DNA from: Candidatus Altiarchaeota archaeon
GTDB lineage: Archaea > Altiarchaeota > Altiarchaeia > IMC4 > SCGC-AAA252-I15
NCBI GenBank assembly: GCA_041306075.1
Contig: JBFYKH010000008.1
Location: forward strand, 11,482 to 75,481
Length of the DNA: 64,000 nucleotides
Direction of reading: 5' to 3'
The notes under the pieces were generated by a model. It searched no databases, was not told where the DNA came from, and saw only the letters and a list, made by a program, of their open reading frames with translations. Numbering within the stretch: position 1 is the stretch's first letter; each line of letters begins with the position of its first letter. Both the position numbers and the translations under genes were made by a program. This document shows positions 1 to 64,000 of this stretch, one piece after another.

Positions 1-23
1 ACTTCCACCATAGCCTGGGCCAG

Positions 24-794
24 ATGCTGCCCAACATAATCAACGTGTCTCTGACGGAAGTGGGAAGGAACAGGCCCGCGTACATCATCGGGGAGGGCCC
101 GGACTATCTGAACAGGTACAGGGACGAGCATTACACGTTCGTCAGGAAGGTTGCGGGCTTCGACGTCTATAAGAGGAACGATTTGGTCGCTGAGGGGGAG
201 GCCGCCATGAATGAGCGCGGGGACGCGGCGGCAGGGATTAAGGCACCGTCCAATGTCTCGATCGGGGGGAATATGAGTGCGCTTACCAGCGAGAGGATAA
301 AGGAGCTGACTGACATTGCGGTCGGGACCGGAAGCCCGAATGGATGCCTTCCGCTGAAAGCGGAAGACCCGGAGAGCTATGCCAAGTGCGTGACCGTCGT
401 GGCCGTCACGCGGGCGAATGTCGAGATATGCGACCTGTTGAGGGAGGATGCAGACAGCTTTGATAACTGTGTGCTGCAGCTTGCAGTGACGCGGTCTAAC
501 GACGCCATGTGCGACCGGCTGGAGGGCGATGGGTTTGCGGCATGTGTGACGGAGTTGGCGGTGGCCAGCGCCAACGTTTTCACGTGCAACAAGATCAAGG
601 GGACCAGGCTGTATGGCGACTGCGTCACGAGGCTGGCGGTGACCCGGGCCAATGCGGACTTGTGCAACAACCTGCTCGGAGAGGATAGCTTCAACGTATG
701 CGTCACCCGGATGGCTGTGAGCCGCGCCCAAAAGTCGCTCTGCGAGCGCCTGAAGGATAGCGGTGGTTACGGGATGTGTTTAGAGGCGTTTTAG
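24..794 (+). CDS. Cys-rich tandem-repeat protein (hypothetical); five ~26-28 aa repeats of C-[VL]-T-x-L-A-V-T-R-A-N-x-x-x-C; may be 5'-partial (no in-frame stop upstream within window)
   Basis: ORF translation shows periodic CVTxLAVTRAN...C units (KCVTVVAVTRANVEIC / CVLQLAVTRSNDAMC / CVTELAVASANVFTC / CVTRLAVTRANADLC / CVTRMAVSRAQKSLC). No recognisable family. Confidence 0.45.
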   Translation: MLPNIINVSLTEVGRNRPAYIIGEGPDYLNRYRDEHYTFVRKVAGFDVYKRNDLVAEGEAAMNERGDAAAGIKAPSNVSIGGNMSALTSERIKELTDIAVGTGSPNGCLPLKAEDPESYAKCVTVVAVTRANVEICDLLREDADSFDNCVLQLAVTRSNDAMCDRLEGDGFAACVTELAVASANVFTCNKIKGTRLYGDCVTRLAVTRANADLCNNLLGEDSFNVCVTRMAVSRAQKSLCERLKDSGGYGMCLEAF

Positions 795-996
795 CTTGAG
801 CGTCGTAGTTTAGCGTGACTAGGGGTCGCCAGCCACTGACGATGCCCGTTTGCCTGGATGTTCTGTAGCGTGTGTGTCTGTCTTTTCACGCCCAGCCGTC
901 ATGGGTCAGGCTTACATCGCCTTGGGCGCGTATGCGCAGGCCATTGCGGCGGCCGCGGCGAACGCTGTTGTGGCCGCGGGGTCGCTCCGTCGGCAG

Positions 997-1686
997 TCAT
1001 TTTTTCGCGTTCACGACGATGCCGTCCTGTATTTTTATCGTGTGGTCCGCGGTCTTCGCTATGGACTGGTCGTGGGTCACGATTATCAGGGTCTTCCCCT
1101 CCTCCTTGTTCAGCCTCTTCAGGAGCTCCAGTATCATCTTCCCTGTCGCGGAGTCGAGGTTTCCTGTCGGCTCGTCCGCGAGTATTATCTTCGGGTTGTT
1201 GGCGAGGGCGCGGGCGACGGCGACCCTCTGCTGCTGGCCGCCCGACAGCTCCGAGGGCCTGTTGCCGGCCTTGTCCTTGAGGCCGACGAGGGACATGAGC
1301 TCGTCCACGCGCCTTTTCCGTTCAGCCGAGGGGGTTCCCCTGAACCTCATGGGCAGTTCGATGTTCTCGCAGCAGGTCATGTTGGGTATCAGGTTGAACT
1401 GCTGGAACACGAAGCCGAGCTTCTCGCACCTTAGTTTCGCCTTTTCGAGGCCGCTCAGGGGGGTTATCGGTATGCCCGCTATGTAGACTTCGCCTTTGGT
1501 GGGGGTGTCCAGGCAGCTTATGAGGTTGAGGAGCGTCGACTTGCCTGAGCCGGAGGGGCCTATTATGCTCACGAAGTCGCCTTCCGCTATTGTGGTGTTT
1601 ATGTCCTTCAGGGCCGTGAACTCGTTCGGCTCCCCCAGGTTGTACGTCTTGTAGAGGTCCTTGCAGGTTATTTCGCCGTCACTCAT
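997..1686 (-). CDS. ABC transporter ATP-binding protein, MacB/LolD-like
   Basis: Walker A GPSGSGKST, ABC signature LSGGQQQRVAVARAL, Walker B IILADEPTGNLD, H-loop VTHD. 8-nt overlap with upstream permease gene. Confidence 0.9.
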   Translation of the reverse strand: MSDGEITCKDLYKTYNLGEPNEFTALKDINTTIAEGDFVSIIGPSGSGKSTLLNLISCLDTPTKGEVYIAGIPITPLSGLEKAKLRCEKLGFVFQQFNLIPNMTCCENIELPMRFRGTPSAERKRRVDELMSLVGLKDKAGNRPSELSGGQQQRVAVARALANNPKIILADEPTGNLDSATGKMILELLKRLNKEEGKTLIIVTHDQSIAKTADHTIKIQDGIVVNAKK

Positions 1687-2854
1687 ATCGAAGCACCTTT
1701 ATCGGGTCCAGCTGCGATGCGCTCCACGCCGGGTAGAGGCCTGCGCCCATGCCGAGGACTATCGAGAATCCGAGCCCGATTGCGATGAGGGTCGTGGTCA
1801 TTATGGGCTGGAATGTCGAGTACTCTTGGACTAGGGCTATGGACAGGTAGCCGAGGGACAGTCCTATGATTCCGCCGATTAGGCTGAGGATTGCGCTTTC
1901 CTGGAGGACCTGGAGCAGTATGGTGGTGGTGGTGGCGCCTATCGCCTTCATGACGCCTATCTCCCGCCGGCGTTCCATGACCGACATTATCATCGTGTTC
2001 ATGATTCCGAGGCCGCCGACTATAAGGGATACGGCGCCGATTCCGTAGACGGCCATCTGGACTGTCCCGAGGGTGGATTCTATCTGGCGGACTATCGTGA
2101 GGAACGACTGCGCCCTCACGCCGTCCACCTGGTCGTTTATCCTCTGGGTTACGTTCTCGACCTGGGTCACGTCCACCAGCTTGACCTTGAGCGAGGTTAT
2201 CCTGTCGTCGTCCTCTATCTCCTGCATGGTCTTCAGCGGGGCGTAGGAGGCGCCGTCAATGCTCGTGTCCCCCGTCTCCTCGAGTATGCCGATGACCTGG
2301 AAGTAGTAGCTTTCCGTGGACTGGTTTGACGTGCGCTGGTATTCTATCTCGTCGCCGACGTTCAGGTTCTGGTTCTCCGCGGTGGTGTAGCCCAGGAGGA
2401 CCACATCTGAGCCTTCGTCCGAGGAATCGAGCTTCCGGCCTTCGCCCGCATTTATCTCTTCGCCCACCAGGTAGTCCAGGTCTTCCGGGTTCACCCCGGT
2501 GAACGTCATGGCTGATGAGCCTCCGCCGCCCCTGCCGAATATGGCGCCCGGCCCCCCGAACCCCCTGAAGCCCCGCGTCACCCGGTATTGGCCGACAGGG
2601 ACCACGCTTTCTATCTCATGCCAGCTCGACAGCTCGTCTATGGCGTCCTGGGTGATGCCGACATTGTTGTCTGATTCATCCCTTACGTCTATGACGCCTC
2701 CGACGTTCCCGAACTGCTGGCTTATCTGCTGGTTCAGGCCTTCGCCGATGGACCCGAGCGTCAGGACAAGCCCTATGCCCATGGCTATACCGAGGACGGT
2801 TAAGGCGCTACGTATCTTCTGCCTGAATACGTTTTTTACCGCTATGTCTAGCAT
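1679..2854 (-). CDS. ABC transporter permease, FtsX/MacB-like (N-terminal TM, large extracytoplasmic domain, C-terminal 3-TM FtsX bundle)
   Basis: Architecture and C-terminal motifs (LTIVRQIESTLGTVQ...IVGGLGIMNTMIMSVMERRREIGVMKAIGA) typical of MacB permeases. Paralogous to the 11842 and 13064 genes. Confidence 0.85.
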   Translation of the reverse strand: MLDIAVKNVFRQKIRSALTVLGIAMGIGLVLTLGSIGEGLNQQISQQFGNVGGVIDVRDESDNNVGITQDAIDELSSWHEIESVVPVGQYRVTRGFRGFGGPGAIFGRGGGGSSAMTFTGVNPEDLDYLVGEEINAGEGRKLDSSDEGSDVVLLGYTTAENQNLNVGDEIEYQRTSNQSTESYYFQVIGILEETGDTSIDGASYAPLKTMQEIEDDDRITSLKVKLVDVTQVENVTQRINDQVDGVRAQSFLTIVRQIESTLGTVQMAVYGIGAVSLIVGGLGIMNTMIMSVMERRREIGVMKAIGATTTTILLQVLQESAILSLIGGIIGLSLGYLSIALVQEYSTFQPIMTTTLIAIGLGFSIVLGMGAGLYPAWSASQLDPIKVLRYE

Positions 2855-2873
2855 CTTGTCTCAGCCCGGGAGG

Positions 2874-4523
2874 TTATTTCTTCCTGCCGCGGTATCTCCT
2901 GTAGGCCAGGTAGGCGGCAGCTAGGACCAGGGCCCAGAGGGCATATGTCGTCCAGCCTGTCGTGCTCGATGATGAGGTCCTGCCGCTGGTTCCGCTTGCG
3001 CTTCCGCCCCCGAGCGTCACCCTCTCGGTCTGCAGGACGCGCTGGTTGTTCTGGCCGGTGTATTCGATTTCAAGGACTGCGGGGCCCGTGGCGGATGTCG
3101 CGAACGTGAACGTCGTCTGCTTCGTCGCCTTTATGTCAGATTTGTAGGAGATTATCCTTTGGGTGTTGTCGGAGCCGGATGTCAGGTTGCCGCTGCCGGT
3201 TCTTCCGGAACCGACAGTGTAATTCGAGCCGGTCCTGTTCCTGCCGCCCTGCGCGAACCCGCCGCCGGTGTTATTCTGCTGGCCGGCGGACGTCGGGTTT
3301 ATTATCAGGGTGGCTTTGACGCCGTCGGCCGTGCGGGTCCCTATGTTCGCCACGTCTATCCGTACGTTGCCGCCCGATGAGGTGACCTGCATGACCTCGA
3401 GCACGACTCTGCCGGATACGTCGACGCCAAGGTCCTTTTCGACGGCGTACGATGTGCCGCCTACGTCGTACATGATTGTGAGGGGTATCGAGTAAACCGT
3501 CGTGTCTGCGCTCCAGCTCACTGCAATGCCGAATTCGGCCTCTGTCTCGCCTCCCGCCTTGATGAGCGGGAAGTATTTCTCTGTCGAGTCTGCCGGGGCG
3601 AAGGGCGACGTCAGGTTAAGGTTCAGGGTGACGTCTTCAGCGTCCGATTTGCCCACGTTTTTCAGGACGACCCTGAGCCGGGTCTGTTCCCCCGGGCCGG
3701 TCGGGGAGTAGCTTACGTTGTACACCTTGAAGTCTACGCCCACGTCGTCGATGTTTATGCCGAAGGATATGTTGTCCGTTGCCTTGGTTCCAGAGTTGTC
3801 CGCGTATGTGAGCCCGACGTATGCCATGCATGCGCCGGCCGAGGACGGCTTGATGGAGTATGATAGTGTGAACGGCTTGTCCGATGCCACATCCCCGACG
3901 TATTTGCGCGAGGACCCGATTATCGTCAGGCAGGAGGACGTGAGCGTCGATTCGACGTCCTTGACCCGGTCCTTGGACACTCCGACAAGGGTTAGTTCGT
4001 CCAGGGTGTTCTTGAAGTAGTTCGTGTTCGCCGGCGTCAGTTCGAACAGGGGGTTTCCGAGGACGTTTATCGGTATCTCCCAGGAGGTGTATTGGTTGTT
4101 GTCCTTGGCCCCGTCAGACTTGTATCCGTCGAAGTTGATTTGGACTTGTATCGACGACAGCCCGGATTTTGCGTCCGGGTCCACGGTGAATATGACAGGC
4201 ATGGTCTTTGACACGCCAGCGTCCATTCTGCCGATGTAGAATGTCTTGTCTGTCCGTACGATTGAGGTCGTCCGCAGCCATACCTGGACGTTATCGGCGC
4301 TTTGGCCGCCGGTGTTCTCCACCACCAGGTTTAATACGCTGGTGTCCCCCGGCTTCACGCTTGAGTCCAGGGAGGTGGATGTGAAGTCGACCACCTTCTT
4401 TGTGGCCGGCAGGTCGGTGGCCGATGTTGTTGCCGCGCTCGCCCCTAGTCCCGCCATGAGGAGTAGCGTCAAAGCCAGAATCGTCTTTGTCTGCCGTGCC
4501 AGTATATTTTTTTGGTTTATCAT
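2874..4523 (-). CDS. Secreted cell-surface protein with CARDB/S-layer-like beta-rich domains, Thr/Ser/Gly-rich stalk and C-terminal TM anchor; partner of the adjacent ABC system
   Basis: Track ORF 2874..5207 is N-terminally over-extended: its first 228 aa are low-quality GC-frame translation. The real start is the internal Met MINQKNILARQTKTILALTLLLMAGLGASAATT (signal peptide) at 4523. An alternative ATG lies at 4538. A TATA-like cctataaaaata at 4541-4552 fits a leaderless start at 4523. The C-terminus ...TTGWTTYALWALVLAAAYLAYRRYRGRKK is a TM anchor plus basic tail. Paralog of 10537..11835. Confidence 0.7.
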   Translation of the reverse strand: MINQKNILARQTKTILALTLLLMAGLGASAATTSATDLPATKKVVDFTSTSLDSSVKPGDTSVLNLVVENTGGQSADNVQVWLRTTSIVRTDKTFYIGRMDAGVSKTMPVIFTVDPDAKSGLSSIQVQINFDGYKSDGAKDNNQYTSWEIPINVLGNPLFELTPANTNYFKNTLDELTLVGVSKDRVKDVESTLTSSCLTIIGSSRKYVGDVASDKPFTLSYSIKPSSAGACMAYVGLTYADNSGTKATDNISFGINIDDVGVDFKVYNVSYSPTGPGEQTRLRVVLKNVGKSDAEDVTLNLNLTSPFAPADSTEKYFPLIKAGGETEAEFGIAVSWSADTTVYSIPLTIMYDVGGTSYAVEKDLGVDVSGRVVLEVMQVTSSGGNVRIDVANIGTRTADGVKATLIINPTSAGQQNNTGGGFAQGGRNRTGSNYTVGSGRTGSGNLTSGSDNTQRIISYKSDIKATKQTTFTFATSATGPAVLEIEYTGQNNQRVLQTERVTLGGGSASGTSGRTSSSSTTGWTTYALWALVLAAAYLAYRRYRGRKK

Positions 4524-4626
4524 TTTTTTGTCCTGCATTATTTTTATAGGTTGATTGCCTAGGTATAGGTTGAAACCATATAAAAGCTGCATGTGAAACA
4601 AACTGAAACATGTAACAAACTGAAAC

Positions 4627-5223
4627 ATGGAGACCAACCTAGGGCATACGGTAGTCATGGTATTGTCCTTCATGTTCGGGGGATTCCTGCTCACAACATA
4701 CGCATTTACGGCGTATACGGTGCTCTGGAGCACTGAAACCGGCGCCGCGACCGCCGATGCCAACAGGACCGGCCAGGAGACGAACGCGTCCTGGACCGCG
4801 GACCGCAGAGACATGGGACGGGGAAGGGAAGTGCCCGGTTTCCCCCCGTTCATACAAGGGAGGCCCATCAGGGAAAAAATCGACCCAATCGATTTCCTCA
4901 CATCCCCGTTCATGATGTTCACCCTCATCGGCGGCCTTGTGTCGATGGCAGGCGCCATATCCATCAGGACCCTCACGCACAAGAAAGCTGTTACCAAGCT
5001 GAAGGAGGACCTGATGGAGCTGTACCTGACGGACGAGGAAAAGAAGGTCATGTCCATACTCGAGTCCGCAAGCCCGGACATGACGCAGAAGGAGCTGACA
5101 GACAGGACCCGGTACTCGAGGGTGAAGGTCCACCGCCTCCTCTTGAGGCTCGAAGCGAAAAGGCTCATAAGGAGGATACCCTGCGGCCAAACGTACAAGA
5201 TACTCATTGCGGAGAACTCCTGA
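4627..5223 (+). CDS. Membrane-anchored winged-helix (MarR/ArsR-like) transcriptional regulator
   Basis: Two predicted TM helices (VVMVLSFMFGGFLLTTYAFTAY; FMMFTLIGGLVSMAGAISI) followed by a wHTH LTDEEKKVMSILESASPDMTQKELTDRTRYSRVKVHRLLLRLEAKRLIRRI. Divergent from the surface-protein / ABC operon. Confidence 0.6.
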   Translation: METNLGHTVVMVLSFMFGGFLLTTYAFTAYTVLWSTETGAATADANRTGQETNASWTADRRDMGRGREVPGFPPFIQGRPIREKIDPIDFLTSPFMMFTLIGGLVSMAGAISIRTLTHKKAVTKLKEDLMELYLTDEEKKVMSILESASPDMTQKELTDRTRYSRVKVHRLLLRLEAKRLIRRIPCGQTYKILIAENS

Positions 5224-5259
5224 CCCTGCTTTTTAACCGGCCTCCACGAATAGGATTAC

Positions 5260-5676
5260 ATGAAGGACTTCATAGCGCCCGGCCTCGTGGCTGGCTGCGT
5301 CATGCTCGCCGCCAGCATGATGCTCGGGGGGCTGTTTTCCGCCGTTTTCCCGAGCACGGCCGCGGAGTACGGCAATACGACCGTATTTAGGCCTTGGAGC
5401 GACCCGTTCATGTGGTATTACTTCATCCACCAGTTCATAATGGGGGTCATCCTCTCCTACGTGTGGCTTAAGGCCAAGACGCTCGTGAAGGCCCACGGCC
5501 TGGGGAGGGGCGTGCTGTTCGGCGCATATGTCTGGGCGGTCTTCGGCCTCCCGGGGATGCTCGTATCTTTGAGCAGCTTCCAGATTTCTGTCCTTTTGAC
5601 CGTGACTTGGGCGTGCAGCGTCCTGGTGCAGTACGTGCTGGCAGGCGTCGTCTACGCCATGTTCGACAAGAACTGA
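5260..5676 (+). CDS. Hypothetical integral membrane protein (~4 TM)
   Basis: Hydrophobic segments throughout. Two GC hairpin + T-tract terminator-like elements follow the stop. Confidence 0.5.
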   Translation: MKDFIAPGLVAGCVMLAASMMLGGLFSAVFPSTAAEYGNTTVFRPWSDPFMWYYFIHQFIMGVILSYVWLKAKTLVKAHGLGRGVLFGAYVWAVFGLPGMLVSLSSFQISVLLTVTWACSVLVQYVLAGVVYAMFDKN

Positions 5677-5763
5677 GGGGAGGCGACGAGGGAGAGAACT
5701 GGTTTATATGCCAGTAATCCATGATTGTGTGTGCTATTGAACGGGGGATTTCTTCGTTTCTTT

Positions 5764-5812
5764 AGTTGCGGGCCCGGCGCCCGCCTTTTGTCGCCCGAGT
5801 TTTCGGGCGGTT
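5764..5812 (+). terminator. Two tandem GC-rich hairpins, each followed by a T-tract (gcgggcccggcgcccgc-cttttgt; cgcccgagttttcgggcg)
   Basis: Inverted repeats read directly from the sequence. They lie downstream of the 5260..5676 CDS and before the next + gene. Archaeal termination uses oligo-T. Confidence 0.45.
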
Positions 5813-5818
5813 GCGTGA

Positions 5819-6139
5819 TTGATGGATTATAAGCCCAGGCCGTACAACAGATGGAACGATAGGAGGGACAGGAACCGCGCCGGCGGCACCGAGAGGAGGC
5901 TCATGCTCGACATGGGCCGCCAGAAGTACTTCCGGATGGACCTCGACGAGCTCCTGGAGTCGTTCAAAGTCGGCGAGAACAAGAGCATACTGGCCGCGAC
6001 CGTCCTCAACAAGATGTCCTCGCACTCCTTCGACGAGGCCTGCGAGTACCTGGGGAGGGTGCTGGAGGCCGGGAAGATAACCGAGGAGCAGGCCCACAGG
6101 ATAAAGGCCTTAATGCAGCGTTATACTAAGTGGAGGTAG
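5819..6139 (+). CDS. Hypothetical small protein (Arg-rich N-terminus)
   Basis: ORF only; no family recognised. Confidence 0.4.
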   Translation: MMDYKPRPYNRWNDRRDRNRAGGTERRLMLDMGRQKYFRMDLDELLESFKVGENKSILAATVLNKMSSHSFDEACEYLGRVLEAGKITEEQAHRIKALMQRYTKWR

Positions 6140-6142
6140 CCG

Positions 6143-6787
6143 TCACCGCTTCCTGGCGGTCAGGGAGACCGTCTTCCGCAGGAGCGTCTTGTTTCTTATA
6201 GGCCGGGTTTCCCTGACTTTGGCTTCGACCCCGTCGAAGCCTTCGAACAGGCCCGTCAATTCGGCGGTGCCGAAGTAGTGGCAGATGAGCCCCTTCTTCT
6301 TAAGGATGGTATTGGGTTCGGGCTCAGACGTCCTCTTCCCAGTCTCCTGCCTGAAGTCCCCTGCCGCGAAATCCTCGAAGACTATGCGGCCGCCATGGCG
6401 CAGCACCCTTGATGCTTCTGAGACCGCCGTCCGCCGCTCTGGAGCCAGCATGTTGTCGAGCACGTAATGGAGGACTACGGAGTCGAAAGCCCCGTCCCTG
6501 AATGGCATGCATCGGAGGTCGGCCCTCAGCGCCGAGACCTGGGAGGAGGGGTCAAGCTCCTCCCTGAGCCTCCTCAGCGCCTGCCTTGAGAAGTCCATGG
6601 CGACGACATGAGCGGGCCTCCGCTCAAGGATGTTCCACAGGGTCTTGCCGTTGCCGGCCCCCGCCTCCAGCACCAGCGAGCCCTCAAGGTGGCCTGGAAG
6701 CTCCCTGTTGCGCCTCGCCCAGCGGGTGCCGCGCCCGCCGTACTCCCTGTCCCAGACGCGGTCCTGACGTTCCATCGGGTAAGCCAT
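6143..6787 (-). CDS. Class I SAM-dependent methyltransferase
   Basis: Motif I VLEAGAGNGKT, acidic motif II VVAMDFS, motif IV-like DSVVLHYVL, RHGGRIVFEDF. Confidence 0.8.
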   Translation of the reverse strand: MAYPMERQDRVWDREYGGRGTRWARRNRELPGHLEGSLVLEAGAGNGKTLWNILERRPAHVVAMDFSRQALRRLREELDPSSQVSALRADLRCMPFRDGAFDSVVLHYVLDNMLAPERRTAVSEASRVLRHGGRIVFEDFAAGDFRQETGKRTSEPEPNTILKKKGLICHYFGTAELTGLFEGFDGVEAKVRETRPIRNKTLLRKTVSLTARKR

Positions 6788-6819
6788 TAAAATACATTGA
6801 AGCGTTTAATTTTAACGGC

Positions 6820-8661
6820 GTGGACAGGGATTACGGTAAGATAGGGTTCATGTGCGGGGTCGAGATACACCAGCAGGTGGACACCGGGAAGCTTTTCTGC
6901 CCGTGCCCCTCCGTGATACGCGACGAGAAGCCGGACTTCGTCGTCGAGCGGAGGATGAGGGCGACCGCCGGCGAGTTCGGCGGAGTCGACCCTGCGGCGC
7001 TGCACGAGTTCCTCAGGGGAAGGACGCTCTACTACGAGGGGTACGTCGGCACCAACTGCCTCGTCGAGCTGGACGAGGAGCCCCCGCACAGGCTTAACAT
7101 GGAGGCGCTCAGGGTCGCCCTGGAGGTCGCGCTGCTTTTGAAGGCCAGGCCCGTCGAGGAGGTGCATGTGATGAGGAAGACCGTCATAGACGGCTCGAAC
7201 ACGGGGGGTTTCCAAAGGACGATGCTAGTCGCAGTCGACGGAGTGCTTAAGACCAGCGAGGGGCCGGTGAGGATACCGACCATATGCCTCGAGGAGGACG
7301 CCGCCAGGATAATAGGCGAGGAGGGGGGGAACGTCCGTTACCGGCTGGACCGCCTCGGCATACCGCTCGTCGAAATCGCCACGGCGCCCGACGTGAAGAG
7401 CCCGAAACACGCCAGGGAGGTCGCCGAAGCCATCGGGGGGCTCCTTAGGGCGACCAGGGTGAAGAGGGGCCTCGGCACCATCAGACAGGACATTAACGTG
7501 TCCGTGGGCGGCGGCGAGAGGGTGGAGGTGAAGGGCGTCCAGGACCTCAGGCTCGTCTTGAAGGTGGTCGAGGGCGAGGTCGACAGGCAGCTCATGCTCA
7601 AAGATGTGAGGGCTGAACTCCGGGGTAGGGGGGCGGGGGATGGGGATTATTCTGAAGCCCCGTCCGACGTCGCGTCTGCCTTCGCAGGCACGACTTCAGC
7701 GGTCATAAGGAAGAGCCTCGATGCGGGAGGCACTGTCCTCGCCGTAAGGCTCAGGCGGATGGAGGGCCTCCTTAAGGAGAGGCTCGGCCCACAGCTAGCC
7801 CAGTACGCCAGGGCTCTGGCCGGCGTGAGGGGGATATTCCACGGCGACGAGCTCCCGGCCCACGGAATCACCCCGGCAGAGGTCGAGGCCGTCAGGAAGC
7901 TTCTGGCCGTCTCCGGCGGCGACTCGTACGTCATCGTCGCAGCCCCCAGGCAGCAGGCGCTGAAGGCCCTGTCCGCGGTTGAGGACAGGTGCAGGCTCGC
8001 GTTCAGGGGCGTTCTGGAGGAGACGAGGAGGGCCAAGGACGACGGCTCAACAGAGTATATGAGGCCGCTGCCGGGGAGCGCGAGGATGTACCCGGAGACC
8101 GACGAGCCTTTCGTGAGGGTGGATGACGCGATGCTTTCCAGGGTGGCTGGCAGCCTCCCGGAGCTGAGGGAGGAGAAGGCGAAGCGTTACGCGGGGCTCG
8201 GCCTGTCGGATGAGCTTGCGAGGCAGATTTCAAGGTCGGGAGAGGCGGGGCTCTTCGAGGAGCTTGTGGGCGAGTACCCGGGCATCCCCGCCACGGTCAT
8301 CGCGCAGACGGTCTCCGCGACGCCCAAGGAGGCGCAGAAGAGGTTCAAGGCCGATGTTTCAAGGTTGAACGCGGGGCACTACCGCCAGATGGTTGGGCTT
8401 TTGGGGCGGGGCGCCGTGTCCCGCAACGCCGCAGCCGAGCTTTTGGCGAAGGTGTGCGAGAAGCCGGACATGATGGTCGGGGACGTCGCGGCCGAGGAGG
8501 GGCTCATGAGCATCGGCGAGGGGGAGCTGAAGGCTTTGGTCCTGAATGTCAAGGCTGCCAATCCCGGTTTAAGCCAGGGCCAGCTGGTAGGGAAGGTGAT
8601 GGCCGAGACGAGGGGACGGGCCGACTCGGCCCTCGTGCAGGAGATGGTCAGGTCTTCTTGA
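6820..8661 (+). CDS. gatE: Glutamyl-tRNA(Gln) amidotransferase subunit E (archaeal GatDE)
   Basis: N-terminus VDRDYGKIGFMCGVEIHQQVDTGKLFCPCP matches the GatE consensus (M-DYEKLGLKVGLEIHQQL...KLFC-C), with a C-terminal GatB/YqeY-like domain. Track ORF 6586..8661 starts too early because it overlaps the divergent methyltransferase. The in-frame GTG at 6820 is chosen from the alignment; ATG 6850 is the alternative. Confidence 0.85.
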   Translation: MDRDYGKIGFMCGVEIHQQVDTGKLFCPCPSVIRDEKPDFVVERRMRATAGEFGGVDPAALHEFLRGRTLYYEGYVGTNCLVELDEEPPHRLNMEALRVALEVALLLKARPVEEVHVMRKTVIDGSNTGGFQRTMLVAVDGVLKTSEGPVRIPTICLEEDAARIIGEEGGNVRYRLDRLGIPLVEIATAPDVKSPKHAREVAEAIGGLLRATRVKRGLGTIRQDINVSVGGGERVEVKGVQDLRLVLKVVEGEVDRQLMLKDVRAELRGRGAGDGDYSEAPSDVASAFAGTTSAVIRKSLDAGGTVLAVRLRRMEGLLKERLGPQLAQYARALAGVRGIFHGDELPAHGITPAEVEAVRKLLAVSGGDSYVIVAAPRQQALKALSAVEDRCRLAFRGVLEETRRAKDDGSTEYMRPLPGSARMYPETDEPFVRVDDAMLSRVAGSLPELREEKAKRYAGLGLSDELARQISRSGEAGLFEELVGEYPGIPATVIAQTVSATPKEAQKRFKADVSRLNAGHYRQMVGLLGRGAVSRNAAAELLAKVCEKPDMMVGDVAAEEGLMSIGEGELKALVLNVKAANPGLSQGQLVGKVMAETRGRADSALVQEMVRSS

Positions 8662-9070
8662 TGAGCTCGCAGGAGACTATCTTCGCGAGGTCCCTGGCCG
8701 TTATGCCGCTGCCCTTCCATTTCGTCTTCCTCAGCCAGTCGTTGATTTCCCTGGCGTCTTCCTGGAGCCGTTCCATGGTGAAGTGTTCTTCCACATGGCG
8801 TATCCTCTCGTTCGGGTCTGTGTAAAGCTCCTTCCATCTCGGCATCCAGCTTCGCATGCTGACGTAGTTCATGAACTTCTTGGCGGCAGGGTCGTCGCGG
8901 CAGGCGAACGCGAGCTCTGCTAGCCGGTCCAGCTTTTCGCCGAGGGGGGACAGTTCCTTCAAAGCGGACATCGTAGTGATTCCCTGCGGCGGGTACATCA
9001 GGTCGGACTCGTCCTTCCTCCGTTTCACGGCTTCCTTGACCATGTTAATATACCGGGTCCGGAGGGGCAT
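8648..9070 (-). CDS. Hypothetical protein
   Basis: ORF in apparent operon with 9080..9283. Convergent 14-nt overlap with the gatE 3' end. Confidence 0.4.
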   Translation of the reverse strand: MPLRTRYINMVKEAVKRRKDESDLMYPPQGITTMSALKELSPLGEKLDRLAELAFACRDDPAAKKFMNYVSMRSWMPRWKELYTDPNERIRHVEEHFTMERLQEDAREINDWLRKTKWKGSGITARDLAKIVSCELIKKT

Positions 9071-9079
9071 AAATACGCA

Positions 9080-9283
9080 TTAAGGGCGCTTAAGCGCCGG
9101 TCGGAGGCCTTCCACGCCGCCCACCCGCAGTTTCGCGAAGAGTTCCCTGGGGCGCGGGTTCTCCTTGAGGCCGTGCCTGAGTAGCGCTTCGTGGTCCCTC
9201 TTGCCTTCCACGATGACCGGGCAGTCCAGGGAGTCCAGGAATTCGGCGAGCTTCTCTTCCAGGGGCTGTTTTGCCGCAGTCAT
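9080..9283 (-). CDS. Small Toprim-like domain protein (hypothetical)
   Basis: CPVIVEGKRDHEALLRHGL resembles the Toprim core (hydrophobic strand + EGxxD). Weak call. Confidence 0.35.
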   Translation of the reverse strand: MTAAKQPLEEKLAEFLDSLDCPVIVEGKRDHEALLRHGLKENPRPRELFAKLRVGGVEGLRPALKRP

Positions 9284-9344
9284 TGGGGGCGCGGTTATAT
9301 ATAACCATATCCACTATGTTTAACATATATTAAATTTATGAAAC

Positions 9345-9815
9345 ATGGGTAAAAGAGCCAAAGAAACCAGGAGGAATCTGAAGCTGAAGCTTGCGGACGC
9401 CGGCAGCGCCCTCGGCCTCAGCCCCACCATGTTCGGCATATACATGGAGCTGTTCCTGTCGGTGAAACCCATCGGGCTGAGGGAGATAGCCGACGCCACG
9501 GGATACAGCGTCTCCACCGTCTGCAACAACATGGAGGCCATAGAGAACCTCCTAGACGTCCGGAAGTTCAGGATGCCCGGCAGCAAGAAGGAGTACTACG
9601 AATGCCAGAACGACCTGACGACGATATACCGGAAGAAGATAACATGCGCCAGAGAGGTCCTGCCCAGAATCGTGGAGGCCCTCAGGTCCGCGGAGGAGGG
9701 GATGGGCTCTGAGGACGCCAATCTGCTAGAACGCATTGTGAAGAGGCGACGGGACTACGAAAGGCTCGGGAGCCTGCTTGATGCCATGGAGGTGGACATG
9801 CATGCCAGAGCATAA
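9345..9815 (+). CDS. Winged-helix transcriptional regulator heading the second ABC / surface-protein cassette
   Basis: wHTH-like LREIADATGYSVSTVCNNMEAIENLLDVRKFRMPGSKKEYYE. An AT-rich palindrome-bearing promoter region (ggttatatataacc) lies upstream. Confidence 0.55.
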   Translation: MGKRAKETRRNLKLKLADAGSALGLSPTMFGIYMELFLSVKPIGLREIADATGYSVSTVCNNMEAIENLLDVRKFRMPGSKKEYYECQNDLTTIYRKKITCAREVLPRIVEALRSAEEGMGSEDANLLERIVKRRRDYERLGSLLDAMEVDMHARA

Positions 9816-10524
9816 GGACGGCCCAAAGCGCGCGCCCGGAGGAAAATGCGACCCCGCACCCATAATACGGCTTGTCGACGTCTGGAAGGTGTACAGGATG
9901 GGCGAAGTCGAGGTCCCCGCTCTGAGGGGGCTCACCCTCGAGATACACCCGTGCGAATTCGTGGCCATCATGGGCCCGTCCGGAAGCGGCAAGAGCACTT
10001 CCATGAACATGGTCGGCTGCCTCGACGTCCCCACCCGGGGGGAGATATACCTCGACGGGAGGAACATAGCCGAACTCGAGGAATCGGAGCTCGCCCAGAT
10101 AAGGGGGCGGAAGATCGGCTTCGTCTTCCAGCAGTTCAACCTGATACAGAACCTCTCCGCGGTCGAGAACGTCACCATGCCGATGATGTTCCAGGATGTG
10201 CCGACGTATGAGCGCGAGGAGAGGGGAAGGAGGCTCCTTGAGACTGTGGGCCTCGGAGAGAGGATGGACCACAGGCCGACCGAACTTTCGGGCGGGGAAC
10301 AGCAGAGGGTGGCCATCGCGCGGGCGCTAGCCAACAACCCGCCGGTCATACTCGCGGACGAGCCGACGGGAAACCTCGACTCCAGGAGGGGCGAGGAGAT
10401 AATGGAGCTGTTGACTGCGCTCCACGAGAGGGAGGACAAGACAATAATCATGGTCACGCACGACGCTAAGCTTAGCAAGTACGCCGACCGTGTGATAAAC
10501 ATAAAGGACGGCAAAGTGGTATAG
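9778..10524 (+). CDS. ABC transporter ATP-binding protein, MacB/LolD-like
   Basis: Walker A GPSGSGKST, LSGGEQQRVAIARAL, Walker B VILADEPTGNLD, VTHD. The start is uncertain (ATGs at 9778, 9781 and 9802) and overlaps the regulator's 3' end. Confidence 0.9.
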   Translation: MMPWRWTCMPEHKDGPKRAPGGKCDPAPIIRLVDVWKVYRMGEVEVPALRGLTLEIHPCEFVAIMGPSGSGKSTSMNMVGCLDVPTRGEIYLDGRNIAELEESELAQIRGRKIGFVFQQFNLIQNLSAVENVTMPMMFQDVPTYEREERGRRLLETVGLGERMDHRPTELSGGEQQRVAIARALANNPPVILADEPTGNLDSRRGEEIMELLTALHEREDKTIIMVTHDAKLSKYADRVINIKDGKVV

Positions 10525-10536
10525 GAGGTATGAAAG

Positions 10537-11835
10537 ATGATGAAGAGGATTGTTGCGGCTGCGGTTCTGTTGATGCTGGCGTCCTGCGCGTCCGCGCAGG
10601 CAAGGTATGATTCGGCGTCCATCGAGCCGCCTTACGTCGAGCCCGGAGACACCGTCGCCATCAACGTCAAGTTCCACGAGGGGCTGACCAAGAGGGAGAT
10701 ATACACGACTCCGGTTAGCGACGGCGAGAGGCTGCCCATCGGGGAGAAGGCCGACACATCATATTCCGCAGTCCTCGTCCCCAAGGACGAGGCCACTAGG
10801 CGCTACGTCCTGATAAAGGAGGGCGAAAGGCCGATAGGCCATCTATTCGCAGGCGAGACGTGGACAGCCCCCTTCGAAATCCAGGTCCTGGACGGCGCGC
10901 CGCCCACGAACTACACCCTCACGTTCCAGCTGGCGAGGGGAGGCCTCGAAGGCGCTAGGACGGAGGTCGCCCTCACGCGCGACATAACCGTGGTCGTGAA
11001 CGGGGCGCCGAAGTTCACCATCGACTCTGATAACGAGCTGTCCGCAGGCAAGGCCAATAGCTTCAGGGTGGCCATCGGAAACGTAGGCGGCGGGACGGCC
11101 AGGCAGGTCACAGTTACCATCAACGCGACTTCGCCGCTCACGGTGTTGAAGGCTTCGAGCCAGTACCTGGGGGACATGAACGGATTGTCGTCGAACACGC
11201 TCCACTACGACCTTTACGTTGACAGCACCGCCTCTCCGAAGGCATACACCATACCCGTCGAGATAAGGTATACCGACCGGGAGGGCGTCCAGCAGACGGT
11301 CGGAAAGATGCTGGGCGTCAAGGTCTCGGGGAACCCTAATGTCATGGCGAGCATCGACAGCTTCGACGACGCGAAGGGGGGCATGACCGGGAAGGTCACG
11401 GTCAGCGTCGCGAACAAGGGCTTCGTCGAGGCGAAGTTCCTTTCACTGAGCGTCCTTGACGGGGACAAGTATACAGTCACGTCGAAGAGCGACATGTACA
11501 TCGGCAACCTGGCTTCAGACGACTTCCAGTCCGAGGACTTCACAGTCAGGTTCGCGGACGGCGCGAGCGGCAAGGTGCCGCTGAAGGTTAGGGCCTCGTA
11601 CACCGAGGAGAACAACAACGGCGTCCACAACGAGGACTTTGAGCTTCCGATAAACGTGATGTCCCCTGAGGACTACGACAAGGCCCACCCGACGACAGAT
11701 AGCAGCCAGCATCTCGTAATGGTCGCGGTAGTGATACCGGCCCTGATAGTCGCCTACGTGGCATTGTGGCTCCTGTACAAGGTCGCCGGGGCCGTGACTG
11801 GATTCATAGACCGGAAGGTGTTCCGGAGAAAGTAG
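10537..11835 (+). CDS. Secreted CARDB/S-layer-like surface protein with C-terminal TM anchor (paralog of 2874..4523)
   Basis: Signal peptide MMKRIVAAAVLLMLASCASAQA, beta-rich repeats, C-terminal TM VMVAVVIPALIVAYVALWLLYKV + basic tail. Confidence 0.75.
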   Translation: MMKRIVAAAVLLMLASCASAQARYDSASIEPPYVEPGDTVAINVKFHEGLTKREIYTTPVSDGERLPIGEKADTSYSAVLVPKDEATRRYVLIKEGERPIGHLFAGETWTAPFEIQVLDGAPPTNYTLTFQLARGGLEGARTEVALTRDITVVVNGAPKFTIDSDNELSAGKANSFRVAIGNVGGGTARQVTVTINATSPLTVLKASSQYLGDMNGLSSNTLHYDLYVDSTASPKAYTIPVEIRYTDREGVQQTVGKMLGVKVSGNPNVMASIDSFDDAKGGMTGKVTVSVANKGFVEAKFLSLSVLDGDKYTVTSKSDMYIGNLASDDFQSEDFTVRFADGASGKVPLKVRASYTEENNNGVHNEDFELPINVMSPEDYDKAHPTTDSSQHLVMVAVVIPALIVAYVALWLLYKVAGAVTGFIDRKVFRRK

Positions 11836-11841
11836 GGCGGG

Positions 11842-13062
11842 ATGATAGCCGATTACCTCAGGCATGCGGCGCATAGCCTGGCCAGCCGGGGACTCAGGAG
11901 CTGGCTGACCATGCTCGGCATATTCGTCGGGATAGCCGCGGTGGTGGCCCTGACGTCGCTCGGCCAGGGCCTCCAGGACTACATAGACCAGGAGTTCCAG
12001 AAGATAGGAGTCAACCGGGTCATCGTGCTCCCGGGCGGCGGAGGATTCCAGGCCTTCCAGCCGGGCCTTTCGTCCGCGAAGCTCCACGACCACGACCTCG
12101 ACGTCGCCCTAAGGGTCAGGGGGGTCGACTCCGGCATAGGCCTCTACAGGAGGGTCGTCCCGGTCAACCACCGCGGGGAAACGAAGTTCGTGAACCTTTT
12201 CGGGGCCCCATTCGACCAGGAGTCTATCGAGTACATGAGGACCCTGAAGTTCATGGAGGTCGACGAGGGCAGGTACCTCACCCCGCAGGACAGGCGCAAC
12301 GCCCTCATGGCGAGGGTTCTGGCGACGGAGGTCTTCAAGAAGGAAGTCAAGAGGGGCGAGAAGGTCGAAGTCGACGGGTTCACGTTCACGATAGTCGGCT
12401 TCAATCCGAAGTCCGGGGAGCCCCCGCAGGACAGGAAGGTGGTGGTGCCGCTGTCGACGATGCGCGAGATGTACCCCATCGGCGACGAGCTGAACATGAT
12501 ATCGGTCCGCACAAAGCCTGGCTTCAACGTCACGGAGGTGGCGGAGGACATGAAGACGAGGCTGAGGAGGGACCACGGGCTCGCGGAGGGGAAGGAGGAC
12601 TTCACCATACAGACCGCCGAGCAGATGATGAAGACGTTCCAGAGCATAGTCGGCGTCGTCCAGACGGTCCTGTCCGGGATAGCAGCCATATCGCTCGTGG
12701 TCGGCGGCCTCGGAATCATGACTACGATGTACACGAGCGTCATCGAGCGGACGAGCCAGATAGGCATAATGAAGGCGGTCGGCGCGAAGAACCGCGACAT
12801 AATGCTGCTCTTCCTCATCGAATCCGGAGCCCTCGGCCTCGTGGGCGGGATAATCGGCGTCGCTCTCGGCCTGTCGATAAGCTTCGGGGTCGCATACGTG
12901 GCGCAGAGTTACTACGGAATAGAGCTGCTCCACGCGTCGGCGGACCCCGCCATCATACTCGGGGCCCTCTCGTTCAGCTTCGTCGTGGGATGCGCCTCGG
13001 GGGTACTGCCTTCCCTGAAGGCCGCGGACATGAAGCCCGTGGAGGCGATAAGGCAGAAGTAA
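11842..13062 (+). CDS. ABC transporter permease, FtsX/MacB-like
   Basis: N-terminal TM, periplasmic-type domain, C-terminal FtsX bundle (LVVGGLGIMTTMYTSVIERTSQIGIMKAVGA). Confidence 0.85.
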   Translation: MIADYLRHAAHSLASRGLRSWLTMLGIFVGIAAVVALTSLGQGLQDYIDQEFQKIGVNRVIVLPGGGGFQAFQPGLSSAKLHDHDLDVALRVRGVDSGIGLYRRVVPVNHRGETKFVNLFGAPFDQESIEYMRTLKFMEVDEGRYLTPQDRRNALMARVLATEVFKKEVKRGEKVEVDGFTFTIVGFNPKSGEPPQDRKVVVPLSTMREMYPIGDELNMISVRTKPGFNVTEVAEDMKTRLRRDHGLAEGKEDFTIQTAEQMMKTFQSIVGVVQTVLSGIAAISLVVGGLGIMTTMYTSVIERTSQIGIMKAVGAKNRDIMLLFLIESGALGLVGGIIGVALGLSISFGVAYVAQSYYGIELLHASADPAIILGALSFSFVVGCASGVLPSLKAADMKPVEAIRQK

Positions 13063-13063
13063 G

Positions 13064-14269
13064 ATGATGTGGGACTACCTTAGGCTTTCCGTCAGGGGGA
13101 TTAGGAGGAAGGGCGTGCGCAGCTGGCTCACCATGCTCGGCATATTCATAGGCATAGCCGCCGTGGTGTCGCTCATATCCCTCGGCAAGGGGATGGAGAA
13201 CGCCATAATGGCGCAGTTCGAGAGCATCGGCTCGGACACCATAATCGTGATGCCAGGCACGGGCTTCGAATCGTTCGGCAGCGCGAAGCTCACAGCCCAC
13301 GACGAGGACATTATCAGGGGGATAGCCGGCGTCGAGAACCTCGCCCCCTTCTCTGTGAGGCTCTCGAGGGTGGAGTACGGCAGGGACGTGTTCTACGGAT
13401 TCGTCGGCGGATGGCCGACGGACGACAGGTACGAGGTCATAGACTCCATGTCCACGTTCAAGCTGCTCGAGGGCCGCAGAAGCCAGCCCGGGGAGAAGTA
13501 CACCACGGTCGTCGGCTATAGCCTGGGCGAGGGGGGTTTCATCAACGGCAGGAACGTGCGCATCGGCGACAAGCTGACGATAGACGGGGTGGACTTCAAG
13601 GTCGTCGGCGTCATGGACAGGGTGGGCAACCCGGAGGACGACAAGAACATATACATACCGCTCGACGCGGCAGAGGAGATATTCGGCGACGACACGTACG
13701 ACCAGTTCATCGTGAAGGTGGCGGTGGGCTATCCGCCGGAGAAGATCGCCGGGGACATAAAGTACAGGATGCGCAGGGACCGGAACCAGAAGGCGGGAGA
13801 GGAGGACTTCAGCGTCCAGACGCCTGAGCAGCTCCTTGAGAGCGTCGGCGGCATCCTGACCACGGTTCAGGCCGTCCTTGTGGGGATAGCGATGATTTCC
13901 CTGATGGTCGGGGGCGTCGGGATAATGAACACGATGTACACGAGCGTCATAGAGAGGACCCGGGAGATAGGGATAATGAAGGCCATCGGCGCGAAGAACG
14001 ACGACATACTCGCCATGTTCCTCGCCGAGTCAGGGACGCTCGGCGCGGTCGGAGGCCTGGTCGGCATAGCCATCGGCCTTGCGATGAGCAAGACCGTGGA
14101 GTACTATGGGGGGGCGCAGATGGGCAACGACCTCCTGAAGGCGGACACATCCCCCGCCCTGATACTCGGGGCGCTCGCGTTCAGCTTCGTCGTCGGATGC
14201 CTCTCCGGCACCCTCCCGGCGATGCAGGCGAGCAGGCTGAAGCCGGTCGAGGCCCTCAGGTACGAGTGA
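13064..14269 (+). CDS. ABC transporter permease, FtsX/MacB-like (tandem paralog)
   Basis: Same architecture (LMVGGVGIMNTMYTSVIERTREIGIMKAIGA). The start lies 1 nt after the previous stop. Confidence 0.85.
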   Translation: MMWDYLRLSVRGIRRKGVRSWLTMLGIFIGIAAVVSLISLGKGMENAIMAQFESIGSDTIIVMPGTGFESFGSAKLTAHDEDIIRGIAGVENLAPFSVRLSRVEYGRDVFYGFVGGWPTDDRYEVIDSMSTFKLLEGRRSQPGEKYTTVVGYSLGEGGFINGRNVRIGDKLTIDGVDFKVVGVMDRVGNPEDDKNIYIPLDAAEEIFGDDTYDQFIVKVAVGYPPEKIAGDIKYRMRRDRNQKAGEEDFSVQTPEQLLESVGGILTTVQAVLVGIAMISLMVGGVGIMNTMYTSVIERTREIGIMKAIGAKNDDILAMFLAESGTLGAVGGLVGIAIGLAMSKTVEYYGGAQMGNDLLKADTSPALILGALAFSFVVGCLSGTLPAMQASRLKPVEALRYE

Positions 14270-14322
14270 TTGGCGGCGGGGCATACGCTGCCCCGGGATG
14301 ATTTAAACCCGGCCGCGGTTAT

Positions 14323-15375
14323 ATGTTACCGATGCGCAGACACGCCGCTTGGACGCTTCTCGGGCTGGCCCTGGCGTACATGATGTACGTCATGGTGGCC
14401 GAGTTCGTGGACGTGCTCGTCTACAGCGTATTCATATACTACGTCAGCAGGCCAGTCTACTGGCGCCTCAAGGGCGGCTTCAAGTCCGAGATGGCCGCGG
14501 CCTTCGTGTCGGTGTTCATCCTCCTTATGCCGGTGACCTTCGTCACGATGTACAGCATAGGCGTGGCTTCGGCGGAGCTGGCGAACTTCACGGCCGACTC
14601 CGAGCTGCCGTACAGGGACTCCATCGTCGCCGCGGCGGCCGGGTACTCGTCCGCGCTCGAGGAGCTCGGCCCCGAGGACCTGGTAGGCCTCGGCCAGAGC
14701 TCGGACATGCGCAGCCTGTGGGACATCGCCTCCTACCTGGCTGTGGTGGCTATGGGAGCGCTGGTGCATGTCATGCTCACGTTCATAATAGCGCTGTACC
14801 TCCTCGTGGACGGCTGGAAGCTGAGGCGCTGGCTCTCCGGGAACCTTTACCCCCATGAGAAGCGGCTCACGGACAGGTACATGTCCGAGGTCGACGAGGA
14901 CCTGCACAAGGTTTTCTCCGGGAACATACTCACGGCGTTCGTGATAGTCCTCATCGGCGCGGTGTCGTTCATCCTGTTGGACGCCATAGCTCCCCCGAAC
15001 CTCGCCCTCCCCTACCCCCTGCTCATGGGCATGATATGCGGCGTCACGAGCCTGGTGCCCATGTTCGGGGTCGCATTATTCTGGGTTCCGGCGGCATTTT
15101 CGATGGCCGCCTGGTCGTACGTGAACGGGGGCCTCGCCGAGGACCTCTGGTTCATCGCCCTCTTCACGGCCGTCTCTGCAGTCGTCGTCGACTGGGGCCC
15201 GAACCTGTTGTTCAAGCCCCGCATAACCGGCCGCAGGATACACCCCGGCCTCATGATGCTCGCATACCTCTTCGGACCCCTGGCGTTCGGCATCGCAGGG
15301 CTGTTCCTCGGGCCCATAGTCCTTGTGCTTGCGGTGAACTTCGTTAAGGTCGTGCTGCCCGAGCTGAGAAGGTAG
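14323..15375 (+). CDS. AI-2E family (PerM/UPF0118) transporter
   Basis: Eight hydrophobic segments. Conserved C-terminal core pattern ...VTSLVPMFGVALFWVPAAF...DWGPNLLFKPRITGRRIHPGLMMLAYLFG. Confidence 0.7.
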   Translation: MLPMRRHAAWTLLGLALAYMMYVMVAEFVDVLVYSVFIYYVSRPVYWRLKGGFKSEMAAAFVSVFILLMPVTFVTMYSIGVASAELANFTADSELPYRDSIVAAAAGYSSALEELGPEDLVGLGQSSDMRSLWDIASYLAVVAMGALVHVMLTFIIALYLLVDGWKLRRWLSGNLYPHEKRLTDRYMSEVDEDLHKVFSGNILTAFVIVLIGAVSFILLDAIAPPNLALPYPLLMGMICGVTSLVPMFGVALFWVPAAFSMAAWSYVNGGLAEDLWFIALFTAVSAVVVDWGPNLLFKPRITGRRIHPGLMMLAYLFGPLAFGIAGLFLGPIVLVLAVNFVKVVLPELRR

Positions 15376-15378
15376 GGG

Positions 15379-15957
15379 TCATATCAGCCTGGAGTCGTAG
15401 GCCCAGTGGAGGAGCGCCTGCCGTTGCCTGCGCCGGCACAGGAGGTCCCGCCGCATGCAGTGCTTCTTCACCGCCTCTCCGTGCCGCCTGATGGCCTTCC
15501 ACCGGCTTATCTGGCGGAGGTCGTCCGGGCCTCGGCGGCCCAGGTAGTACCGGCAGTACCACTGGAACCAGCCTCTCGGGTCTTCGGGGTGTATCCATCC
15601 GCGTTTCTTCCATTCGGAGAGGGGGAGGGAGGCGTCGGTCCGGTAGAAGTTGAGTTCCGGGTTCCGTCCCCCGGGGCTGAGTTTCGCCCGCCTGAACCAC
15701 GACTTCGGGAATTCGCCGCGGCAGTCCGTCATGTACTTGCCGCCGAAGACCCCGAGCTCGAGCATCCGTTTAGGCGTCAGCTCCGGCTTGAATTCCGGGT
15801 GGAAGTTCCCACCCGCAGGCTCCGTGAGATAGTACACGTAGCCGCTCTGCATCAGGTCGTTGACGACGACGCGGACAGGCTTCGCCCTCATAGGGTAGTG
15901 ATTCTTCCGGCGCGCATAAAAGGCCGGATGCTCGACGGAATCCCCAGACTCGGGCAT
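15379..15957 (-). CDS. Conserved hypothetical protein (Trp/Arg-rich; motifs GWIHPEDPRGWFQWYCRYYLGRR, RWKAIRRH)
   Basis: The C-terminal ~190 aa of track ORF 15379..16473 look like a real protein. The upstream part is antisense to proS and is rejected. The start is set at Met 15957 so that the proS promoter is not crossed; alternatives are 15891, 15987 and 15996. Confidence 0.5.
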   Translation of the reverse strand: MPESGDSVEHPAFYARRKNHYPMRAKPVRVVVNDLMQSGYVYYLTEPAGGNFHPEFKPELTPKRMLELGVFGGKYMTDCRGEFPKSWFRRAKLSPGGRNPELNFYRTDASLPLSEWKKRGWIHPEDPRGWFQWYCRYYLGRRGPDDLRQISRWKAIRRHGEAVKKHCMRRDLLCRRRQRQALLHWAYDSRLI

Positions 15958-15978
15958 TCCAGGGGGTACGGGAGGGAT

Positions 15979-15986
15979 TTTTATCA
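15979..15986 (+). promoter_or_regulatory. TATA-like box (ttttatca) ~25 nt upstream of the proS ATG. The divergent intergenic region also holds the reverse element tattatgc for the minus-strand gene.
   Basis: AT-rich island in an otherwise GC-rich context. The spacing fits archaeal leaderless initiation. Confidence 0.4.
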
Positions 15987-16008
15987 TTGCGAGCATAATA
16001 GGTATCCT

Positions 16009-17394
16009 ATGGCCGAGGAGTTCGGTGAATGGTACAGGCGGATGCTCTCCGAGAACCTGCTCGTCGACGACCGCTACGACGTCAAGGGGATGCTCGTCTA
16101 CCGCGGCAACGGGATGCGCATCATGAGGGAGATGGTGCGGCACCTGGAGCGTCTCCAGGAGGAGGACGGCCACGAGCCCACGCTCTTCCCCGTGCTCATA
16201 CCCGACAACCTCCTGATGAAGGAGGCGGAGCACATCGCCGGCTTCGAGGACCAGGTATACTGGGTGACCCACGCGGGCAAGAACCCCCTCGAGCGGAAGC
16301 TCGCCCTGAGGCCGACGAGCGAGACCTGCATGTACCCGATGTTCGCCCTCTGGGTGAGGACTTTCCAGGACCTGCCGGTAAAGGTCCACCAGACCGTCAC
16401 CGTGTACAGGTACGAGACAAAGCAGACGAGGCCCCTGATCAGGAGCAGGGAGTTCTACTGGAACGAGGGCCACACCGCGTTCGCGACCGCCGAGGAGGCG
16501 GAGGAGAACGTGAAGACCATCAGGCGCATCTACACGGACCTAATCAGCGGCCTCCTGTGCCTGCCGGTGCAGGTGAACATGAGGCCGCAGTGGGACAAGT
16601 TCCCGGGAGCCGAGTACACGATGGCCTTCGAGACGCTCATGCCGGACGGGAGGACACTTCAGGTGGCGACGATACACAACCTCGGCCAGCATTTCAGCAG
16701 GGTGTTCGGCATCGAGTTCGACGACGACAAGGGGGTGAAGCATCACGCCTGGCAGACTTCTTACGGTCCCGGCTTCGGGAGGCTCCTTGCCGCCGCGGTT
16801 TCGGTCCACGGCGACGAGAAGGGCATGGTTCTGCCCCCGAGGGTGGCGCCCATCCAGGCCGTTATCATACCCATAATTTTCAAGGACGTGGAGAGGGCTG
16901 GCGTCATGGAGTACGTCCGGGCGCTTGAGGCCAGGCTCCGGGGCCGGGGCTTCAGGGTCAGGGTGGACGACAGCGACCAGAGGCCTGGCGCCAAGTTCTT
17001 CAGGTGGGAGCGGGAGGGCGTGCCCGTGAGGATTGAGGCCGGCCCCAGGGACATCAGGGAGGGCAAGGTCGTCGTCGTCAGGAGGGACAACGGCGTAAAG
17101 GAGAGCGTGGATGCGAGCGGGCTGGACTTGGCCGCCGTCTTCACTGCCGTCGAGGAGTATATGAGGGCTAAGGCCCAGAAGAGGTTCGACGAGAGGCTCT
17201 TTTCGGCTGACAGCCTCCCCGCGTTCAGGGAGCTTGTCGGCAGGGGGGTTGTCACTGTGGGCTGGTGCGGGCATGACGAGTGCGCGAAGCCCATCGACGA
17301 GGCGGGGACCATGCTGACTGTGACCGATGAGAGGGCGTCGTGCGTCGTTTGCGGCAAGGCCGGCACTAATGTCAGGGTCGCCAGGACATTTTAA
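16009..17394 (+). CDS. proS: Prolyl-tRNA synthetase, archaeal/eukaryotic type (class II)
   Basis: The N-terminus MAEEFGEWYRRMLSENLLVDDRYDVKGMLVYRGNGMRIMREM matches archaeal ProRS. Class II motifs and the C-terminal zinc-binding tail ...WCGHDECAKPIDEAGTMLTVTDERASCVVCGKAG are present. Track ORF 15406.. begins 201 codons too early. Confidence 0.9.
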   Translation: MAEEFGEWYRRMLSENLLVDDRYDVKGMLVYRGNGMRIMREMVRHLERLQEEDGHEPTLFPVLIPDNLLMKEAEHIAGFEDQVYWVTHAGKNPLERKLALRPTSETCMYPMFALWVRTFQDLPVKVHQTVTVYRYETKQTRPLIRSREFYWNEGHTAFATAEEAEENVKTIRRIYTDLISGLLCLPVQVNMRPQWDKFPGAEYTMAFETLMPDGRTLQVATIHNLGQHFSRVFGIEFDDDKGVKHHAWQTSYGPGFGRLLAAAVSVHGDEKGMVLPPRVAPIQAVIIPIIFKDVERAGVMEYVRALEARLRGRGFRVRVDDSDQRPGAKFFRWEREGVPVRIEAGPRDIREGKVVVVRRDNGVKESVDASGLDLAAVFTAVEEYMRAKAQKRFDERLFSADSLPAFRELVGRGVVTVGWCGHDECAKPIDEAGTMLTVTDERASCVVCGKAGTNVRVARTF

Positions 17395-17436
17395 CGTTGA
17401 ACATTGTTTATAAAGGGGTTCTTCCAAAAAAATAAC

Positions 17437-18015
17437 ATGGAGGCCAGGAACCCCACCAGGGTATACGGCAGCCCGTATAAAACCCCAATCGCATACCCCC
17501 TGTTATTCATAGTCATACTCGTCTTCGCCGCATACGAGCTTGGTCTCAGCCTCCCCCAAGACGCCTTGAGGCCGCCCACAGGCTTCGCGACTGCGGAGAC
17601 CGGCATCCACGACGGCCGGGACCTGGACACCCTGCTCGGCCAGGAGACGCTACCGGAAGACGCGCCGGTAATCACATCCAGGGGATTCAGCCTCCTTGAG
17701 CCCGTCGCCAAGGCGTCGAAATACCACGGCGACGGCACGCTCGCCATAATGTTCCTCAAGACGATGCCGTCCGAGCTGAGGATAGCGGACGTGAAGGTGA
17801 CGAACAACGCGACAGGCAAAAGATGCCTGACCGTTGACAAGCCGAGAATCGTGCCCCAAAACCGCGAGACAGTCTACGTCGAGGCCGCCTCCTGCGACAC
17901 GACACCCACCGAAAGCAGGATACTAGAATACGACGTGGCGGTAATCTACGACATGACGTTCGGGCCGGTGGACATACCGTGCACAAGCTCAGGACGGCTG
18001 AGCGTGTGGCTTTAA
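17437..18015 (+). CDS. Hypothetical membrane-anchored / secreted protein
   Basis: N-terminal TM IAYPLLFIVILVFAAYELGL. A TATA-like tttataaa at 17408-17415 supports a start at 17437 rather than 17404. Confidence 0.45.
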   Translation: MEARNPTRVYGSPYKTPIAYPLLFIVILVFAAYELGLSLPQDALRPPTGFATAETGIHDGRDLDTLLGQETLPEDAPVITSRGFSLLEPVAKASKYHGDGTLAIMFLKTMPSELRIADVKVTNNATGKRCLTVDKPRIVPQNRETVYVEAASCDTTPTESRILEYDVAVIYDMTFGPVDIPCTSSGRLSVWL

Positions 18016-18040
18016 TACGGTTTAATGCAATATCTGTCTC

Positions 18041-18535
18041 GTGAAACCCATCGTCTACATAGCCGTCGCCACACTCCTAGTACTGGCCGCTGCCGGATAC
18101 TGGCTCCTCCCGCAGATGACCGCCAAGCCCGAGGTGGCCGTGAAAGGCGTGGACTACCGGGTTGAAGACAAGGTGGCCGTGTTCGGCGTCGAGATACCCA
18201 CCAATATGACTGTGGTCGTCAGGACCGAAGTCTACAACCCGAACATACTCGCATTGAAGGTCACGGGAGCAGAGTGCAAAGTCTACATCAACGACGCCGA
18301 GATAGGCGACGGCAGACTGACCGGGCCCCTGGAAGTCCCGCCGAAGGGCATTAGAGACATGACAGTGGAGGTGAACCTGCCCACCGAGAAGGGATTGTCG
18401 GGGATATTATCCGCGGTAAGCGAGGGCGCGGCCGTCGCAAGGGTCAAAGGCAAGGTAAGGGTCTTGCTGCCCGTGTTAGGCGAGGCCGAGGTACCGCTCG
18501 ACGAGTCATACGACCTGTCAAACGCCGTCAGATAG
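18041..18535 (+). CDS. LEA14-like (WHy/LEA_2 domain) membrane-anchored protein
   Basis: N-terminal TM, then the pattern VEIP...VVVRTEVYNPNILALKVTGAECKVYINDAEIGDG...PLEVPPKG...VEVNL typical of LEA_2 beta-sandwich proteins. GTG start. Confidence 0.55.
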   Translation: MKPIVYIAVATLLVLAAAGYWLLPQMTAKPEVAVKGVDYRVEDKVAVFGVEIPTNMTVVVRTEVYNPNILALKVTGAECKVYINDAEIGDGRLTGPLEVPPKGIRDMTVEVNLPTEKGLSGILSAVSEGAAVARVKGKVRVLLPVLGEAEVPLDESYDLSNAVR

Positions 18536-18785
18536 AAATCAGGTCCTTCCGCTTCCTGCGCTGCCTCGCATCGTTCATCCCGAAGATGTAGTCCACCACA
18601 AGCCAGCTTATGACGACGCCCATGAGGAACATCAGCCCGAACGCAGGCTCCCCCATCTGCCACACGATGAAGAAGAAGAGGGCGGAGAACACGAGCTTGG
18701 ACCAGAATTTCATGAGCAGCGAGACTATGAGGCCGACTATGAAGAAGCCGAGATAGAAGTACAACGTCAGCCCAGCAAGTTCCAT
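18528..18785 (-). CDS. Small integral membrane protein (3 TM), hypothetical
   Basis: Hydrophobic throughout; basic C-terminal tail. Confidence 0.45.
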   Translation of the reverse strand: MELAGLTLYFYLGFFIVGLIVSLLMKFWSKLVFSALFFFIVWQMGEPAFGLMFLMGVVISWLVVDYIFGMNDARQRRKRKDLISI

Positions 18786-18891
18786 GATATAGTATTTGCC
18801 TAGCCCTTAAAATGCGCCTGCGACTGCCCTTCTGACACCCTAGAGGCCATAAAGCACCCGGCATCCCAGACGGCCATCCGCCGCGTCAGAC

Positions 18892-21027
18892 TCAACGTCT
18901 GAAGGAATCCCCTATGCTCTCCCCGGCGCGGCCGCGCAGCTCCCGCAGCCTGCCGCGTCCGCCCGGCTGGGGGCCGCCGTCGGAGCCTGAATCCCCCCCG
19001 AACATGCCCCTCAGGAGGTCCATGCCCCCTTTCTTGAGCAGGTACACGGTCACCAGGAATACAGCCGCGGCTATGAGGAGGAGTATCAGGACGACGACCC
19101 CTATGCCGCCGTATGTGACGACATCCTTGTCACGCTGGATTGCGTCGGCCATAGCCGACACGTTGTCGTACTGCCGCCTGAGGGATGTGTCATTCAGCCC
19201 CAGGTACGCCTTGTCCGCCAGAGACAGGTGGTAGGTCGCGTTGCCGTAGTTGTTGGCCCGCACGTACTTGTAGGCCTCCTCGACCTCGGCATGGAACACA
19301 TCATAGGCCTTGCACCAGGCATCGACCGACGACGCCTCCGAGACGAGCGTCTGGTTTCCGAGGAAAACATAGGCCTCCCTGACCCGGGCGGCGTAATAGG
19401 TGGCGTTGGCGCAGCGCCTCTCCGCGAAGTACCGCCTCATCAGCCCCAGGTTCTCCGCGGCTGCGGGTATGGCCAGCGCCCTCCCCTTCGTCGCCAGAAG
19501 CTCGTTCACGTGCGCCATGTCATTGACCTTCCGGTACTCGTCCGCCGCCATCTGGGCGTACTTCGCGGCCTCGGGGTACTCCCCCTTCACGAAGTAGTAG
19601 TCCGTCAGGTTGCTGTAGATGTCGCCGCTCGAGTACCTCCCGGACTTGTCCAGGAGCGTCTTCACCTTGGCTTCGTCCGCCTGCCTGCCGGCTATCCCAT
19701 ACAGGTCCTTCGCCAGGAGCCCGTAGTACGACGTCAGGTTGTAATCCCTGTCGCGGTATGCCTTGTCCGCGAGCCCGTAGTAGTGCTCGGCCCTGCTGAC
19801 CTGGACGTAAGCCGCGGAGTCCAGCGCCCGGACCCTGTGGTCCTTGGAGCCGTAGACTATGCTCGCGTATCCGTCGCCGTTCAGGTCCCCCACGTCTATC
19901 GAGCGCACGGAACCGACGGAGTCCGACTTGTAGACAAGCTCGCCGGCCGAGTCGAGTATGCGGATGCTCGCGGAACCCAGTATGATCTCTGCCGACCCGT
20001 CCTGCGCGAAGTCGTATGCCTTCAGGGCCGTCGTCTCGCCGGACGAGTACTGCCACAGCAGAGCCCCTGACGGGTCGAAAGCGTAGACCTTGCCGGCGCC
20101 CACGAAAACTCCCATCGAGCCGTTCGAGGACAGGGGCCCGCAGTCTATGGCGCGGACCTGCCCGTCGACCGCCGCGTCCCAGAGCACATTGCCTAGGTGC
20201 GAGTACGCCTTGACGCGTCCCGCGCTCCCGACCACCGCCTCAGAGAGCGAGTCCCCGTTTATGTCGCAGGCCTTGACCGCCGACACGCCGCCTTCGTAGT
20301 TGTCGGACCATCTCGTGGCGCCGCCCAGGTCGAAGGCGTAGAAGGTGGACGGCTTGCTGTAGGTCGGGGTGTAGGTGCCGCCAATCGTGTTAGGGGAGTA
20401 CTTTATCGTGCCGACGAGCACCGTCCTTGAGCTTCCACCGAAGTCCGCGGACGAGAGGGCGTAAGGCGTCTCAAGCCCCTTGAATGTGACCGCCGCAAGC
20501 TCCTCCTTCCCGTGCCCCCGTATGTTGAGGACGCTGCCTTTCTGCCCGTAGTTGGTGCCGACGACCGCCTCGTCCTTCCCGTCGCCGTTCAGGTCTGCTG
20601 CATACACGCTCTGCGAGTATATGCTCTGTCCGGGGGAGCTCCGGGTCGGTATCTTCCATACTTCCTCCCCGGAGGGGGATAAGAGCTCCGCGTACGCGCC
20701 CGAGCCGACTAGGGTATAGCCCTTGTTAGAGACATGTATGTCCTCTAGGAGTCCGCCGAGGTACTTCCACCCCGGCTGCCCGCCCCCGTCGAACATGAAT
20801 ACCGTGCCGCTCTTGCCTTCCGACGTGACGTAGAGGCTGTCGACTATGACCTCCGCCTTCCCGTCGCCGTTGAGGTCGACGACGCGGACGTTATGGACTT
20901 CGCCCCTGACGTCCTGGCTCCAGAGGGGAGAGAAAAGGTCCTGGTACGAGGAGCCGCCGGTGGATGCTGCAGAGGCCAGACCCGCACAAAAAACCAGTAG
21001 GACGGCCACCGCCCGAGTAAAAGACAT
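18892..21027 (-). CDS. FG-GAP/VCBS-like beta-propeller repeat surface protein with helical (TPR-like) region and C-terminal TM anchor
   Basis: Signal peptide MSFTRAVAVLLVFCAGLASAAS. Repeated DLNGDGKAEV / DLNGDGKDEAVVG / DINGDSLSEAVVG / DVGDLNGDGYASIVYG motifs. C-terminal TM GGIGVVVLILLLIAAAVFLVTVYLL + Gly/Arg tail. Confidence 0.7.
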   Translation of the reverse strand: MSFTRAVAVLLVFCAGLASAASTGGSSYQDLFSPLWSQDVRGEVHNVRVVDLNGDGKAEVIVDSLYVTSEGKSGTVFMFDGGGQPGWKYLGGLLEDIHVSNKGYTLVGSGAYAELLSPSGEEVWKIPTRSSPGQSIYSQSVYAADLNGDGKDEAVVGTNYGQKGSVLNIRGHGKEELAAVTFKGLETPYALSSADFGGSSRTVLVGTIKYSPNTIGGTYTPTYSKPSTFYAFDLGGATRWSDNYEGGVSAVKACDINGDSLSEAVVGSAGRVKAYSHLGNVLWDAAVDGQVRAIDCGPLSSNGSMGVFVGAGKVYAFDPSGALLWQYSSGETTALKAYDFAQDGSAEIILGSASIRILDSAGELVYKSDSVGSVRSIDVGDLNGDGYASIVYGSKDHRVRALDSAAYVQVSRAEHYYGLADKAYRDRDYNLTSYYGLLAKDLYGIAGRQADEAKVKTLLDKSGRYSSGDIYSNLTDYYFVKGEYPEAAKYAQMAADEYRKVNDMAHVNELLATKGRALAIPAAAENLGLMRRYFAERRCANATYYAARVREAYVFLGNQTLVSEASSVDAWCKAYDVFHAEVEEAYKYVRANNYGNATYHLSLADKAYLGLNDTSLRRQYDNVSAMADAIQRDKDVVTYGGIGVVVLILLLIAAAVFLVTVYLLKKGGMDLLRGMFGGDSGSDGGPQPGGRGRLRELRGRAGESIGDSFRR

Positions 21028-21152
21028 TGATAATGATATTCCCCCGGAGATTATTAAGGATGCGGGGAGCGGTTTCCAGTGGCCATTCTGGACGCCGAAT
21101 CCGGCCCCCTGGAGGAGGCGCCTTAAATACCGGCCCCCCGTAATATCCTCAG

Positions 21153-21872
21153 ATGAGGCTTCTCGTAGACCCCAAGGGCGGCAAATACCTGGTGGAGCGT
21201 GGGAGGGACTTCCACACGAAGTACGGTTTCGTGAAGTCCGACGCCGTCGCCTCGGCCGAGCCAGGAGCCGTCGTCGAGTCGAACACCGGCATCAGGTTCA
21301 GCGTCCTGGACCCGGACGTCAGGGACTACCTCGAGAAGGCTAGGAGGGGGCCGCAGGCGATGACGCTGAAGGACATGAGCATGGCGGCGGGCTACGCCGG
21401 GATAAGCTCCGGCAGCAGGGTGTTGGAGAGCGGCACCGGCAGCGGCCTGTTCACCATGTTCCTCGCCCACGTCGTGTATCCGGAGACGGTGGTGACTTAC
21501 GAGCTGAGGGAGGACTTCGCGGACATCGCAAAGTGCAACTTCGAGCGCTTCGGAGTGAAGAACGTGCGATTGGAGCTCAGGGACACCTACCTGGGAATCG
21601 ACGAGCGCGGCCTCGACGCCGTGTTCCTCGACCTCACGGAGCCGTGGAAGGTAGTGCCTAACCTGACGGAGGCCCTCGGGGTCGGCGGAACCCTAGTCAG
21701 CTACAGCCCGAGCATAAACCAGAGCAGGCAGCTTACAGAGGCCCTCAACGAAGGCTGGCTCCACGAGACCTTCGAGAACATACTCCGCAACTGGAAGGCC
21801 GACACGATGCGCCCGGACACGCAAATGCTCGGACACACCGGATTCCTGACGGTGGCGAGGAAACTCGCCTAG
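21153..21872 (+). CDS. trmI: tRNA (adenine57/58-N1)-methyltransferase TrmI (GCD14 family)
   Basis: N-terminal TrmI domain (LVDPKGGKYLVERGRDFHTKYGFVKSDAV), then the SAM-binding fold with VLESGTGSG motif I. Confidence 0.85.
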   Translation: MRLLVDPKGGKYLVERGRDFHTKYGFVKSDAVASAEPGAVVESNTGIRFSVLDPDVRDYLEKARRGPQAMTLKDMSMAAGYAGISSGSRVLESGTGSGLFTMFLAHVVYPETVVTYELREDFADIAKCNFERFGVKNVRLELRDTYLGIDERGLDAVFLDLTEPWKVVPNLTEALGVGGTLVSYSPSINQSRQLTEALNEGWLHETFENILRNWKADTMRPDTQMLGHTGFLTVARKLA

Positions 21873-21991
21873 TTTGGCCAGCGTTTTCCGGGCGAAGCGA
21901 GGAAAAGGCCGCCGCCGTAGGCCGACACCATGAGACCGGACACGCGGACGCCGGGACACACCTGGTTTTTAACTGCCGCAGGTAAATTTAG

Positions 21992-22630
21992 GTGGACAGT
22001 GCAGTGGAAAACGAGGCTAGAGACGGGACGAGGGAGGTTGTGGCGGAAAGCTTCTGGGGGGCCATAGCCGCATTTTTTCTGGTCCAGGTTTTCGGCTTCA
22101 TCGTGTACCAGGGCTTCCTTTACCATTTTTTCAGCGACACGGCTGAGGGGCCTGCGCTCATGAGGTTTGTTTGGGCGGGGGGGTGGATACTGGTGTTCCT
22201 GATGTTCCAGAGCCAGATTCTGGGGATTATCGGCCGTTTTCTCCGTTCAGACCAGAAGAAGTTAATCCTGCCGGACGCCAGGAACGTCGACGACATCCTG
22301 AAGTTTTTCCTGGCGCTCGCCTTTGCGGCGACCTTCGTCGGATTCAACCTCGGACACTACCCGTTCCCGATGACGGGGGATAATCCGCTTTCATTCGGGC
22401 TATTCCTGGCCGTATCATGGTGGGTGTCCTCCATGGGGGGTAGCCCTGCCAAGAGTGGCGGGCCCTCTGTTGCGGTAGGCCCGGGCATGTTGTTCGGTTT
22501 CCTGGTCGGGGGGGTCTTTATAGTCGCTGGAGTATTCATGGACGGGCTATTCTATTTTCACGGGATGATCGGTTGGGGCGTATGCACCATGTTGTTGACA
22601 GGCTGGCTGCTTCGGGACCAGATAAGGTGA
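21992..22630 (+). CDS. Hypothetical integral membrane protein (~5 TM)
   Basis: Hydrophobic profile; GTG start. Confidence 0.45.
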   Translation: MDSAVENEARDGTREVVAESFWGAIAAFFLVQVFGFIVYQGFLYHFFSDTAEGPALMRFVWAGGWILVFLMFQSQILGIIGRFLRSDQKKLILPDARNVDDILKFFLALAFAATFVGFNLGHYPFPMTGDNPLSFGLFLAVSWWVSSMGGSPAKSGGPSVAVGPGMLFGFLVGGVFIVAGVFMDGLFYFHGMIGWGVCTMLLTGWLLRDQIR

Positions 22631-22659
22631 CCCGCGACGACGTCAGCCCAGTTAGGTGA

Positions 22660-23229
22660 TCACTCTATGTTTATCCTCCTCTTACCATCAGCCTTCCGTT
22701 CCTTCCTCCGGAATTTGACCTCGAGTATCCCGTTCTTGTAGGAGGCTTTGATGGTGTCGGGGTCGACTTCGGCCGGCATCCGTAGCTCCTTGTGGTATTT
22801 CCGGGCCTTGTTGTCGACGTGTATCTGCAGGCTCCTCTCGTCGGCCTTCAGGTCTATGTCCTGCTTCTCCACGCCAGGCAGCTCGGCGATGACTGTGATT
22901 TCGTCTTTTCCGTCTATGACGTCGACGAGCGGCTCCCGCTCCCCTGGTATCTCCTCGACGCCCGGCTTCGGAACGTTCCCGAACTCCTCCATCACCGGCC
23001 TGCCGTCCGGGCCGGTGTGCATGCTGAACCCGTAGACGTAGCTCTTGCCCGGCTCCTCGCCGAGGTGGTCGTGGCTCAGGACGTCGCGCATCATCCGGTC
23101 CATCTGCTCGCGGACCCTGCGGAATTCCTCGCCGAAGCCGCCGAAGTCGTCGCCCATGAAGTCGTCCAAGCCCTCGAAGAAACGTTTCCTGCGGTTTGGG
23201 ATGTCATCCATGAAATCACCGGTATCCAA
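22660..23229 (-). CDS. Small heat-shock protein, Hsp20/alpha-crystallin family
   Basis: ACD core DVIDGKDEITVIAELPGVEKQDIDLKADERSLQIHVD...ELRMPAEVDPDTIKASYKNGILEV. Confidence 0.85.
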   Translation of the reverse strand: MDTGDFMDDIPNRRKRFFEGLDDFMGDDFGGFGEEFRRVREQMDRMMRDVLSHDHLGEEPGKSYVYGFSMHTGPDGRPVMEEFGNVPKPGVEEIPGEREPLVDVIDGKDEITVIAELPGVEKQDIDLKADERSLQIHVDNKARKYHKELRMPAEVDPDTIKASYKNGILEVKFRRKERKADGKRRINIE

Positions 23230-23244
23230 TATCGAAGGGGTTCT

Positions 23245-23943
23245 TTATAAGCTGTGTCTCGTCAGCTCCGGAAGCCGCCCCCACGCCGCCAGGACGTCGC
23301 CTGAGACGACGACCACCCCCCGGAGCCCTGGTATGGCCTTCGCGGTCTCCAACGCAATGCCCGTGTTACCGCCGGACTTGACTGCGTTGCCGACCGCCGT
23401 GGCCGCCGCGTCGGCCAAGGCCGCCGAATCCGCTACGGCGGTGGCGGAGTCCGCGGCGCCGAGGCTGACCGACGGCCCCACGGACGCGGAGCTCGTGCAT
23501 ATCCCGCAAGGCGTGTCCTCCGGCTTCACCAGGAATGCGAGCTGGCCGGACAGGCTGGACGGCCCCGAGTATATCCCCACCGTCTTCTCCTCCTTCGCGA
23601 GCATGTATATGTCCCCCCCGTTCTCGACTATCACGTCGGCCGCCCCATCCGACGACAGCCTCCGCCCCACGAGCTCTGCGAACGCTCCAGCGACCGCGGC
23701 CATGGGGCCGACGCCGCACCTGCCCGCCGCCTCCGCCATGAGGGCCGCTATCTCCGGGGCGTCTACCGAGACCTCCACTGGCTCGTAGGATGCTTTGAAC
23801 AGGGGGTTCGAGTTTATGTACGCGATTAGGCGGTCGTATTGGGTTACGAGCTCGTCGAGCGACGACTCCTTCAGGTCGAGGTCGCAGTGTATCATGAAGT
23901 TCGTCTCGCCGTATGTCAGGGGCCAGCGCATCGGACACCTCAT
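23245..23943 (-). CDS. UPF0280-like protein (ApbE-like fold), tentative
   Basis: C-terminal pattern CTSSASVGPSVSLGAADSATAVADSAALADAAATAVGN resembles archaeal UPF0280 proteins. Called from memory of the family signature only. Confidence 0.45.
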   Translation of the reverse strand: MRCPMRWPLTYGETNFMIHCDLDLKESSLDELVTQYDRLIAYINSNPLFKASYEPVEVSVDAPEIAALMAEAAGRCGVGPMAAVAGAFAELVGRRLSSDGAADVIVENGGDIYMLAKEEKTVGIYSGPSSLSGQLAFLVKPEDTPCGICTSSASVGPSVSLGAADSATAVADSAALADAAATAVGNAVKSGGNTGIALETAKAIPGLRGVVVVSGDVLAAWGRLPELTRHSL

Positions 23944-25151
23944 GTGAGGCTGCAGGACTCCCTGAGCCGGATTAGTGCGGACACGAGCGCCGTGTTGCCG
24001 GCGGACTCGGCCCTTGAAACCACGGCCTGGAATCTCTCGCCGGAGATGGCCTGGGCCAGGGCCACGGAGGACGACGCCCCCTTCGACTGCATGCTCCTTG
24101 TGATGCCGGACAGAAGCCTTATGCCGGTGAGCATCTGGGTCTCGTCGGGCGTGTCGCAGAAGCCGATGACCGCGTTCAGTCCTTTCAGGCCGGAGTATCC
24201 GAGCACCAGGGAGACGGCGTCGTATTCCTGGTCGGTCCTCATATCCTTCGCCCGCTCAAGGAGGGGTGCGAGGCCCGCTTCCCCGAGGTTGGCGAGCGAG
24301 TTCACGGCCACGAAGTCTGTGATGCCGTCGTGCACGAGGCTGCGCGACAGGGCCGCCGCCAGGGGAGGCGCGACCTCCGGGGGCATCTTCGAGAGGACAG
24401 TGACTGCGGGCGTCGCGAGCCGGGCGTCCGGGAGGCCGTCGAGGTTTTTGGGGTTGGCGGCCTTCAGGATGCCGTCGACGACAGCGTCCGTCGCGAGCGC
24501 GGCCCATCCCCGCAGCGCCTCGCCCACGTGCGCCGAAAGCTGGCCGTGGGGATGGGTCGAGAGCAGGTTCAGGAACGCGGGGATTGATGAGGCGATGACG
24601 GATTCCGCCTCCCCGGTCTTCCCATCCAGCATGAGGTTTCTCGCGTGTATGGCGAGGTCGTCCACCCCCGCGCACTTCGAGTCCTCGTCGGGGGAGTCGA
24701 GGAGCGTTTTGGCGCGGTCTATGCCGTCGTCGAGGACGGACAGCACGGTTTCGGCGTCGCTCCTCCTGTAGGGGTGTTCGGGGTCGCTTTCCGCGGATAA
24801 GAGCATGTCTTTGAGCCATCCGGCGTCCTTCGGCCTGGCGGCTGCTGCGAGCATGAGCGCTTCGTGGGAGCGGAAGCCGAGGTCGTTGGAGACGCCCATC
24901 CAGGAAACGAGTTTTTCCGCTGCGTTTCCGCTTCCCGGGGATTTCCCGGCAAGCAGTGCCGCTATGAGCTTGACGAGTTTCCGCCGCCCGTCCTCCGGCT
25001 CCGTCTTAAGGAGCTCGGCCGCGGCTTCCGCGACGTTCAGGCCGCCACCCGCAGCTTCGACTGCCCGCCTGATCTCCTCTTCGCCCGCTTCGGCTGAGCA
25101 CGCCTGGGCCGCGGTTGCCCGGGCCCGGTCGTCCGGAGGCTGAGTTGCCAT
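23940..25151 (-). CDS. Alpha-helical (HEAT/PBS-lyase-like) repeat protein, hypothetical
   Basis: The real start is the internal Met MATQPPDD at 25151; the upstream part of the track ORF overlaps the ferredoxin gene. Ala/Leu-rich helical repeats. Confidence 0.5.
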   Translation of the reverse strand: MATQPPDDRARATAAQACSAEAGEEEIRRAVEAAGGGLNVAEAAAELLKTEPEDGRRKLVKLIAALLAGKSPGSGNAAEKLVSWMGVSNDLGFRSHEALMLAAAARPKDAGWLKDMLLSAESDPEHPYRRSDAETVLSVLDDGIDRAKTLLDSPDEDSKCAGVDDLAIHARNLMLDGKTGEAESVIASSIPAFLNLLSTHPHGQLSAHVGEALRGWAALATDAVVDGILKAANPKNLDGLPDARLATPAVTVLSKMPPEVAPPLAAALSRSLVHDGITDFVAVNSLANLGEAGLAPLLERAKDMRTDQEYDAVSLVLGYSGLKGLNAVIGFCDTPDETQMLTGIRLLSGITRSMQSKGASSSVALAQAISGERFQAVVSRAESAGNTALVSALIRLRESCSLT

Positions 25152-25183
25152 GCTTAGAGATTGGAGGGAGGGATTAAATAGAT

Positions 25184-25579
25184 TCAGGCCTTGGGGGGGC
25201 TGAGGGCGCGGGTCGGGCATGCTTCCACGCATTGGCCGCAGCGTATGCACTCGTCGTTGTCGAGGCGCATCCGCCAGTCGCGGATGGTTATCGCCTTGGT
25301 GGGGCAGACGCCGTAGCATGCGAGGCAGTCCACGCACCGTCCATCGTCCTTGAGTATGTTGCCTGACAGCTCCTCGGCCTCGACGCCGTGAAGTTCGAGG
25401 TAGTGGAGGAGCTTCCGCTCCGCCTCGGGGCCGCCGAGTACGCCTATCGCGAGCATCTCCTTCGAGTATTCAACGTCGGCGGTGAGGATGTTGACGAGTA
25501 CTCCGGTCTTCAGGACGGCTTCCGCGAGCACCGGCCTGTCTGAGGCTTCCGTGCTGTAGCGCAGGAGATAGCGTTTCAT
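25184..25579 (-). CDS. NIL-domain 4Fe-4S ferredoxin (MA1822-like partner of the COG1900 homocysteine enzyme)
   Basis: The real protein is MKRYLLRYSTEASDRPVLAEAVLKTGVLVNILTADV... (NIL domain) plus two CxxCxxCxxxCP clusters (CVDCLACYGVCP, CIRCGQCVEACP). Track ORF 25184..25915 is over-extended. Confidence 0.8.
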   Translation of the reverse strand: MKRYLLRYSTEASDRPVLAEAVLKTGVLVNILTADVEYSKEMLAIGVLGGPEAERKLLHYLELHGVEAEELSGNILKDDGRCVDCLACYGVCPTKAITIRDWRMRLDNDECIRCGQCVEACPTRALSPPKA

Positions 25580-27075
25580 CTTCTCATCCGCCCCCATGCC
25601 CGGTTTATGTCCGACGACGTTATTATGCCCACTAAGCGGTTCTCCCCGTCCACGACCGGCGTGGAGTTGAAGCCGTGCTTCTCCAGGCGCCTTCCGACCT
25701 CGTCTATGGCCTCGTTCGGCTTGGAGGTGACGACCCCACGGGACATGACGTCGCGGAGCCTCCTCTTCTTCTGGGCGACCGCCTTGGTGAAGTCGAACGA
25801 CGTGACTATCCCGACGAGCATGCCCTTCCCGTCGACTATGGGTATCTGGTCGTAGCCCTTGCCCACCATGAGCTCGGACACAGTCTCCGGTGACTCCGTG
25901 TCCCGGACGGCGCACACCTTCCGGGTCATCACGTCCTCTACGCGGGGCATCTTGGCCGTGACCTTCATCGGCTTGACGGCGCGCTCCCGGGGGAGGGGTA
26001 TTATCTCCTCCGGGAAGTAGTACCGTTTCTCGCTTATCCAGGAGGCGAGCTCGTCCATTATGTCGTAGGCGAGCTTGAAGCTGGAGAGCGGCGCGGACTT
26101 GACGGCCTTGCCGTTCACGTCCACCCGTCCCGAGAGGAGTTCGCTGTATTTTATCCTCCTGAGCTGGGGCCTGTCGAGCCTTGCGACCCCGTAGTCCACG
26201 AGATTAGTCTCGATGAGGTCGTTCGTCACCGCCGTGCTCTTCGCCAGCTCCTCGTCGAGTATCGGGACGGGTATGCCTATGCCGACGAAGAGGCTGGTGC
26301 CGTAGTGCGGTATCGTCGCGCCGCGGACGTACTTGGGGTCCATTCCCCTTAGGTCGCCCTTCACCGTGATGTTGCCGAATCCGCTCTGCGGGGAGTGCTG
26401 GGTGCCTTCGCCGACGACGACGCCTTCGGCGCCGCACAGGAATATCCTCGTCCCGAAGCCGATGGTCCGGTAGCCGGGGTCGTTGTTGAGCGGGCTTATC
26501 TCGCCGCACCCCGCGAAGTTGACGTTCCCGCCCCTAGGGAGTAGCGTGCCCATGTACGTGTGGAGCTTCCGCTCCGAGAGGTTGACGGCGGCCGTGTAGC
26601 GCTGGTAGGCGTTCCTCGGGTTGAACATGTACGCCTGGTTCAGGTCGTCCAGGGTTATCGTCGTCTCGAGCTTCTTCGTCGGGTAGCAGTCGGTCCCGTA
26701 GGATGACGCCCTCACGTTTATCTCCCTGCCGGCCACCAGGTCCTCTATGACGTGGCCGCCGCCGTATTCCATGCCGCGGTCGAGGCTGAGTTCAGTCGCG
26801 CCGACGTAGGCGTCGACGGCGGCTAATCCGCCGTATGCTTCCACCTCGTTCAGCCATACCTTCTGCATCTTTATGGGCGGGTTCGAGTGGCCGAAGTTTA
26901 TGAACGCCCCCGAGCTGCACATGGCGCCGAATGTCCCGGTCGTCACGACGTCGACTTCGCGCGCCGCCTTTTCCAGACCTTTTTTGGCCACAATTTCCGG
27001 CATCTCGTCGGCCCTGACGACTACGGCTTCCCCTTTCCGTATCTTCTCGTTTATTTCAGCGAGGGTTTTGGCCAT
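25576..27075 (-). CDS. L-aspartate semialdehyde sulfurtransferase (COG1900/DUF39 domain) with C-terminal tandem CBS domains; archaeal homocysteine biosynthesis
   Basis: The N-terminal ~380 aa match the COG1900 pattern (GTFGAMCSSGAFINFGHSNPPIKMQKVWLNEVEAYGG...). C-terminal VMTRKVCAV...IPIVDGKGMLVGIVTSFD and VMSRGVVT...TPVVDGENRLVGIITSSD are two CBS domains. Confidence 0.8.
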   Translation of the reverse strand: MAKTLAEINEKIRKGEAVVVRADEMPEIVAKKGLEKAAREVDVVTTGTFGAMCSSGAFINFGHSNPPIKMQKVWLNEVEAYGGLAAVDAYVGATELSLDRGMEYGGGHVIEDLVAGREINVRASSYGTDCYPTKKLETTITLDDLNQAYMFNPRNAYQRYTAAVNLSERKLHTYMGTLLPRGGNVNFAGCGEISPLNNDPGYRTIGFGTRIFLCGAEGVVVGEGTQHSPQSGFGNITVKGDLRGMDPKYVRGATIPHYGTSLFVGIGIPVPILDEELAKSTAVTNDLIETNLVDYGVARLDRPQLRRIKYSELLSGRVDVNGKAVKSAPLSSFKLAYDIMDELASWISEKRYYFPEEIIPLPRERAVKPMKVTAKMPRVEDVMTRKVCAVRDTESPETVSELMVGKGYDQIPIVDGKGMLVGIVTSFDFTKAVAQKKRRLRDVMSRGVVTSKPNEAIDEVGRRLEKHGFNSTPVVDGENRLVGIITSSDINRAWGRMRR

Positions 27076-27095
27076 TCCTAGAGAGAATCGTTATG

Positions 27096-27124
27096 CGTAT
27101 TTAAATACGTAATGCAATTGCATA
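27096..27124. promoter_or_regulatory. Perfect palindromes cgtatttaaatacg (27096-27109) and atgcaattgcat (27112-27123) in the divergent promoter region between the COG1900 operon and the HTH-CBS regulator gene
   Basis: Read directly from the sequence. tatttaaata also serves as a TATA-like box about 25 nt upstream of the minus-strand start at 27075. Confidence 0.5.
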
Positions 27125-27168
27125 TTCGTTTAAGCATATTTATGCATTTGAGCATCGAAAAAGAGAAA

Positions 27169-27729
27169 ATGCAGCTCCCCCCAACCACCGACATAGAACG
27201 CCTGCGCAGGAAGATGGGGCTCACACAGACTGAGCTCGCAGCGAAGGCAGGGGTGAGCCAGAGCCTCGTCGCCAGGATGGAGGCCGGGACCGTGGACCCG
27301 AGGTACAGCAAGGTCGCGAAACTGTTCCAGGCGCTCGACGAACTGAAGGGCGGTGAAGTCACCGCAAGGGAGATAATGTCCAGTGACGTCGTGGGCATAC
27401 AGCACACCGCCTCCATAGAATACGCTGCCGGCAAACTGAAGAAGCACAACGTGTCCCAGCTGCCCGTCTACGACGGAGACAGGACGCTCGGCTCGTTCTC
27501 GGAGCGCGACATACTGGGGCTCCTCGCGAACGGCGTCGACGCAAAGGCATTCTCGAGCGAGGAGGTGGGCGAGCACATGGGCGGGGCCTTCCCGACCGTG
27601 AAACCAGAAACCCCCCTCACCGTGCTGTCAACGCTACTTGAGCACAACACAGGAGTCCTCGTGCAGGAGCAGGGAAGGACCATCGGCATAGTGACCAAGG
27701 CGGACCTCCTGAAGGTAGTCCACAAGTGA
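27169..27729 (+). CDS. Transcriptional regulator, XRE-type HTH + tandem CBS domains
   Basis: HTH LRRKMGLTQTELAAKAGVSQSLVARMEAG, then CBS domains (IMSSDVVGIQ...LPVYDGDRTLGSFSERDIL; TVKPETPL...VLVQEQGRTIGIVTKADL). Start set at MQLPPTT (27169) using the TATA-like atatttat at 27135-27142. Confidence 0.7.
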   Translation: MQLPPTTDIERLRRKMGLTQTELAAKAGVSQSLVARMEAGTVDPRYSKVAKLFQALDELKGGEVTAREIMSSDVVGIQHTASIEYAAGKLKKHNVSQLPVYDGDRTLGSFSERDILGLLANGVDAKAFSSEEVGEHMGGAFPTVKPETPLTVLSTLLEHNTGVLVQEQGRTIGIVTKADLLKVVHK

Positions 27730-28518
27730 CTAGCTGTTCGTCGAAGAGTTAAGATGGTCCAGCTCCCGGGCAATCTGCCTGAGCTCGCCGGTCACATCGG
27801 CTGGCAGGTCGTGCATTATGAGGTTCCCTATCCTTCCCCGAATGGAACTGAATAGAGCCCTGTTGGCCGGCTGGGCGAGCGCCGCCCTCACCGCCCTCAC
27901 GTCTATGAGCGGCTCCTGGTGGGCCGCATGGGCCGGCTCTGCGGATATTATGCCGGGTATCTGAGCCCCGAGCGGCTGAAGCGGTTCCGCCGCCGCGGGC
28001 TCTTGGGACGGGACCGACTGGACGGTCTGCACCTCGCTCTGGAGGGGCGTCATCCCGGACTGCTTGCTCGCAAGCTCCATCTGGGCGACCCGCTTAAGCT
28101 GCCTCTCGAGCGCGTCCCGCTTGTCCGAGGATAATGACGCGCTGTTGGACATCCCCCTGACCCAGGACGACGAGCCCGCCTTCTGCCTGTTGGCGGACGG
28201 GTCCCCCCCGCTCTGGGCGTCCTTCAGCATCCTGTCGAAGAAGCTTGAGTACGACTTCCCCCCGGACCGGCCGCCGGAGGATGACGAACTGAATATGCCC
28301 ATTGTGCTCTGCGCGGGCCTCCTTGCAGAGGGCTGGGGGGCGTTTGGCTGGGCTTCGACGTTGCGGTTGCGCACGACCATAGTATCAGACTGGAAGCGGG
28401 TTCCGCGGGTCTCGTTGTACAGCCGCCTCGACTTTATGGCGTCCTGTATGTGCTGCGGCTCCCGCTTCTCCAGGGAGGCGTATTTCGACCGGATGCTGCT
28501 TAGCCCGTTTTCCTTCAT
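27730..28518 (-). CDS. Hypothetical low-complexity (Ser/Gly/Gln/Ala-rich) protein
   Basis: ORF only; compositionally biased. Uncertain. Confidence 0.3.
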   Translation of the reverse strand: MKENGLSSIRSKYASLEKREPQHIQDAIKSRRLYNETRGTRFQSDTMVVRNRNVEAQPNAPQPSARRPAQSTMGIFSSSSSGGRSGGKSYSSFFDRMLKDAQSGGDPSANRQKAGSSSWVRGMSNSASLSSDKRDALERQLKRVAQMELASKQSGMTPLQSEVQTVQSVPSQEPAAAEPLQPLGAQIPGIISAEPAHAAHQEPLIDVRAVRAALAQPANRALFSSIRGRIGNLIMHDLPADVTGELRQIARELDHLNSSTNS

Positions 28519-28607
28519 CTGGCTTGACCTCAGCCCAATAAGCCGCCCACCCGGATGGATTAATTATGCCGTTCTGCATTTAAAAGACAAAGACAAAATA
28601 ACAGTTT

Positions 28608-28760
28608 ATGGGCGACATGGACGGCGAAGTTTACAACGCCATAAGGGAGATACAGAACGAGGTGTACTACATCCACGAGATTCTGAAGGACATTAACAAG
28701 ACCAACAAGTCCCTCTTGGACGAGATAAAGGGCCTCAGGAACGAGCTGAAGACCAGGTGA
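28608..28760 (+). CDS. Small (50 aa) coiled-coil protein MGDMDGEVYNAIREIQNEVYYIHEILKDINKTNKSLLDEIKGLRNELKTR, not in ORF track
   Basis: The TATA-like tttaaaag at 28579-28586 lies ~22 nt upstream of the ATG. Clean heptad-like composition. Confidence 0.3.
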   Translation: MGDMDGEVYNAIREIQNEVYYIHEILKDINKTNKSLLDEIKGLRNELKTR

Positions 28761-28761
28761 G

Positions 28762-29229
28762 CTAGCCGGCCGCCACGACCTCGAGGTCTACTTCATACTC
28801 GTCCTTGCCTAGCGCCTTGTCGGCTATGAGGCCGTATGTGAAGTTGTCCCAGAGGTGGCTCGCGTCCAACGTGGGACGGCTGGCCGCGTGCTCGGAGACG
28901 GTGACGCCGCTCGCCCCGGTCTCGTCCAGCTTCCAGCTTATCCGCCCGGAATTCCGCTTGAGGAACTTCAGGAGCTCCTCCCCCACCAGGTCGTCCGCCT
29001 CGTGGATGCTCCCGGGCGGATACGCGACGACCGCGTAGCATTCCTGGACCGCGTAGCCTTGCAGGTCCGCTATGAGCGCGTCGGACGCGGCAGTGTACTC
29101 CTTCGCCTTCAGGGCGTGTTTCCTGGCATCCTCCTTCCACTTCTTGAGTTCGGCCGCCGTCTTCACGTCGTCCAGGTCCGTGACCGGGTCCTTCCTCGTC
29201 GTCACGTAAAGCCGTATCGTCTGTTTCAT
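28762..29229 (-). CDS. Hypothetical protein (155 aa), last gene of the proA-proC operon
   Basis: Start MKQTIRLYVTTRKD at 29229; its ATG overlaps the TGA of the upstream small gene (ATGA). Confidence 0.5.
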   Translation of the reverse strand: MKQTIRLYVTTRKDPVTDLDDVKTAAELKKWKEDARKHALKAKEYTAASDALIADLQGYAVQECYAVVAYPPGSIHEADDLVGEELLKFLKRNSGRISWKLDETGASGVTVSEHAASRPTLDASHLWDNFTYGLIADKALGKDEYEVDLEVVAAG

Positions 29230-29393
29230 TTCCTCCCTCCGTGCTTTTTCACCAGTTTCTTCACCTGTTTCTCGGTGGGGGCGACCGGCCCAATGTATTC
29301 GAGGCACTCCTGCCTGACGGCGGCGCCGTCCCTCACGCTCCTGACCAGGTAGTAGTACTGCCTGCCCTTGATGGTCTTCTTCCGCACGAACAT
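29226..29393 (-). CDS. Small basic protein (55 aa) MFVRKKTIKGRQYYYLVRSVRDGAAVRQECLEYIGPVAPTEKQVKKLVKKHGGRK; conserved archaeal K-x-x-K-G-x-x-YYYL N-terminal module; not in ORF track
   Basis: Reverse-strand translation. The start lies 3 nt after the proC stop and the stop overlaps the next start. The KGRQYYYLV motif recalls a recurrent archaeal small DNA-binding-like module. Confidence 0.5.
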   Translation of the reverse strand: MFVRKKTIKGRQYYYLVRSVRDGAAVRQECLEYIGPVAPTEKQVKKLVKKHGGRK

Positions 29394-29395
29394 CT

Positions 29396-30181
29396 CTAAC
29401 CGCCTAGCTGCCTCGACCTCCTCGCCGCCGCCTGCACGGCCTCCGCCACGGACTCATGCACCTTCCGCTCGTCCAGGGTCTTCAGGCCCTCCGCCGTCGT
29501 GCCGCCAGGGCTCCTCACGTCGTCTATGAGCTCCGGGAGCGGCCGGCTGGATGCGGACGCCATCCCGGCCGCGCCGCGCACGGTCTGTATCGCCAGGTTG
29601 CGTGCTATCTCGTCCGGCAGCCCCTCCCTGACGCCGCCTTCTATCAGCGCCTGGATGAAGTAGTACGCGTACGCGGGGCCTGAGCCGGAAAGCCCCGTGA
29701 CCGCGTCCAAGAGCTCCTCCGCCACGGGATACGCGACGCCCACCGAGTTCAGGAGGCTGCCGACAAGGACCGCGTCCTCCTCGAGCGCGCGCCGGCCCAT
29801 CGAGTACGCCGCAGCCATCTCACCGACCATGGCAGGGGTGTTGGGCATCACACGCACGACCCTCGCCTCCCTCAGCTTCGCCTCAATCCGCCGTATCGGT
29901 ATGCCGGCCGCTATGGAGACTATCAGCCTGCTCCCGGCTATGTCGCGTATCTCGTCGAGGACGTCGTCCATGTCCTTCGGCTTCACGCAGATGAATATTA
30001 TCTCGGACTTCTCCACGACCTCGAACGCGGAGTATTCGGCGCGCAGGTTCATGCGCCGCACGACATGCGGGTCGCGGTCGTATATCCTCACGCTCTCGGG
30101 CTTTATGAGGCCCTTTTCGATGAACCCTGTCAGGAGAGCAGAACCCATGCGGCCGACGCCGATGAAACCGACCCTAGCCAT
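29396..30181 (-). CDS. proC: Pyrroline-5-carboxylate reductase
   Basis: Rossmann N-terminus MARVGFIGVGRMGSALLTGF, P5CR C-terminal dimerisation region GPAYAYYFIQALIEGG...SPGGTTAEGL. Confidence 0.9.
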   Translation of the reverse strand: MARVGFIGVGRMGSALLTGFIEKGLIKPESVRIYDRDPHVVRRMNLRAEYSAFEVVEKSEIIFICVKPKDMDDVLDEIRDIAGSRLIVSIAAGIPIRRIEAKLREARVVRVMPNTPAMVGEMAAAYSMGRRALEEDAVLVGSLLNSVGVAYPVAEELLDAVTGLSGSGPAYAYYFIQALIEGGVREGLPDEIARNLAIQTVRGAAGMASASSRPLPELIDDVRSPGGTTAEGLKTLDERKVHESVAEAVQAAARRSRQLGG

Positions 30182-30213
30182 CTGGATAATGAATTAGCGC
30201 AGGGCCTAAAAAG

Positions 30214-31503
30214 TCAATGCCACTTCCGGTTCAGCCTCTTGTGGAGGTATTTTTTCCGGTCGTAGTCGGAGACGGCATGGCCGCGGCCCTTGAGTATCCA
30301 CTTCCAGGTGACGAGGCCTTCGAGGCCGACTGGTCCGCGGGCGTGTATCTTCCCGGTGCTTATCCCGACTTCCGCGCCGAGGCCGTACCGGAATCCGTCG
30401 CTGAAGCGGGTGGACGCGTTCCACATCACCGAGGAGCTGTCGACGGTTTCGATGAAGTATCTCGCGGCCTCCTCGTTTTCCGTGACTATGGCGTCGGTGT
30501 GGCCCGAGCCGTACCGGTTTATCCGCTCGACCGCCTCCTTGACGCCGTCCACGATTTTCACGTTCATGGCGAGGTCGCAGTACTCGGCCCCCCAGTCCGC
30601 CTCCGAAGCCGGCGCGAGCCCGGGCAAGAGCTTGCACGCCTCCTCGTCGCCCTTGCCTTTCACGCCCGCCTGGGCGTATCTCTCCCAGAGGGAGGGGAGG
30701 ACCTTCTTCGCCGCCTTCCTGTCGACGAGGAGGGTCTCCATCGCGTTGCAGACCGCAGGGCACTGGCATTTGGAGTCGTACGCTATCCGCGCGGCCTTCT
30801 CCGGGTCCGCGTCGCGGTCGATGTAGACGTGGCAGACTCCGGCTGCGTGGCCGAGCACTGGTATGCGGGTGTTCGCCTGTATGTTCTTCACGAGCTCGTT
30901 CGAGCCGCGAGGTATGATGAGGCTTATCTTGTCCTCGAGCCTCAGGAGCTGTGCTACGTCCTCCCTCGTCTCGGCCAGCTGAATCCAACCGTCGGGTATC
31001 CCCTCCTCCTCCGTGGCAGTCTTGATTAGGGCGTATATCGTCCGGTTAGTGTTCTTAGCCTCGCTTCCGCCCTTCAGTATCACCGAGTTGCCGCTTTTCA
31101 GGCATAGGCTGCCCACCTGGACTATGACGTCCGGCCTGGACTCGAATATCACGGCCACTACGCCCAGGGGGACGGTCACCTTGTAGAGTTCCAGGTCCCG
31201 GTCAAGCTCCATCGAGTACACGGTCTCCCCGACCGGATCGGGGAGGCGCACAAGGCCCTTAACCGCCTTCACCATCTGGGCTATCTTGTCCTCGGTTAGC
31301 TCAAGGCGCTTGTAGAGCGGGGAGCCGGCCTTCTCCCCCGCCTCCTTGAGGTCGGCGGAATTGGCTTCGAGTATGTCCTCAACCCGCTCCTCAAGGACTT
31401 CCGCGACCCTGTCCAGGGCCCTGTTTTTCAGGTCTGTGGAGGCCTTCCCAAGCTCTATGGACGCGGTTTTGGCGCGGGATGCCTTTTCGGCGACTGTTGA
31501 CAT
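30214..31503 (-). CDS. proA: Gamma-glutamyl phosphate reductase (glutamate-5-semialdehyde dehydrogenase)
   Basis: Aldehyde dehydrogenase fold with the ProA pattern (…AVIFESRPDVIVQVGSLCLKSGNSVILKGGSEA…NASTRFSDGFRYGLGAEVGIST). Confidence 0.9.
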   Translation of the reverse strand: MSTVAEKASRAKTASIELGKASTDLKNRALDRVAEVLEERVEDILEANSADLKEAGEKAGSPLYKRLELTEDKIAQMVKAVKGLVRLPDPVGETVYSMELDRDLELYKVTVPLGVVAVIFESRPDVIVQVGSLCLKSGNSVILKGGSEAKNTNRTIYALIKTATEEEGIPDGWIQLAETREDVAQLLRLEDKISLIIPRGSNELVKNIQANTRIPVLGHAAGVCHVYIDRDADPEKAARIAYDSKCQCPAVCNAMETLLVDRKAAKKVLPSLWERYAQAGVKGKGDEEACKLLPGLAPASEADWGAEYCDLAMNVKIVDGVKEAVERINRYGSGHTDAIVTENEEAARYFIETVDSSSVMWNASTRFSDGFRYGLGAEVGISTGKIHARGPVGLEGLVTWKWILKGRGHAVSDYDRKKYLHKRLNRKWH

Positions 31504-31873
31504 GAGGGTAGCATATTCGCCGAGAGACTTAAAAGCGGTTTAGGGGGAGCCTCGCTGGAGGCCCCCCTGGGCGGCGAGCGTGGGTTCTCCGCCGCCCCGC
31601 TTACGGTGGTATATACGGTGGCATTAGACGTATTTTCTCCTGAGTACAAGACGGCTTGCGTCGTACGGGGTGGTGCCGTATCCTGCGTCGCCTGCCGCAG
31701 CCTTCAGGAGAAGGTACAGGAGGTAGGCGGCCATGTAGGCGGTCGCCATGTACACAAGGCTTGCCGTCGCGGTTGATGAGTTCATCCGTATCACCCCTTT
31801 ACATCATACGTATAGGGTGTCCCTTGGTATAGCTTTCGGGGGAAGTTAGTGTAAGGATAGTGCCAATACGGTG

Positions 31874-32668
31874 TCAGACCCTGTTCACCCGCATTATAGA
31901 CTCGACCTGGTCCCGGCTCAGGAGGTAGGCTGCGTCGTAGAACGCCTCCATGTAGGAGCCGGGCCCCCGCGCGTTCTCCGCGGCCAGCTCCCCGGCTATG
32001 TCGAAGCACGCCATTGCCGCTGCTGCGGCCAACTGGCGCTCGGGCTCGACCGCCGCGAAGCATGCTATGACCGAGGAGGCCATGCAGCCGGTGCCGACGA
32101 TGGAGCCCATCATCCGGTGGCCGTTGTCCACGAGGTAGGTTTCCCCGCCTCCGGAGACTACGTCCGTCTTGCCGGTCATAACGACCGTGTTGCGGTAGTC
32201 CGCCGACAGCTTCCTTGCCACCGCGGCCGGGTCCGCGTCGAGGCCTTCAGACTCGACCCCACGGACGGTGGATTTGACGCCCGCTATGGCGCCCATCTCC
32301 CCGTAGTTGCCTTTCAGGATGTCTATGTGCGTCCCGTTGAGTATGCTGATTGCGCTGTCGGTCCTCAGGCTGGTGGCCCCCGCCCCGACGGCGTCCAGCA
32401 CCACAGGTATCCTCCGGCGGTTGGCTGCCCTTGCAGTGGCCATCATCGTGTCGACGAGCTCGGGCGTGAGAGTGCCTATGTTCAGGACGAGGGCGCCGGC
32501 GAGCGTGACCATCTGCTCGACCTCCTCCCTGGCGTGTGCCATCACCGGGAGGCCTCCGAACGTCCGGGTCATGTTCGCGCAGTCGTATATCGTCACCCAG
32601 TTGGTGATGTGGTGTATCAGCGGCCGCTTCTCCTTGACGCGCTCTAGTATGCCGTATGCGTCGAACAT
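31874..32668 (-). CDS. thiM: Hydroxyethylthiazole kinase
   Basis: PLIHHITNWVT, ...GALVLNIGTL..., GTGCMASSVIACFAA typical of ThiM. Confidence 0.85.
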   Translation of the reverse strand: MFDAYGILERVKEKRPLIHHITNWVTIYDCANMTRTFGGLPVMAHAREEVEQMVTLAGALVLNIGTLTPELVDTMMATARAANRRRIPVVLDAVGAGATSLRTDSAISILNGTHIDILKGNYGEMGAIAGVKSTVRGVESEGLDADPAAVARKLSADYRNTVVMTGKTDVVSGGGETYLVDNGHRMMGSIVGTGCMASSVIACFAAVEPERQLAAAAAMACFDIAGELAAENARGPGSYMEAFYDAAYLLSRDQVESIMRVNRV

Positions 32669-32717
32669 ATGATGACCCTAAGGTGATATAATCTCATCGG
32701 CGCATAAAAAGCCGTCA

Positions 32718-35339
32718 TTACGTCCTTTGCACGGCCTTGAGTGCCTTCCGCAGCGCGGATGAGAGGGCGGCGAACGCAATCATCCCGGCTACGACGAGCG
32801 CCCAGTCCGGGGCGGCGAGGGGAACCACCTTGAAGTACGTCGACAGCGGGGTGTAGAGTATGACGACGTGCATGAGGAGGGAGCTTCCGAGGGCCGCGAG
32901 CAGCCACTTGTTGGACAGCATGCCCAGGTTCTCGGCGCTCCTTATGCCCTGGACGCGCACGAGCTTGAAGAATACTATGGACGTGAGGGCGATGGTCTGG
33001 GCCTTCTGGAAGTTGCTGATGGGGTCTGCGAGCCAGAAGAGGCTCAGAACAATAGCGGTCATCGTGAAGCCGTTGAACAGTATCGAGTACGTCACCTGCC
33101 GGTTTATGACACCCTCCCCCCGCCCCCTGGGCTTCCTGCGCATTATGTCCGGCGAGGGGGGGTCGACGCCCAAAGCCAGGGCGGGGAGGCCGTCTGTTAT
33201 GACGTTAATCCACAGGAGCTGGACGGCGGTGAGTATCACCATCGGCTGGCCGAACGCGTACGGTAGGGCGGCTATGAAGACTATGGCGACCTCCGCCAGG
33301 TTGCAGGGGAACAGGTATCTCACGAACTTCCTCACGTTGTCGAATATCCTGCGGCCCTCCAGTATCGCGTCCCTGATGGTGGCGAAGTTGTCGTCGAGGA
33401 GTATTATGTCGGACGTCTGCTTCGCCACCTCCGTGCCCCTGACGCCCATCGACACGCCCACGTCGGCGGCCTTCAGGGCGGGGGCGTCGTTGACCCCGTC
33501 ACCAGTCATGGCGACGATGTGGCCTTGGGCCCTGAGGGCCATGAGGACGGAGAGCTTGTTCTCGGGGGACACGCGGGCGAAGATGGATGTGGTTTTGACT
33601 GCGTTCTGCAGCTCCACCTCGCTCATCCCGTCTATGTCCCGGCCCTCGAGGGCCTCCGTGGGCAATCCTATCTCGCGGGCGACTGCGACCGCCGTCGGCT
33701 TGCTGTCGCCGGTTATCATGATGACCCTTATGCCCGCGGCCTTGCAGTCCGCCAGCGCCCCCGGCACCTCCGTCCTCGGGGGGTCCATCATGGCCTCCAG
33801 GCCTATGAAGGCCAGCCCCGTCTCGTCCTTGTCGCGGCCGTCCTTCCTCGCGAACGCTATGACCCTGAGGGCTTCCGACGCGAACGCTGAATTGGCTTCG
33901 AGTATCCTCCGCCGGTCGTCCGCTGTCATTGGGCGCTCGGAGCCGCCTTCCAGTATCCGGTCGCAGCGGGCGAGCACCGTCTCCGGGGCGCCCTTCGTGT
34001 AGGAGACGTAGCCGGAGGGGGTCTCGTGGACGGTCGTCATCATCTTCCGCAACGAGGAGAACGCGAGCTCGTCCACGCGCCTGTGTTCCGCGGCGACTTT
34101 GCCTTTCATGGCCGCCACACGCAGCGCTATCTCCGTCGGGTCCCCGCTGAAAGCCCCCTGGGCGTCGCGGGAGTTGTTGTTGAGTATCCCTGCGAGGAGC
34201 AGCCCCTTCAGCTCCCGGGCGTCGACGGCCGCGCCGTCCCTTGAGAATTCGCCTAGGGTGTCGTGCCCGGTCCCGGACACCTCGTAGACGCGGCCGTCGA
34301 AGTATAGCTTCCGGACCGTCATCCTGTTCTCGGTGAGCGTCCCGGTCTTGTCCGTGCATATTATGTCTACCGAGCCCAGTCCCTCCGCCACCGGCAGGTT
34401 CCTGAGGAGGGCTTTCTTGCGGAACATCCTCTTGGAGCCCAGGGCGAGTGAGAGCGTTATGACCGCCGGCAGCCCCTCGGGTATGGCCGCGACGCCGAGC
34501 GCTATCGCTATAAGGAGGACCCGGATGGGGGGGGTGTCAGTGGTGAGGAATATGACGGCGCCCACGAAGATGCTGATGGCGACGATGGCCAGCCCGACCT
34601 TCCTGCCGAGCGAGTCCATCTGCCGCTGGAACGGCGTCTTCTCGTCCCCTATCGCCTGGAGGTTGCGGGCGATGCCCCCGAGCTGCGTCCGCATGCCGGT
34701 GGCGGTCACGACCACCCGCCCCCTGCCGCCGACCACGGTCGTCCCCTTGTAGACCATCGACGAGCGCTCTGGAAGGGACGCCTTGGCATCGACCGGAGAC
34801 GGATTCTTCTCCACCGGAACGCTCTCGCCGGTCAGCGACGACTCGTCCGCCATGAGGTTCACGGCCTCCACCACCCTCGCGTCTGCGGACACGCTGTCGC
34901 CCTCCTCGAGGACAAGTATGTCCCCGGGGACAACTTCCTCGCTGTCCACCTCCACTTCGGCCCCGTCGCGGATGACGATGGACTTCGGCCTAGAGAGCTT
35001 CCTCAATTCCTCGATGTTGCGCTCGGCCTTGTAGTCCTGTATGAAGCCGAACAGCCCGTTCAGGACTACTATAGCCAGTATGAGGCCGCCGTCTACGACC
35101 TCCCTGAGGCTGATGGCGACCAGGGAGGAGAGTATGAGGACTAGCACCAGCGGGTCCCGGAACTGGCCTATGAGGATTGAGAACGGGCTTCTGCCGGGCT
35201 TCTCCTCAAGCCGGTTCCGGCCGGAGACGGCCAGCCGCTCGCCGGCCTCGGCGGCCGAGAGGCCCCGGACGGAGGTGGAAAGCTTCGACAGTGATTCCGC
35301 CGTTTCGATGCTGTGCCAGCTGACATCGCCGTCCGCCAT
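32718..35339 (-). CDS. P-type ATPase, P2-type Ca2+/cation-transporting
   Basis: TGES actuator motif (SLTGESVPV), phosphorylation site ICTDKTGTLTEN, KGAPE, hinge MTGDGVNDAPALKAADVGVSMG, 10-TM topology. Confidence 0.9.
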   Translation of the reverse strand: MADGDVSWHSIETAESLSKLSTSVRGLSAAEAGERLAVSGRNRLEEKPGRSPFSILIGQFRDPLVLVLILSSLVAISLREVVDGGLILAIVVLNGLFGFIQDYKAERNIEELRKLSRPKSIVIRDGAEVEVDSEEVVPGDILVLEEGDSVSADARVVEAVNLMADESSLTGESVPVEKNPSPVDAKASLPERSSMVYKGTTVVGGRGRVVVTATGMRTQLGGIARNLQAIGDEKTPFQRQMDSLGRKVGLAIVAISIFVGAVIFLTTDTPPIRVLLIAIALGVAAIPEGLPAVITLSLALGSKRMFRKKALLRNLPVAEGLGSVDIICTDKTGTLTENRMTVRKLYFDGRVYEVSGTGHDTLGEFSRDGAAVDARELKGLLLAGILNNNSRDAQGAFSGDPTEIALRVAAMKGKVAAEHRRVDELAFSSLRKMMTTVHETPSGYVSYTKGAPETVLARCDRILEGGSERPMTADDRRRILEANSAFASEALRVIAFARKDGRDKDETGLAFIGLEAMMDPPRTEVPGALADCKAAGIRVIMITGDSKPTAVAVAREIGLPTEALEGRDIDGMSEVELQNAVKTTSIFARVSPENKLSVLMALRAQGHIVAMTGDGVNDAPALKAADVGVSMGVRGTEVAKQTSDIILLDDNFATIRDAILEGRRIFDNVRKFVRYLFPCNLAEVAIVFIAALPYAFGQPMVILTAVQLLWINVITDGLPALALGVDPPSPDIMRRKPRGRGEGVINRQVTYSILFNGFTMTAIVLSLFWLADPISNFQKAQTIALTSIVFFKLVRVQGIRSAENLGMLSNKWLLAALGSSLLMHVVILYTPLSTYFKVVPLAAPDWALVVAGMIAFAALSSALRKALKAVQRT

Positions 35340-35408
35340 AGGCCAGTAATACGTTTTGTGGGAATAATAAGTTCAAGAAACGGCTGAGGGGGGATTGCCT
35401 GCGTTCCG

Positions 35409-36350
35409 TCAGCCCCAGTAGGGGCTCTTCACGTACTTGAACGCGTTCAGGCCTGCCAGCCCGCCTTCGCCGATTGCCTCGGGTATCCTCGCCCATTTCC
35501 CGACTATGTCGCCGGCCGCGAATACGCCGGGCATGTTCGTGCGCATGTCGGAGTTGACTATTATTCGCCCCTGCTCGTCCGTCTTCACGCCTATCTTCTG
35601 CAGAAGCTCGGTGTTCGCCACCGTGCCCAGAGAGAAAAGCACCGCGTCGGCATCCCAGACGGATTCGGTGTTGTCCTTGCCGTTGAAGAGCCTGACTTTC
35701 TCCACCCTGCCTCCCCCCTCGATGGCCTTCACTTCCGTGTTCCACAGGACGTTCACGCACTCGTCCCTCACGCACTGCGAGTTCTTCTCAGTCGCCCGGA
35801 AGGCATCCTTCCGGTGGACTATAGAGACCTCCGCCTTATTCCGCTTGAGCTCGACCGCGCACTCCACAGCAGTGTCTCCGCCGCCGACGACGAACACCTT
35901 CTTGCCCGCGTAGGGCTTCGGGTCAGGGAGCGAGTAGGTCACGTTCTCTAGCTCCTCCCCGGGCACGCCGAGCTTCCGAGGCATCCCGAGGCCGCACGCT
36001 ATCACGACTGCCTTCGCCGGGTATTTCCCGCGGTCGGTCGTGACGACCAGGTGCTCCTTGGAGTCGTCGGGCTTCGCCTCCCGCCTCACGTCGGTGACAG
36101 TCTCGTTCTCGCGTATGGCCGCCCGCTCTGCCTTGGCGTGCGACACCATGAGCGCCGCGACTTCGGCGCCCGTCCTCCCGTGTATCCCGAGGTAGTTGTC
36201 GACATTCTTCCAGGGGTACTGGTTCACGAGCGCCCCGCCCGCGGACGCGGAGTCGAGGACTAGCACGCCGACCTTGTAGTAGGAGGACGTTATGGCCGCC
36301 GACAGGCCTGCCGGGCCGGCTCCGATGACTATTACGTCGTATTCTTTCAT
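35409..36350 (-). CDS. Thioredoxin reductase-like FAD/NAD(P)-dependent oxidoreductase
   Basis: FAD GxGxxG YDVIVIGAGPAGLSAA, NAD(P) site KVFVVGGGDTAVECA, C-terminal GVFAAGDIV. Start at MKEYDV (36350); track ORF over-extended. Confidence 0.8.
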   Translation of the reverse strand: MKEYDVIVIGAGPAGLSAAITSSYYKVGVLVLDSASAGGALVNQYPWKNVDNYLGIHGRTGAEVAALMVSHAKAERAAIRENETVTDVRREAKPDDSKEHLVVTTDRGKYPAKAVVIACGLGMPRKLGVPGEELENVTYSLPDPKPYAGKKVFVVGGGDTAVECAVELKRNKAEVSIVHRKDAFRATEKNSQCVRDECVNVLWNTEVKAIEGGGRVEKVRLFNGKDNTESVWDADAVLFSLGTVANTELLQKIGVKTDEQGRIIVNSDMRTNMPGVFAAGDIVGKWARIPEAIGEGGLAGLNAFKYVKSPYWG

Positions 36351-36469
36351 CTTGCAGCCTTTGTCTGGTGGAATATCGATTCCCAGCTTAAATCCTTTCT
36401 TGGGAGTTTCATTTTTCAACGGCTGATTCCGCCGGATGTTTTTATCCGCCCGCTCACAATAAAAAATCG

Positions 36470-36952
36470 ATGAGAGAGACCAACGCATTCGACGTCCTCA
36501 GGCAGGCGATGCGCATAGAGAAGGAGGGCATACGGTTCTACACCCGGGCCGCGAACGCCGCGAAGGGGAAGGCCGTGTCGGACCTGTTCAGGAGGCTCGC
36601 CCGCGACGAGCTCCTGCACCTTGAGAAGCTCGAGCTCGTGCACGACAACCTCGCGGAGCACAACGAGTGGCTGGTGGAGAGGGACCTGATGGACTCGTCG
36701 CCGCGGAAGTCCGGCATGGACGGCCTGTTCGACGGCGACCCGTCAGACCTAGCGGACATGGACGAGCTCGGGGCGGTGGAGGCGGCAGTCAAGGCCGAGA
36801 AGGACTCGATAACTTTCTATGCCCGGGCCATGGAGGCGTGCGATGGCTCTGACGGGAGGGGGTGCAGCGTGTTCAAGTGGCTTCTCGCGTTCGAACACGG
36901 CCACCTGGCGGAGCTCAATGAGCTTAGGAGGAGCCTCGCCGGCTCAGATTAG
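36470..36952 (+). CDS. Rubrerythrin-like ferritin-fold diiron protein (no rubredoxin domain)
   Basis: Paired E...ExxH motifs (EKEGIRFY...DELLHLEKLE; EKDSITFY...EHGHLAELNE). Confidence 0.7.
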   Translation: MRETNAFDVLRQAMRIEKEGIRFYTRAANAAKGKAVSDLFRRLARDELLHLEKLELVHDNLAEHNEWLVERDLMDSSPRKSGMDGLFDGDPSDLADMDELGAVEAAVKAEKDSITFYARAMEACDGSDGRGCSVFKWLLAFEHGHLAELNELRRSLAGSD

Positions 36953-37192
36953 CCGGTGCACCAGGGGCAGCTTGTCGTGGCTTATCCGGTACAGTATCCT
37001 CTTGCCGTCCCGCCGCCACTGGACGAGGCCGTGGTACTCGAGCTTCTTCAGCTGCAGGGATATGGTAGACTGCGCCCTGTGGCAGTGCAGCGTTATCTCG
37101 TGGACCGGCTTCTCCCCACCCATCAGGAACTTGAGGATGTTGTAGCGGGTCTCGTCCGAGAACGCCTTGTATATCTGCAGCTTCTCGTGCAT
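36944..37192 (-). CDS. ArsR/SmtB-family HTH transcriptional regulator
   Basis: Start MHEKLQIYKAFSDETRYNILKFL; HTH ...VHEITLHCHRAQSTISLQLKKLEYHGLV. Convergent 9-nt overlap with the rubrerythrin-like gene. Confidence 0.75.
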   Translation of the reverse strand: MHEKLQIYKAFSDETRYNILKFLMGGEKPVHEITLHCHRAQSTISLQLKKLEYHGLVQWRRDGKRILYRISHDKLPLVHRLI

Positions 37193-37263
37193 CGGATAGG
37201 ATATCGGATTTACGGGAATAAATAGGTGCCCTGGCCGCCTTACGCGGCGCGCTGGCCTTGCCC

Positions 37264-37497
37264 CTACGCCCCCTTCTCGCACGCGAAGTATCCGTCTTCC
37301 ATCCGTGGCGCGTTCCCGGCCATCCTGGCCCTGAATCCCTCGTGCCGTATGGGCTGCCCGTCAGGCCGCCACACGTTGCTGAGGTCTATGGCGTAGTGGG
37401 TCTCCTTCGTGTCCGGCACGTCCTTAAGCTTCTCGCTGAACTCCTCGAGGAGCTTCACCCCCTCCGCCCGAATCTTTTCCGCGTCGACCATCAGCAT
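37264..37497 (-). CDS. gatC: Aspartyl/glutamyl-tRNA amidotransferase subunit C
   Basis: The C-terminal half ETHYAIDLSNVWRPDG...AGNAPRMEDGYFAC matches the GatC consensus (T-H-x-x-D-L-x-N-V-x-R-x-D ... NAP-x-x-E-D-G-x-F). Its ATG overlaps the stop of the upstream hypA-like gene (ATGCTGA). Confidence 0.65.
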   Translation of the reverse strand: MLMVDAEKIRAEGVKLLEEFSEKLKDVPDTKETHYAIDLSNVWRPDGQPIRHEGFRARMAGNAPRMEDGYFACEKGA

Positions 37498-37742
37498 CCC
37501 CTCTCGAAGACTATGCCCAGGAGCTCGCAGCCCCGGCCAGGCACGCGCTCGAGAGCCAGCTTGGCGGCCCTGTGCGGCGTGTCCTGGACGATGAGCTTCC
37601 AGGCGCTTGTGAGCTCCCTCGTGTCCGCGAACATCGCGGTGCCGAGCCTCACCCGCACCTCGGTGACCTTCCCGCCCGGGTGTTTGGCGGCTTCGGCGTT
37701 CACTTTGGCTAGGAGGCCGTCGGCGACCGATAGTCCGTGCAT
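37491..37742 (-). CDS. hypA: HypA-like hydrogenase nickel-incorporation protein, short (83 aa) with a degenerate zinc finger
   Basis: MHGLSVADGLLAKVNAEAAKHPGGKVTEVRVRLGTAMFADTRELTSAWKLIVQDTPHRAAKLALERVPGRGCELLGIVFERGC aligns with HypA (MHE..., AxKHGxKxVTxVxLxIG). Only 2 of the 4 zinc-site Cys are present. Only the C-terminal 83 codons of track ORF 37491..38219 look real. Confidence 0.55.
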   Translation of the reverse strand: MHGLSVADGLLAKVNAEAAKHPGGKVTEVRVRLGTAMFADTRELTSAWKLIVQDTPHRAAKLALERVPGRGCELLGIVFERGC

Positions 37743-37772
37743 AATAGGGAATATGGCGTATAGGATTAAAAT

Positions 37773-38228
37773 ATGGACTGGGGGGTTTTCGCAGGGAGGG
37801 TGAGCCTCCTGTGCGTGGGCAACGAGCTCTCCGGCGACGACGGCCTGGGCGCAGCCGTCGCCCGCGGGCTTGCCGGGCTGCCGGGGGCGCAGGTGATATA
37901 CGCCCACACCGCCCCGGAGAACTTCATCGACGAGGTCATTGCGTACCGTCCCGAGAGGGTCGTAATCGTCGACGCCGCCGACTTCGGGGGAAGACCCGGC
38001 GAGATAAGGCTGATAGACTCGAAGGCCGTGCAGGCCGCGCACTTCTCCACGCACCGGGCGCCGATGCGGCTTCTCTTGGGCCGGCTCGAGGCCGCCGGCA
38101 TAGGCGTGGCCCTCGTCGGCGTCCAGGCGGCGGGGATGGGCCTGGGGGAGCCCATGTGCAGCGAGGTCGAGTATGCGGCGAGGGCGATTATCGGGGGCGT
38201 GAAGTCTTACCGGATGCAAACAGGCTGA
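37773..38228 (+). CDS. Hydrogenase maturation endopeptidase (HycI/HybD family, peptidase A31)
   Basis: LLCVGNELSGDDGLG, APENFIDEVIAYRPERVVIVDAADFGGRPGEIRLID, and HFSTHRAPMRLLLGRLEA align closely with E. coli HycI. Confidence 0.8.
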   Translation: MDWGVFAGRVSLLCVGNELSGDDGLGAAVARGLAGLPGAQVIYAHTAPENFIDEVIAYRPERVVIVDAADFGGRPGEIRLIDSKAVQAAHFSTHRAPMRLLLGRLEAAGIGVALVGVQAAGMGLGEPMCSEVEYAARAIIGGVKSYRMQTG

Positions 38229-38258
38229 TTTAATAGGCCCCCCTCATATGTGTAAACA

Positions 38259-38600
38259 ATGGGTTCTGCCTCAGCCCGGCTTGTTCTCGCGCTGCTGTTA
38301 GGTTCGGCCATCCAGTACGCCTCCGCAGACGAGATGGTGGCCTCCGTCAGCATAGTCCCTGGGCCTGACTCCGCAGGCGGGGGGTTTTACGAGGGGCCGC
38401 GGATAGTCGGTGCCGCGGTAGCAATGGAGCCGCCTGAGCCTGCCCAGACAACCCTGCCGAGGGCGACGGTCAAGTACGCGGCCGATGGGGGAGACGGAGG
38501 ACAGGAGGCTGCGTCGTCCACGACGGTTGTGCCGGCGCCCCATGTGGCGGAGGGTGGTGTATGGGACCGCATCCTAGGCTTCATCGGGAAGCTGCTTTGA
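38259..38600 (+). CDS. Hypothetical small secreted protein
   Basis: N-terminal signal-like segment ARLVLALLLGSAIQYASA. Low-complexity remainder. Uncertain. Confidence 0.3.
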   Translation: MGSASARLVLALLLGSAIQYASADEMVASVSIVPGPDSAGGGFYEGPRIVGAAVAMEPPEPAQTTLPRATVKYAADGGDGGQEAASSTTVVPAPHVAEGGVWDRILGFIGKLL

Positions 38601-39681
38601 CGCCCTTCCTCTGAGTCATCCTGTAGCCCATGACGACGCTCCTGTAACCGGATAGTTCCTCGTCCAGGGCCGGGTCCCCGGTGTCTACGAGGAGGTGGGG
38701 CGTCAGGTTGAGCTTCTCGGGCGTGGCGACGTATAGGATGTTCCTTGCCCCCACCGCCCGTATAACCCGCGGGCTGATCTGCTGTGTGCCGCGGCCGAAC
38801 AGGAAGCCCTGGGCTCCTATGGGAGAAACGAGGATTTTCGCCTTCGGCTCCCGGGCGAGGATGCCCAGGAGGTCTTTTTCGGATGCGTCCTTCAGCAGGG
38901 TCTTCCCCTCCTTGATGACGTCGACTCCGAGCAGCGTCTTCTCGGCGCCCAGGAGGTCCGCTATCGCCTTGGTCGTCGAGCCCGCGCCGAGTATGTAGGC
39001 GGAGCCGTCGGACATGAACTCCGACGCGAACACGGCTATCGCGCACTTTGACTCGTCGTCGTTGGAGGATGAAGGGAGCTTGCTCTCCTGCAGGAGCCCC
39101 GGCAGGTACGGGGTCCGGAGGAGGCCGTAGAGCCTGGTCTTAAGCTGGTTTCCCCTGTATGCTTCCTCGTCCACGTCCATGACTTCGGCATCCCTCAAAT
39201 CCGCTTTTCCCCCCGCGTAGGCCGCCGTTATCTCTGCCGCGGCCTTCGGGCCTACCGCGAAGACTCCGGAGTGCATCTTCACGCCGGAGGGTATGCCGAC
39301 GACAGGGATTGTAGTGCCTAACGCCGCGTAGACGTCCCGCGCGGTGCCGTCGCCGCCGGAGAATAGCAAGAGCTCCGCCCCCGCCTCCCTGAACCTCAGG
39401 CAGGCGTCCCTCGTGTCCTGGCCAGACGTTTCCAGGCCGCAGTCGTACACGACGGCATGCGCCAGCCCTGACATGAGTTCGCCGCCCATCCGGCCGGACG
39501 CGGTGAGGAACTCGATTCCGGGGGGATTCTCCCCGAACGCCTCCAGGCACTCCCTCGCCCTCATGCCGGCCCGGGGTTCGGCGCCGCGCCTCAGCGCCTC
39601 CGCGAGGACGCCGTCGGTCCCCTTGAGGCCGACCATGCCGCCCATGCCGGCTATGGGGTTGACGACGAACCCTATTTTCAC
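38581..39681 (-). CDS. ATP-NAD kinase / diacylglycerol-kinase-like family protein (COG3199-like)
   Basis: N-terminus VKIGFVVNPIAGMGG and the GGDGT motif (LLLFSGGDGTARDV). GTG start at 39681 chosen from the N-terminal alignment. Track ORF over-extended. Confidence 0.6.
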   Translation of the reverse strand: MKIGFVVNPIAGMGGMVGLKGTDGVLAEALRRGAEPRAGMRARECLEAFGENPPGIEFLTASGRMGGELMSGLAHAVVYDCGLETSGQDTRDACLRFREAGAELLLFSGGDGTARDVYAALGTTIPVVGIPSGVKMHSGVFAVGPKAAAEITAAYAGGKADLRDAEVMDVDEEAYRGNQLKTRLYGLLRTPYLPGLLQESKLPSSSNDDESKCAIAVFASEFMSDGSAYILGAGSTTKAIADLLGAEKTLLGVDVIKEGKTLLKDASEKDLLGILAREPKAKILVSPIGAQGFLFGRGTQQISPRVIRAVGARNILYVATPEKLNLTPHLLVDTGDPALDEELSGYRSVVMGYRMTQRKGVKAASR

Positions 39682-39984
39682 GGCTAAGTTATGGTGGGGG
39701 GCGGTTATTAGCGAATAACCCCGCAGCAGAACTGCAGGACACAACGGAGACACCGGTCTCTGTGCGCACAAACAACACGGTTGTTTGTTGCATCCGCGGG
39801 GCCATCACTCGCCAGACAGGCGAATCCCCATCATCCCCGCTAGAGCGCAGCGGTGTATGCCTGCCTGAGCGAATCATGCGGCGCAGAAGACGGCCGGCGA
39901 TCCGACTTGCACGGGCCAGCAGCTTACGCCACCGCCGCCTGGATACGCAGCCCGATAGGCCCCCCCAATAACCCGGATGCCAGG

Positions 39985-40530
39985 TCAGCCGCCCCAGCGC
40001 CGGTACAGCTTATGGCCTATCCCGAGGGCATCGAGTATCTTTCCCGTGATGAAGTCCGTGACGTCGTCTATCGTCTTCGGGCCGCTGTAGTATGCGACGT
40101 TCGGCGGCAGTATTATCGCGCCCGCGAGCTTGAGCGCGCGCATGTTCTCTATCGCCGCGAGCGTGAGCGGCGTGTCCCTCGGGGCCACTATGAGGCGGCC
40201 GCCGAGCTTCAGGACGTTCTCCGCGGCGCGGGTTATGAGGTTGCCGGCGTAGCCGTTCGCCACCGCCGAGAGCGTCTTCATGCTGCATGGTACGACGACC
40301 ATCGCGTCCATGACGTTCGAGCTTGATGCCAGGGGCGAGTACATGTCGTGTTCCCCGTGGACCCTAGAGGCGAGCCTGCCGAGCGCCCCCAGGTCCACGC
40401 CCTCGTGGGAGGCCACCTCGGCCGCGCCGCCGCTCACGATAAGGTGGGTTTCATGGCCTTTGAGGTTTTGGAGCAGCCGTTCGGCGAGCACCGTCCCGGA
40501 GGCTCCGGTGACCGCGACTACGATTTTCAT
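39985..40530 (-). CDS. ubiX: Flavin prenyltransferase UbiX
   Basis: MKIVVAVTGASG...VVPCSMKTLSAVANGYAGNLITRAAENVLKLGGRLIVAPRDTPL. Confidence 0.9.
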   Translation of the reverse strand: MKIVVAVTGASGTVLAERLLQNLKGHETHLIVSGGAAEVASHEGVDLGALGRLASRVHGEHDMYSPLASSSNVMDAMVVVPCSMKTLSAVANGYAGNLITRAAENVLKLGGRLIVAPRDTPLTLAAIENMRALKLAGAIILPPNVAYYSGPKTIDDVTDFITGKILDALGIGHKLYRRWGG

Positions 40531-40568
40531 GGGGATACTATATATCCGGCCCCTATATTATACCTTCG

Positions 40569-41660
40569 ATGGAGTACAGGGTCGTCACGGAGGGTTCCAC
40601 GAGGCTTAACGCCCCAGCCGGGGGAGGCGTGTCCAAGAGGGAGGAGGTGTTCTACAACCCCCACATGGCGCTGAACCGGGACGTCACCGTGGCCCTGTGC
40701 AGGCTCCTTAGGCCGAGGAGCTTCCTCGACGCCATGGCAGGAAGCGGGGCCAGGGGCGTGAGGGTCGCGAACGAGGCCGGCACCGACGTCGTGCTCAACG
40801 ACCTCAACCCGAGGGCTGTCACGCTCATAGGCGAGAACGCCAAGCTCAACGGCGTAGCCGTCAGGGTGGAGACCAGGGATGCGAGGCATCTGATGTCCGG
40901 GGAACGGTTCGATTACGTCGACCTGGACCCCTTCGGCCCCCCCGTCGCATTCGTCGACGCCGCCCTGGCGTCCGTGAGGATAGGCGGCGTGCTCGGCGTC
41001 TGCGCCACGGACACTAGCGCCCTGTGCGGCACCTACCCGAGGGCGTGCCAGAGGAAATACGACGCCCTGCCCTTGAGGTGCGACTGCTATGACGAGCTCG
41101 GATTGAGGATACTATTGGGGTTCATAGGGAGGGCGGCCCTCCGGTTCGAGCGGGGGATAGACCCCCTGTTCTGCCACAGCACCAGGCATTACATGAGGGT
41201 GCAGGCGAGGGTGCACGGCAGGCACTCCAGGACACAGAGGGACATAGGCTACCTCCAGTACTGCCCGGACTGCATGTGGAGGGGCTACGCACAACTGGAC
41301 GGCCTGGCGGTCCTCTGCTGCTGCGGCCGCCGGCTTAGGACGGCAGGCCCCATGTGGATGGGCCGGTTCGCGGACCCGGAGTTGTGCGCCAGGCTCTCCT
41401 CGGCGCTTGTGGAGGGGGAATTCGGGAACAGGGCGAAGGCCGTGAAGCTCGCAGACACCGTGCGCGCTGAGCAGGATGTGACGGCCCCGTACTACGACCT
41501 GCACGCCATGTGCAAGAGGCTTAGGGTCCCGGCCAGGAGCATGGCGGACGCACAGGCCGCGGTAAAGTCGGGCGGAGGATTGTTCGCCAGGACGCACTTC
41601 AACGACACCGGATTCAGGACGGACCTGCCGGTTGGTTCATTCGCGCCGGCCCTGAAGTAG
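40569..41660 (+). CDS. trm1: tRNA (guanine26-N2)-dimethyltransferase
   Basis: FYNPHMALNRD, DAMAGSGARG, DLDPFGPP, C-terminal Cys cluster (YLQYCPDCMW...CCCGRR). Confidence 0.85.
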   Translation: MEYRVVTEGSTRLNAPAGGGVSKREEVFYNPHMALNRDVTVALCRLLRPRSFLDAMAGSGARGVRVANEAGTDVVLNDLNPRAVTLIGENAKLNGVAVRVETRDARHLMSGERFDYVDLDPFGPPVAFVDAALASVRIGGVLGVCATDTSALCGTYPRACQRKYDALPLRCDCYDELGLRILLGFIGRAALRFERGIDPLFCHSTRHYMRVQARVHGRHSRTQRDIGYLQYCPDCMWRGYAQLDGLAVLCCCGRRLRTAGPMWMGRFADPELCARLSSALVEGEFGNRAKAVKLADTVRAEQDVTAPYYDLHAMCKRLRVPARSMADAQAAVKSGGGLFARTHFNDTGFRTDLPVGSFAPALK

Positions 41661-42269
41661 CGATGGCAGTTCCGCGACCGAGCCGACTATGTCTTCGACG
41701 CCGTTGTCCCTGAAGTCTTCCGCGTATCCTCCCCCGGAGAGGACCGCCACGAAGCCGCATCCGGCGTCGAGCGCGCACCTGGCGTCTATGACGCTGTCGC
41801 CTATGTAGACGGCGTCCCCGGCGGTTATTCCAAGGCCTTCGCACACCTGGGTCATCGCCCTCGGGTCGGGCTTGTTGTGCCGGAGGTCGTCCCTGCCCCA
41901 GACGCGCTTGAAGATGCCGTCGCTTAAACCGGCCTTCTCGAGCGCAGGCTTGAGCGTCCGCACGCCCCTCGAGCTCATCAGGGCGAGCGTGTAGCCGCCC
42001 GAGAGGGACTCTAAAGCCTCCCGGACGCCGGGTATCGGGTCCATCCGCTCCGCCGACTGGTCGTAGTGTCTTGTGAACTCGCGAGGGTCAAGGCCCGGCC
42101 AGAACGCCCGGATGATGTCGTCCCATGAGCGGCCCACCTCCCGGGTGAACTGGCGGTGGGTTACCGGCGGCAGACACATGGCCGCCATGGCCCGCTGGTA
42201 TTCGGCCCATATGCTCGTTATGCTGTCCACCAATGTGCCGTCGAAGTCGAACACCAATGCTTCAGCCAT
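41637..42269 (-). CDS. HAD-superfamily hydrolase (phosphoglycolate phosphatase/PGM-like)
   Basis: Motif I LVFDFDGTLVDS, motif II LMSSR, motif III/IV KPDP...YIGDSVIDARCALDAG. Confidence 0.8.
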   Translation of the reverse strand: MAEALVFDFDGTLVDSITSIWAEYQRAMAAMCLPPVTHRQFTREVGRSWDDIIRAFWPGLDPREFTRHYDQSAERMDPIPGVREALESLSGGYTLALMSSRGVRTLKPALEKAGLSDGIFKRVWGRDDLRHNKPDPRAMTQVCEGLGITAGDAVYIGDSVIDARCALDAGCGFVAVLSGGGYAEDFRDNGVEDIVGSVAELPSLLQGRRE

Positions 42270-42278
42270 GTCTTAAAT

Positions 42279-42635
42279 ATGGCCCCACACATTAATATCA
42301 GTCAGATGGACTTGATGACTTCCGGCGCATACCAGCTCTACAGGCTTTTGCGTGGCTCGGGAGACGCCGAGTTCACTTTCCGGAGGGTGGAGCCCAAGTC
42401 CGAGGACCGCAACCCCGATGAGCCGAGGTTCAACTTGGCGCCTGGGGCCGGCTATTTCGTCTACCCGATACCGCACACGACTTTCAACGAGGTCCTGAAG
42501 GCGATACATGGCATCAACGACATCGTTGCGATAAACAAGGCTAACCTCATCCTGACGGTGGACCCTGCGGCGCTGAGCGAACAGCAGTTTCATCTCCTGT
42601 CCCGGGAGTTCATAGAATTCTCCCACGCCAAATGA
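42279..42635 (+). CDS. Hypothetical protein (possibly Roadblock/LC7-like), start uncertain
   Basis: ORF 4-nt overlapped (ATGA) with the downstream NurA-like gene. The start is placed after the divergent HAD gene; alternative ATGs at 42309 and 42318. Confidence 0.4.
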   Translation: MAPHINISQMDLMTSGAYQLYRLLRGSGDAEFTFRRVEPKSEDRNPDEPRFNLAPGAGYFVYPIPHTTFNEVLKAIHGINDIVAINKANLILTVDPAALSEQQFHLLSREFIEFSHAK

Positions 42636-43633
42636 AACCCCTGGAAACTGACTTCTCAGTCCCAGCCGACGAAGCCGAATCCCTGGCCCGCGGATTCAAG
42701 TGCAATGGCAGGGACGCATTACGGCAGGAGGAGGTGAGGGTTAGGCTCGCCTCGGCCGGCTACGTGCCGAGGAAGCTCGCACCCGCCGCCTCGAGGGCGT
42801 CCTTCCTTGCGGGGGACTGCTCCTCGGCCGTCAGGGAGCTCAGGTACAATGCCCTGTGGGCGGCCCATGCGGTCGCCGTATACGGCGTCTACGACGGGGG
42901 GGAGCACCGCGACATGCTCGCAGGATACGGCGGCATACGCTACGGCGGCCTCAGGTACTCGAACTACGCCGGGCTCGGGGAGATAATCCCGTACGGCGAC
43001 GTGGAAGCGCGCTCAGGCGCCGAGAGGGCCTGTTTCGAGTACGAGTCCATGTCCAGGGCCTACCGGGAGCTGGAGTCCGAGGGCTTGAAGCCGGACATCA
43101 TGCTCTTCGACGGGAGCCTTTACACGTCGAAGCGGAGCCTGGAGGCGGCCGGTGGGAAGAGCAGGGAGGCGGCCCGGGCCAGGAAGGCGCTGGAGGAGGC
43201 GGCCGGCCTCGCCAGGGCCGTGGGCATGGTGGAGGACAGCCACTCCACGGACTTGGCTGAAGACGCCGGCTACGAGTTCACGGACCTCCTCCTGATGGAC
43301 GTCGCCTTGAACCCCGGGGAGTACGTGGCGGACCCGAGGGACGGCGTTAGCATATGCTACATGAAGCTGCCGGGCAAGCCGCTGCCGCACGTGCCGTCCG
43401 CAAGAAGCCAGCCTTTGACAGTGCGGTGGGAGTTCGGGTACGCGGACTATGAGGGGGACCTCAACCGCCTCGCCGGGATATGGCTTTCCGAGGACGACAT
43501 CCTCCACCCCCAGCTTTATCCGCTGAGGATAGCCGACCACCTTACCCGGAGGGTGAGGGCGCAGGGGATGCTCGACGAGGTCGAGTCCCGGCTCCTCCTC
43601 GAGAGGAAGTACAGGGAGCTCAGGCAGGGGTGA
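42632..43633 (+). CDS. NurA-like (RNase H-fold) nuclease domain protein, tentative
   Basis: DGS motif (IMLFDGSLYTS) and a downstream E-D-S-H-S-T segment (VGMVEDSHSTDL) resembling NurA motifs. No HerA partner in the window. Confidence 0.4.
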   Translation: MKPLETDFSVPADEAESLARGFKCNGRDALRQEEVRVRLASAGYVPRKLAPAASRASFLAGDCSSAVRELRYNALWAAHAVAVYGVYDGGEHRDMLAGYGGIRYGGLRYSNYAGLGEIIPYGDVEARSGAERACFEYESMSRAYRELESEGLKPDIMLFDGSLYTSKRSLEAAGGKSREAARARKALEEAAGLARAVGMVEDSHSTDLAEDAGYEFTDLLLMDVALNPGEYVADPRDGVSICYMKLPGKPLPHVPSARSQPLTVRWEFGYADYEGDLNRLAGIWLSEDDILHPQLYPLRIADHLTRRVRAQGMLDEVESRLLLERKYRELRQG

Positions 43634-43666
43634 CGTTTATATTCACCCCCTGACAATTCTTATCCT

Positions 43667-45172
43667 ATGAAGGTCAGCGTCCACTCTTATGCGATAGAGA
43701 CCGGCAAGCCGATAGTCGTCCTCAACGGGGAGGACATGAAGGAGCTCGGCGTCCACATAGGCGACAGGGTCCGGATAAGCAAGGACGGGAAGGCCCAGGT
43801 GACCGCGATAATAGACGCCACCACGTCGCTCGTCGGCGCCGGGGAGATGGCGGTCTTCGAGGAGGTCAAGGAGGCCCTGGACCTCGACGACGGAGAGGAG
43901 GTCGAGCTCAAGACCGCGTCCAGGCCTAAGTCGATAGAGTTCATAAAGAAGAAGCTTCAGGGACAGCACCTCCACGGCCACGAGATGACGTCCATCGTCC
44001 AGGACATCGTGGAGAACAACCTCTCCGACATAGAGTTGACTGCCCTCATGGTGGCGGCCTACATCAGGGGCTACGACACCGACGAGACCGTCGCGCTCAC
44101 CCAGGCGATGGTGGAGACCGGCGAGCAGATAGACTTCGGCCCGGACACCGTGGACAAGCACTGCATCGGCGGCGTCGCCGGGAACAGGACGACTATGCTC
44201 GTAGTCCCAATTATGGCGGCCGCGGGCCTCACGATGCCGAAGACCAGCTCCAGGGCCATCACCTCCCCCGCGGGGACGGCGGACACCATGGAGGTCCTGG
44301 CTAACGTGGAGTTCACTATAACGGAACTCAAGGAGATAGTGAAGACGACGGGGGCCTGCATAGTATGGGGCGGCGCGGTGAACCTCGCCCCGGCCGACGA
44401 CAAGATAATCCGCGTCGAGTACCCGCTGTCCATAGACCCGGAGGGCCAGGTGCTGGCGAGCGTCATGGCCAAGAAGAAGAGCGTGGGCTCGGATTACCTG
44501 GTGATAGACATACCGTACGGGAAGGGTGCGAAGATAGACGACCTCAACAACGCATACGACCTTGCGAGGAAGTTCATACAGCTCGGGACCCGCCTTGAAA
44601 TCAAGACCAAATGCCTCGTCACGGACGGCAGCGCCCCCATAGGCCGCGGCATAGGCCCGGCCCTGGAGGCGAGGGACATACTCCTGTGCCTGGACGGGAA
44701 GGGGCCGATGGACCTGACGAACAAGAGCATAGACCTTGCCGCCGCGCTCCTTGAGCTGACCGGGAAGGTCCGGCTCGGGGAGGGCCGGGGCGTCGCAGAG
44801 AACCTGCTCTCAAGCGGGAAGGCGAAGCTGAAGATGATGGAGATAATCGACGAGCAGGGCGGCGACAGCAGGATGAAGCCGTCCGACGTGCCAGTGGGCG
44901 ACAAGACGTTCGACATCCTCTCGGACAGGACCGGCCGGGTCCACAGCGCGGACAGCAAGCTCATATCGAAGGTCGCCAGGACCGCCGGTGCGCCGAAGGA
45001 CAGGGGGGCGGGAATTTACCTCCACGCATGCGTCGGCGACAGCGTCAAGAAGGGGGACAGGCTGTACACCATACACGCGACGAGCGAGACCAAGCTCGAC
45101 GAGGCCATAAAGCTCGCCCAGCAGATAGCGCCGATGCGAATCGGCGGACTGATTCTGGAGGAGGTCGTGTAG
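43667..45172 (+). CDS. AMP phosphorylase (thymidine phosphorylase family, archaeal DeoA)
   Basis: N-terminal extension typical of AMP phosphorylases, then the glycosyltransferase family 3 core (DKHCIGGVAGNRTTMLVVPIMAAAGLTMPKTSSRAITSPAGTADTMEVLA). Confidence 0.85.
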   Translation: MKVSVHSYAIETGKPIVVLNGEDMKELGVHIGDRVRISKDGKAQVTAIIDATTSLVGAGEMAVFEEVKEALDLDDGEEVELKTASRPKSIEFIKKKLQGQHLHGHEMTSIVQDIVENNLSDIELTALMVAAYIRGYDTDETVALTQAMVETGEQIDFGPDTVDKHCIGGVAGNRTTMLVVPIMAAAGLTMPKTSSRAITSPAGTADTMEVLANVEFTITELKEIVKTTGACIVWGGAVNLAPADDKIIRVEYPLSIDPEGQVLASVMAKKKSVGSDYLVIDIPYGKGAKIDDLNNAYDLARKFIQLGTRLEIKTKCLVTDGSAPIGRGIGPALEARDILLCLDGKGPMDLTNKSIDLAAALLELTGKVRLGEGRGVAENLLSSGKAKLKMMEIIDEQGGDSRMKPSDVPVGDKTFDILSDRTGRVHSADSKLISKVARTAGAPKDRGAGIYLHACVGDSVKKGDRLYTIHATSETKLDEAIKLAQQIAPMRIGGLILEEVV

Positions 45173-45176
45173 CCGT

Positions 45177-48100
45177 TCACTCGCCCTTGTTCAGGGCTTG
45201 GAAGTACGCCACCCTGATTTTCGCGCCTATCTCGCTGATTTCCACTGCAAGCTTCCTGTATTCGCGCTGGTTCAGGGAGGCCGTCAGCCTGCTTGCCCCG
45301 GCTTCGAGGCCGCCGGTGTCGCCGCCCCGCCGTTGTATCTCCGTTATCATCGCCTGATGCCGGGCGACGACCGCTTCGAGCCGCGTGTACATGGACGAGT
45401 CCTGCTCCTCCGTCCGGCGCTCGCTCTCCACTGCCTTCTTGAGGGCGTCCTCCTCCCGCTGCATCTCCTCCGCTTTCTTCCTCGCGGCCTCCTGCCGCTC
45501 CATAGCCGTAAGGAGCCTCCAGGCTGCCAAGTCCGCAGTGAGTTTGTCCATGGCCTTTTGCCTGAGTTTGTCCAGGTTGTCTTTCCGCTTTTGCGCCTCC
45601 TTTATCTCTTCAGGCGTCGGCTCCGGGGTTTCCGGTGCGCGCTCCCGCTGCTTCGGCTCCTGGGTTTCGGAGGTTCGCTCAGGCGGCTTCGGCTCCCAAT
45701 TCGTCTGCGTCTTGGGCAGGGGGCCGCCGGACGTCGAGTCGGCGGTGGTCGCCGTCGACTTTGGGGGGGATAGGTCTATCCCGAGGAGGGTGGTCTTCGT
45801 CTCCAGGTCGTTGACGCTCCTGGCCCCTAGCTTGTCCAGAAGCTCCTGGGCGCCCTCCTTGTCTCCTCCCTTGAGCCTGGCCTTCACCTCCCTCAATGTC
45901 GAGCGCTTAAGCTCCGCGGCCACTCCCTCGGGCGTAGCCTCGACCGTGGACCCTTTCTTGGCGTATTTCTGGAGCCTTCCGGCCGCATCCTCGGCCCTGC
46001 CGTTCTTCAGGAGTTCGATTGCATCGTCCCTGGTCTGCGCGCGGCCGACGTATTCGTCCACCATCCGGGCGTCCATCTTGGCGAGGCTGGACAGCCCTTC
46101 TATAGTGTAGGAGGTCTTCAGTATGTTGCTCATCGTCTCGTTGTCCACCTTCCCGCGTATCTTCTCAAGGCCGTCGATTGCGTTGTATATGCTGTCCTTC
46201 AGCCGCCTTTTCTCCTCGACCGTGAGGTCTTTGCCGTACGCTTCGATGTAGGTGTCCCGCAGATGCCGCCTGACCTCTTCCGAGCCCCTGAAGCCTCCCT
46301 CGACCGAAGCCTCCGCCGGGAAGTACGAGTTCATCTCGTTTATCATCCTGAACTCGACCTCCCTGCGCTTCAGTATGTGTTTCCTAAGCCGCTCTATCTC
46401 CTTCTCGTCCGTTATGCCGGCCGCCTTCACCCGCTCGTCAAGCTCCTTCCGGGTCGCCGCCTCCAGCGCCTCCTTCCGGAGCGTGCTCATCGTGGCGTCA
46501 ACCCTGAACTTCTCGTGCGCGGCCTCGTGGACGACCGTCCTTTCCGTGTCGCTCCCTATGCTGGCCTGGCTGCCCTTCTCCAGGATTTCTCCGGAGATTA
46601 TGTTCAGGCCGACCACTTCGCCCTTCTTCGGCGGAGAGTTGAAGCCCCCCCAGTTGCCCTTGCTCTCCATGAACTTGTCGACGAGGCCGGGGGAGTCTCC
46701 CTTGCCCTTCCAGTCAGCCTTGTCAACCACTATCGCGTAGGGGGATATGTCGCCTATGCCGCTCGCCCTCATCCGCTCCATGTAAGCCTCGTTCGTGCTC
46801 AAATCGATGAAACTAGCGGACTTCAGGTCTTCGGCGGTGACGTCCTTGCCCCGCCGTTTAGTCGACTCGATTAGGTAGTTTACCGCCGCCTCCCTCTCCT
46901 TGGAGCCTTCGGCGGCGTTGAGCCCGGACAGTATCGCCTTGTGCTCTTCCTCGGCCCGGTCGTGCCGTATCTGCCTGACATGCCTTAGGATTCCCTCGAC
47001 CTGCTGGCCTGAAGCGCCTTCGGACCGCATCTTGTCGGTGATGATTCTGTCGGACATGTTGTATAGCGTCTCGTTCGTGGCGATGCCAGTGTCCCTGTTC
47101 CTGCGCATCTTGTCGAGGGCGGTTTTGACCGACGCGTCCGTCATAACCTGGTCGGGACTCATGCCGGTCATCCTGCCGACCATCTCAAGCTCGGCCGCGG
47201 CCTCGTTGTTGTCGTAGAGGCTCACGCCGTTGCGTTTCAGCGATTCGGCGTACGCCGTCTGCTCAGGCGTCAACGGCACATCGGCTGCATAAGCTCCCGG
47301 CATCGGGGTCGAGACGCCCAGGGATGCCCTGTCTCTCCTGCCGGAACGGGCGCCGCCAGCATCGGCCACCTGGCCCCCGAGCGGCCCGGAGCTGCCAGTC
47401 GGCTCCTGCATCATCTGGCTTGCCGGCACGTCCGGCGTGATGCCGCTCTTCTGCCAGAATTCTCCGGGTTGTATTTGCTTTGAGAGCTCCGGGTTCGAAG
47501 AGTATATGGAGGCGAGGTTCCGGGCCTTGACTTCGCCTGAGTCGAGCCTCTTCACGTAGTCCTGCACGGTGCTGGACTTGTATATGTCCGGCATGTTCCG
47601 CTCGAAGAGCTGCCTCTGCCCGCTCTCCTGGCTGAGGAGGAACCTCCAGTTCGGGTTGTTGTGGTCGAGGAAGTCGGCCTCTGTCTTGTAGGGGCCCGTA
47701 CCCCAGTTAGCCCTCGTGAACGACGTGTTCAGCACGTCGAAGTGGCTTTGCATCCGCTCCGTCCCCGAGCCGTCCTCCTTCCAGCGGAACCATCCGTTCG
47801 GGTTCCTGAACCCGAGTTCGGAATGCGTCCTGAGGTTCTCTATGTCCCGGTCGGCAAACGACGGGAACATCCCCTTGAGTTCGGCGGACGAGTAGCGTTC
47901 GGTGTTGCCGTGCCCGCTAACCCACCCCTTGAGGGAGAGCTCCATGCCCGTGAACCTGTTCCTCTGCAGGTCGTCGCTGAGGCTCTGCGCCTGCACCTGG
48001 ACGGCCTTCATCTCTTCGTCCGCTATCTGGCCTGCGAGGCCGCCTACGTAGCCGAGGCCGCCGGCGACGGTGCCGAGGCCGGGAAGCACTACCGTGCCTT

Positions 48101-51100
48101 TGGCGAGGGCTTCGGCGAGGCCTACAGCCCCGTCCGAGTATGACCCTGTCGCTTGAGCGCCCTCCTGGTAGCCGGCGTACGTCGCGAAGCCGGCGCCGAG
48201 CGCCCTGCCCGCCAGCGGGCCGGCCTTTGCCGAGAACTTGGGCGCTATCTTGGCTACCCCCGCCTCCACACCTTTTTGCGCAAGGCCTAAGCCGGCCATC
48301 TGGGCCGTGCTCACCCCTAGGTTGGCGGCGACCTGGCCTGCTTCGACCGGTTTGCCGCGCAGGACGTCTCCGGCCAGGTCTATGGCCTCGAACTGGGCTG
48401 CACCCTTCACGGACGACGTCAGGTGCGTGCCGACGCTGCGGAACACTCCATGCTTGGGGGCCTGACCCCCATCAGGCTGGGCTGCCGGAGAGACCATATG
48501 CCTTGGCATCGCCGGCGCCTCCACGAGTTGACCATCCATGTAGATGCTTGTCAAGCGGACCCCGGGCGGAATCTTCTCCAGGGTGAGGGCGTCGGTTAGT
48601 CCTCCGCTGACATGCTTTACCTTGAAGTCGAGTGCGCCCTGCGGGTTCTCGGTTACTGTGAGTTTAGCCACGGGCGTTGGAGCGCTCGGGCCATGGAGTT
48701 CGCCGCCGGAGAGGGTCGATATTTTCTGGCCTATTGAGCCTTTTTTTCGCTCAAGGATTTGGCTTGGGTAATAGGGTTTAACTACCGTCCCTGAGGGTAC
48801 CGGTCCGGTACCCTCCATCCTCACCTTTGTCTGGAGGCCGATGTCGGACTGTCTGAACGCGCCCGTGCTGCATGAGTCCAGGACGGTCACGACCCGCCCG
48901 GTCTCAGGCACGGTCCCCCGTATTATCTCAAGTGCCCTTTCGTTCGGTATCTCCTCGGTCTTTATCCCTGAGAAGAGTCCGAATTTAGTCTTTTTACTGT
49001 AGAGGTCTGAGGTCTTGAGGTAGGCCGGAGAGTTGTGGAGGTCTCCCTGGAATCGCGGGTCCTGCTGGTACGCGTAGGGGTCGCCGAGCTGTATAGAGTC
49101 TGGCGTCCCGTGCCCGCCCAGTATCCTGTATTGTGGGGCGCCGACCATCCGGGTGTGGCGTAGCATGGCCCTGGCCAGTTCCGGCGTGTTGCCGGCCTCG
49201 TAGAACATAAAGCCGTGGTCTTGGGCGAGTTTTATGTTGTCGGCCTGGTTGTAGAGCGCCCCGTTCCAGTCGGCCTTTGCGTTGACTATGATTCCGGAGT
49301 GTTTCGGTTTATACTGGCCGGATTCTATGAGCCGGTGCTGGTTGTACTGGTTGAGTAGGGCGTCGACGCCGTATCTGCCGAAGACCGTAATGCCGTATCT
49401 TTCATTCAGCAGTTTGGCTGCGCCAGGCTGCCTTTGCTCCAGGTCGTTGAGGACGCCTATGTTTGAGCCAAGGTGGTAGGGATTGTTCGCCCACCATGTG
49501 ACTGCCGTCCTCCCAGGGTTCAGCCCGGTTTTTGCAATAACTTCTTGCGCTACGAAGACGCTGGCAAATTTTTCGGACGGGCTTCCCATCTTGGAGGAAT
49601 GCGGCGGGGGGAGCTTTAACTTGCCGTCAGGAGACGGCAGGGGCTCGCCTCTCATCGCCGCTGCCAGATTGCTAGTCAGCGCAGCCCGGTTGATTGTGTC
49701 GCCGCCGGCCATGACATCCCTCATCAGCGCCGTAGCCCCCTTGCCGAATTCAGGGTCGTTTGCCGCCAGCTCGATGAGGTACCTCATCTTCATAGTTTCC
49801 GAGGGCAGGGGCGGAAGGGTTGTGGCGCCCACCCGGAGGGGCTTGATTTCCTGGGCGAAGTGGTTCAGTAGTTCGCCCTGGTTCTGCTTCAGGAACTCCT
49901 TTGCCCCCTGGTTGCCGTTCTGGATTTGGGTGTTGAGTTCATGAAGGGTGTTGTTGGCGGCTGCCTTGTCGCTCAGGCTGTCGAGGATGGCCTTGCGGTC
50001 CGCCTCAGCCGACGGCCCCGTGCCTGCCGCCGAAGCCCATATGCTCGAAGGGAACGGGGTTGTTTTTGGCGGCGTCCCGGCTACGGGTGTGGCCGCCGCC
50101 CCCAGCTTTACCGCCGGCATCATGGTTTTGTCGGCGATGTATTCTTCCGACGTCTGGCCTGTGACGGCCGGCGCTATCTCGGCGCGCTCCAGGATGCTTG
50201 CGGGGTCGCGCTGGAACAGCCGGTTGACGCCGCCTGCGGAGTCCGCCATCCCGAGCACCTGCCGTCTCACGTTGTCCGGGTCCCTAACCGCCCCGGTGTG
50301 GGCCATCTGCGACAGCTTGGATTCGAACCTCCTCGCCTCCTCGGCCGTGGCTCCGAGCCTCTCGTCCTCCTTGGGCGTGGCCAGTAGGCTGTTGTATGCC
50401 TGCATCTTCGCCTCCTCCTGCCGGTTCTCCGCTTCAATCCGCTCCGCGTATCTCTTGGCCTTCAGCTCGTCCTCGCTGACCGGCTGCCGGTCGGCTCCGG
50501 GGGGATTGGGTGCCGTCCCTTGTGGGGCCGGGGCTCTGGCCGTAGGCTCCCCGCCCGAGGGCACCGGCGCGCCGACCTTGGGCATCGGAGCGGCCGGAGG
50601 CTTCATGGGGCCTTGTGTCTGGATTTTGACGCCTGAGCCGTGCGCCGGCCCCGGCGATTCGGCCTGCCCCGGCGTCTGGGCTTCTGTTGTCGCGTTGACG
50701 GACGGGGGGATTTGCCGTCCGAGGCTGCCAGACTGCGCTCCGTCCTCCCTCATCACGGAGACGCCGCCGCCCGATGTGCCGGACGACGTCGACGAGACGA
50801 CGGTTGCGGGAGACTGCGATTCCTCGCTCATTGATGGCGACTCCTCTGCTGGCGCGCGCCTTGACGGCGGCCGTGGCTGTTGCGGCTGCCCCATGGAAGG
50901 AGGCCTCGCGGCTGAAGCCCGGGTTGCGCGGCGCGCAGCCGATTGCCCGCCGCCCGTCAACACCGCCGCCTGGGAGGATGACGAGGGAGCGTCCGGCGAG
51001 GACGGTGGGGATGGGGCTGAGGCCGCCCGCTGCAGCGTCGTCCCCGCTCCTGCCGCCCCGGCTCCGGCGATTACCGGGGCCGTGGACGCGTTGATTGGCA

Positions 51101-52412
51101 TGCCTGCGGGCGCCGTGGAGCCGCTTGCCCCATGCGCGCCCGAGGCGCCTGAGGAGGACATGGACCTTGGGCCGACACGCCCGCCCGAGAAAGGGGACCT
51201 TCCGCCCATAAACGGCCCGCCAGGCTCGCCGAGCCTGTCCATAGGCGAGTCCGGGACCTGCCCCTGCGCGCTTGGGCCGCCGCCCACGTGGTCGCCCACC
51301 AGGCGGCCGATTGTGAACAGCTGGGCGGACGTCGTGACCGCGGTCGCCACGCTGCCTGAGCGCATCCAGGTACCGAGGAACCTCGTCATCTGGGTCACAG
51401 GCCTCACACCCGACACAGTTACGAGGGCGCCTATCCACCCCATCATCTGCATGCCAACCATGGGGGCGAGGAGGACTCCGAGGTAGGCGGCTAGCATGAG
51501 TATGAAGTCAAGGAGCGTCGGGGCGTACGCGGTGTTCGCGAGCATGAGGCCGACGCACAGGAACAGCGTCTGGAGTATCTGGACCATGAAGATGAGTATC
51601 GTGAACTTCCAGAGCCTGGTTCCGATGCCCCGCATTGAGAAGAGCGGGTTCGGTATGTCCGTGAAGAACATGAAGAGGATGAGCGGGAATATGCACGCCA
51701 TCACGTAGACGAGGAAGTACCGGTAGGCGGCAAGCGGCGCCGCAATAGCCGTGACTATGAGGAAGAACAGCATGGTGCAGCAGTATTTCGCTTCGGTGAA
51801 CGTGAAGACCACGGTCGACACCGTGGTGACCGAGGACCGGGACAGCGCCGTCTGTATGAGGGTGTCGCATATCTCCCGGACTATGTCCAGCATGAACTGG
51901 AATATCGCCGGCGAGAGCGAGACCAGGACCATGCCGACGAACACTCGGACGAACATGTCCTTCGCGTTCACCCTCCCCTGCGGGGAGCCGGACATGAATA
52001 TCAGGTAAATACCTATCATGATTATGGCGAGGGCGTAGAAGAGCTGCAGCATCTCCATTATCCTGACGTTGACCGCCCGGATGCCCTGGTCCTCCGGCAT
52101 GCTGAACTCGACCTGGCCGCCGTCTATCAGGTGTATCACGTATGCCTCGCAGTCGCCGCTCGGCGCAAAGACGCACGGGTTGATTTGCGTGAACACCCAG
52201 ATGGGCGTGAGCGTCACCTCCAGTATGGTTTCCGAGACCAGTTCGACGAACGCCTTGGCCGCCTCGAAGACCATGAGGACCCACAGGTTGGCGCCCCAGA
52301 TCTGCGCGATAACGGGGGTTGCTATGAGGAGGAGGACGGCGAAGGCTATCGCTAGCCTGCGTGCGACGACTTTTCGGCCTTTCGGCTCCCCGTCTTGAGA
52401 ATCTGCCATCAA
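45177..52412 (-). CDS. Giant (2411 aa) polytopic membrane protein: signal peptide + ~6-TM module, Pro/Ser/Gly/Ala-rich linker, ~1600-aa hydrophilic region with caspase/CHAT-like His...Cys motifs, HExxH motif and C-terminal coiled coil
   Basis: Single uninterrupted ORF. The N-terminal TM module is homologous to that of the upstream 52409..55585 gene (FYALAIIMIGIYLIFMSGSPQGRVNAKDMFVRVFVGMVLVSLSPAIFQFMLDIV vs LYALLIILTGIYYVWASISPNIRAMVKTQLTYLIVGMIACGLSLQIFDILLEL). 4-nt start/stop overlap (ATGA) with the upstream gene. Confidence 0.8.
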   Translation of the reverse strand: MMADSQDGEPKGRKVVARRLAIAFAVLLLIATPVIAQIWGANLWVLMVFEAAKAFVELVSETILEVTLTPIWVFTQINPCVFAPSGDCEAYVIHLIDGGQVEFSMPEDQGIRAVNVRIMEMLQLFYALAIIMIGIYLIFMSGSPQGRVNAKDMFVRVFVGMVLVSLSPAIFQFMLDIVREICDTLIQTALSRSSVTTVSTVVFTFTEAKYCCTMLFFLIVTAIAAPLAAYRYFLVYVMACIFPLILFMFFTDIPNPLFSMRGIGTRLWKFTILIFMVQILQTLFLCVGLMLANTAYAPTLLDFILMLAAYLGVLLAPMVGMQMMGWIGALVTVSGVRPVTQMTRFLGTWMRSGSVATAVTTSAQLFTIGRLVGDHVGGGPSAQGQVPDSPMDRLGEPGGPFMGGRSPFSGGRVGPRSMSSSGASGAHGASGSTAPAGMPINASTAPVIAGAGAAGAGTTLQRAASAPSPPSSPDAPSSSSQAAVLTGGGQSAARRATRASAARPPSMGQPQQPRPPSRRAPAEESPSMSEESQSPATVVSSTSSGTSGGGVSVMREDGAQSGSLGRQIPPSVNATTEAQTPGQAESPGPAHGSGVKIQTQGPMKPPAAPMPKVGAPVPSGGEPTARAPAPQGTAPNPPGADRQPVSEDELKAKRYAERIEAENRQEEAKMQAYNSLLATPKEDERLGATAEEARRFESKLSQMAHTGAVRDPDNVRRQVLGMADSAGGVNRLFQRDPASILERAEIAPAVTGQTSEEYIADKTMMPAVKLGAAATPVAGTPPKTTPFPSSIWASAAGTGPSAEADRKAILDSLSDKAAANNTLHELNTQIQNGNQGAKEFLKQNQGELLNHFAQEIKPLRVGATTLPPLPSETMKMRYLIELAANDPEFGKGATALMRDVMAGGDTINRAALTSNLAAAMRGEPLPSPDGKLKLPPPHSSKMGSPSEKFASVFVAQEVIAKTGLNPGRTAVTWWANNPYHLGSNIGVLNDLEQRQPGAAKLLNERYGITVFGRYGVDALLNQYNQHRLIESGQYKPKHSGIIVNAKADWNGALYNQADNIKLAQDHGFMFYEAGNTPELARAMLRHTRMVGAPQYRILGGHGTPDSIQLGDPYAYQQDPRFQGDLHNSPAYLKTSDLYSKKTKFGLFSGIKTEEIPNERALEIIRGTVPETGRVVTVLDSCSTGAFRQSDIGLQTKVRMEGTGPVPSGTVVKPYYPSQILERKKGSIGQKISTLSGGELHGPSAPTPVAKLTVTENPQGALDFKVKHVSGGLTDALTLEKIPPGVRLTSIYMDGQLVEAPAMPRHMVSPAAQPDGGQAPKHGVFRSVGTHLTSSVKGAAQFEAIDLAGDVLRGKPVEAGQVAANLGVSTAQMAGLGLAQKGVEAGVAKIAPKFSAKAGPLAGRALGAGFATYAGYQEGAQATGSYSDGAVGLAEALAKGTVVLPGLGTVAGGLGYVGGLAGQIADEEMKAVQVQAQSLSDDLQRNRFTGMELSLKGWVSGHGNTERYSSAELKGMFPSFADRDIENLRTHSELGFRNPNGWFRWKEDGSGTERMQSHFDVLNTSFTRANWGTGPYKTEADFLDHNNPNWRFLLSQESGQRQLFERNMPDIYKSSTVQDYVKRLDSGEVKARNLASIYSSNPELSKQIQPGEFWQKSGITPDVPASQMMQEPTGSSGPLGGQVADAGGARSGRRDRASLGVSTPMPGAYAADVPLTPEQTAYAESLKRNGVSLYDNNEAAAELEMVGRMTGMSPDQVMTDASVKTALDKMRRNRDTGIATNETLYNMSDRIITDKMRSEGASGQQVEGILRHVRQIRHDRAEEEHKAILSGLNAAEGSKEREAAVNYLIESTKRRGKDVTAEDLKSASFIDLSTNEAYMERMRASGIGDISPYAIVVDKADWKGKGDSPGLVDKFMESKGNWGGFNSPPKKGEVVGLNIISGEILEKGSQASIGSDTERTVVHEAAHEKFRVDATMSTLRKEALEAATRKELDERVKAAGITDEKEIERLRKHILKRREVEFRMINEMNSYFPAEASVEGGFRGSEEVRRHLRDTYIEAYGKDLTVEEKRRLKDSIYNAIDGLEKIRGKVDNETMSNILKTSYTIEGLSSLAKMDARMVDEYVGRAQTRDDAIELLKNGRAEDAAGRLQKYAKKGSTVEATPEGVAAELKRSTLREVKARLKGGDKEGAQELLDKLGARSVNDLETKTTLLGIDLSPPKSTATTADSTSGGPLPKTQTNWEPKPPERTSETQEPKQRERAPETPEPTPEEIKEAQKRKDNLDKLRQKAMDKLTADLAAWRLLTAMERQEAARKKAEEMQREEDALKKAVESERRTEEQDSSMYTRLEAVVARHQAMITEIQRRGGDTGGLEAGASRLTASLNQREYRKLAVEISEIGAKIRVAYFQALNKGE

Positions 52413-55400
52413 CCACCCCCCCGGCCGGGTTTCTGTTTGGCCAGGGATTCGATGAGGGCGTACCTTTGCGCCCGGTTAACGTCGTTGTTGGCCCTCGCCA
52501 GGTATTCGCCCTGGTTTGTGACGCCAGCCCAGTTCTTCTTGGCCGCGTCCGAGTATGCGAGGTATGCCGCGTGATACCGCACGTTCTGGCTGCTCATCCT
52601 GGATTTGACAGCCCCTCCCGAGAGCGCATCCTTGGCCGCGTTCAGGTACTGCTCACGCTCATTCTGGCCGAGGCCCGAGTAGACCTGCCAGGCCACGGCC
52701 TCGCCGTCTCCGACGTCGGAGTATGCGCTGTCGCGCCTGTCGCGGGCGGACCTGAGGTTTGCCGCGGCCGCCCCGGACGTCCTTTCCCATTCGGCCACGT
52801 CATGGCCGAACAGCTTCTGTTCTGCGGCGGACAGGCCGGTCCACGTCTTGCCCATGATGGCAGCCGCTTCCGCCTGCGGGAGCGCCTTCCAGCCGGGGCT
52901 GTTCAGGTCCTTCGATTCGAACGCCGCCTGGGCTCTTGATTCGCTCTTCTGCCTGCCTTCGGCGGCATCGGACAGTTCGTCCCTGGCCTTAGACACGCCG
53001 TCCAGGGAGAGGTCTTGGGGGGATGTGGTGTAAAGACCCATGAGCCCTACGTCCGTGATTGTGGTCTGCACGGCCTGCGACTGCGAGACCCCGGCATACC
53101 TTCCGTACGCCTTGTTCATCGCCTGCTCGACCCTGCTCCTTGATTTCGCGTCCTGTGCGCCCTCGTAGTCCTTCTTCCAGCCCATCCGCTTGCGCATGTT
53201 CTCCGGTGTCGCCTCCCACACGTCCTGCCGGTCCAACAGGACGGCGTTGCGGTTGGCGTCGAGGGCCTCGGCTTTCGCGAGCTTGTCGTTGGCTCCGCCC
53301 TTGCCGTCGTAGCCGAGCTGGGCCTGCCGCCATTGTGGCGTGCCCCCCCACGCCTTGTCTTCAGTGACCGCTGCCGCGCGCTGGTAGAAACCGTACGCCC
53401 GGTCGACTGCCCCGGCCCGGGTGGACGGGTCATCCTCCTTGTAGCCGAACGACTTCAGTTCCCGGTCGGTGAGGGATGCGCGGACCTGGTCCTTGGACAT
53501 CTGCCCCCCGTTCTTGGCTTCGGCCTCCATTAGCTTCTCCTGTATCGGCTTGCGTTCCTGCGCCTTCGCGCGGATGTTGTTGTGCGCCTCCCCGTCTCCT
53601 GCCACCCTCTCGCCCATCCGCTTGAACATCCTTGTGCCTGTGCCCATCGCGACCGCGGCAGTGGCCATTATACCGAGGCCCACCACGGGCGCCATGGGCA
53701 GCATGAGAAGTGCTATTGGAAACCCTAGTTTAGAGCCGAGTATTGCTGCCTTCACCGCCGGCGGCGTGCCCTCTCCCGGCTTGTATCCCTTGTACATGTC
53801 GGCTGCGGTGTTCGCGAGGTCTCCGGATATGCCCTTGACGCTGAGCCAGCCGTGGTTGAACATGGTCTTGCCGGTCGCAGGGTCCTTCTCCCAGCGGCCG
53901 GTCATCTTCCACGAGACGTTGGCAAGGCTCTTGCCTATCGGGTAGTCGGCTATGCTTCCGCGGAGCATGCCCCTCAGGAAGTAGCCGGCGGGGGGCAAGA
54001 GGAACTTCGCGTTGGCTGCGAGGCCGGCGGCCTGCCACCCCACCTTCCCCAGGCCTGAGGACTGCGCGTAGCGCATGCCATAGTACTGCTGCGACGACAT
54101 GTACTCCGGGGGCGTGCCGGCCTCGACCGGGTCCCCGAAGAGCAGCCTGTTCCGCCTCTCCTGTAGGCTGATGCCCTTGTCGAAGACGCCTCCGCCGGCG
54201 GCTCCCGTCTCCCGGACGCCGTCCCCGAGGCCGCTCTGTGCATAAGTCGGCTTAGACCCCGACGCCGCAAGATGCTCCGCTGAAGCCTTCCTGGCGCCTT
54301 CGGAGTACGGCGGCGGAGGCTGAGCCGCCCCGGCGCCAAGCGGCCCATCCCCCCTTGAGGGGATGTTGTAGCCCGCGGCCGACGCCTCGGAGGCCTGAGT
54401 CCTCGACGACAGCCGTTCCGCGTGCATGGCAGCCGAGGTTATGGCCGCGGCGCCCTGGCCCTGTATCATGCTCCCGATGAACACCAGCCTCGGGTTGCCC
54501 ATAGTCTGGCCCGCGTAGATGAACGCGGCTCCTGCGATGCCGGTCATGCTGGCTATCATCATCGGGCTGAACCCTATCATCGCGAACGCGACGAGCGCCG
54601 CCATGGCGCTCGTCAAAGCCATGCCCAGGGAGGACGCGGTGTCGAGGAAGGCCTGGGACAGCACCATGAATATGGCCATGGGAATCGGCAGGAATATCCA
54701 CGTCAGCGTGAGCTTCATCAGCTTGTTGCCCATGCCCCGGAGGTAGTCGAACGACATGCAGAATACCGTGAACGGAAATATACCGCCGAAGACCAGGACG
54801 ACGTCGAAGCGGATGGCCAGTATTATGTACGGGAGGATTATCGCGGCCACGAGCATCAGCACGATAGGCCATATGAGCGCGACCCCGACTCCGCCGGTGG
54901 CGACGAGTATCAGCGCTATGATGCTGCCTCCGACGGCTACTCCCGGGAGTCCGGTCTTCAGGAACCCCGTGATAGGGTCCCAGTTGGTTGGCACTATCCG
55001 GTTGCCAGCAAACTGGACGCTCAGTATCTCGTCGAGGAGGAAGTTGTTCAGTTCGAGGAGTATGTCGAATATCTGCAGGGAGAGCCCGCACGCTATCATG
55101 CCGACTATCAGGTAGGTGAGCTGCGTCTTCACCATGGCGCGGATGTTCGGGGATATGGACGCCCAGACGTAGTATATTCCCGTCAGTATTATGAGGAGGG
55201 CGTAGAGGGGTATCAGGAGGTTGAATATCGTCGGGGCCAGGAACTCCCGTATCACCGGGTGCCTGGAGTCAAGGTCGCGTATCTGGACCGGGACGACGCC
55301 CAGGAACTTGCTCCTCTTCCCGTAGAGGAGGCCCATGAACATGCCCCTGTAGGTCTTTATGCCGCTGAGGGAGTGGAGCATCGTGTCGCCGCCTTTTGCG

Positions 55401-55585
55401 ACTATGACCTTCCCGGACTGGTCCTTGGCGTTATCGGTGTCCTTCGAACTCCTCTTGTCCATATCCTCCCCGGTGAGGGGATTCTCGTTGCCCTGGGCCT
55501 GGACGGAGAGGGCGTACTGTGACAACAGGAGGCAGGACGCGACATAGACGAGTAAAACGCGTTTTATTATCTCACCCTTCGCCAT
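52409..55585 (-). CDS. Large (~1058 aa) polytopic membrane protein, paralogous N-terminal module to the 2411-aa protein, helical C-terminal region with one extra TM pair
   Basis: Signal peptide MAKGEIIKRVLLVYVASCLLLSQYALSVQAQG. Start set at 55585 because the TATA-like cttaaatata overlaps the first ATG at 55609. Six TMs, then a Gly/Ala/Pro linker and an Ala/Lys/Glu-rich helical domain. Confidence 0.8.
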   Translation of the reverse strand: MAKGEIIKRVLLVYVASCLLLSQYALSVQAQGNENPLTGEDMDKRSSKDTDNAKDQSGKVIVAKGGDTMLHSLSGIKTYRGMFMGLLYGKRSKFLGVVPVQIRDLDSRHPVIREFLAPTIFNLLIPLYALLIILTGIYYVWASISPNIRAMVKTQLTYLIVGMIACGLSLQIFDILLELNNFLLDEILSVQFAGNRIVPTNWDPITGFLKTGLPGVAVGGSIIALILVATGGVGVALIWPIVLMLVAAIILPYIILAIRFDVVLVFGGIFPFTVFCMSFDYLRGMGNKLMKLTLTWIFLPIPMAIFMVLSQAFLDTASSLGMALTSAMAALVAFAMIGFSPMMIASMTGIAGAAFIYAGQTMGNPRLVFIGSMIQGQGAAAITSAAMHAERLSSRTQASEASAAGYNIPSRGDGPLGAGAAQPPPPYSEGARKASAEHLAASGSKPTYAQSGLGDGVRETGAAGGGVFDKGISLQERRNRLLFGDPVEAGTPPEYMSSQQYYGMRYAQSSGLGKVGWQAAGLAANAKFLLPPAGYFLRGMLRGSIADYPIGKSLANVSWKMTGRWEKDPATGKTMFNHGWLSVKGISGDLANTAADMYKGYKPGEGTPPAVKAAILGSKLGFPIALLMLPMAPVVGLGIMATAAVAMGTGTRMFKRMGERVAGDGEAHNNIRAKAQERKPIQEKLMEAEAKNGGQMSKDQVRASLTDRELKSFGYKEDDPSTRAGAVDRAYGFYQRAAAVTEDKAWGGTPQWRQAQLGYDGKGGANDKLAKAEALDANRNAVLLDRQDVWEATPENMRKRMGWKKDYEGAQDAKSRSRVEQAMNKAYGRYAGVSQSQAVQTTITDVGLMGLYTTSPQDLSLDGVSKARDELSDAAEGRQKSESRAQAAFESKDLNSPGWKALPQAEAAAIMGKTWTGLSAAEQKLFGHDVAEWERTSGAAAANLRSARDRRDSAYSDVGDGEAVAWQVYSGLGQNEREQYLNAAKDALSGGAVKSRMSSQNVRYHAAYLAYSDAAKKNWAGVTNQGEYLARANNDVNRAQRYALIESLAKQKPGRGGG

Positions 55586-55695
55586 GCCATTTAGGATTTG
55601 GTGTTGCATATATTTAAGGGGTATTTGGACGGGTTCGCGGCCTTTTTTTAACGTTTTATTGGCGCTCGGGTAATGTAGTTCAAGGTAGCGTCAAA

Positions 55696-56427
55696 ATGGC
55701 CTCGGACAGATGCCAGACGGGCATAAAGGGATTCGACGAACTTGTTGGCGGCGGCCTTCCGAGGGGGAGGACGATACTGGTGAACGGCTCGTGCGGCACC
55801 GGCAAGACCGTGTTCTCGACGCAGTTCCTCTACAACGGGGCGGTGCATTACGGCGAGCCCGGGATATACGTCATGCTGGAGCAGGACGTCTGCGAGTTCA
55901 AGGACGACATGGCGGGCTTCGGCCTCAACCTGCAGAAGCTGCAGTCCGAGGGGAAGCTGGTCATAATCAACGCCAGCCTGACGAAGAGGGAGGGGGGGAA
56001 CTTCCTGGAGCTCAAGTCCGAGACGCACGACATAAGCCCGGACATGGCCTCCGTCAACAAGATTTGCGACGTGATACAGGAGGCGGCGACGAAGATAAAG
56101 GCCAAGAGGGCGGTAATAGACAGCCTCAGCTCGATGACGATAACCTTCGACGACACGCAGGCCTTGAGGAGGGTCGTCCTGGACCTGAACTACACGCTGA
56201 AGAAGATGGGCTTAACCACCCTCATCATATCCGACGAGATAGCCGGCGACGTGACCGAAGCCGCCCAGAAATACGTGGTCGACGGGGTCCTGACGCTCAG
56301 GTATGTGACGGTCGGGCCCGACCCGGGCAGGACGCTGGTGATAGACAAGATGCGCAAGACCCGCCACAGCGAGAACATACACGCCTTGAAGTTCACAAAG
56401 GATGGCATTGAGATTCAGAAGGAGTAA
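55696..56427 (+). CDS. Single-domain KaiC/RadA-like (RecA-superfamily) ATPase
   Basis: GIKGFDELVGGGLPRGRTILVNGSCGTGKTVFSTQFLYNG (Walker A), Walker B LVIIDSLSS. ~240 aa, as in ArlH/KaiC-like archaeal ATPases. Confidence 0.85.
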   Translation: MASDRCQTGIKGFDELVGGGLPRGRTILVNGSCGTGKTVFSTQFLYNGAVHYGEPGIYVMLEQDVCEFKDDMAGFGLNLQKLQSEGKLVIINASLTKREGGNFLELKSETHDISPDMASVNKICDVIQEAATKIKAKRAVIDSLSSMTITFDDTQALRRVVLDLNYTLKKMGLTTLIISDEIAGDVTEAAQKYVVDGVLTLRYVTVGPDPGRTLVIDKMRKTRHSENIHALKFTKDGIEIQKE

Positions 56428-56431
56428 TGTG

Positions 56432-57991
56432 ATGAAGGGCACCCCCTACCTCTTGTTCCTGGCCTTGGCGCTCGCGGCCCTGCCGTCCGCCTCGGCGCAG
56501 GTCGAGCAGGCGCCGAGGATGGAGCCGCTCGCGCTCTACGAGCCGCCAGAGGCGCAGGACGAGTACGCCGGGGACGTGGGGAGGGCGATAACCCGGTACT
56601 TCTGCCAGGGCGTGGGGGACGGCGGCCGCTGCAGGATACAGGAGGCCTGGGACAGCCGCCTCCAGGGAGTGTGCTGCTTCGGCTCATGCTGGTTCGGCGC
56701 CGCGAAATGCGTCCAGGGCACGCAGCCGAAACCCCAATACGACCTCTACGGCATGTTCCAGAAGTTCGCGTGCAACGGCGTCCAGGAGGGCCTGGACTGC
56801 ATGATACCAGATAAGCTTTCCGCGGAGGTGGGCTACAAGCTCTCCGGGAAATGCTGCCGCGGCCGCTGCATGCTCGGCTCCACCGGCTGCGGGGGCATAT
56901 GCGGGGACGGCTTATGCACCGACCAGGAGAGGGCCGGTGGAAACTGCCACGACGACTGCGGAAGCTCCTGCGGCGACGGCTACTGCACCGACCGGGAGCG
57001 GAAGGACGGGAACTGCATGGAGGACTGCGGCGGCTCAAGGCCGCCGGAAGCGGGCGGAGCCGACTTCGAGGGCAGGCTCAAGGAGATGGAGGCGCTCGCC
57101 TGCCTCGGGGTCGCGGACGGCAGGGCGTGCAACCTCCCCAAGGACCTTCAAACCACCTTCGGGCTAAGCGGAGTCTGCTGCGGAGGAAGATGCGCGTACA
57201 GGAGGACCATTTGCGAAAAAAAACCCGTGGCCGCGAAGCCGGACCTGGCCGTGTCAGCCATCAGGGTGAGCCCGAAAGTCCACGGAGTCGATGAGCCGGT
57301 CAACGTGACCGTGGACGTCAAGAACATCGGGGACGGCCCGGCGAACGCCAGCTTCTGGGTGAGGCTGAGGGTCGAGGACCGCTCAGGAAGGGATTTGGCC
57401 GACTACGACGTGGAGGTCAACGGCCCGATGGCCCCGGAAGCCTCGGCCGAGGCGGCGTTCCATGACGTGTCATGCCCCGCCGACGCGAACCCGTGCATAC
57501 TGAAGGCCGACGTGGACGAAGGCAGCGGCCTCATGCCCGCCAGGATGGACCGGGTGGACGAATCCAGGGAGGACAACAACTTCGCAGCTGTCGGCTTCAA
57601 CGCCAGGGAGAAGCCGTGGGAACCCCCATGCGGCGACGGAGTATGCTCCGAGGGGGAGAAGTGCGACGCCGACTGCAGGCGCGAAACCCCGGCGGACAAC
57701 ACGCAGGCCATCGCCTTCGCCGCCCTGGCCGTTGGGGCGCTCGCCCTCGCCGCGTACCTCGTCACGAGGAGGAGGGGCCCTAAACCCGAACCAGCGAAGC
57801 CCTCCCAGGGCCAGTCCGTGGAGGATTTGACGAGGCAGAAGGAGGAGATAGAGAAGATGCTCGAAATCGCGAAGGCGAAGTACCACCGGCGCGAGCTAGA
57901 CGAGGAGAGCTTCAGGGAGATAGTCAGGGACAACCAGAAGAGGATAATAGAGCTCGAACTCAAGATAAGGGTCAACAGGCCCTTCGACTAG
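56432..57991 (+). CDS. Cys-rich modular surface protein: signal peptide, three ~40-aa six-Cys modules, two CGDGxCTxxER-x4-NC-x2-DCG repeats, CARDB-like Ig domain, TM anchor, cytoplasmic coiled-coil tail
   Basis: Modules ...CQGVGDGGRCRI...GVCCFGSCWFGAAKC / CNGVQEGLDCMI...GKCCRGRCMLGSTGC / CLGVADGRACNL...GVCCGGRCAYRRTIC. Repeats ICGDGLCTDQERAGGNCHDDCGSSCGDGYCTDRERKDGNCMEDCG. CARDB-like PDLAVSAIRVSP...VNVTVDVKNIGDG. TM AIAFAALAVGALALAAYLV. Confidence 0.7.
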   Translation: MKGTPYLLFLALALAALPSASAQVEQAPRMEPLALYEPPEAQDEYAGDVGRAITRYFCQGVGDGGRCRIQEAWDSRLQGVCCFGSCWFGAAKCVQGTQPKPQYDLYGMFQKFACNGVQEGLDCMIPDKLSAEVGYKLSGKCCRGRCMLGSTGCGGICGDGLCTDQERAGGNCHDDCGSSCGDGYCTDRERKDGNCMEDCGGSRPPEAGGADFEGRLKEMEALACLGVADGRACNLPKDLQTTFGLSGVCCGGRCAYRRTICEKKPVAAKPDLAVSAIRVSPKVHGVDEPVNVTVDVKNIGDGPANASFWVRLRVEDRSGRDLADYDVEVNGPMAPEASAEAAFHDVSCPADANPCILKADVDEGSGLMPARMDRVDESREDNNFAAVGFNAREKPWEPPCGDGVCSEGEKCDADCRRETPADNTQAIAFAALAVGALALAAYLVTRRRGPKPEPAKPSQGQSVEDLTRQKEEIEKMLEIAKAKYHRRELDEESFREIVRDNQKRIIELELKIRVNRPFD

Positions 57992-59019
57992 GCGTGGCTA
58001 ACCAGCTTGGCCGAGCCCCCCTGTCCGCCGCCCCACCAGCGCACGGAGTATCTCCGCCCGTGGAGCGTGAGCGTGCTGGAGCAGGTCATGTCGAAGTCCG
58101 ATGAGAGCGCGGGAGACGATGCGCGAAGCTTCACCCCGCCGGGCGCAAGCCCCACGACCCTGAAGTACGCCCCGTCGGCTGTTACGTTCCTGCCGCCGTC
58201 CACTATGAAAGCCGACGCCCCCGGGTAGACCACGACGTCCCGGGAACAGTACCTGTCCCCCCCGTGGCGGCCGTAGTCGGCGGAGTCGTCCAAGAGGTAG
58301 ATGAGGGCGCGCCCCCCTCCCAGTCGCGTGTCGAGGACGCCGTACTCGAGCGTCCTCCAGTAACCTATGCCGCCTTCGGGGACGTCGACGAGGACAGTCT
58401 CGTTGCCCCTCGTCAGCCGCAGCTTGACCTTCCCGGAAAGGAGGTTGTCCAGGCTGACGTTGTATCCCGCGTACGTCCTCGTCGACAGCCCGCCGCCTAT
58501 CGTCAGCGGCCTGCCGCCCTGCGGCGTCTTCTCCCTGACCTCCGCGTTCTCCACCAAAGCCAGCGTCAGGTCGCCCCCCTCCCCGGTTATGGACGCCTCG
58601 ACCCCGTCGATGAGCGCCCGGTGGGAGACCTCAAGCCGGTCCCAGTAGCCTTCGGACGTGTTGTATTCAAGCTCGTAGACTGGCCTGCCATCTGACTCCT
58701 CCACGCCTGTCAGGTAGAACGTCATCCCCCCCGCCCGCAGGTAGACGCGCTGCTTCAGGGGCAGCCTCATGGTGGTGGTAGTGGACGTAGACGACGTCGT
58801 GGACTCGATTATCCTGGCGGCCTTGAGGGTCGTCGAAGTCGTCGGCGGACCCCTCAGGGGGTTTATGGGGACGTACCTGTGGGTGGACGTCGTGGGGCCT
58901 TTGGTGGTGGACGTCATCTCCTTTGCGGACACCTTCTCGTCCTCGGGCACTCCCGGCGGCTGAATAAGGCATCCCGACAGCACCAGCATGAGGGTCACGC
59001 ACGCGACAGGAAGCCTCAT
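57988..59019 (-). CDS. Secreted lipoprotein-like hypothetical protein with Thr/Ser-rich linker
   Basis: Signal + lipobox-like MRLPVACVTLMLVLSGC, T/S-rich stretches (TSTTKGPTTST, TTSSTSTTTT), beta-rich remainder. Confidence 0.5.
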   Translation of the reverse strand: MRLPVACVTLMLVLSGCLIQPPGVPEDEKVSAKEMTSTTKGPTTSTHRYVPINPLRGPPTTSTTLKAARIIESTTSSTSTTTTMRLPLKQRVYLRAGGMTFYLTGVEESDGRPVYELEYNTSEGYWDRLEVSHRALIDGVEASITGEGGDLTLALVENAEVREKTPQGGRPLTIGGGLSTRTYAGYNVSLDNLLSGKVKLRLTRGNETVLVDVPEGGIGYWRTLEYGVLDTRLGGGRALIYLLDDSADYGRHGGDRYCSRDVVVYPGASAFIVDGGRNVTADGAYFRVVGLAPGGVKLRASSPALSSDFDMTCSSTLTLHGRRYSVRWWGGGQGGSAKLVSHA

Positions 59020-59050
59020 GGTAATGAATCGCAGTACAAGGAAAAAAAGC

Positions 59051-60445
59051 CTACGCCTTGCCCATGAACCTGCGGAACATCGGACTCATGTCGGCCATCT
59101 CCTCCTTCCGTATGTCCTCGTACAGGCGGTATATGATCCCGACCGTCAGGAGTATGCCGGTGCCAGAGCCGAGCGCCCCCATGAGGTCGGCGACGGTGGC
59201 GAGCAGTCCGACTGCGACGCTGGATATGATGGTGAGCTGCGGGATGTACTTGTCCAGCACGTTCTTGATTATCCTCGAATCCGGCCTGAACCCCGGGACC
59301 TGCATGCCGCCCTCGTGTATCTGCTTCGCCATGCTCTCGCTGTCCAGGTTAGTCGTCTGGACCCAGAACTGGCCGAAGAGGACGCAAAGGCCGCAGAAGA
59401 CGATGGAGTATACGACGAGGTGCAGGAGTATCATGGGGTCGAGCAGTATGTACAAATTGTCCGGCTGCAGGACGCCGTATAGGTTGCCGAGGGTGATGTA
59501 CTGGGAGACCGTGTAGATTATCTCCTGGAAGAACGTCATGTTGTCCGGCCTCGCGCCGCTTACCGTGTCCACGCCTGCGAACCCGGTCCACATGCTCACG
59601 TTCATCAGGAGGGCCGACGCTAGTATCACCGGGATGTTGCTGACGTAGAAGAACCTGAGGGGTATCCTCCCCCCGATGCCGCGTATGCTTCCGTAAGAGA
59701 GCGGAATCTCAATCCGCATGGCCTCGAAGTAGACGACGGCCAGGAATACGATGACTGTGGCGAAGAGGGGCGCCAGTATTATGAGGTTCATCGTCCCTGA
59801 CGTCATCTGCGCCAGGAAGTTGATTATGTACCCGGAATACGCCAGGCCCCCGGTCCCCTTCAGCGGGTTGAGCGAGCCCGTGATTATCGTCTGGGCGACG
59901 CCGCCCGCTATGAACAGCGATATCCCCGACCCTATCCCCCACTTGGACACCACCTCGTCCATGTACATGAGGAGTATGGAACCCATCGCAATCTGGAATA
60001 TGGTGAACGCTATGAGGCCCGGGGTGTCCACCATGTTCGTCGCCATGACGAGCGCGCCTGCCTCGAAGAACGCTATTATAACGGTGAGTATCTTCTGCGT
60101 CCCCTGGAAGAGGGCCTTCCCCTCCCGGGTCTTGATGTTGATTTTTATCATCTCCGCGCCGACTAGGAGCTGGAGTATGATGGAGGCCGTGACGATGGGG
60201 CCGATACCCACGGACGTGAGCGAGCCTATCGTCGACGCGAATATCATCGTCATCTGCTCGAAGCCGCGTATGTGCTCCTCCAGGTTCTCGACGGTGACAC
60301 CGTACGGGTAGACGGTGCCCATTATGAAGAACAAAGCCAGGACCACGGACGTCCAGGTGAACTTCTCCCTGAACGGAACCTTGCGGGATGGAATCTTGAC
60401 TTCCGGGAGGTACTTCAGCAGGGGCCGAATGAACTCCAAATCCAT
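59051..60445 (-). CDS. secY: Preprotein translocase subunit SecY
   Basis: 10-TM SecY/Sec61alpha pattern. Position at the end of the spc ribosomal operon. Confidence 0.9.
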   Translation of the reverse strand: MDLEFIRPLLKYLPEVKIPSRKVPFREKFTWTSVVLALFFIMGTVYPYGVTVENLEEHIRGFEQMTMIFASTIGSLTSVGIGPIVTASIILQLLVGAEMIKINIKTREGKALFQGTQKILTVIIAFFEAGALVMATNMVDTPGLIAFTIFQIAMGSILLMYMDEVVSKWGIGSGISLFIAGGVAQTIITGSLNPLKGTGGLAYSGYIINFLAQMTSGTMNLIILAPLFATVIVFLAVVYFEAMRIEIPLSYGSIRGIGGRIPLRFFYVSNIPVILASALLMNVSMWTGFAGVDTVSGARPDNMTFFQEIIYTVSQYITLGNLYGVLQPDNLYILLDPMILLHLVVYSIVFCGLCVLFGQFWVQTTNLDSESMAKQIHEGGMQVPGFRPDSRIIKNVLDKYIPQLTIISSVAVGLLATVADLMGALGSGTGILLTVGIIYRLYEDIRKEEMADMSPMFRRFMGKA

Positions 60446-60448
60446 CCT

Positions 60449-60913
60449 TTAATCACCGAGCTCTTCGGGCTCCCCCTCGCCTCCGGACTCGACGCTTCCG
60501 CCCTTCGCCTCGACCTTCGCCTTGGCGGAAGCCGAACACCCGGCCACCCTTATCTTAAGCTTGACTTCGACCGAGCCTGCGCCGAGAAGCTTCGTGTACC
60601 CGGCCTTGCCGAGGTCTATCTCGTACGCGTCGCCGGACTTCTTGGCCGCACCCTCCGCCACCAGGTCCGCGAGGTGCCTGCCGAGGTAGCCGACGTTCAT
60701 GGTGACATCTTCCTTGTCTGCGCTGTGCCTCTTGAAGCCCTTCCCGCCGAAGTAGTCCGGAAAGTACTTTGATATGTAATGCCACTTGTGCTTCTTGCTC
60801 CCGGCCATCCCGTGGCCGCCGCGGCTGCCCGCGCCCCTGTGCTTCTGTGTGTTGCCCCAGCCGTGCATCCTCGAGCCGCGCATCCTCTTGACCCTGCGGT
60901 CTCTGGTGGCCAT
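60449..60913 (-). CDS. rpl15: 50S ribosomal protein uL15
   Basis: MATRDRRVKRMRGSRMHGWGNTQKHRGAGSRGGHGMAG. Confidence 0.9.
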   Translation of the reverse strand: MATRDRRVKRMRGSRMHGWGNTQKHRGAGSRGGHGMAGSKKHKWHYISKYFPDYFGGKGFKRHSADKEDVTMNVGYLGRHLADLVAEGAAKKSGDAYEIDLGKAGYTKLLGAGSVEVKLKIRVAGCSASAKAKVEAKGGSVESGGEGEPEELGD

Positions 60914-61389
60914 CAGATCATCCTCTCCAGGAGCAGGCCCATCTTGTCGGCCCTGTCGCCTATCGCCCCGCCCATCTTGTACGGGACCTTTATGCCCTCG
61001 CGCTCGAAGCCCTTCTTCGGCGGATTAAGCCGGAAGTAGTGCTTGATGCCCTTCACGTCCTTGAGCCTGGCCTCGCCCCTGGCGACGGCCTGTGCGAACG
61101 AGTCTATGTCCTTGAACTTGCTGTGCTCCTTAACGTAAGAGTCCGTGATTTTCCTGTCGCCGGTGACCCTGCCGCGCTCCCTTATGAGCCTGGCCACGGT
61201 CTTCTCGTCGACCGTCCCCCAGGTTATGTAGTCCTTTGCCTTGAATATCATCCTCTTCGACTGGACGTCCTCAGGCAGCAGCGTGCAGTGGTTCTTCCTA
61301 GTGAGCCCCATGACCCGCATGGCATAGGTCGTGTAGTCCTTGACGTGCATCCTGCCGCGGACCCTCAGTAGCGCGTATGCCCCGGTCAT
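60913..61389 (-). CDS. rpl30: 50S ribosomal protein uL30 (archaeal L30/L7e type)
   Basis: ALLRVRGRMHVKDYTTYAMRVMGLTRKNHCTLLP... ~155 aa archaeal uL30. Confidence 0.9.
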   Translation of the reverse strand: MTGAYALLRVRGRMHVKDYTTYAMRVMGLTRKNHCTLLPEDVQSKRMIFKAKDYITWGTVDEKTVARLIRERGRVTGDRKITDSYVKEHSKFKDIDSFAQAVARGEARLKDVKGIKHYFRLNPPKKGFEREGIKVPYKMGGAIGDRADKMGLLLERMI

Positions 61390-62369
61390 TCCTTCACCTC
61401 TTCAGGCTTCGGTTCCGGCTGCTTGTTGGACCCAGTGACTATCTTCAGCTTCCCGGCCTCGCCATCCTTGAGCTTCACGTAGTTCGTGTTCTCTAGGGCG
61501 TTCAGGACCGCGTGCGCGAAGTTTATCCCCGTCCTGGTGTGGCCTTCGGTCATCACCCAGACGTCCTTTATGCCGGCCAGAAGGAGGATGGTCTTGGCCA
61601 CGGAGCCGCTGACTATCCCGACGCCCCTCGGCGCCGGCATCAGCGTAACCTGGACGCTGCCAGAACTCCCCTGTATCTTGAACGGCACCGTGTGCGGCGT
61701 CCCGCAGCCGCACTCCCAGCTTCCGCATCCGCGCTTTATCTCGACTATGTTCATCTTCGCGCGCTCAATGCTCTTGCGAATAGTCGGGCCTGCTTCCTTG
61801 CCCTTCGCCTCGCCGATGCCCACGTATCCGTCGTTGTTGCCTACCGCGGCGACGACCCGGAACCTCATCCTCCTGCCCGAGTCGGTGACCCTCTGCACCC
61901 TCCCGACCGCAAGAACCTCCTCCTGCATGCCCGGCAAGAGCTTGTCGACTAGCCCGACCTCCTTTATCGGGATGGACTGGAGCATTATCTCGTGCATTGA
62001 GGCTATCTCGCCGCTGTGGACCTTCCTTCCGAGGTCGGTCTTCGGCACCCAGACGGCCTCGACGTAATCCTCGTCGTAGCCTCCGCGACGCTTCTCCCGG
62101 ACGCCCTCCTTCTTAAGCTTCTCAAGGACTTCCTGGGCGTTCTCGGCCTCGTCGACAATGACCGCCGGAGCCTCCGGCATTATCTCATCCTCGGTCTTCG
62201 CCTCTACCTCGACCTCATCGGCTGCGGGCGCCGCCGCCACCAGAGTGGCCGCAGTGGCCGCCGAATCCTCCTTGACGGCCTTGGCCTTCGCGCCTTTGCC
62301 AGGCTTAGCCTCCTTCGCCGCATCCTTCACCGAATCCGAGGTCTTCTCTTCAGCTGCCATGATAATCAC
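61386..62369 (-). CDS. rps5: 30S ribosomal protein uS5 with a ~90-aa Lys/Ala/Glu-rich N-terminal extension
   Basis: Conserved core EAVWVPKTDLGRKVHSGEI...VVAAVGNNDGYVGIGEAKGKE...GTGIVSGSVAKTILLLAGIKDVW. The GTG at 62369 overlaps the uL18 stop; an alternative ATG lies at 62360. Confidence 0.85.
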   Translation of the reverse strand: MIIMAAEEKTSDSVKDAAKEAKPGKGAKAKAVKEDSAATAATLVAAAPAADEVEVEAKTEDEIMPEAPAVIVDEAENAQEVLEKLKKEGVREKRRGGYDEDYVEAVWVPKTDLGRKVHSGEIASMHEIMLQSIPIKEVGLVDKLLPGMQEEVLAVGRVQRVTDSGRRMRFRVVAAVGNNDGYVGIGEAKGKEAGPTIRKSIERAKMNIVEIKRGCGSWECGCGTPHTVPFKIQGSSGSVQVTLMPAPRGVGIVSGSVAKTILLLAGIKDVWVMTEGHTRTGINFAHAVLNALENTNYVKLKDGEAGKLKIVTGSNKQPEPKPEEVKE

Positions 62370-62887
62370 TTAGACTTGAGCACTGCCTCCTTCACCTTCG
62401 AGAAGTCGGCCTCCATGCCCTTTGAACCCTCCCTGTAGGAGGCGATAACCTTTCCGGTTAGCCTGTCCTCCGACGGAAACACGGACGCGTCCGCCTCGGA
62501 GACGACTTTGGCGTCTTTCAGGCCCTTGAGGGTCGCGTATATCCTCGAGCCCTTCGTCACAGGATACAATCCCGTATCGAGTATAGCCGACTCCACGTTC
62601 GCCTTCCTGCCCCTGACGCCGCACAAAAGCCCCGTCAGGTAGGCCGCCGGCGTGTTGGACGTAGCGTGCTTCCATCCGTATTCGGCCAGTTCCGCGGAAT
62701 TCGCGGCCGCCACGACCTTGTCCCCGTCCTCGGAGTATGCCACAAGCTGCGCCACCACGTGCCGGTTAGACGTCCTCACCACGAACCTGGTGATGCCGGA
62801 CTTCAGCAGATTAAGCCGCCTCTTGTAGTCGGTCCTCTGCTCACGCTTCCTCCTGAAGTCCACGCTGTAGGTGGCGCCTGTTGCCAT
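62366..62887 (-). CDS. rpl18: 50S ribosomal protein uL18
   Basis: FRRKREQRTDYKRRLNLLKSG...RLVVRTSNRHVVAQLV. Confidence 0.9.
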   Translation of the reverse strand: MATGATYSVDFRRKREQRTDYKRRLNLLKSGITRFVVRTSNRHVVAQLVAYSEDGDKVVAAANSAELAEYGWKHATSNTPAAYLTGLLCGVRGRKANVESAILDTGLYPVTKGSRIYATLKGLKDAKVVSEADASVFPSEDRLTGKVIASYREGSKGMEADFSKVKEAVLKSK

Positions 62888-63328
62888 TTAAACCCTCATC
62901 CTCCCTATCTGCTCGCGCAGATGCCTCCTGCTTAGGAACATGTTACCCTTCGCCTGGCGGTAGAGCTTCCGGTACTCGGTCGGGGTTATCTCCTTCTTTT
63001 CCCGCATCATCCTCAGCTCGTCCCTGATGGCGCGTATCTTGTTGACCCACTTCCGCTTCCCGGGGGTCCTCGCCTTCGAGCGGCCTTCGCGCTTGCCCAT
63101 GCCGCGGTGCCTGCCCTTCAGCTTGGCCTTCTTCCTCGACCTCGCCCTCCCCCGGCTTATGCCGGACTTGGGCTTCACGGTTATGGCACCGGACTTCAGG
63201 AGCCCGCGGATGTCGTCCTTGGTGAGCGCGCCGGAAACGTCCTCAAGCCGCTCCGGGTTGAACCTTATCCTCGTCTTCCCTGCGCCGGTGACCGCCGAAG
63301 CCAGCCGCCTGTGACTCGTAAGGTTCAT
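62888..63328 (-). CDS. rpl19e: 50S ribosomal protein eL19
   Basis: MNLTSHRRLASAVTGAGKTRIRFNPERLEDVSGALTKDDIRGLLKSGAI... Confidence 0.9.
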   Translation of the reverse strand: MNLTSHRRLASAVTGAGKTRIRFNPERLEDVSGALTKDDIRGLLKSGAITVKPKSGISRGRARSRKKAKLKGRHRGMGKREGRSKARTPGKRKWVNKIRAIRDELRMMREKKEITPTEYRKLYRQAKGNMFLSRRHLREQIGRMRV

Positions 63329-63993
63329 GCCTCGCCCCTCCTCGGATTGAGTACCGTTATCTTAAGCCTGTTGGCCTCCTCGATTATCAGGTTCCTCTTC
63401 CTGCGGCCCACCGACTTCGCGATTACCGCCGCCTCCCTGCCGGGCTTCACGGCCCTGAGGTCGTTGACGTTGAACACGCGGTGCGGCTCGAAACCGAACT
63501 GCAGCCCAGAGTCCCGAGCCGGCTTCTTGTAGCCTATCTCCGGCAGACCGCCCTTGCCGCGCTTGCGCTCGAGCTTCTTGCTGTCTATCCCGGTAGGCCT
63601 CCTCCAGACGTCCTGCAGGCGCTTGTACCTGCCGCCCTCCTGCCGTATGAACCTCGGCTTCCCCTTGTCCGGGACGGAAACCCCCTTTTTCGGGAGATAC
63701 GCTATTTTCGCGACCTCGATTATCCTCTTCGGCTTCAGCTCCTTCTTCGGGGGAGCGGCCTCCGCCGGCTTCGCTCTTGGCTTCGGTTCGGCGGCCTTCG
63801 GCTTCTCCGCCGGCTTCGCCTCCTTCTGAGCCTCCTTCGCGGCCGGCTTCTGCTCTGGCTTCTTGGACTCCTGCTTCTGCTTGACGGGCGCCTTTTCAGA
63901 CGCCTTGCGCTCTTCCTTCTTCGCCGGCTTATGCTCTGCCTTCTTCGCCACGGGCTTCTTCGCCGCCGTCTTCCTAGCCTTTGATTCCGTCAT
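63325..63993 (-). CDS. rpl32e: 50S ribosomal protein eL32 with a ~95-aa Lys/Ala/Pro/Glu-rich N-terminal extension
   Basis: C-terminal core PRFIRQEGGRYKRLQDVWRRPTGIDSKKLERKRGKGGLPEIGYKKPARDSG. N-terminal KKPVAKKAEHKPAKKEERKA... histone-H1-like tail. Confidence 0.85.
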   Translation of the reverse strand: MTESKARKTAAKKPVAKKAEHKPAKKEERKASEKAPVKQKQESKKPEQKPAAKEAQKEAKPAEKPKAAEPKPRAKPAEAAPPKKELKPKRIIEVAKIAYLPKKGVSVPDKGKPRFIRQEGGRYKRLQDVWRRPTGIDSKKLERKRGKGGLPEIGYKKPARDSGLQFGFEPHRVFNVNDLRAVKPGREAAVIAKSVGRRKRNLIIEEANRLKITVLNPRRGEA

Positions 63994-64000
63994 TTTACGA

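Follow-up and report, generated by a model that had tools for sequence, protein, structure and literature searches.

Gene organization of the locus

The locus lies in the middle part of a 64-kb stretch of archaeal DNA, the whole of which is referred to here as the window. It comprises two divergent transcription units, separated by an intergenic region of 93 bp (27076-27168), and two further genes beyond the second of these.

23245-23943, minus strand: probable COG2122/UPF0280 gene (MA1715-type, ApbE-like), 232 aa; NCBIfam PRK04334 match, conserved gene order
23940-25151, minus strand: inserted gene ('HEAT-like'), 403 aa; function unassigned, no family match
25173-25180, minus strand: TATA-like box TATTTAAT, 29 nt ahead of the inserted-gene ATG; read from sequence
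25184-25579, minus strand: NIL-domain 2x[4Fe-4S] ferredoxin, MA1822-type subunit of L-aspartate semialdehyde sulfurtransferase (hereafter L-ASST), 131 aa; PF09383 and Fer4 families
25576-27075, minus strand: HcyBio/COG1900a-type (MA1821/MJ0100) catalytic subunit (499 aa) whose C-terminus bears a CBS pair; PF01837 and two CBS stretches
27169-27729, plus strand: regulator, XRE-type HTH_3 domain followed by a CBS pair, 186 aa; PF01381 and PF00571
27730-28518, minus strand: conserved gene for a hypothetical protein of 262 aa, placed tail-to-tail with the regulator
28608-28760, plus strand: conserved ORF, 50 aa, with its ATG 28 nt after operator O3 (see below)

The 499-aa protein matches PF01837 (HcyBio/DUF39) with an E-value of 2e-139, residues 17-352 spanning positions 1-347 of the 349 in the model; two CBS stretches follow at the C-terminus, and no ferredoxin is inserted within the DUF39 domain. 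The best PDB match of its CBS pair is that of MJ0100 (E 3e-22). Two cysteines, Cys53 (GAMCSSG) and Cys130 (GTDCYP), may correspond, judging by position, to Cys54 and Cys131 of MA1821, which are conserved in L-ASST (MA1821-22; PMC12068725). The adjoining ferredoxin has eight cysteines in two CxxCxxCxxxC motifs, and the start of its gene overlaps the stop of HcyBio by 4 nt. On these grounds we assign the pair as the known L-ASST, which converts aspartate semialdehyde to homocysteine, and the domains, the cysteines and the MJ0100-like CBS pair all bear out the earlier note on this DNA, in which the pair was recognized as the archaeal homocysteine route. An assignment as an MMP16/COG1900d paralogue was rejected: those proteins are without a CBS pair, and the methanogenesis-marker-16 model scores 171 bits, below its cut-off of 364 bits.

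The characterized systems MA1821/MA1822 of Methanosarcina acetivorans and MJ0100/MJ0099 share with the present one both the DUF39/PF01837 domain with its C-terminal CBS pair and the adjoining NIL and 2x[4Fe-4S] ferredoxin. A probable COG2122 protein is also common to the L-ASST/COG2122 (MA1715) system and the gene string in the window: homocysteine synthesis requires members of the DUF39, NIL/ferredoxin and COG2122 families (PMC5764234), MA1715 is ascribed to sulfur trafficking, and allosteric control through CBS/SAM and NIL/Met has been hypothesized (PMC12068725). However, the characterized hosts are methanogens or sulfate reducers, whereas the host of the window looks to be of the Altiarchaeota type; here, unlike in those systems, all three genes occur in one string together with an extra unannotated insert. 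Moreover, the operon here has a divergent regulator dedicated to it; we found no report of such a regulator for the characterized systems.

Of the two downstream genes, the earlier note had proposed that both might belong to the operon, and only one appears to do so. The 232-aa protein matches the NCBIfam PRK04334 models (.1-3), a family that we take to be UPF0280/COG2122, with a best E-value of 5e-69 (232 bits, against a curated cut-off of 271 bits), and Pfam ApbE with an E-value of only 0.008; its homologues in related loci carry PF27030. The start of the gene overlaps the preceding stop by 4 nt, and COG2122 follows the NIL-ferredoxin gene in approximately 16 loci from two phyla (Altiarchaeota and Bathyarchaeota), which supports its inclusion in the homocysteine operon, as the final conserved gene there. 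The 403-aa 'HEAT-like' protein, by contrast, finds no match in Pfam or NCBIfam, and tblastn of loci L001-L080 was blank. In L107-L109 its position is empty, and in the P0012 and P0019 contigs it is taken by one or two unannotated genes; on this evidence we regard it as a lineage-specific insertion rather than a conserved operon member. The TATA-like box ahead of it, at a distance from the ATG that fits the other promoters at the locus (30 and 29 nt), may constitute an internal promoter.

A probable regulator with an XRE-type HTH and a CBS pair

The divergently encoded protein scores 45.4 bits against PF01381 (cut-off 23), at residues 28-76 of a longer 205-aa ORF, and 75 bits against PF00571, in two stretches. 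We place its start at 27169, rather than at the 27112 of the longer ORF, since most homologues have a length near 186 aa and their alignments begin at residue 1. Within the family alignment, the SQS..A..E recognition helix is invariant. The alignment also contains a GIVTKAD motif, the ribose-binding motif of CBS domains (G-h-h-S/T-x-x-D), in which G173 and D179 are invariant and T176 is nearly so. The AF2 model (pLDDT 85) has helices at residues 8-59, and a Foldseek search with it matched CBS pairs at rmsd values of 2.1-2.7 Å. The family comprises 609 clusters at 50% identity (E ≤ 1e-30), and we found no earlier account of it in the literature.

Among 80 archaeal species genomes, the regulator gene lies within 4 kb of a methionine/SAM gene class in 59, namely the L-ASST operon (18), MetY-MetX-MetW (21), bacterial-type MetK (13) or archaeal-type SAM synthetase (7); no such gene is recognizable within 4 kb in the remaining 21, two of which end at a contig edge. 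The 18 genomes with a neighbouring HcyBio operon are from the Altiarchaeota and Bathyarchaeota. In all five close relatives examined, the regulator diverges from a string of HcyBio, NIL-ferredoxin, zero to two inserted genes and COG2122, and the divergent HTH-CBS/COG1900 arrangement recurs in most other Altiarchaeota and in approximately 10 bathyarchaeotal loci. The linkage is thus conserved. The earlier note had named orthologues beside unrelated genes as evidence against its reading; those without COG1900 as a neighbour are, on the contrary, mostly found with MetY/MetX/MetW, MetK or archaeal SAM synthetase. Woesearchaeota, Micrarchaeota and Aenigmatarchaeota are generally regarded as genome-reduced; in bins of all three, the regulator stays beside SAM synthetase. 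These neighbours, seen in many archaeal phyla, fit a role in control of the methionine/SAM pathway; the uncharacterized HTH-CBS protein is probably the regulator of methionine and SAM supply that was missing in archaea.

A conserved 14-bp operator

The promoter elements and transcription starts considered here were inferred from sequence; those between and beyond the divergent genes are as follows.

27096-27109: palindrome 1, CGTATTTAAATACG, exact
27098-27107: symmetric TATA box TATTTAAATA, inside palindrome 1
27112-27123: palindrome 2, ATGCAATTGCAT, exact, filling the 15 nt that separate the L-ASST TATA box from O1
27124-27137: operator O1, ATTC-gtttaa-GCAT, canonical, 15 nt from the L-ASST TATA box
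27136-27143, plus strand: putative regulator TATA-like box ATATTTAT, overlapping O1 and O2 by 2 nt each
27142-27155: operator O2, ATGC-atttga-GCAT, between the regulator TATA box and the start codon
28566-28579: operator O3, ATGC-cgttct-GCAT, abutting a TATA-like TTTAAAAG at 28579-28586

In 69 of the 80 loci, the 200 bp preceding the regulator contain a 14-bp inverted repeat, AT[T/G]C-N6-G[A/C]AT (78 sites in all); in the other 11, the perfect core was not found there. The same half-sites at spacings N3-N5 and N7-N9 give one to four sites each across the 80 loci. Of the 113 copies of perfect ATTC-N6-GAAT, 63 fall within 1.3% of the 1.26 Mb searched, and each of the 12 zero-mismatch copies of ATGCA-N4-TGCAT among the Altiarchaeota loci (about 330 kb) is in one of these promoters. 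The geometry of the operator is shared across the family. The spacer is asymmetric, and its orientation is fixed relative to the target gene; in the family profile, the target TATA box lies at -24 to -17 of the operator, whereas the TATA box of the regulator, seen family-wide as an AT-rich block after the operator, overlaps the right half-site. The operator ends 30-32 nt before the regulator ATG in 33 of the 69 loci, and the spacing between TATA box and operator stays at about 15 nt across non-homologous targets and across phyla.

O1 conforms exactly to this family-wide geometry, with 15 nt between it and the L-ASST TATA box and 31 nt from its end to the regulator ATG. Its centre is at about -55 of the COG1900 promoter, and the only TATA box that it overlaps is that of the regulator itself, whose centre precedes the start codon at 27169 by about 29 nt. 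O2 retains both half-sites in L081, a 94%-identical relative, with two changes in the spacer (ATGCAGTTAAGCAT), and O3 recurs as ttaattATGC-N6-GCATt(t)aaaa in L081, L107, L108 and L109, where its flanks and spacers have diverged; the footprint at both sites is one of constant half-sites with variable spacers and flanks.

From this co-occurrence we infer that the regulator binds the 14-bp operator. Such pairing could also arise if a different, unlinked factor bound the motif and the HTH-CBS protein were simply co-regulated with the methionine/SAM genes. This is very improbable: the motif accompanies the regulator gene in those 69 loci regardless of what the neighbour is, and the ATGC half-site variant is restricted, in an albeit incomplete correlation, to regulators with Arg-bearing recognition helices (SQSLxAR). 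Moreover, a 14-bp dyad is a typical target of a dimeric XRE-type HTH.

The two perfect palindromes

The earlier note described the gene pair, the 93-bp divergent promoter and both exact palindromes, all of which are present as claimed, and it took the palindromes to be regulatory sites overlapping TATA-like boxes. The overlap holds for palindrome 1, which contains the minus-strand TATA box TTTAAATA; palindrome 2 lies only beside that box. The box starts at 27105, 30 nt from the L-ASST ATG (27075). Relatives read cATATAAATAc at the same position; in L081 the sequence reads ...ATACA, which breaks the outer pair, and in the others the palindromy is absent. We interpret palindrome 1 as the TATA box of a leaderless L-ASST gene.

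Were the palindromes at 27096-27109 and 27112-27123 nonetheless the operators, the SAM-bound regulator would sit on the TATA boxes and repress both promoters. Their joint occurrence is unusual: when the 93 bp were shuffled 3000 times with dinucleotides preserved, a palindrome of 14 bp together with a second of at least 12 bp arose at a frequency of 0.0003. A single perfect palindrome is unremarkable, as there are 27 of at least 12 bp in the 64-kb window, and any such palindrome arose in the shuffles at a frequency of 0.056. Palindrome 2 has operator-like half-sites (ATGC/GCAT), occupies the BRE position of the L-ASST promoter, and is kept in L081, with a similar ATGCATATGCAT in L107; L081 is, however, too close a relative for this to carry weight. 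Against an operator role, its N4 spacing is found once upstream of the 80 regulators versus 78 times for N6, other relatives have the 15-nt spacer between TATA box and operator without a palindrome, and in all relatives the counterpart of palindrome 1 is the TATA box. We consider this reading improbable; neither palindrome is a copy of the conserved N6 operator.

Proposed mode of action

In the mechanism that we propose, and which we hold to be likely on the whole, the homocysteine operon is controlled by the divergently encoded HTH-CBS factor, which would bind the 14-bp repeat, presumably as a dimer, and respond to an adenosyl metabolite, SAM being the likeliest. O1 and O2 lie on either side of the regulator TATA box and extend into it; their occupancy should block TBP/TFB, and therefore the factor would repress itself, an autorepression that is well supported by operator position. 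From O1, at about -55 of the L-ASST promoter, the factor would also modulate the operon. This activator-like position favours activation, via recruitment of TBP/TFB, over the repression suggested in the earlier note, although the factor might act in either sense.

It is conceivable that the operator serves the promoter of the regulator alone, with the methionine/SAM genes controlled by other means and their adjacency a matter of genome organization. The majority of loci have one site, which overlaps the regulator TATA box but lies about 16 nt beyond that of the neighbour, and bathyarchaeotal MetY promoters contain a second, different conserved palindrome, ATAACGnCGTTAT, that could belong to another factor. 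However, separate operator copies are found away from the regulator, 70-80 nt upstream of MetY (L021, L040 and L065), 77-80 nt upstream of MetK (L052 and L059), and at 52 and 120 nt upstream of HcyBio (L010), these distances being approximate because the ORF starts of the fetched loci were set by a longest-ORF rule. Taken with the conserved orientation, the constancy of the 15-nt spacing and the tie to one pathway in 59 of 80 loci, these copies make autoregulation as the sole function quite improbable, and they fit the broader control proposed above.

O3 would extend this control to the next intergenic region, where it overlaps a putative promoter. Its neighbours have no methionine link, being the 50-aa ORF and the hypothetical gene in the window, and aconitase/isocitrate dehydrogenase genes in relatives. 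The 262-aa protein has no family match in Pfam or NCBIfam; its gene has homologues at the equivalent place in L107, L108 and L109, and is a possible target of O3. The 50-aa ORF, 52% identical to a 50-aa gene of L109 and with same-size genes in L108, L109 and the P0019 contig, is another possible target, which would be leaderless.

Probable identity of the effector

The CBS pair of the regulator probably senses SAM. In the model, it superposes on the SAM-bound regulatory domain of human cystathionine beta-synthase with an rmsd of 2.4 Å, albeit as one among many CBS pairs; because AMP/ADP/ATP-binding pairs such as those of AcuB and MJ1225 are equally similar, this comparison does not set SAM apart from other ligands of the adenosyl type. 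SAM-binding CBS pairs are known from MJ0100 and human CBS (cited in PMC12068725). If SAM is the ligand, one end product would adjust pathway transcription and, as has been hypothesized, also act on the CBS pair of the enzyme, to which the pair of the regulator is only 22-34% identical.

Alternatively, the regulator may bind the operator as proposed and yet sense energy charge (AMP/ADP/ATP) or some other nucleotide, which would couple the ATP-costly synthesis of SAM and methionine to energy state, much as gluconeogenesis is coupled to it by CcpN in Bacillus. Among the closest matches in structure and sequence are not only AcuB and MJ1225 but also the AMP/ADP/ATP-binding DarB; SAM synthetase consumes ATP; and the aconitase/isocitrate dehydrogenase genes beside O3 in relatives would suit such a role. 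Nevertheless, the neighbours are specifically those of homocysteine/SAM synthesis, in four non-homologous versions, and genome-reduced lineages keep the regulator beside SAM synthetase. Together with the SAM-binding precedents, this leads us to view energy sensing as rather unlikely and to retain SAM as the preferred effector.

A more far-reaching possibility, which we offer tentatively and with somewhat more doubt than conviction, is that the HTH-CBS protein represents, as its first known member, a pan-archaeal master regulator of sulfur amino-acid and SAM supply, SAM-sensing and acting through a single dyad, that represses itself and activates whichever homocysteine/SAM route the lineage possesses. 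It would then span the Altiarchaeota, Bathyarchaeota, several DPANN lineages, the Thermoplasmatales and the Asgard Jordarchaeia, and routes comprising L-ASST, MetY/X/W, possibly ThrC-like/ThiF-like proteins, bacterial MetK and archaeal SAM synthetase. The dyad between two divergent TATA boxes would be a directional switch, and one metabolite would control the pathway at two levels through unrelated CBS pairs, in the enzyme and in the regulator.

Relationship to other regulators

The L-ASST pathway itself was already known; what is new is its linkage to an HTH_3 and CBS-pair regulator and the conserved 14-bp operator. The DNA-binding domain is that of the XRE/Cro-C1-type repressors (PF01381), and a short dyad fits a dimer of this kind, although in the window regulator a metabolite-sensing CBS pair is joined to it, and the promoters acted on would be archaeal. 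CcpN of Bacillus subtilis, an HTH and CBS-pair repressor of gluconeogenic genes that responds to adenine nucleotides, is likewise a small factor that binds DNA through its N-terminal domain and an adenosyl or nucleotide ligand through a CBS pair at the C-terminus; it is, however, bacterial and of a different HTH family, and none of the NCBIfam or Pfam models connects the two.

MetJ, SahR and the SAM riboswitches provide SAM/SAH-responsive control of methionine genes in bacteria. They share the logic proposed here, namely end-product feedback on the synthesis of homocysteine, methionine and SAM, including SAM synthetase, with a regulon similarly defined by a short conserved operator. Their folds (ribbon-helix-helix, ArsR and RNA, respectively) are unrelated to the CBS-pair sensor of the window regulator, which would operate on archaeal TATA/BRE elements; an RNA family search at the locus found none. 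Among archaeal CBS-domain proteins, HhpR of Pyrococcus yayanosii is a pressure-responsive activator with four CBS domains and no HTH (PMC11705074), and it acts upstream of the TATA box, as proposed here for the window regulator. The same study notes HTH and CBS combinations in the Thermococcales, without characterizing them.

The L-ASST operon and its probable divergent regulator

ORF listing and Pfam/NCBIfam scans bear out the genes and the 93-bp divergent promoter described in the earlier note; the regulator start was placed at 27169 because most homologues have ~186 aa and their alignments begin at residue 1, and this start sets the length of the intergenic region. The features are as follows:

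22660–23229, minus strand: Hsp20 gene, immediately downstream of COG2122
23245–23943, minus strand: COG2122/UPF0280-type gene, 232 aa (PRK04334 models, E 5e-69, under the curated cut-off)
23940–25151, minus strand: inserted 'HEAT-like' gene, 403 aa, without a family match in Pfam/NCBIfam
25184–25579, minus strand: NIL-domain ferredoxin (NILFd), 131 aa, with two CxxCxxCxxxC motifs and a 4-nt overlap with the HcyBio gene
25576–27075, minus strand: HcyBio/DUF39 protein with two C-terminal CBS domains, 499 aa (PF01837 full-length, E 2e-139)
27169–27729, plus strand: regulator, HTH_3 with two CBS domains, 186 aa
45177–52412 and 52409–55609, minus strand: giant ORFs of 2411 and 1066 aa, respectively

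The enzyme genes are already known. DUF39-CBS and NIL-ferredoxin proteins make up L-ASST (L-aspartate semialdehyde sulfurtransferase; MA1821–MA1822), for which MA1715/COG2122 is a sulfur-trafficking partner (PMC12068725), and homocysteine synthesis in Desulfovibrio needs DUF39, NIL-ferredoxin and COG2122, all three (PMC5764234). The domains of the window pair match the MA1821–MA1822 type, which supports its proposed assignment to the route from aspartate semialdehyde to homocysteine; to Cys54 and Cys131 of MA1821 would correspond, judged by position, the cysteines at 53 and 130. The closest PDB match to the CBS pair of the enzyme is that of MJ0100 (E 3e-22), which binds SAM and methylthioadenosine according to a title cited in PMC12068725; the control of the DUF39 pathway discussed in the latter paper is exclusively allosteric, on the enzyme. 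An exact-sequence lookup of the window L-ASST protein gave no match on record, and the pathway in Altiarchaeota would modestly extend its known range. Homologues of the 232-aa protein at related loci carry PF27030. A tblastn search of the window found none of MetY, MetX, MetK, MAT, MetE, MtrH, aconitase or IDH.

Conservation of the linkage

The divergent HcyBio–NILFd–COG2122 arrangement is kept in all five close relatives of the regulator (69–75% identity; P0004, P0010, P0012, P0016 and P0019, the contigs of P0012 and P0019 being compared by gene tables). COG2122 follows NILFd in each, in agreement with its suggested membership of the operon, whereas the 'HEAT-like' gene, for which the same had been suggested, is a variable insertion, as zero, one or two unannotated genes separate NILFd from COG2122. 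The inserted gene may have its own leaderless promoter, brought with the insertion, that would also drive COG2122: TATTTAAT lies at 25173–25180 (minus strand), 29 nt ahead of its ATG and just past the ferredoxin stop. The 1066-aa ORF is 38% identical to a 1446-aa gene directly after COG2122 in the close-relative locus L107; the gene order on either side of the operon has therefore undergone rearrangement in the window genome. An Hsp20 gene is also close to the operon on the P0012 contig.

Scanning the family alignment against one genome per GTDB species gave at least 556 loci encoding relatives, and tblastn with the window proteins was run on the best 80 of these (L001–L080). Among these 80, the divergent HcyBio–NILFd(–COG2122) arrangement occurs in Altiarchaeota and ~10 Bathyarchaeota, so the anticipated linkage of regulator and COG1900 gene is conserved well beyond the close relatives. 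With the regulator as sole query, a metagenome scan yielded a single close relative (L081, 94%), its other matches being at the domain level, and was of small help for footprinting. Apart from the window, all loci are MAG or metagenome contigs, with ORF starts called by a simple longest-ORF rule.

At the best 80 of at least 556 loci, the ORFs up to 4 kb away from the regulator were clustered, and the clusters identified by Pfam and NCBIfam.

Neighbour classes within 4 kb of the regulator (best 80 of at least 556 loci)
L-ASST operon: 18 loci
MetY/X/W: 21 loci
MetK (bacterial type): 13 loci
Archaeal SAM synthetase: 7 loci
None of these four: 21 loci

Rather than adjoining unrelated genes, the regulator thus has a homocysteine or SAM class within 4 kb at 59 of these 80 loci, including loci that would count as unlinked to the L-ASST operon; the loci are phylogenetically clumped (many are from Bathyarchaeota), so that the counts are not independent events. 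The neighbours comprise an O-acetylhomoserine sulfhydrylase (TIGR01326, 645 bits), with MetX (NF001209, 515 bits) and MetW (PF07021) after it, and SAM synthetases of the bacterial (PF00438/PF02772/PF02773) and archaeal (PF01941) types; outside the L-ASST loci, immediate neighbours are mostly divergent. Several enzymes that are not homologous to one another, but belong to one pathway, from homocysteine to SAM, are thus accompanied by the regulator. Its linkage extends across Altiarchaeota, Bathyarchaeota, Micrarchaeota, Woesearchaeota, Aenigmatarchaeota, Iainarchaeum, Thermoplasmatales and others, the best homologues being labelled Candidatus Altiarchaeota or Altiarchaeales, which makes Altiarchaeota the probable phylum of the host. 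Of the 21 classless loci, two run into a contig end, two are from Micrarchaeota and have ThrC-like, CysK and ThiF/MoeB-like genes close by, and two are from Altiarchaeota, with aconitase and isocitrate dehydrogenase.

Downstream of the regulator in Altiarchaeota (L001–L008, and also L011) come a gene for aconitate hydratase (NF005558, 944 bits) and one resembling isocitrate dehydrogenase, a pair that the window lacks. At 17 Bathyarchaeota loci (e.g. L029 11473–11826, minus strand; L040; L065), a ~117-aa HTH_3 protein whose C-terminus contains Cys (cluster c4), for which there is no NCBIfam match, adjoins the regulator or sits between it and MetY, and might be another regulator acting at that locus. 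Four contigs from 'uncultured Methanosarcinales' bins (L054, L057, L059 and L067), in which the regulator adjoins a bacterial-type MetK and is closest to Woesearchaeota/Nanoarchaeota proteins, may be mis-binned; a protein search from a 'Methanosarcinales' bin returned Woesearchaeota/Nanoarchaeota-type MAG proteins only, and no cultured or characterized organism.

The operator

An element common to altiarchaeotal intergenic regions is ATGCA-N4-TGCAT, and in ~330 kb of Altiarchaeota loci, all 12 zero-mismatch copies fall in regulator/HcyBio promoters or at one more conserved intergenic site. Outside Altiarchaeota, the common intergenic element is ATTC-N6-GAAT, typically tATTCCAAAAAGAATa; of its 113 perfect copies, 63 are found immediately ahead of the regulator, in 1.3% of the sequence. 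As the two have equal spacing, and hybrid sites (ATGC...GAAT or ATTC...GCAT) occur at L002, L003 and L010, the narrower definition was dropped, and both elements have the same architecture, AT[T/G]C-N6-G[A/C]AT. In the 200 bp upstream of the regulator at the best 80 of at least 556 loci, 78 sites over 69 loci have N6 spacing, as against two with N3, one with N4, four with N5 and one each with N7, N8 and N9.

An Arg in the SQSLxAR recognition helix (position 36 of the family alignment, A1) accompanies ATGC half-sites in Altiarchaeota (L001–L011), L046 and L047, and regulators with Lys in its place have ATTC. A simple specificity swap, Arg36 with ATGC and Lys36 with ATTC, fails in Jordarchaeia (L068 and L080), which have Arg together with ATTC-like direct repeats; this exception, and the existence of hybrid sites, makes the covariation only partial.

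In Bathyarchaeota (L012, L025, L029, L035–L037, L039, L041, L042, L045, L048, L062, L071, L072 and L079), the stretch from the ATTC-N6-GAAT operator to the start of MetY holds another conserved palindrome, ATAACGnCGTTAT, in overlap with what is probably the TATA box of MetY; this palindrome may be the site of another factor.

Promoter geometry

TATA boxes and transcript starts were read from the sequence, the sigma-70 promoter and intrinsic-terminator models being uninformative for an archaeon. In a position profile of 69 aligned regulator-proximal sites, an AT-rich block at positions −24 to −17 relative to the start of the operator (consensus TTTATATA) is, on our reading, the neighbouring gene's TATA box, ~16 nt off the operator, and AT-rich positions +14 to +17, continuing from the right half-site (GAATATAA), would form the regulator's own TATA box. 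The operator ends 30–32 nt from the regulator start codon at 33 of the 69 loci, which implies mRNAs with little or no leader. The window matches this geometry exactly:

27098–27107: L-ASST TATA box TATTTAAATA, the first base of minus-strand TTTAAATA (27105) being 30 nt from the ATG at 27075
27109–27123: 15-nt spacer between TATA box and O1
27124–27137: candidate operator O1, ATTC-gtttaa-GCAT, with the regulator ATG 31 nt later
27136–27143: regulator TATA-like ATATTTAT, between O1 and O2 and overlapping each by 2 nt
27142–27155: candidate operator O2, ATGC-atttga-GCAT
28566–28579: candidate operator O3, abutting TTTAAAAG, 28 nt ahead of a 50-aa ORF
28608–28760, plus strand: conserved 50-aa ORF, 52% identical to a gene of L109 and also called in L108 and on the P0019 contig
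24121–24134: perfect ATGC-N6-GCAT, coding, inside the inserted gene
25219–25232: perfect ATGC-N6-GCAT, coding, at the 3' end of the NIL-ferredoxin gene

Perfect ATGC-N6-GCAT occurs four times in the 64-kb window, against 0.71 expected and with four reached in no shuffle, and all four copies are within 4.5 kb of the regulator locus; the two coding copies, which are without AT-rich flanks, may be due to chance. In L081, both O2 half-sites are intact and two spacer bases are changed. The O3-type element, ttaattATGC-N6-GCATt(t)aaaa, recurs, its flanks and spacers having diverged, in L081 and the close-relative loci L107, L108 and L109, and stands ahead of the aconitase/isocitrate dehydrogenase pair at L107 11317–11330 and L109 5292–5305. 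Directly upstream of the 50-aa ORF are a TATA-like box and O3.

The two perfect palindromes that the earlier note placed over the shared promoter (27096–27109 and 27112–27123) are indeed exact, and a 14-mer palindrome with a second of at least 12 bp has a frequency of 0.0003 in dinucleotide-preserving shuffles of the 93 bp. Neither is, in our view, the operator. The first aligns with the TATAAATA box in every related L-ASST promoter and has lost its outer base pair in L081, as fits a symmetric TATA box. The second sits in the spacer between the L-ASST TATA box and O1, and has operator-like half-sites at the N4 spacing rather than the prevalent N6; it might serve as an accessory site or be a degenerate one, and L107 has the similar ATGCATATGCAT, but nothing requires such a reading.

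Operator copies at other biosynthetic genes

Target genes that do not adjoin the regulator have their own operator copy, at distances that are approximate, as starts were called by the longest-ORF rule:

MetY, L021, L040 and L065: 76, 70 and 77 nt from the called start, respectively
MetK, L052 and L059: 77 and 80 nt, respectively
ThrC-like genes, L060 and L074: 56 and 57 nt, respectively
CysK, L060: own operator copy
ThiF/MoeB-like gene, L074: own operator copy

Among these separate copies, the orientation of the asymmetric spacer CAAAAA to the target gene is constant. In L010 (Altiarchaeota), where the regulator is tail-to-tail with the operon, HcyBio is preceded by two perfect sites, and the hybrid ATGC...GAAT lies upstream of the regulator. 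The operator-bearing stretches of Micrarchaeota are L060 5108–8450, and L074 1399–3050 and 7728–9055, and the ThrC-like gene has a zinc ribbon; a thiocarboxylate-type route to homocysteine or cysteine might be under the same regulator there.

Relation to known regulators

Methionine and SAM synthesis in bacteria is controlled by MetJ, MetR, SahR and SAM riboswitches. For archaea, we know of no transcriptional regulator of either, and a literature search, mostly outside subscription journals, found none; nor did a full-text search of the same scope find a description of an HTH-CBS methionine/SAM regulator. The family comprises 609 clusters at 50% identity (E ≤ 1e-30), nearly all of 175–200 aa, annotated at source only as 'CBS domain-containing protein' or 'predicted transcriptional regulator'. 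No specific NCBIfam model covers the regulator, and PDB searches by sequence and fold returned isolated CBS pairs or HTH domains only, with no full-length homologue. Combinations of HTH and CBS domains have merely been noted as existing in Thermococcales (PMC11705074). The predicted system type is an HTH factor with a CBS sensor, exerting end-product feedback on amino-acid genes, for which the locus and its relatives supply a protein family with its predicted effector, together with a precise operator and a promoter geometry that is fixed. If confirmed, it would provide an annotation rule for such genes in archaeal MAGs, a motif with which to predict Met/SAM regulons and possibly unrecognized homocysteine-synthesis genes, and a natural case in which a single operator serves two divergent promoters of an archaeon, probably to opposite effect.

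Mode of action and ligand

Occlusion of TATA/BRE is the usual mode of archaeal repression, and the position of O1 and O2 suggests that the bound regulator would occlude its own TATA/BRE, giving negative autoregulation. The O1 centre is ~28 nt upstream of the L-ASST TATA centre, near −55 and upstream of BRE, a position more typical of activators in archaea; the operator is likewise upstream of BRE at the MetY, MetK and SAM synthetase promoters. From these positions, we favour a dual-role factor that would repress its own gene and activate those of the pathway, although the odds between activation and repression of the target genes are roughly even.

Searching the 22–30 kb region of the window against Rfam gave no riboswitch or other RNA family, which rules out an RNA-based SAM sensor there. 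The G-h-h-T-x-x-D motif of the regulator's CBS pair is canonical, and invariant or nearly so in CBS2 (GIVTKAD) across the family alignment, making an adenosyl ligand likely. Sequence and fold comparison with the regulator does not separate SAM-binding from AMP/ATP-binding CBS pairs; the pathway context, to which belong lineages of small genome size that retain the regulator next to SAM synthetase, speaks for SAM or one of its close derivatives. At 22–34% identity, the regulator's CBS pair is not a recent copy of that of the enzyme.

Follow-up and report, generated by a model that had tools for sequence, protein, structure and literature searches.

The two giant, consecutive genes in the 64,000-nt stretch of DNA analysed here (the window) probably encode a pair of extended VirB6/TrbL-like proteins, which is specific to the Altiarchaeota and satellite to a VirB4/pilin apparatus, and to which the neighbouring genes for a KaiC-like ATPase, a CARDB protein, a lipoprotein-like protein and SecY do not belong. 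Among archaea, machines resembling the type IV secretion system (T4SS) are known chiefly from conjugative plasmids and the Ced/Ted DNA importers of Crenarchaeota. The Altiarchaeota, which fix carbon in the subsurface, have unusual cell envelopes and episymbionts. The data point to a third archaeal case, i.e., a conserved, previously undescribed chromosomal T4SS-like apparatus in a whole uncultivated phylum, in which the VirB6 subunit has been multiplied and has grown beyond 2000 residues.

Table 1. Positions of the two giant genes, their modules and the neighbouring genes in the window.
Feature	Positions	Strand	Description
Giant 1 (g1-type, extended VirB6-like)	45177-52409	-	2410 aa from ATG; ORF and translation
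Giant 1, signal-peptide-like N-terminus	52305-52409	-	aa 1-35, ending ...PVIA; hydrophobic segment aa 19-37
Giant 1, VirB2-pilin-like helical hairpin	51888-52094	-	aa 106-174; TM, SGSPQGRxxAK loop, TM
Giant 1, rest of VirB6-like TM core	51405-51887	-	aa 175-335
Giant 1, low-complexity linker	50460-51269	-	aa 381-650; Pro/Ser/Gly/Ala/Thr-rich
Giant 1, alpha/beta domain	48543-49730	-	aa 894-1289; conserved GGHGTP and (D/A)SCSTGA motifs
Giant 1, conserved tail block	47391-48443	-	aa 1323-1673; Gly/Ala-rich amphipathic stretch
Giant 1, tail domain with conserved HEAxH motif	45903-47066	-	aa 1782-2169
Giant 1, C-terminal coiled-coil module	45180-45599	-	aa 2271-2410
Giant 2 (g2-type, extended VirB6-like paralogue)	52409-55609	-	1066 aa; upstream of and coupled to giant 1
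Giant 2, VirB6-like TM module including pilin-like hairpin	54410-55288	-	aa 108-400; module HMM E 4e-125
Giant 2, conserved post-TM region	53345-54190	-	aa 474-755; extra hydrophobic segment aa 619-648 (hydropathy)
Single-domain KaiC-like ATPase	55696-56427	+	Pfam KaiC E 7.7e-62; Walker A GSCGTGKT
Cys-rich CARDB membrane protein	56402-57991	+	CARDB 25.2 bits versus cut-off of 22.7
Lipoprotein-like gene	57988-59019	-	lipobox LSGC
secY	59051-60445	-	Pfam E 1.1e-67

All five ORFs of the preliminary description of this locus were found where it had placed them (Table 1). Giant 1 can be read from a TTG codon (45177-52412, minus strand, 2411 codons), while the public protein P0001 begins at the ATG at 52409; the public model of giant 2, P0006, comprises 1058 aa. 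The junction between the two genes reads GGT GGT TGA TGG. If giant 1 starts at the TTG, the genes overlap by 4 nt (TTGA), and if it starts at the ATG, by 1 nt (TGATG), instead of by the ATGA reported earlier; the tight coupling of the genes holds with either start.

The N-terminal membrane modules of the two proteins, described at the outset as homologous, were aligned by BLASTP with an E value of 6e-18 and 24% identity over 274 aa, and residues R146, K150, R230, P242, R260, G263 and P316 are invariant and common to both. According to hydropathy, each protein has an N-terminal signal-like helix, followed by five to six hydrophobic segments at approximately aa 120-330. Judging from its sequence, giant 1 would be cleaved after the PVIA of its signal-like segment, before Q, and its small N-terminal outside segment includes two invariant Cys. 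The exposed segment of ~90 aa that had been proposed for both proteins is clearly hydrophilic in giant 2, but in giant 1 the proposal fails in part, as a portion of the segment is predicted to be helical and hydrophobic. The pilin-like hairpins match Pfam T4SS_pilin below threshold, at E 0.0011 in giant 1 (19.5 bits versus a cut-off of 26.6) and at E 0.012 in giant 2; the loop of the giant 1 hairpin carries the invariant R146 and K150. The post-TM region of giant 2 recurs with 26-44% identity in the g2-type proteins P0025, P0028, P0030, P0031, P0033 and P0036.

The suggestion that these proteins resemble VirB6/TrbL-type platforms is backed by fold, by Pfam matches at the level of the family and by the genomic context of the paralogues. 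The structural model of the module, which is of moderate confidence, has the fold of solved VirB6: two TrwI/VirB6 chains were top-ranked by Foldseek (probability 0.82-0.84, E ~0.5), R388 TrwI/VirB6 being the best match and Legionella DotA the second best, at sequence identities of 6-14%. A polytopic domain of at least some five helices, with its N-terminus outside the cytoplasm, is indicated by the hydropathy segments, the AF2 helices, the invariant N-terminal Cys pair and the Arg/Lys-rich alternate loops. R388 TrwI is a tail-less protein of ~260-270 residues, whereas the giants combine the module with tails of 2030 and 666 aa, which places them in the extended VirB6-like subtype (a VirB6 domain with a hydrophilic extension of at least several hundred residues). 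The giants of the window gave no Pfam TrbL match even at E values up to 10, and did not reach the gathering thresholds of TrbL (PF04610) or TrbL_3 (PF19590); a search of PDB sequences with the module profile found no VirB6. Among the family members scanned against Pfam, TrbL was matched in 11 of 67 (best E 3.1e-6) and T4SS_pilin in 13 of 67, and precomputed TrbL_3 matches are present on P0005 and P0043. Moreover, the pilins encoded at VirB4 loci (described below) match positions ~104-172 of the module HMM, i.e., the hairpin part, in agreement with the kinship of VirB6 and VirB2 described for Ced/Ted and A. tumefaciens (PMC9905601).

It is scarcely credible that the giants are ordinary permeases or transporters. 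They are indeed polytopic membrane proteins, and NCBI names the homologue P0014 a "DMT family transporter", but the giants matched no transporter family in Pfam or NCBIfam, the fold search placed VirB6 and DotA first with no transporter near them, and members of the family match TrbL and T4SS_pilin. The VirB6-like assignment would correct the misleading "DMT transporter" annotation within the family and would provide ~440 clusters of "hypothetical proteins" with a structural and functional anchor.

The family was collected by exhaustive HMM search with the N-terminal module. In total, 443 representatives were obtained (323 below 1e-10), and the module was N-terminal in every case. Nearly all of the named members are from Altiarchaeota or Altiarchaeales; the labels of two cluster members read Thermoplasmata and Coatesbacteria. 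Inspection of the neighbourhood in relatives, as had been proposed earlier, revealed that the g2-g1 pair is syntenic in six genomes, where it adjoins the genes for AMP phosphorylase and NurA; frameshifted orthologues, which would have signified degeneracy, were absent, every copy being intact. Giant 1 has syntenic orthologues of 1389-2584 aa in L001-L004 and L009, and the orthologues of giant 2 (1026-1727 aa) are found immediately upstream of the g1-type gene in L001, L002, L003 and L009 and are partial in L004. In the comparison of the window with L003, dN/dS is 0.18 for the TM module of giant 1 and 0.19-0.29 for the alignable blocks of its tail, and the corresponding values for giant 2 are 0.09 and 0.20.

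Paralogues of the giants sit in a conserved chromosomal cluster together with VirB2-like pilins, a VirB3-like protein and a VirB4-like ATPase, and the pair in the window is therefore regarded as a satellite pair of "extended VirB6" paralogues. The cluster was detected in 31 genomes at species level, nearly all of which are titled Altiarchaeota, and its VirB4-like protein shows 63-80% identity throughout the phylum, consistent with vertical inheritance. In L008 the genes follow one another as a pilin, a 1650-aa VirB6-like protein, a 154-aa protein, a 590-aa VirB6-like protein, a 168-aa protein, a PrgI/TraC-like protein, the VirB4-like protein (DUF87, P-loop_TraG, AAA_10) and three pilins; in L011 the VirB4 and two pilins exceed the Pfam gathering scores. 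The clusters hold both long (~1630 aa) and short VirB6-like paralogues, of which up to five, often giant, occur in tandem, along with several pilin genes; neither relaxase nor coupling protein was found in the apparatus. Both the cluster and the syntenic pair are carried by three genomes, namely JAZDMS (L001/L039), JBDRLL (L002/L011) and CAZPLO (L009/L010). The earlier statement that canonical partners are missing thus holds for the window, in which no VirB4-, PilB- or ArlJ-type genes were found, but not for related pair-carrying genomes, in which VirB4-, VirB3- and VirB2-like proteins are encoded on other contigs. In none of the genomes compared do VirB4, VirB3 or pilin genes adjoin the g2-g1 pair; T4SS genes are co-encoded with paralogues of the same family and co-occur with the pair in the three related genomes.

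VirB6-like genes are typical of conjugative elements, and the first 10 kb of the window include an ABC transporter gene set and a gene for a CARDB surface protein, as might be expected if a conjugative element or plasmid had once integrated here and left a remnant. Such an origin is nevertheless highly improbable, considering that in six genomes the pair is found at one and the same chromosomal site, flanked by housekeeping genes, that its GC content is like that of the rest of the window, that integrase, relaxase and coupling protein were not found, and that the conservation of the VirB4-like protein fits vertical descent.

The tails of the giants are mosaic and fast-evolving, yet under purifying selection. 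In giant 1, the linker consists to 61-76% of Pro, Ser, Gly, Ala and Thr in windows covering aa 401-600. The conserved block at aa 1323-1673 is 73% identical to aa 1410-1758 of the L003 g1 protein (dN/dS 0.19), and the HEAxH domain is 32-38% identical to aa 1504-1876 of the L004 g1 protein; H181, E182, A183 and H185 are invariant in the alignment of this domain, the motif being kept in two sequences. This motif is of the HExxH type known from zincin metallopeptidases, which makes the domain at most a candidate zincin; it has no Pfam match, and its profile matched no PDB sequence. The alpha/beta domain at aa 894-1289, with its conserved His- and Cys-containing motifs, is a possible caspase-like cysteine peptidase of clan CD, the hallmark of which is a caspase/hemoglobinase fold with a His-Cys dyad following beta-strands. 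The C-terminal module is 57% identical to aa 228-367 of the product of a stand-alone gene in L003 (14040-15143); the same module is fused to g1 in L002 and forms a separate gene in L001 (the downstream gene in relatives), and the separate form lacks a signal peptide. The tails contain only 0-4 Cys per 650-2200 aa, as opposed to 32 Cys in the ectodomain of the neighbouring CARDB protein. Arg/Lys-rich loops occur at aa 139-155, at aa 250-270 and after the last TM helix. These loops, the composition and the pattern of gene fusion and fission hint that the tails may be cytoplasmic. The tails of the extended VirB6 proteins of Anaplasma are surface-exposed (PMC7648143), and a cytoplasmic placement of those of the giants may therefore be wrong.

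An alternative that appears unlikely, but carries some weight, is that the giants act on their own as effector, adhesion or toxin-like proteins anchored in the membrane, in which the ancestral VirB6-like module is a mere anchor and the activity resides in swappable tails, independently of VirB4 and pilins. The isolation of the pair from VirB4 and pilin genes would agree with this, as would the nature of the tails: the g1 tails of the window and of L003 can be aligned over only about half of their length despite TM modules that are 87% identical, modules are shared among lineages in a patchwork manner, H/C and HEAxH motifs are conserved, and dN in the tails is two to three times that of neighbouring housekeeping genes. 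Long VirB6-like paralogues are, however, already present inside the VirB4 clusters, so that long tails are also a property of bona fide cluster members. Furthermore, the TM module, including the hairpin, is the most constrained part of the proteins, which would be unexpected for a mere anchor, and toxin or adhesin domains were not detected.

In the preferred reading, a satellite pair of extended VirB6-like inner-membrane proteins, each giant would comprise a signal-like N-terminus, a small outside segment, a pilin-like hairpin and three to four further membrane helices, which together with the hairpin would constitute the VirB6 fold, and a hydrophilic tail of great length, pieced together from mosaic modules. 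The partner machine, encoded at another locus in the related genomes, would be a minimal, chromosomally fixed and phylum-wide type-IV-secretion-like apparatus of several VirB2-like pilins, a VirB3/PrgI-like protein, a VirB4-like ATPase and two further VirB6-like proteins, devoid of relaxase and coupling protein. By analogy with the R388 VirB6 pentamer, the membrane modules may form a channel or platform at the base of a pilus or conduit, which the VirB4-like ATPase, again by analogy with R388, would energise. The tails might serve as modular cytoplasmic adaptors or scaffolds, or conceivably as displayed or released cargo.

Beside the solved R388 and Legionella structures, the closest parallels are found in three known systems. 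As in the Rickettsiales (RvhB6a-e; VirB6-1 to -4 of Anaplasma and Ehrlichia) and in F-plasmid TraG, a VirB6/TrbL domain bears very long hydrophilic extensions; the rickettsial proteins likewise form arrays of several tandem paralogues, whose extensions vary strongly between strains (PMC7648143), and belong to a chromosomal, vertically inherited T4SS with genes scattered over several loci (PMC7648143; in part PMC2653234). In contrast to the Rickettsiales, the host here is archaeal, the module of the giants is too divergent for a direct Pfam TrbL match, the giant pair lies outside any virB3/virB4 operon, and the tails are mosaics of unrelated modules rather than tandem repeats. In the Ced/Ted systems, CedA/TedA are VirB6-like, CedA1/TedC are VirB2-like pilins and CedB/TedB are VirB4-like. 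By its components, the Altiarchaeota apparatus is likewise a domesticated, chromosomal, minimal archaeal T4SS with VirB2-, VirB4- and VirB6-like parts and without a relaxase. Homology between the pilin and the N-terminal portion of the VirB6-like protein is described for Ced/Ted (PMC9905601), and the same relation is seen here. The VirB6-like proteins of the crenarchaeal Ced/Ted systems are, however, ordinary-sized and single-copy, whereas the Altiarchaeota carry multiple (up to five tandem), often giant paralogues and several pilin genes. Finally, T4SS_pilin (PF18895), PrgI and the AAA_10/DUF87 VirB4 of the Altiarchaeota cluster are shared with the T4SS of the Patescibacteria (CPR), which consists of VirB4, PrgI/VirB3, VirB6 and PF18895 pilins and, like the Altiarchaeota apparatus, is near-universal, vertically inherited, chromosomal and relaxase-free (PMC12102498); its hosts are bacterial, and neither giant VirB6 tails nor satellite pairs are reported in that study.

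A more far-reaching reading, offered tentatively and with less confidence than the satellite assignment itself, is that the apparatus is a phylum-wide, domesticated T4SS-like organelle, whose giant VirB6 paralogues with cassette-swapping tails serve the exchange of DNA or protein between cells. Protease-like tail modules might then process themselves or their targets, and the tails could be displayed, released or used as substrate adaptors, for example in Altiarchaeota biofilms or in contact with episymbionts. If true, this would be an undescribed archaeal counterpart of the rickettsial Rvh and patescibacterial systems. The family provides testable candidates for DNA exchange by Altiarchaeota or their interaction with neighbouring cells, and a natural system in which to ask what extended VirB6 tails do, also for rickettsial pathogens.

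The divergently transcribed neighbour of the pair encodes a single-domain KaiC/RecA-like ATPase (PF06745) that scores 209 bits versus a cut-off of 26.6 and carries a Walker A motif. The gene overlaps by 26 nt with that of the CARDB protein, which is probably the partner of KaiC and comprises a 435-aa ectodomain, a TM helix (436-454) and a charged coiled-coil tail of 75 aa. The preliminary description had likened the ATPase to ArlH, which does not stand (NCBIfam ArlH, 61.8 bits versus a cut-off of 215), and no ArlI or ArlJ was found in the window. It had also united the giants, KaiC, the CARDB protein and the lipoprotein in a single envelope machine, with a KaiC hexamer docked on the cytoplasmic loops. 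The genes are divergently arranged and separated by 86 bp, as originally given; the same arrangement recurs in L003, and a distant KaiC paralogue adjoins the VirB3-like gene at one VirB4 locus (L026). The proposal is nonetheless very unlikely. KaiC and the CARDB gene adjoin the giants in the window and in L003 only, a close relative (KaiC 96% identical) and the sole one in which the KaiC-CARDB pair is kept, whereas AbpE/Fer4/HcyBio occupy the upstream position in L001 and L002; in the window this block is displaced by ~21 kb, so that the adjacency of KaiC follows a rearrangement, with whose breakpoint the KaiC/CARDB adjacency coincides. No KaiC homologue lies near VirB4 in 30 of the 31 loci, the protein is not ArlH, and CARDB proteins are common in the window (three). 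The lipoprotein and secY, like KaiC and the CARDB protein, are unrelated neighbours that a lineage-specific rearrangement brought to this place. Two of the CARDB proteins in the window are encoded elsewhere than at this locus.

All of the genes named in the preliminary description were recovered in the ORF map and its translations. The junction between the two giant genes reads GGT GGT TGA TGG, such that they overlap by 1 nt if giant 1 begins at its ATG codon, or by 4 nt at an alternative TTG. The two genes are translationally coupled, but the ATGA motif given in the preliminary description is wrong. In both proteins, the hydropathy profile comprises a signal-like helix followed by five to six hydrophobic segments at about aa 120-330. 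The homology of the two N-terminal membrane modules was borne out by BLASTP (E 6e-18), and residues R146, K150, R230, P242, R260, G263 and P316 are invariant and common to both. Genes for AMP phosphorylase and NurA were identified by Pfam 3' of giant 1.

Coordinates of the features discussed, in the window and in loci of other genomes (L numbers)
Feature	Location	Coordinates	Strand	Remarks
MacB-type ABC transporter set	window	997-5207	minus	ABC_tran and MacB_PCD/FtsX permeases; adjoining secreted, C-terminally anchored CARDB protein
MacB-type ABC transporter set	window	9778-14269	plus	as above
FG-GAP / beta-propeller protein	window	18892-21027	minus	711 aa
P5CR ... HTH-CBS / HcyBio / Fer4 / AbpE block	window	23257-29752		about 21 kb from the pair, on its far side
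DUF835 remnant	window	42462-42611	plus	tblastn
Giant 1	window	52409 (ATG) to 45177	minus	2410 aa; alternative TTG at 52412
Pilin-like hairpin	giant 1	aa 106-174		first helical hairpin of the module; loop SGSPQGRxNAK
Giant 2	window	55609 to 52409	minus	1066 aa
KaiC and CARDB genes	window	55696-57991	plus	26-nt overlap
KaiC paralogue	L026	8194-8970	minus	
Separate gene downstream of g1	L003	14040-15143		
Stand-alone gene of the same family	L001	17019-17582		
Fused copy of the same family	L002 g1	aa 1885-2064		
Zinc-ribbon protein	L008	14802-15266		motif CPVCG...C..CG
Tandem VirB6-like arrays	L031; L037; L044 and L045	6987-12919; 1170-6462; ~3100-11900		
Ectodomain-pilin fusions	L008; L007; L022; L026; L024	20988-21638; 5288-8809; 12301-13788; 12411-14630; 12287-14542		

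Direct scans of Pfam, NCBIfam and PHROG gave no matches to giant 1 or giant 2. Three independent lines, namely fold, family and a pilin-like hairpin, place the transmembrane module in the superfamily of VirB6/TrbL, the inner-membrane channel subunit of type IV secretion systems (T4SS), a likeness that had previously been a guess. In terms of fold, aa 1-385 of giant 1 were modelled with AlphaFold2 from an alignment of seven sequences (pLDDT 68, pTM 0.61); the top two Foldseek matches of this model were TrwI/VirB6 chains, at a probability of 0.82-0.84 and an E-value of about 0.5, which is not significant alone.

Word-indexed searches recovered only 5 and 2 close relatives (2 with a 17-sequence profile), since their candidate lists were flooded by hydrophobic words. 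When the module profile was used for an exhaustive HMM search (cut-off E 1e-3), it yielded 443 cluster representatives, including 323 at E < 1e-10. These proteins range from 131 to 2584 aa in length, and the module is N-terminal in every one. Among the 67 shorter members scanned singly, Pfam TrbL/VirB6 was matched by 11 (best E 3.1e-6) and T4SS_pilin by 13 (best E 1e-5). Precomputed TrbL_3 matches were available for two long members. The reading of the module as a generic permease was rejected on the basis of the VirB6-like fold and these TrbL and T4SS_pilin matches.

Over the hairpin itself, T4SS_pilin matched both giants below threshold (E 0.0011 and 0.012); conversely, the true pilin genes of related loci align exactly to positions 104-172 of the module HMM. 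Resemblance of the VirB6 N-terminus to the VirB2 pilin is known for CedA/CedA1 and for VirB6/VirB2 of A. tumefaciens (PMC9905601). None of the VirB6 sequences in the PDB was matched by the module profile, and the relationship to VirB6 is thus remote.

Nearly all of the source-named family members are hypothetical proteins of 'Candidatus Altiarchaeota' or 'Altiarchaeales'. Two exceptions among the cluster members bear the labels Thermoplasmata and Coatesbacteria, and one Altiarchaeota member is wrongly named a DMT transporter. The family is essentially restricted to Altiarchaeota. All-against-all BLAST resolved two orthologous lineages, which have been retained as a coupled pair with the g2-type gene upstream of the g1-type gene. 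The pair occupies the same chromosomal site, beside AMP phosphorylase, NurA, DUF835 and HAD hydrolase genes, in six genomes (the window, L001, L002, L003, L004 and L009), and all six copies are intact. When the window was compared with L003, the relative closest to it, dN/dS was 0.09-0.18 for the modules and 0.19-0.29 for the alignable tail blocks, versus 0.04-0.08 for KaiC and AMP phosphorylase. These low values place the syntenic pair under purifying selection and indicate functional rather than decaying genes. In L001-L004 and L009 a DUF835 gene precedes NurA; in the window genome this gene appears truncated or deleted, reduced to its last ~50 residues.

One family member, P0043 (1650 aa, locus L008), is encoded inside a compact T4SS-like cluster. 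In order, this cluster comprises a T4SS pilin, a VirB6-like protein (1650 aa), a 154-aa Zn-ribbon protein, a second VirB6-like protein (590 aa), a 168-aa protein, a PrgI/TraC-like (VirB3-type) protein, a VirB4-like ATPase (domains DUF87, P-loop_TraG and AAA_10) and three pilins, and archaeal housekeeping genes flank it on its borders. A survey of one genome per species, with the L008 VirB4-like protein as query, yielded 31 loci at 63-80% identity, nearly all of them with Altiarchaeota in the title. The recurrent layout at these loci consists of VirB6-like proteins of ~1630 and ~650 aa, a PrgI-like protein, VirB4 and two to four pilins. An integrated conjugative element was considered and rejected, because the VirB4-like protein is far too conserved and widespread over the 31 loci for a mobile element. 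In locus L011, VirB4 and both pilins passed the Pfam gathering scores, SepRS lies next after the cluster, and neither a relaxase nor a coupling protein was found within it.

Three of the VirB4 loci (L039, L011 and L010) share assemblies (JAZDMS, JBDRLL and CAZPLO) with the syntenic giant pairs L001, L002 and L009, respectively, so that a VirB2/3/4/6 cluster accompanies the pair in related genomes. By virtue of this co-occurrence in three related assemblies, the window pair is probably a satellite pair, i.e., extra VirB6-like paralogues belonging to a minimal T4SS-like system that is chromosomal and found across the phylum.

The closest parallels are the arrays of extended VirB6 paralogues (a VirB6 membrane domain with a very long tail) in Rickettsiales, the Ced and Ted systems, which are known to move DNA, and the chromosomal T4SS of Patescibacteria (PMC12102498). 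The modules, probably oligomeric like the R388 VirB6 pentamer, would form a membrane channel or a platform for pilin assembly, and substrates would pass through this channel with the VirB4-like ATPase as driver. The paralogues could then serve as alternative platforms, whose tails may recruit, scaffold or constitute cargo. Such a system may transport DNA, like Ced and Ted, may transport proteins, or may do no more than build a pilus. In the full-text literature, no paper was found that ties Altiarchaeota to VirB4, VirB6, type IV secretion or conjugation machinery, and there appears to be no earlier report of a T4SS-like system that spans an archaeal phylum and includes giant, mosaic VirB6 paralogues.

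Several further features of the related loci were observed. In low-GC Altiarchaeales, five short VirB6-like paralogues (about 310-670 aa) occur in tandem (L031, L037, L044 and L045), mirroring Rickettsiales, which have four to five copies of VirB6; the arrays of L031 and L037 adjoin VirB3/VirB4-like genes. The zinc-ribbon protein (~155 aa), which matches no Pfam family, is encoded between both VirB6-like core genes in L008 and 10 other VirB4 loci. Large ectodomains, which are Cys/Asp-rich, thrombospondin-type-3-like or MopE/PKD-containing, are fused N-terminally to some of the T4SS-pilin domains; such fusion proteins may be tip or adhesin pilins.

At the start of the tails is a linker composed of 61-76% Pro, Ser, Gly, Ala and Thr, after which they are mosaic. 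Although the modules of the window and L003 are 87% identical, the tail of the window's giant 1 can be aligned with that of L003 only at aa 557-762, 1323-1673 and 2271-2410. The only relative of aa 894-1110 is found in L001 g1 and that of aa 1782-2169 in L004 g1, both from more distant genomes. The last 140 aa (2271-2410) correspond to a portion of a gene that in L003 is separate and lies downstream. In L001 the N-terminal part of this gene family (M[A/S]DDLCPEC..., signal-less and soluble) exists as a gene of its own, and in L002 it has been fused into g1. Gene fission and fusion thus occur within the locus, the module alternating between a separate gene and a C-terminal fusion to g1.

Two tail blocks have kept catalytic-looking motifs, GGHGTP ... 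(D/A)SCSTGA and HEAxH. Neither block gave sequence matches, including in PDB searches with profiles of the alpha/beta and HEAxH domains, and the g1 tail had no meaningful match among PDB sequences. A model of a single motif block was poor (pLDDT 42.7), and its fold matches were generic Rossmann-like only. The motifs raise the idea of a possible protease function for these blocks. With regard to location, we lean towards cytoplasmic tails, in view of the positive charges on alternate loops, the almost complete lack of Cys (0-4 per 650-2200 aa), the absence of a signal peptide from the stand-alone module and the TPR, SNAP and HhH domains that other family members have in their tails. The tail of A. 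tumefaciens VirB6 is cytoplasmic. The surface-exposed extended VirB6 tails of Anaplasma count against this placement (PMC7648143).

The preliminary description had combined the giants with the neighbouring KaiC and CARDB genes into a single new envelope machine adjacent to secY. Their domains were confirmed by Pfam (KaiC, E 7.7e-62; CARDB, 25.2 bits versus a cut-off of 22.7; SecY, E 1.1e-67), and a distance of 86 bp separates giant 2 from the start of the KaiC gene, which is on the opposite strand. The proposed machine was not upheld: KaiC and CARDB adjoin the giants nowhere but in the window and L003, and in the latter they are conserved as a pair (96% and 70% identity). A distant KaiC paralogue (25% identical) lies near VirB4 in only 1 of the 31 loci (L026), directly beside the VirB3-like gene, and none of the four new loci with g1-type modules from a metagenome scan contained KaiC. 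We conclude that KaiC and CARDB form a separate two-gene module; archaeal single-domain KaiC-like ATPases are often paired with membrane or signalling partners. The adjacency to secY is incidental, and assignment of the KaiC protein to the ArlH-type motor ATPases was likewise discarded (61.8 bits versus an ArlH cut-off of 215). In L001 and L002, AbpE is located directly upstream of g2, preceded by Fer4 and HcyBio. The displaced position of this block in the window puts a breakpoint exactly in the giant 2 upstream region, which indicates an inversion or rearrangement.

The CARDB protein consists of a 435-aa ectodomain with 32 Cys, a single TM helix and a charged, coiled-coil cytoplasmic tail of 75 aa; its motifs include repeated C-x-G...C and CGDGxC. 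The window encodes two more CARDB proteins, each of which adjoins a MacB-type ABC transporter. It also encodes a secreted protein of the FG-GAP / beta-propeller type, which contains a helical region and is anchored by a C-terminal TM segment.

Follow-up and report, generated by a model that had tools for sequence, protein, structure and literature searches.

A predicted caspase-fold cysteine peptidase domain in an exchangeable cassette inside a giant membrane protein of an archaeon

The window analysed here, a 64,000-nucleotide stretch of a Candidatus Altiarchaeota contig, encodes a giant membrane protein in which an initial annotation, made from the letters alone, had read a caspase/metacaspase/CHAT-like His/Cys protease signature at 48815-49310. 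This raises the question of whether a peptidase domain is indeed present, whether it is likely to be active, and what it would do in the interior of such a protein. The peptide quoted for this interval (KHSGIIVNAKADWNG...ILGGHGTPDSIQLGD...VLDSCSTGAF) is its exact minus-strand translation, and the proposed His codon is found as CAC at 49110-49112. The peptide lies, as claimed, in one open reading frame (45177-52412), which had been read as 2411 aa from a TTG; because the ATG at 52409 forms a TGATG overlap with the stop codon of the upstream gene and the resulting 2410-aa product matches database protein P0057 at every residue, this ATG is the likely start. The residues proposed as the catalytic dyad, H1101 and C1181, were correctly placed, and become H1100 and C1180 if translation begins at the ATG; TTG numbering is used below. 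The claimed spacing of about 80 residues between them is real (79), but atypical of the family (median 45), owing to an insertion in the window protein.

The giant gene spans about 7.2 kb, is intact, and carries both the His and the Cys codon in a single reading frame (Table 1). Its product consists, from the N-terminus, of a polytopic membrane domain, a Ser/Pro/Gly/Ala linker, variable cassette 1, a conserved block, variable cassette 2 and a C-terminal tail that shows conservation at the DNA level over its final ~100 codons. Blocks held in common with sister strains show dN/dS values of 0.16-0.27, and the gene is therefore real and under purifying selection. The caspase-fold domain occupies an internal position, with long low-complexity linkers on both sides and more than 1,100 residues downstream.

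Table 1. Features of the giant gene and its upstream neighbour (window coordinates; residue numbers from the TTG unless stated).
Feature	Coordinates	Strand	Basis or detail
Upstream gene, 1066 aa, membrane domain paralogous to that of the giant protein	52409..55609	minus	25% identity, 274 aa, E 2e-14
Giant gene, 2410 aa from ATG 52409 (2411 aa if TTG 52412)	45177..52409	minus	ORF list
N-terminal membrane domain, signal/anchor helix plus 6-7 hydrophobic helices	51405..52409	minus	Hydropathy scan
VirB2/T4SS-pilin-like hairpin in membrane domain	51894-52034	minus	PF18895 T4SS_pilin, sub-threshold
Variable cassette 1, 582 codons, holds the caspase-fold domain	48393..50138	minus	blastn/blastp vs L010-L013
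Predicted caspase-fold (clan CD-like) cysteine peptidase domain, aa 963-1281	48570..49526	minus	
Invariant Asp, D1048	49269..49271	minus	177/177; directly after beta strand 1
Nearly invariant Glu, E1072	49197..49199	minus	Glu in 176/177; end of beta strand 2
Predicted catalytic His (CAC), H1101 TTG / H1100 ATG numbering	49110..49112	minus	Invariant, 177/177
Predicted nucleophile Cys (TGC), C1181 TTG / C1180 ATG numbering	48870..48872	minus	Invariant, 177/177
Insertion right after the catalytic Cys motif, TGAFRQSDIGLQTKVRMEGTGPVPSGTVVKPYYPSQILERKKG	48738..48866	minus	Spacing and low-confidence model
Conserved block after cassette 1	47443..48392	minus	77% nucleotide, 73% amino-acid identity to sister strains
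Variable cassette 2, putative gluzincin-like metallopeptidase module	45483..47442	minus	HExxH motif

The signature extends well beyond chance resemblance, with homologues retrieved at E 3e-14 using the single sequence and the window protein matched by the family profile at E 6e-72. The domain begins with a helical sub-domain (about 49317-49526), followed by an alpha/beta core and then by beta strands at its C-terminal end, and its AF2 model, confident in the core, predicts the alpha/beta/alpha sandwich with caspase-type central sheet that is expected of clan CD and on which the earlier reading depended. The His precedes the Cys, and each stands just past a core beta strand: in domain numbering, strand 133-137 is followed by H139, in a G-G-H-G-T context, and strand 213-217 by C219, in an L-D-S-C-S-T-G context. 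Conservation of the dyad had been set beforehand as a refuting test, and among the 177 family members counted both residues are invariant, likewise the Asp after strand 1; a further alignment of 88 sequences, in which the Glu position is also invariant, and a set of 34 members served for the comparisons below. Parallels in legumain (Asn42) and TcdB (Asp587) make D1048 a candidate third catalytic or S1-pocket residue.

A profile search of the PDB matched Tce1 at E 0.064, placing the family His on Tce1 His186 and the Cys on Tce1 Cys240, the residues named as its putative catalytic dyad; in the Tce1 paralogue Tce2, mutation of the active-site Cys abolishes toxicity (PMC13323088). Foldseek searches gave non-significant matches in the PDB (best E 0.04, with caspases and Tce1 ranking top) and in BFVD (best E 0.002), and a PDB search with the single window sequence returned noise only. 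We conclude with high confidence that residues ~963-1281 form a predicted caspase-fold His/Cys peptidase domain, which, in sequence and model, looks catalytically competent.

The pattern of conservation also bears on two readings in which the domain would not be a Cys peptidase at all. In the first, it would be a catalytically dead caspase-like scaffold or peptide-binding module, as in Raptor-N, c-FLIP or inactive polymorphic-toxin repeats, and the incomplete active site of DdvA (PMC11506125) offers a precedent. Yet every one of the 177 members keeps Asp, His and Cys, and the GHG and SC(S)TG surroundings are maintained. Moreover, aa 286-2410 of the giant protein, 2,125 extramembrane residues in which about 20 Cys would be expected (P about 4e-8), contain no Cys other than the predicted catalytic one. 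Retention of this lone Cys within an otherwise Cys-free polypeptide makes a dead module highly improbable. The second reading takes the H-G for an oxyanion-hole motif and S-C-S-T-G for the Sm-x-Ser-x-Sm nucleophile elbow of an alpha/beta-hydrolase-type esterase or lipase. The HG...S-x-S-x-G order is lipase-like by sequence alone, and one family member matches Abhydrolase_5 at E 0.07. The candidate Ser, however, is present in just 163 of the 177 rows, about 8% of members having T, E, L or N in its place, whereas the Cys is constant, and no invariant Asp or His follows the motif; this reading is effectively refuted.

The assignment to a named family did not hold as the fold did. The window domain is covered by no curated Pfam, NCBIfam or PADLOC model: Pfam and NCBIfam searches of the whole giant protein and of a 400-aa segment gave no relevant match, NCBIfam and PADLOC matched none of the 34 family members, the Peptidase_C14 and Peptidase C80 (the CPD of MARTX and TcdA/TcdB) models did not match the window domain, and DUF4347 (PF14252) did not match it at E<=1. 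Since the window sequence matches no curated C14, CHAT or DUF4347 model, the domain is caspase-fold, but not a member of the metacaspase or CHAT families as the initial annotation had suggested. DUF4347 is the only Pfam family that members match recurrently (5/34 and 4/88, as well as L025 and L031; best E 2e-5), always below the gathering score of 24.6 (19.3 and 21.6 bits at two loci with relatives). Because these sub-threshold matches are all that ties the domain to a named family, we regard it as a new family within a known clan. Likeness to CHAT is one of structure only, the CHAT model (PF12770) matching a single member of 34 at E 0.062 and none of 88 at E<=0.01. The modelled fold is similar to those of Tce1 and CHAT and, more remotely, to that of the CPD of large toxins.

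The family is large, with about 3,450 clusters at 50% identity, and all of its taxonomically named members belong to the Patescibacteria, ultra-small bacteria most of whose proteins lack an assigned function; one or more stand-alone copies are probably archaeal. Most relatives are stand-alone, soluble patescibacterial proteins of about 515 aa that lack signal peptides and carry the domain at the C-terminus, preceded by a ~250-aa N-terminal region. These N-terminal regions have no homology to the window sequence upstream of the domain, and the protease domain alone was captured. In the loci examined, stand-alone copies are surrounded by unrelated housekeeping genes, with no conserved neighbourhood or partner. 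A scan of the genome collection with the single protein found no close relative, and with a three-sequence alignment two Saccharibacteria loci only; a metagenome scan found 19 loci, none of which exceeds about 35% identity save two short fragments. None of these scans found a further copy of the window caspase cassette.

These properties have been considered in the light of signal-activated regulatory proteases such as SAVED-CHAT, Craspase and separase, in which the enzyme would stay latent until a ligand or partner aligned the dyad and would then cleave one partner in signalling or defence, not in maturation. A soluble, widely conserved family whose stand-alone members carry a variable N-terminal region that could serve as a sensor is compatible with this idea. 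The absence of a conserved neighbourhood or partner in the loci examined, of any match to PADLOC defence-system models, of more than the one CHAT match (1/34, E 0.06) and of any sign of a signalling operon in the window argue against it, and we consider it quite improbable.

The N-terminal part of the giant protein and its genomic surroundings provide the context in which the domain would operate. The membrane domain is 86-88% identical to that of sister strains at the amino-acid level (dN/dS 0.18), and is paralogous to that of the upstream gene, which is apparently translationally coupled to the giant gene and whose product has no Cys beyond its own membrane domain. Both paralogues match PF18895 T4SS_pilin below the 26.6-bit cut-off (E 0.0013 for the giant protein, 0.031 for the upstream protein). 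The VirB6/TrbL model matched neither membrane domain, a word-indexed homologue search with the membrane domain returned no match, and an AF2 model of the membrane domain from the two window paralogues reached a pLDDT of 39, too low to be used. No VirB4, VirD4 or other T4SS gene occurs in the 64-kb window, and no known trafficking domain scored above threshold in the giant protein. The gene downstream of the giant gene encodes a divergent AMP phosphorylase. Gene content across the window is archaeal (GatE, the class of ribosomal proteins, HcyBio, AMP phosphorylase and Trm1).

Membrane anchoring, with an extramembrane part that may be surface-exposed, is compatible with a caspase-fold transpeptidase or ligase that attaches or cross-links surface proteins instead of hydrolysing them, like GPI8 transamidase or legumain-type ligases. 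Matches to such enzymes nevertheless rank under those to proteases, acceptor-related genes are absent nearby, and transamidation would be of no obvious use to stand-alone cytoplasmic relatives, making a ligase a very unlikely identity for the domain.

Exact matching of the giant protein and of the window SecY yielded no contig that encodes them. Comparison with sister-strain contigs L010-L013, reached through 90%-identity cluster mates, revealed that the part of the protein containing the domain is exchanged between strains. Both flanks of cassette 1 match these contigs at about 77% nucleotide identity, whereas the cassette itself has no similarity to them by blastn or blastp; at its position they carry an unrelated ~2 kb cassette with two HExxH modules. 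The caspase-fold domain is absent throughout the four contigs, and the giant protein therefore does not need it for its core function. The conserved block that follows (dN/dS 0.16-0.22) contains a Gly/Ala-rich, glycine-zipper-like stretch (48015-48392) and a ~200-aa domain without assigned function. Cassette 2, with HEAAH at 46515-46529 and NEM about 60 aa downstream, likewise has no nucleotide match in the sister strains; its HExxH module is weakly similar to those of the sister-strain cassette 1 (29% over 106 aa) and has downstream motifs in common with them. Two cassettes are thus swapped between the window and L010-L013, within flanks of 73-88% amino-acid identity. Cassette GC is 58-59% against about 63% nearby, without clear sign of recent transfer. 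Judged from these alignments, the domain has been captured in this archaeon by a mosaic protein, in which it makes up one of the exchangeable cassettes of the interior.

Wholesale replacement of a cassette between conserved flanks is a hallmark of polymorphic toxin diversification (PMC3482391), and the combination of a conserved anchor part with recombining enzymatic cassettes is found here. This leads to the main rival to a processing role: the domain may be an active clan-CD protease serving as an interchangeable effector or toxin module of a polymorphic, membrane-anchored delivery protein, acting in trans after contact on proteins of a neighbour or host cell. Besides the cassette replacement itself, several observations are consistent with such a payload. 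Tce1, whose structure is the nearest one solved, is a putative protease effector delivered by a T6SS, as is its paralogue Tce2 (PMC13323088). Other family members carry the domain as their C-terminal-most part, T4SS_pilin is matched below threshold by the membrane domain of each tandem paralogue, and the extramembrane part is Cys-depleted, like many secreted proteins. Against it, the cassettes are internal and not C-terminal, the giant gene is followed by the AMP phosphorylase gene and not by a small immunity-like gene, and the 64-kb window encodes neither a secretion ATPase nor any recognised domain for secretion or trafficking. Moreover, stand-alone relatives without signal peptides amid housekeeping genes imply that the ancestral role was not obviously that of a toxin. 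We consider delivery of the domain as an effector rather unlikely.

The initial annotation had suggested that the domain could process a co-encoded surface protein or serve as a contact-dependent effector; the former kind of role is the one preferred here, and the latter is its main rival. The alternative that we favour is processing of the giant protein itself. The polytopic N-terminal domain would anchor the mosaic protein in the membrane, and C1181 would act as nucleophile with H1101 as general base, D1048 (end of strand 1) and E1072 (end of strand 2) completing the active site or the S1 pocket. The protease would act on the long disordered linkers of the giant protein itself, in cis or from one copy to its neighbour, and might also cut the linkers of the co-encoded paralogue; cleavage would free or activate the downstream modules, namely the glycine-zipper block and the HExxH metallopeptidase-like module. 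Support for processing comes from the internal position of the domain between long linkers and from the disordered insertion after the Cys. This insertion, of 38 aa, has pLDDT below 50 at domain residues 229-240 and 249-261, and it extends the distance from the Cys to a conserved Pro to 60 residues, compared with a median of 22 in the family and 34 in the member next in rank; no other family member examined has an insertion of this length. In caspases, a cleavable intersubunit linker is likewise located just after the catalytic Cys.

Processing is further supported by the protease-like HExxH modules that the sister strain carries at the same position and by the precedent of DdvA, an extracytoplasmic, membrane-tethered CHAT protease proposed to cleave its own flexible linker (PMC11506125). 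According to Zhang et al. 2012 (PMC3482391), a caspase-like domain of a large toxin is typically a releasing peptidase if internal and a toxin if C-terminal. The stand-alone relatives, in which the domain is C-terminal-most and the context one of housekeeping genes, would suit an enzyme that acts in trans better than one dedicated to autoprocessing. Taken as a whole, the proposal of a competent caspase-fold endopeptidase cassette with a processing role is one that we infer with about even confidence for and against.

Placed among known systems, the domain shares the HGT...C signature with DUF4347/Tce1 (PA0256, a Pseudomonas aeruginosa T6SS effector, PDB 9qpe) and Tce2, to which the window family adds a conserved ~70-aa N-terminal helical sub-domain (W...PG...FGRYP) and an invariant Asp/Glu pair. 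Tce1 is small and loaded into Hcp rings, whereas the window domain lies inside a 2,410-aa membrane protein without a T6SS. The GHGT-type His context is common to CHAT proteases (SAVED-CHAT 8tl0, Craspase TPR-CHAT 7y83/7y9x, DdvA 8rot, separase); among them, membrane-tethered DdvA, with cleavage of its own linker, exemplifies the mode favoured for the window domain, although the window protein differs from CHAT proteases in lacking a TPR or SAVED partner domain and a defence-island context. Caspases and metacaspases (C14), gingipains (C25), clostripain (C11) and legumain (C13) give no sequence-model match, and the window domain differs from them in its family-specific helical sub-domain and C-terminal beta sheet.

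In architecture, parallels are provided by the MARTX and Clostridioides difficile TcdA/TcdB CPDs (C80) and by the releasing peptidases of polymorphic toxins, which likewise are internal caspase-fold His/Cys domains of giant multi-module proteins. Like them, the window domain has a hydrophobic or glycine-rich stretch and further enzymatic modules as neighbours, with modules swapped among strains, and its Asp-His-Cys order is that of TcdB. Structurally, the C80 CPD is nevertheless further away than Tce1 or CHAT, and no InsP6-binding site is expected in the window domain. In contrast to these systems, the window protein is anchored by a polytopic membrane domain and not secreted, its variable cassettes are internal, no immunity gene is seen and the host is archaeal. 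Tandem paralogous polytopic proteins with very large C-terminal extensions are also described for the extended VirB6 paralogues of the Rickettsiales T4SS (Anaplasma VirB6-4, 4,322 aa; PMC7648143), whose likeness to the window tandem paralogues is one of architecture only.

More speculatively, the giant protein could be an archaeal counterpart of MARTX/TcdB-like toxins or of extended VirB6, that is, a T4SS pilin/VirB6-derived scaffold with exchangeable protease cassettes, its caspase module drawn from a family of mostly patescibacterial, stand-alone soluble proteins. It would either release its own downstream modules or be delivered to a partner cell, and cassette swapping would reflect an arms race at the cell-cell interface. 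We advance this scenario tentatively and judge it unlikely.

Together, these results define a large family of predicted caspase-fold proteases in which the invariant Asp, Glu, His and Cys are direct targets for mutagenesis, and indicate that an uncultured archaeon from sediment has reused its domain as one swappable module of a giant mosaic membrane protein. Should the processing role or the effector role be confirmed, the logic of internal releasing peptidases and polymorphic cassettes known from bacterial toxins would reach into the archaea, and would offer a handle on the function of giant archaeal membrane proteins.

The peptide in which the initial annotation had recognized a caspase/CHAT-like His-Cys protease signature is the exact minus-strand translation of 48815-49310 and lies inside one giant, uninterrupted ORF (45177-52412), confirming the observation. 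The His codon (CAC) sits where proposed, at 49112-49110 on the minus strand, and the two residues named as the catalytic pair, H1101 and C1181 counted from a TTG at 52412, are both present. Their numbering, however, is one lower (H1100/C1180) from the probable true start, an ATG at 52409, which is indicated by its TGATG overlap with the stop codon of the upstream gene, encoding a 1066-aa paralogue, and by the identity of the resulting 2410-aa product to a database protein; the overlap is also consistent with translational coupling of the two genes. Across aa 286-2410 (45177-51554, minus strand) the giant gene contains a single Cys codon, that of C1180 (ATG numbering), the predicted catalytic residue. 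With a local background of 0.94%, about 20 Cys would be expected in this extramembrane stretch of 2,125 residues (P about 4e-8), and the paralogue has none after its membrane domain.

Homology searches with a 342-aa query around the motif retrieved seven proteins of ~550 aa (E 3e-14 to 1e-5), in all of which GHGT and SCSTG are invariant. A profile of the conserved part identified 35 further proteins in a word-indexed search. Run exhaustively against 1.84 billion representatives, it matched 3,451 proteins at E<=1e-3, 960 of them at E<=1e-30, and scored the giant protein itself at 6e-72 over aa 962-1279. On an alignment of 177 family members, combining the word-indexed profile matches with the best-scoring 50%-identity representatives from the exhaustive search, H1101 and C1181 are invariant, as is D1048; E1072 is retained in 176. 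The Cys is never replaced, whereas the Ser that follows it is replaced in ~8% of members, identifying the Cys, and not the Ser, as the conserved nucleophile candidate. The giant protein's best identity to any relative is ~33%. The proposed His-to-Cys distance of ~80 aa holds for the giant protein (79 residues) but not for the family, where the median is 45. Similarly, its Cys lies 60 residues from a conserved Pro, the longest such distance among 173 members (median 22), and the insertion downstream of the Cys motif could be a loop with a role in regulation or self-cleavage.

AlphaFold2, given a 34-sequence alignment, predicts a caspase fold for aa 963-1281 (mean pLDDT 78.7, pTM 0.78), with core blocks at 85-98 and low confidence confined to two insertions. 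A four-helix N-terminal sub-domain is followed by alternating strands and helices and by a small C-terminal beta sheet, the His directly following strand 133-137 and the Cys strand 213-217 (domain numbering). Foldseek matches, led by CED-3, Tce1 and viral caspases, were much weaker (best E 0.04 in the PDB, 0.002 in BFVD), which is a limitation of the caspase-fold assignment rather than a contradiction. Together, model and conservation support the structural interpretation as a His-Cys protease domain, and show that in this caspase-fold domain an Asp, a His and a Cys, all invariant, are positioned like those of active clan-CD enzymes.

The giant protein's own sequence matched no Pfam or NCBIfam model, and family members matched no NCBIfam or PADLOC model. 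The sole Pfam family matched repeatedly by members was DUF4347 (PF14252), with hits in 5/34 and 4/88 members (best E 2e-5) and in the proteins of two additional loci, L025 and L031, at 19.3 and 21.6 bits, under the 24.6-bit gathering score. By sequence, the best PDB match of the family profile was Tce1 (E 0.064); counted through this alignment, the His and Cys fall on Tce1 His186 and Cys240, named as a putative catalytic dyad in a 2026 structure paper, in which a C115S active-site mutation in the paralogue Tce2 alleviated toxicity to yeast (PMC13323088). The missing Pfam, NCBIfam and PADLOC matches, with only sub-threshold DUF4347 links and the Tce1 profile match, mark the domain as a new family, so far uncurated, within a known clan, nearest to DUF4347 by sequence, and to DUF4347/Tce1 and CHAT jointly by structure. 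The likeness to metacaspases and CHAT domains drawn initially thus extends to the caspase fold, but the domain falls outside the C14 and CHAT models as defined, and likewise outside C80.

The window derives from an archaeal genome, as evidenced by GatE, HcyBio, Trm1, NurA, AMP phosphorylase and SecY beside an archaeal ribosomal-protein operon. The giant protein is built of successive modules (Table). Its HEAAH/NEM region had no Pfam match, and on its motifs looks like a gluzincin-type metallopeptidase module. A weak, sub-threshold match to the C-terminal 54 positions of N_Asn_amidohyd (E 0.0026; ~47570-47731, minus strand; aa ~1561-1614) falls inside a conserved block and is probably due to chance. 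The membrane domain modelled poorly (AlphaFold2 pLDDT only 39). Both paralogous membrane domains gave sub-threshold matches to T4SS_pilin (PF18895; E 0.0013 and 0.031) at one common helical hairpin, and no T4SS ATPase, VirB4 or VirD4 occurs within the 64-kb window. Two large CARDB-domain proteins are also encoded there (56402-57991, plus strand; 2874-5207, minus strand), and the former, at 6% cysteine, differs sharply from the Cys-poor giant proteins beside it. No Rfam family reached its gathering threshold across 1-64000.

Table. Features of the giant protein, its gene and related loci
Feature	Location	Strand	Details
Giant protein, part 1	aa 1-335		signal or anchor helix and 6-7 hydrophobic helices
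Giant protein, part 2			Ser/Pro/Gly/Ala linker, ~280 aa
Giant protein, part 3			helical stretch
Giant protein, part 4			protease domain
Giant protein, part 5			Gly/Ala-rich glycine-zipper-like block, then ~200-aa domain without assigned function
Giant protein, part 6	HEAAH 46515-46529	minus	region with HEAAH and downstream NEM motif
Giant protein, part 7			coiled-coil tail
Predicted catalytic Cys codon	48872-48870	minus	TGC; H1101/C1181 pair (TTG numbering)
Insertion directly after catalytic Cys motif	48738-48866	minus	38 aa, low model confidence
Gly/Ala-rich stretch	48015-48392	minus	~125 aa; glycine-zipper-like repeats, e.g. GLGTVAGGLGYVGGLAG
Paralogous polytopic membrane domains, tandem genes	51405-52409 and 54380-55609	minus	25% identity, E 2e-14
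Family member, 1177 aa	L025 330-3863	plus	domain near C-terminus (aa ~951-1111)
Stand-alone family member, 534 aa	L031 3362-4966	plus	contig 56% GC

All family members bearing a name belong to the Patescibacteria (Paceibacterota, Staskawiczbacteria and Saccharibacteria); at the loci examined, neighbours are bacterial housekeeping genes (e.g. SecA, UvrABC, the dcw cluster), with no partner gene conserved among them. The median length of members is 516 aa. The domain forms the very C-terminus, with a median of 2 aa beyond it, and follows a poorly conserved region of ~253 aa; the scarcity of hydrophobic segments (3/176) gives the members the appearance of soluble proteins. Only in the giant protein, one of 177 members, is the domain internal. 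The L025 protein presents another non-canonical architecture, and an adjoining primase-polymerase/AAA_25 gene suggests that its locus is a mobile element or plasmid. The L031 member adjoins an archaeal-type CCA-adding enzyme, a beta-CASP nuclease and GyrB; the first two indicate that this copy is probably archaeal, and hence that the family is not confined to Patescibacteria.

Comparison with four sister-strain contigs (L010-L013), reached via proteins that cluster with the neighbouring AMP phosphorylase (93% protein identity), revealed that the giant gene is a mosaic, in which conserved blocks alternate with two wholesale-replaced cassettes. These contigs, which share a sediment sample series (Ga03152xx) with the L031 contig, are syntenic with the window and bear a 2584-aa orthologue. 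Nucleotide identity remains at 77-86% over the membrane domain with its linker, over the glycine-zipper block and over the final ~100 codons of the C-terminal tail, where dN/dS is 0.16-0.27 versus 0.08-0.13 for housekeeping neighbours. The glycine-zipper-like stretch (dN/dS 0.16), directly downstream of the protease cassette, might insert into membranes. Segments 48393-50138, with the protease domain, and 45483-47442, with HEAAH, have no counterpart in the four contigs, all of which lack the caspase-fold domain. At the first site, sister strains carry ~2 kb with two HExxH modules (HEREH...SEI and HEELH...SEI), one weakly matching the window's HEAAH module (blastp, 29% over 106 aa); downstream motifs are common to all three. 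The reading frame is kept across all cassette junctions, which speaks against chimeric assembly, and the giant protein's last 140 aa match the C-terminal end of what in sister strains is a distinct 367-aa ORF, indicating gene fusion or splitting. Dispensability in sister strains, and relatives elsewhere that are C-terminal, stand-alone and apparently cytoplasmic, fit a trans-acting enzyme, making an interchangeable effector payload the main rival to the processing role that we favour.

We infer that the domain is an active endopeptidase, in which the Cys thiolate would act as nucleophile and the His as general base, while the acidic Asp/Glu pair would give the active site or S1 pocket its shape. 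A preference for basic P1 residues may follow, by analogy with gingipains and metacaspases. In its processing role, the protease would cut disordered linkers within the giant protein itself, and perhaps also those of the paralogue. This role is suggested by the long linkers on both sides of every module, by the occurrence of other protease-like modules at this site in the sister strain, and by the disordered insertion after the Cys, which falls where the intersubunit linker lies in caspases. The domain's internal location points the same way, since caspase-like domains inside large toxins are typically releasing peptidases (PMC3482391), as does the precedent of DdvA, a membrane-tethered CHAT protein proposed to cut its own linker (PMC11506125). 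The wider interest of these results lies in the size and taxonomic skew of an unannotated protease family, and in the cassette-swapping architecture of its archaeal host protein.
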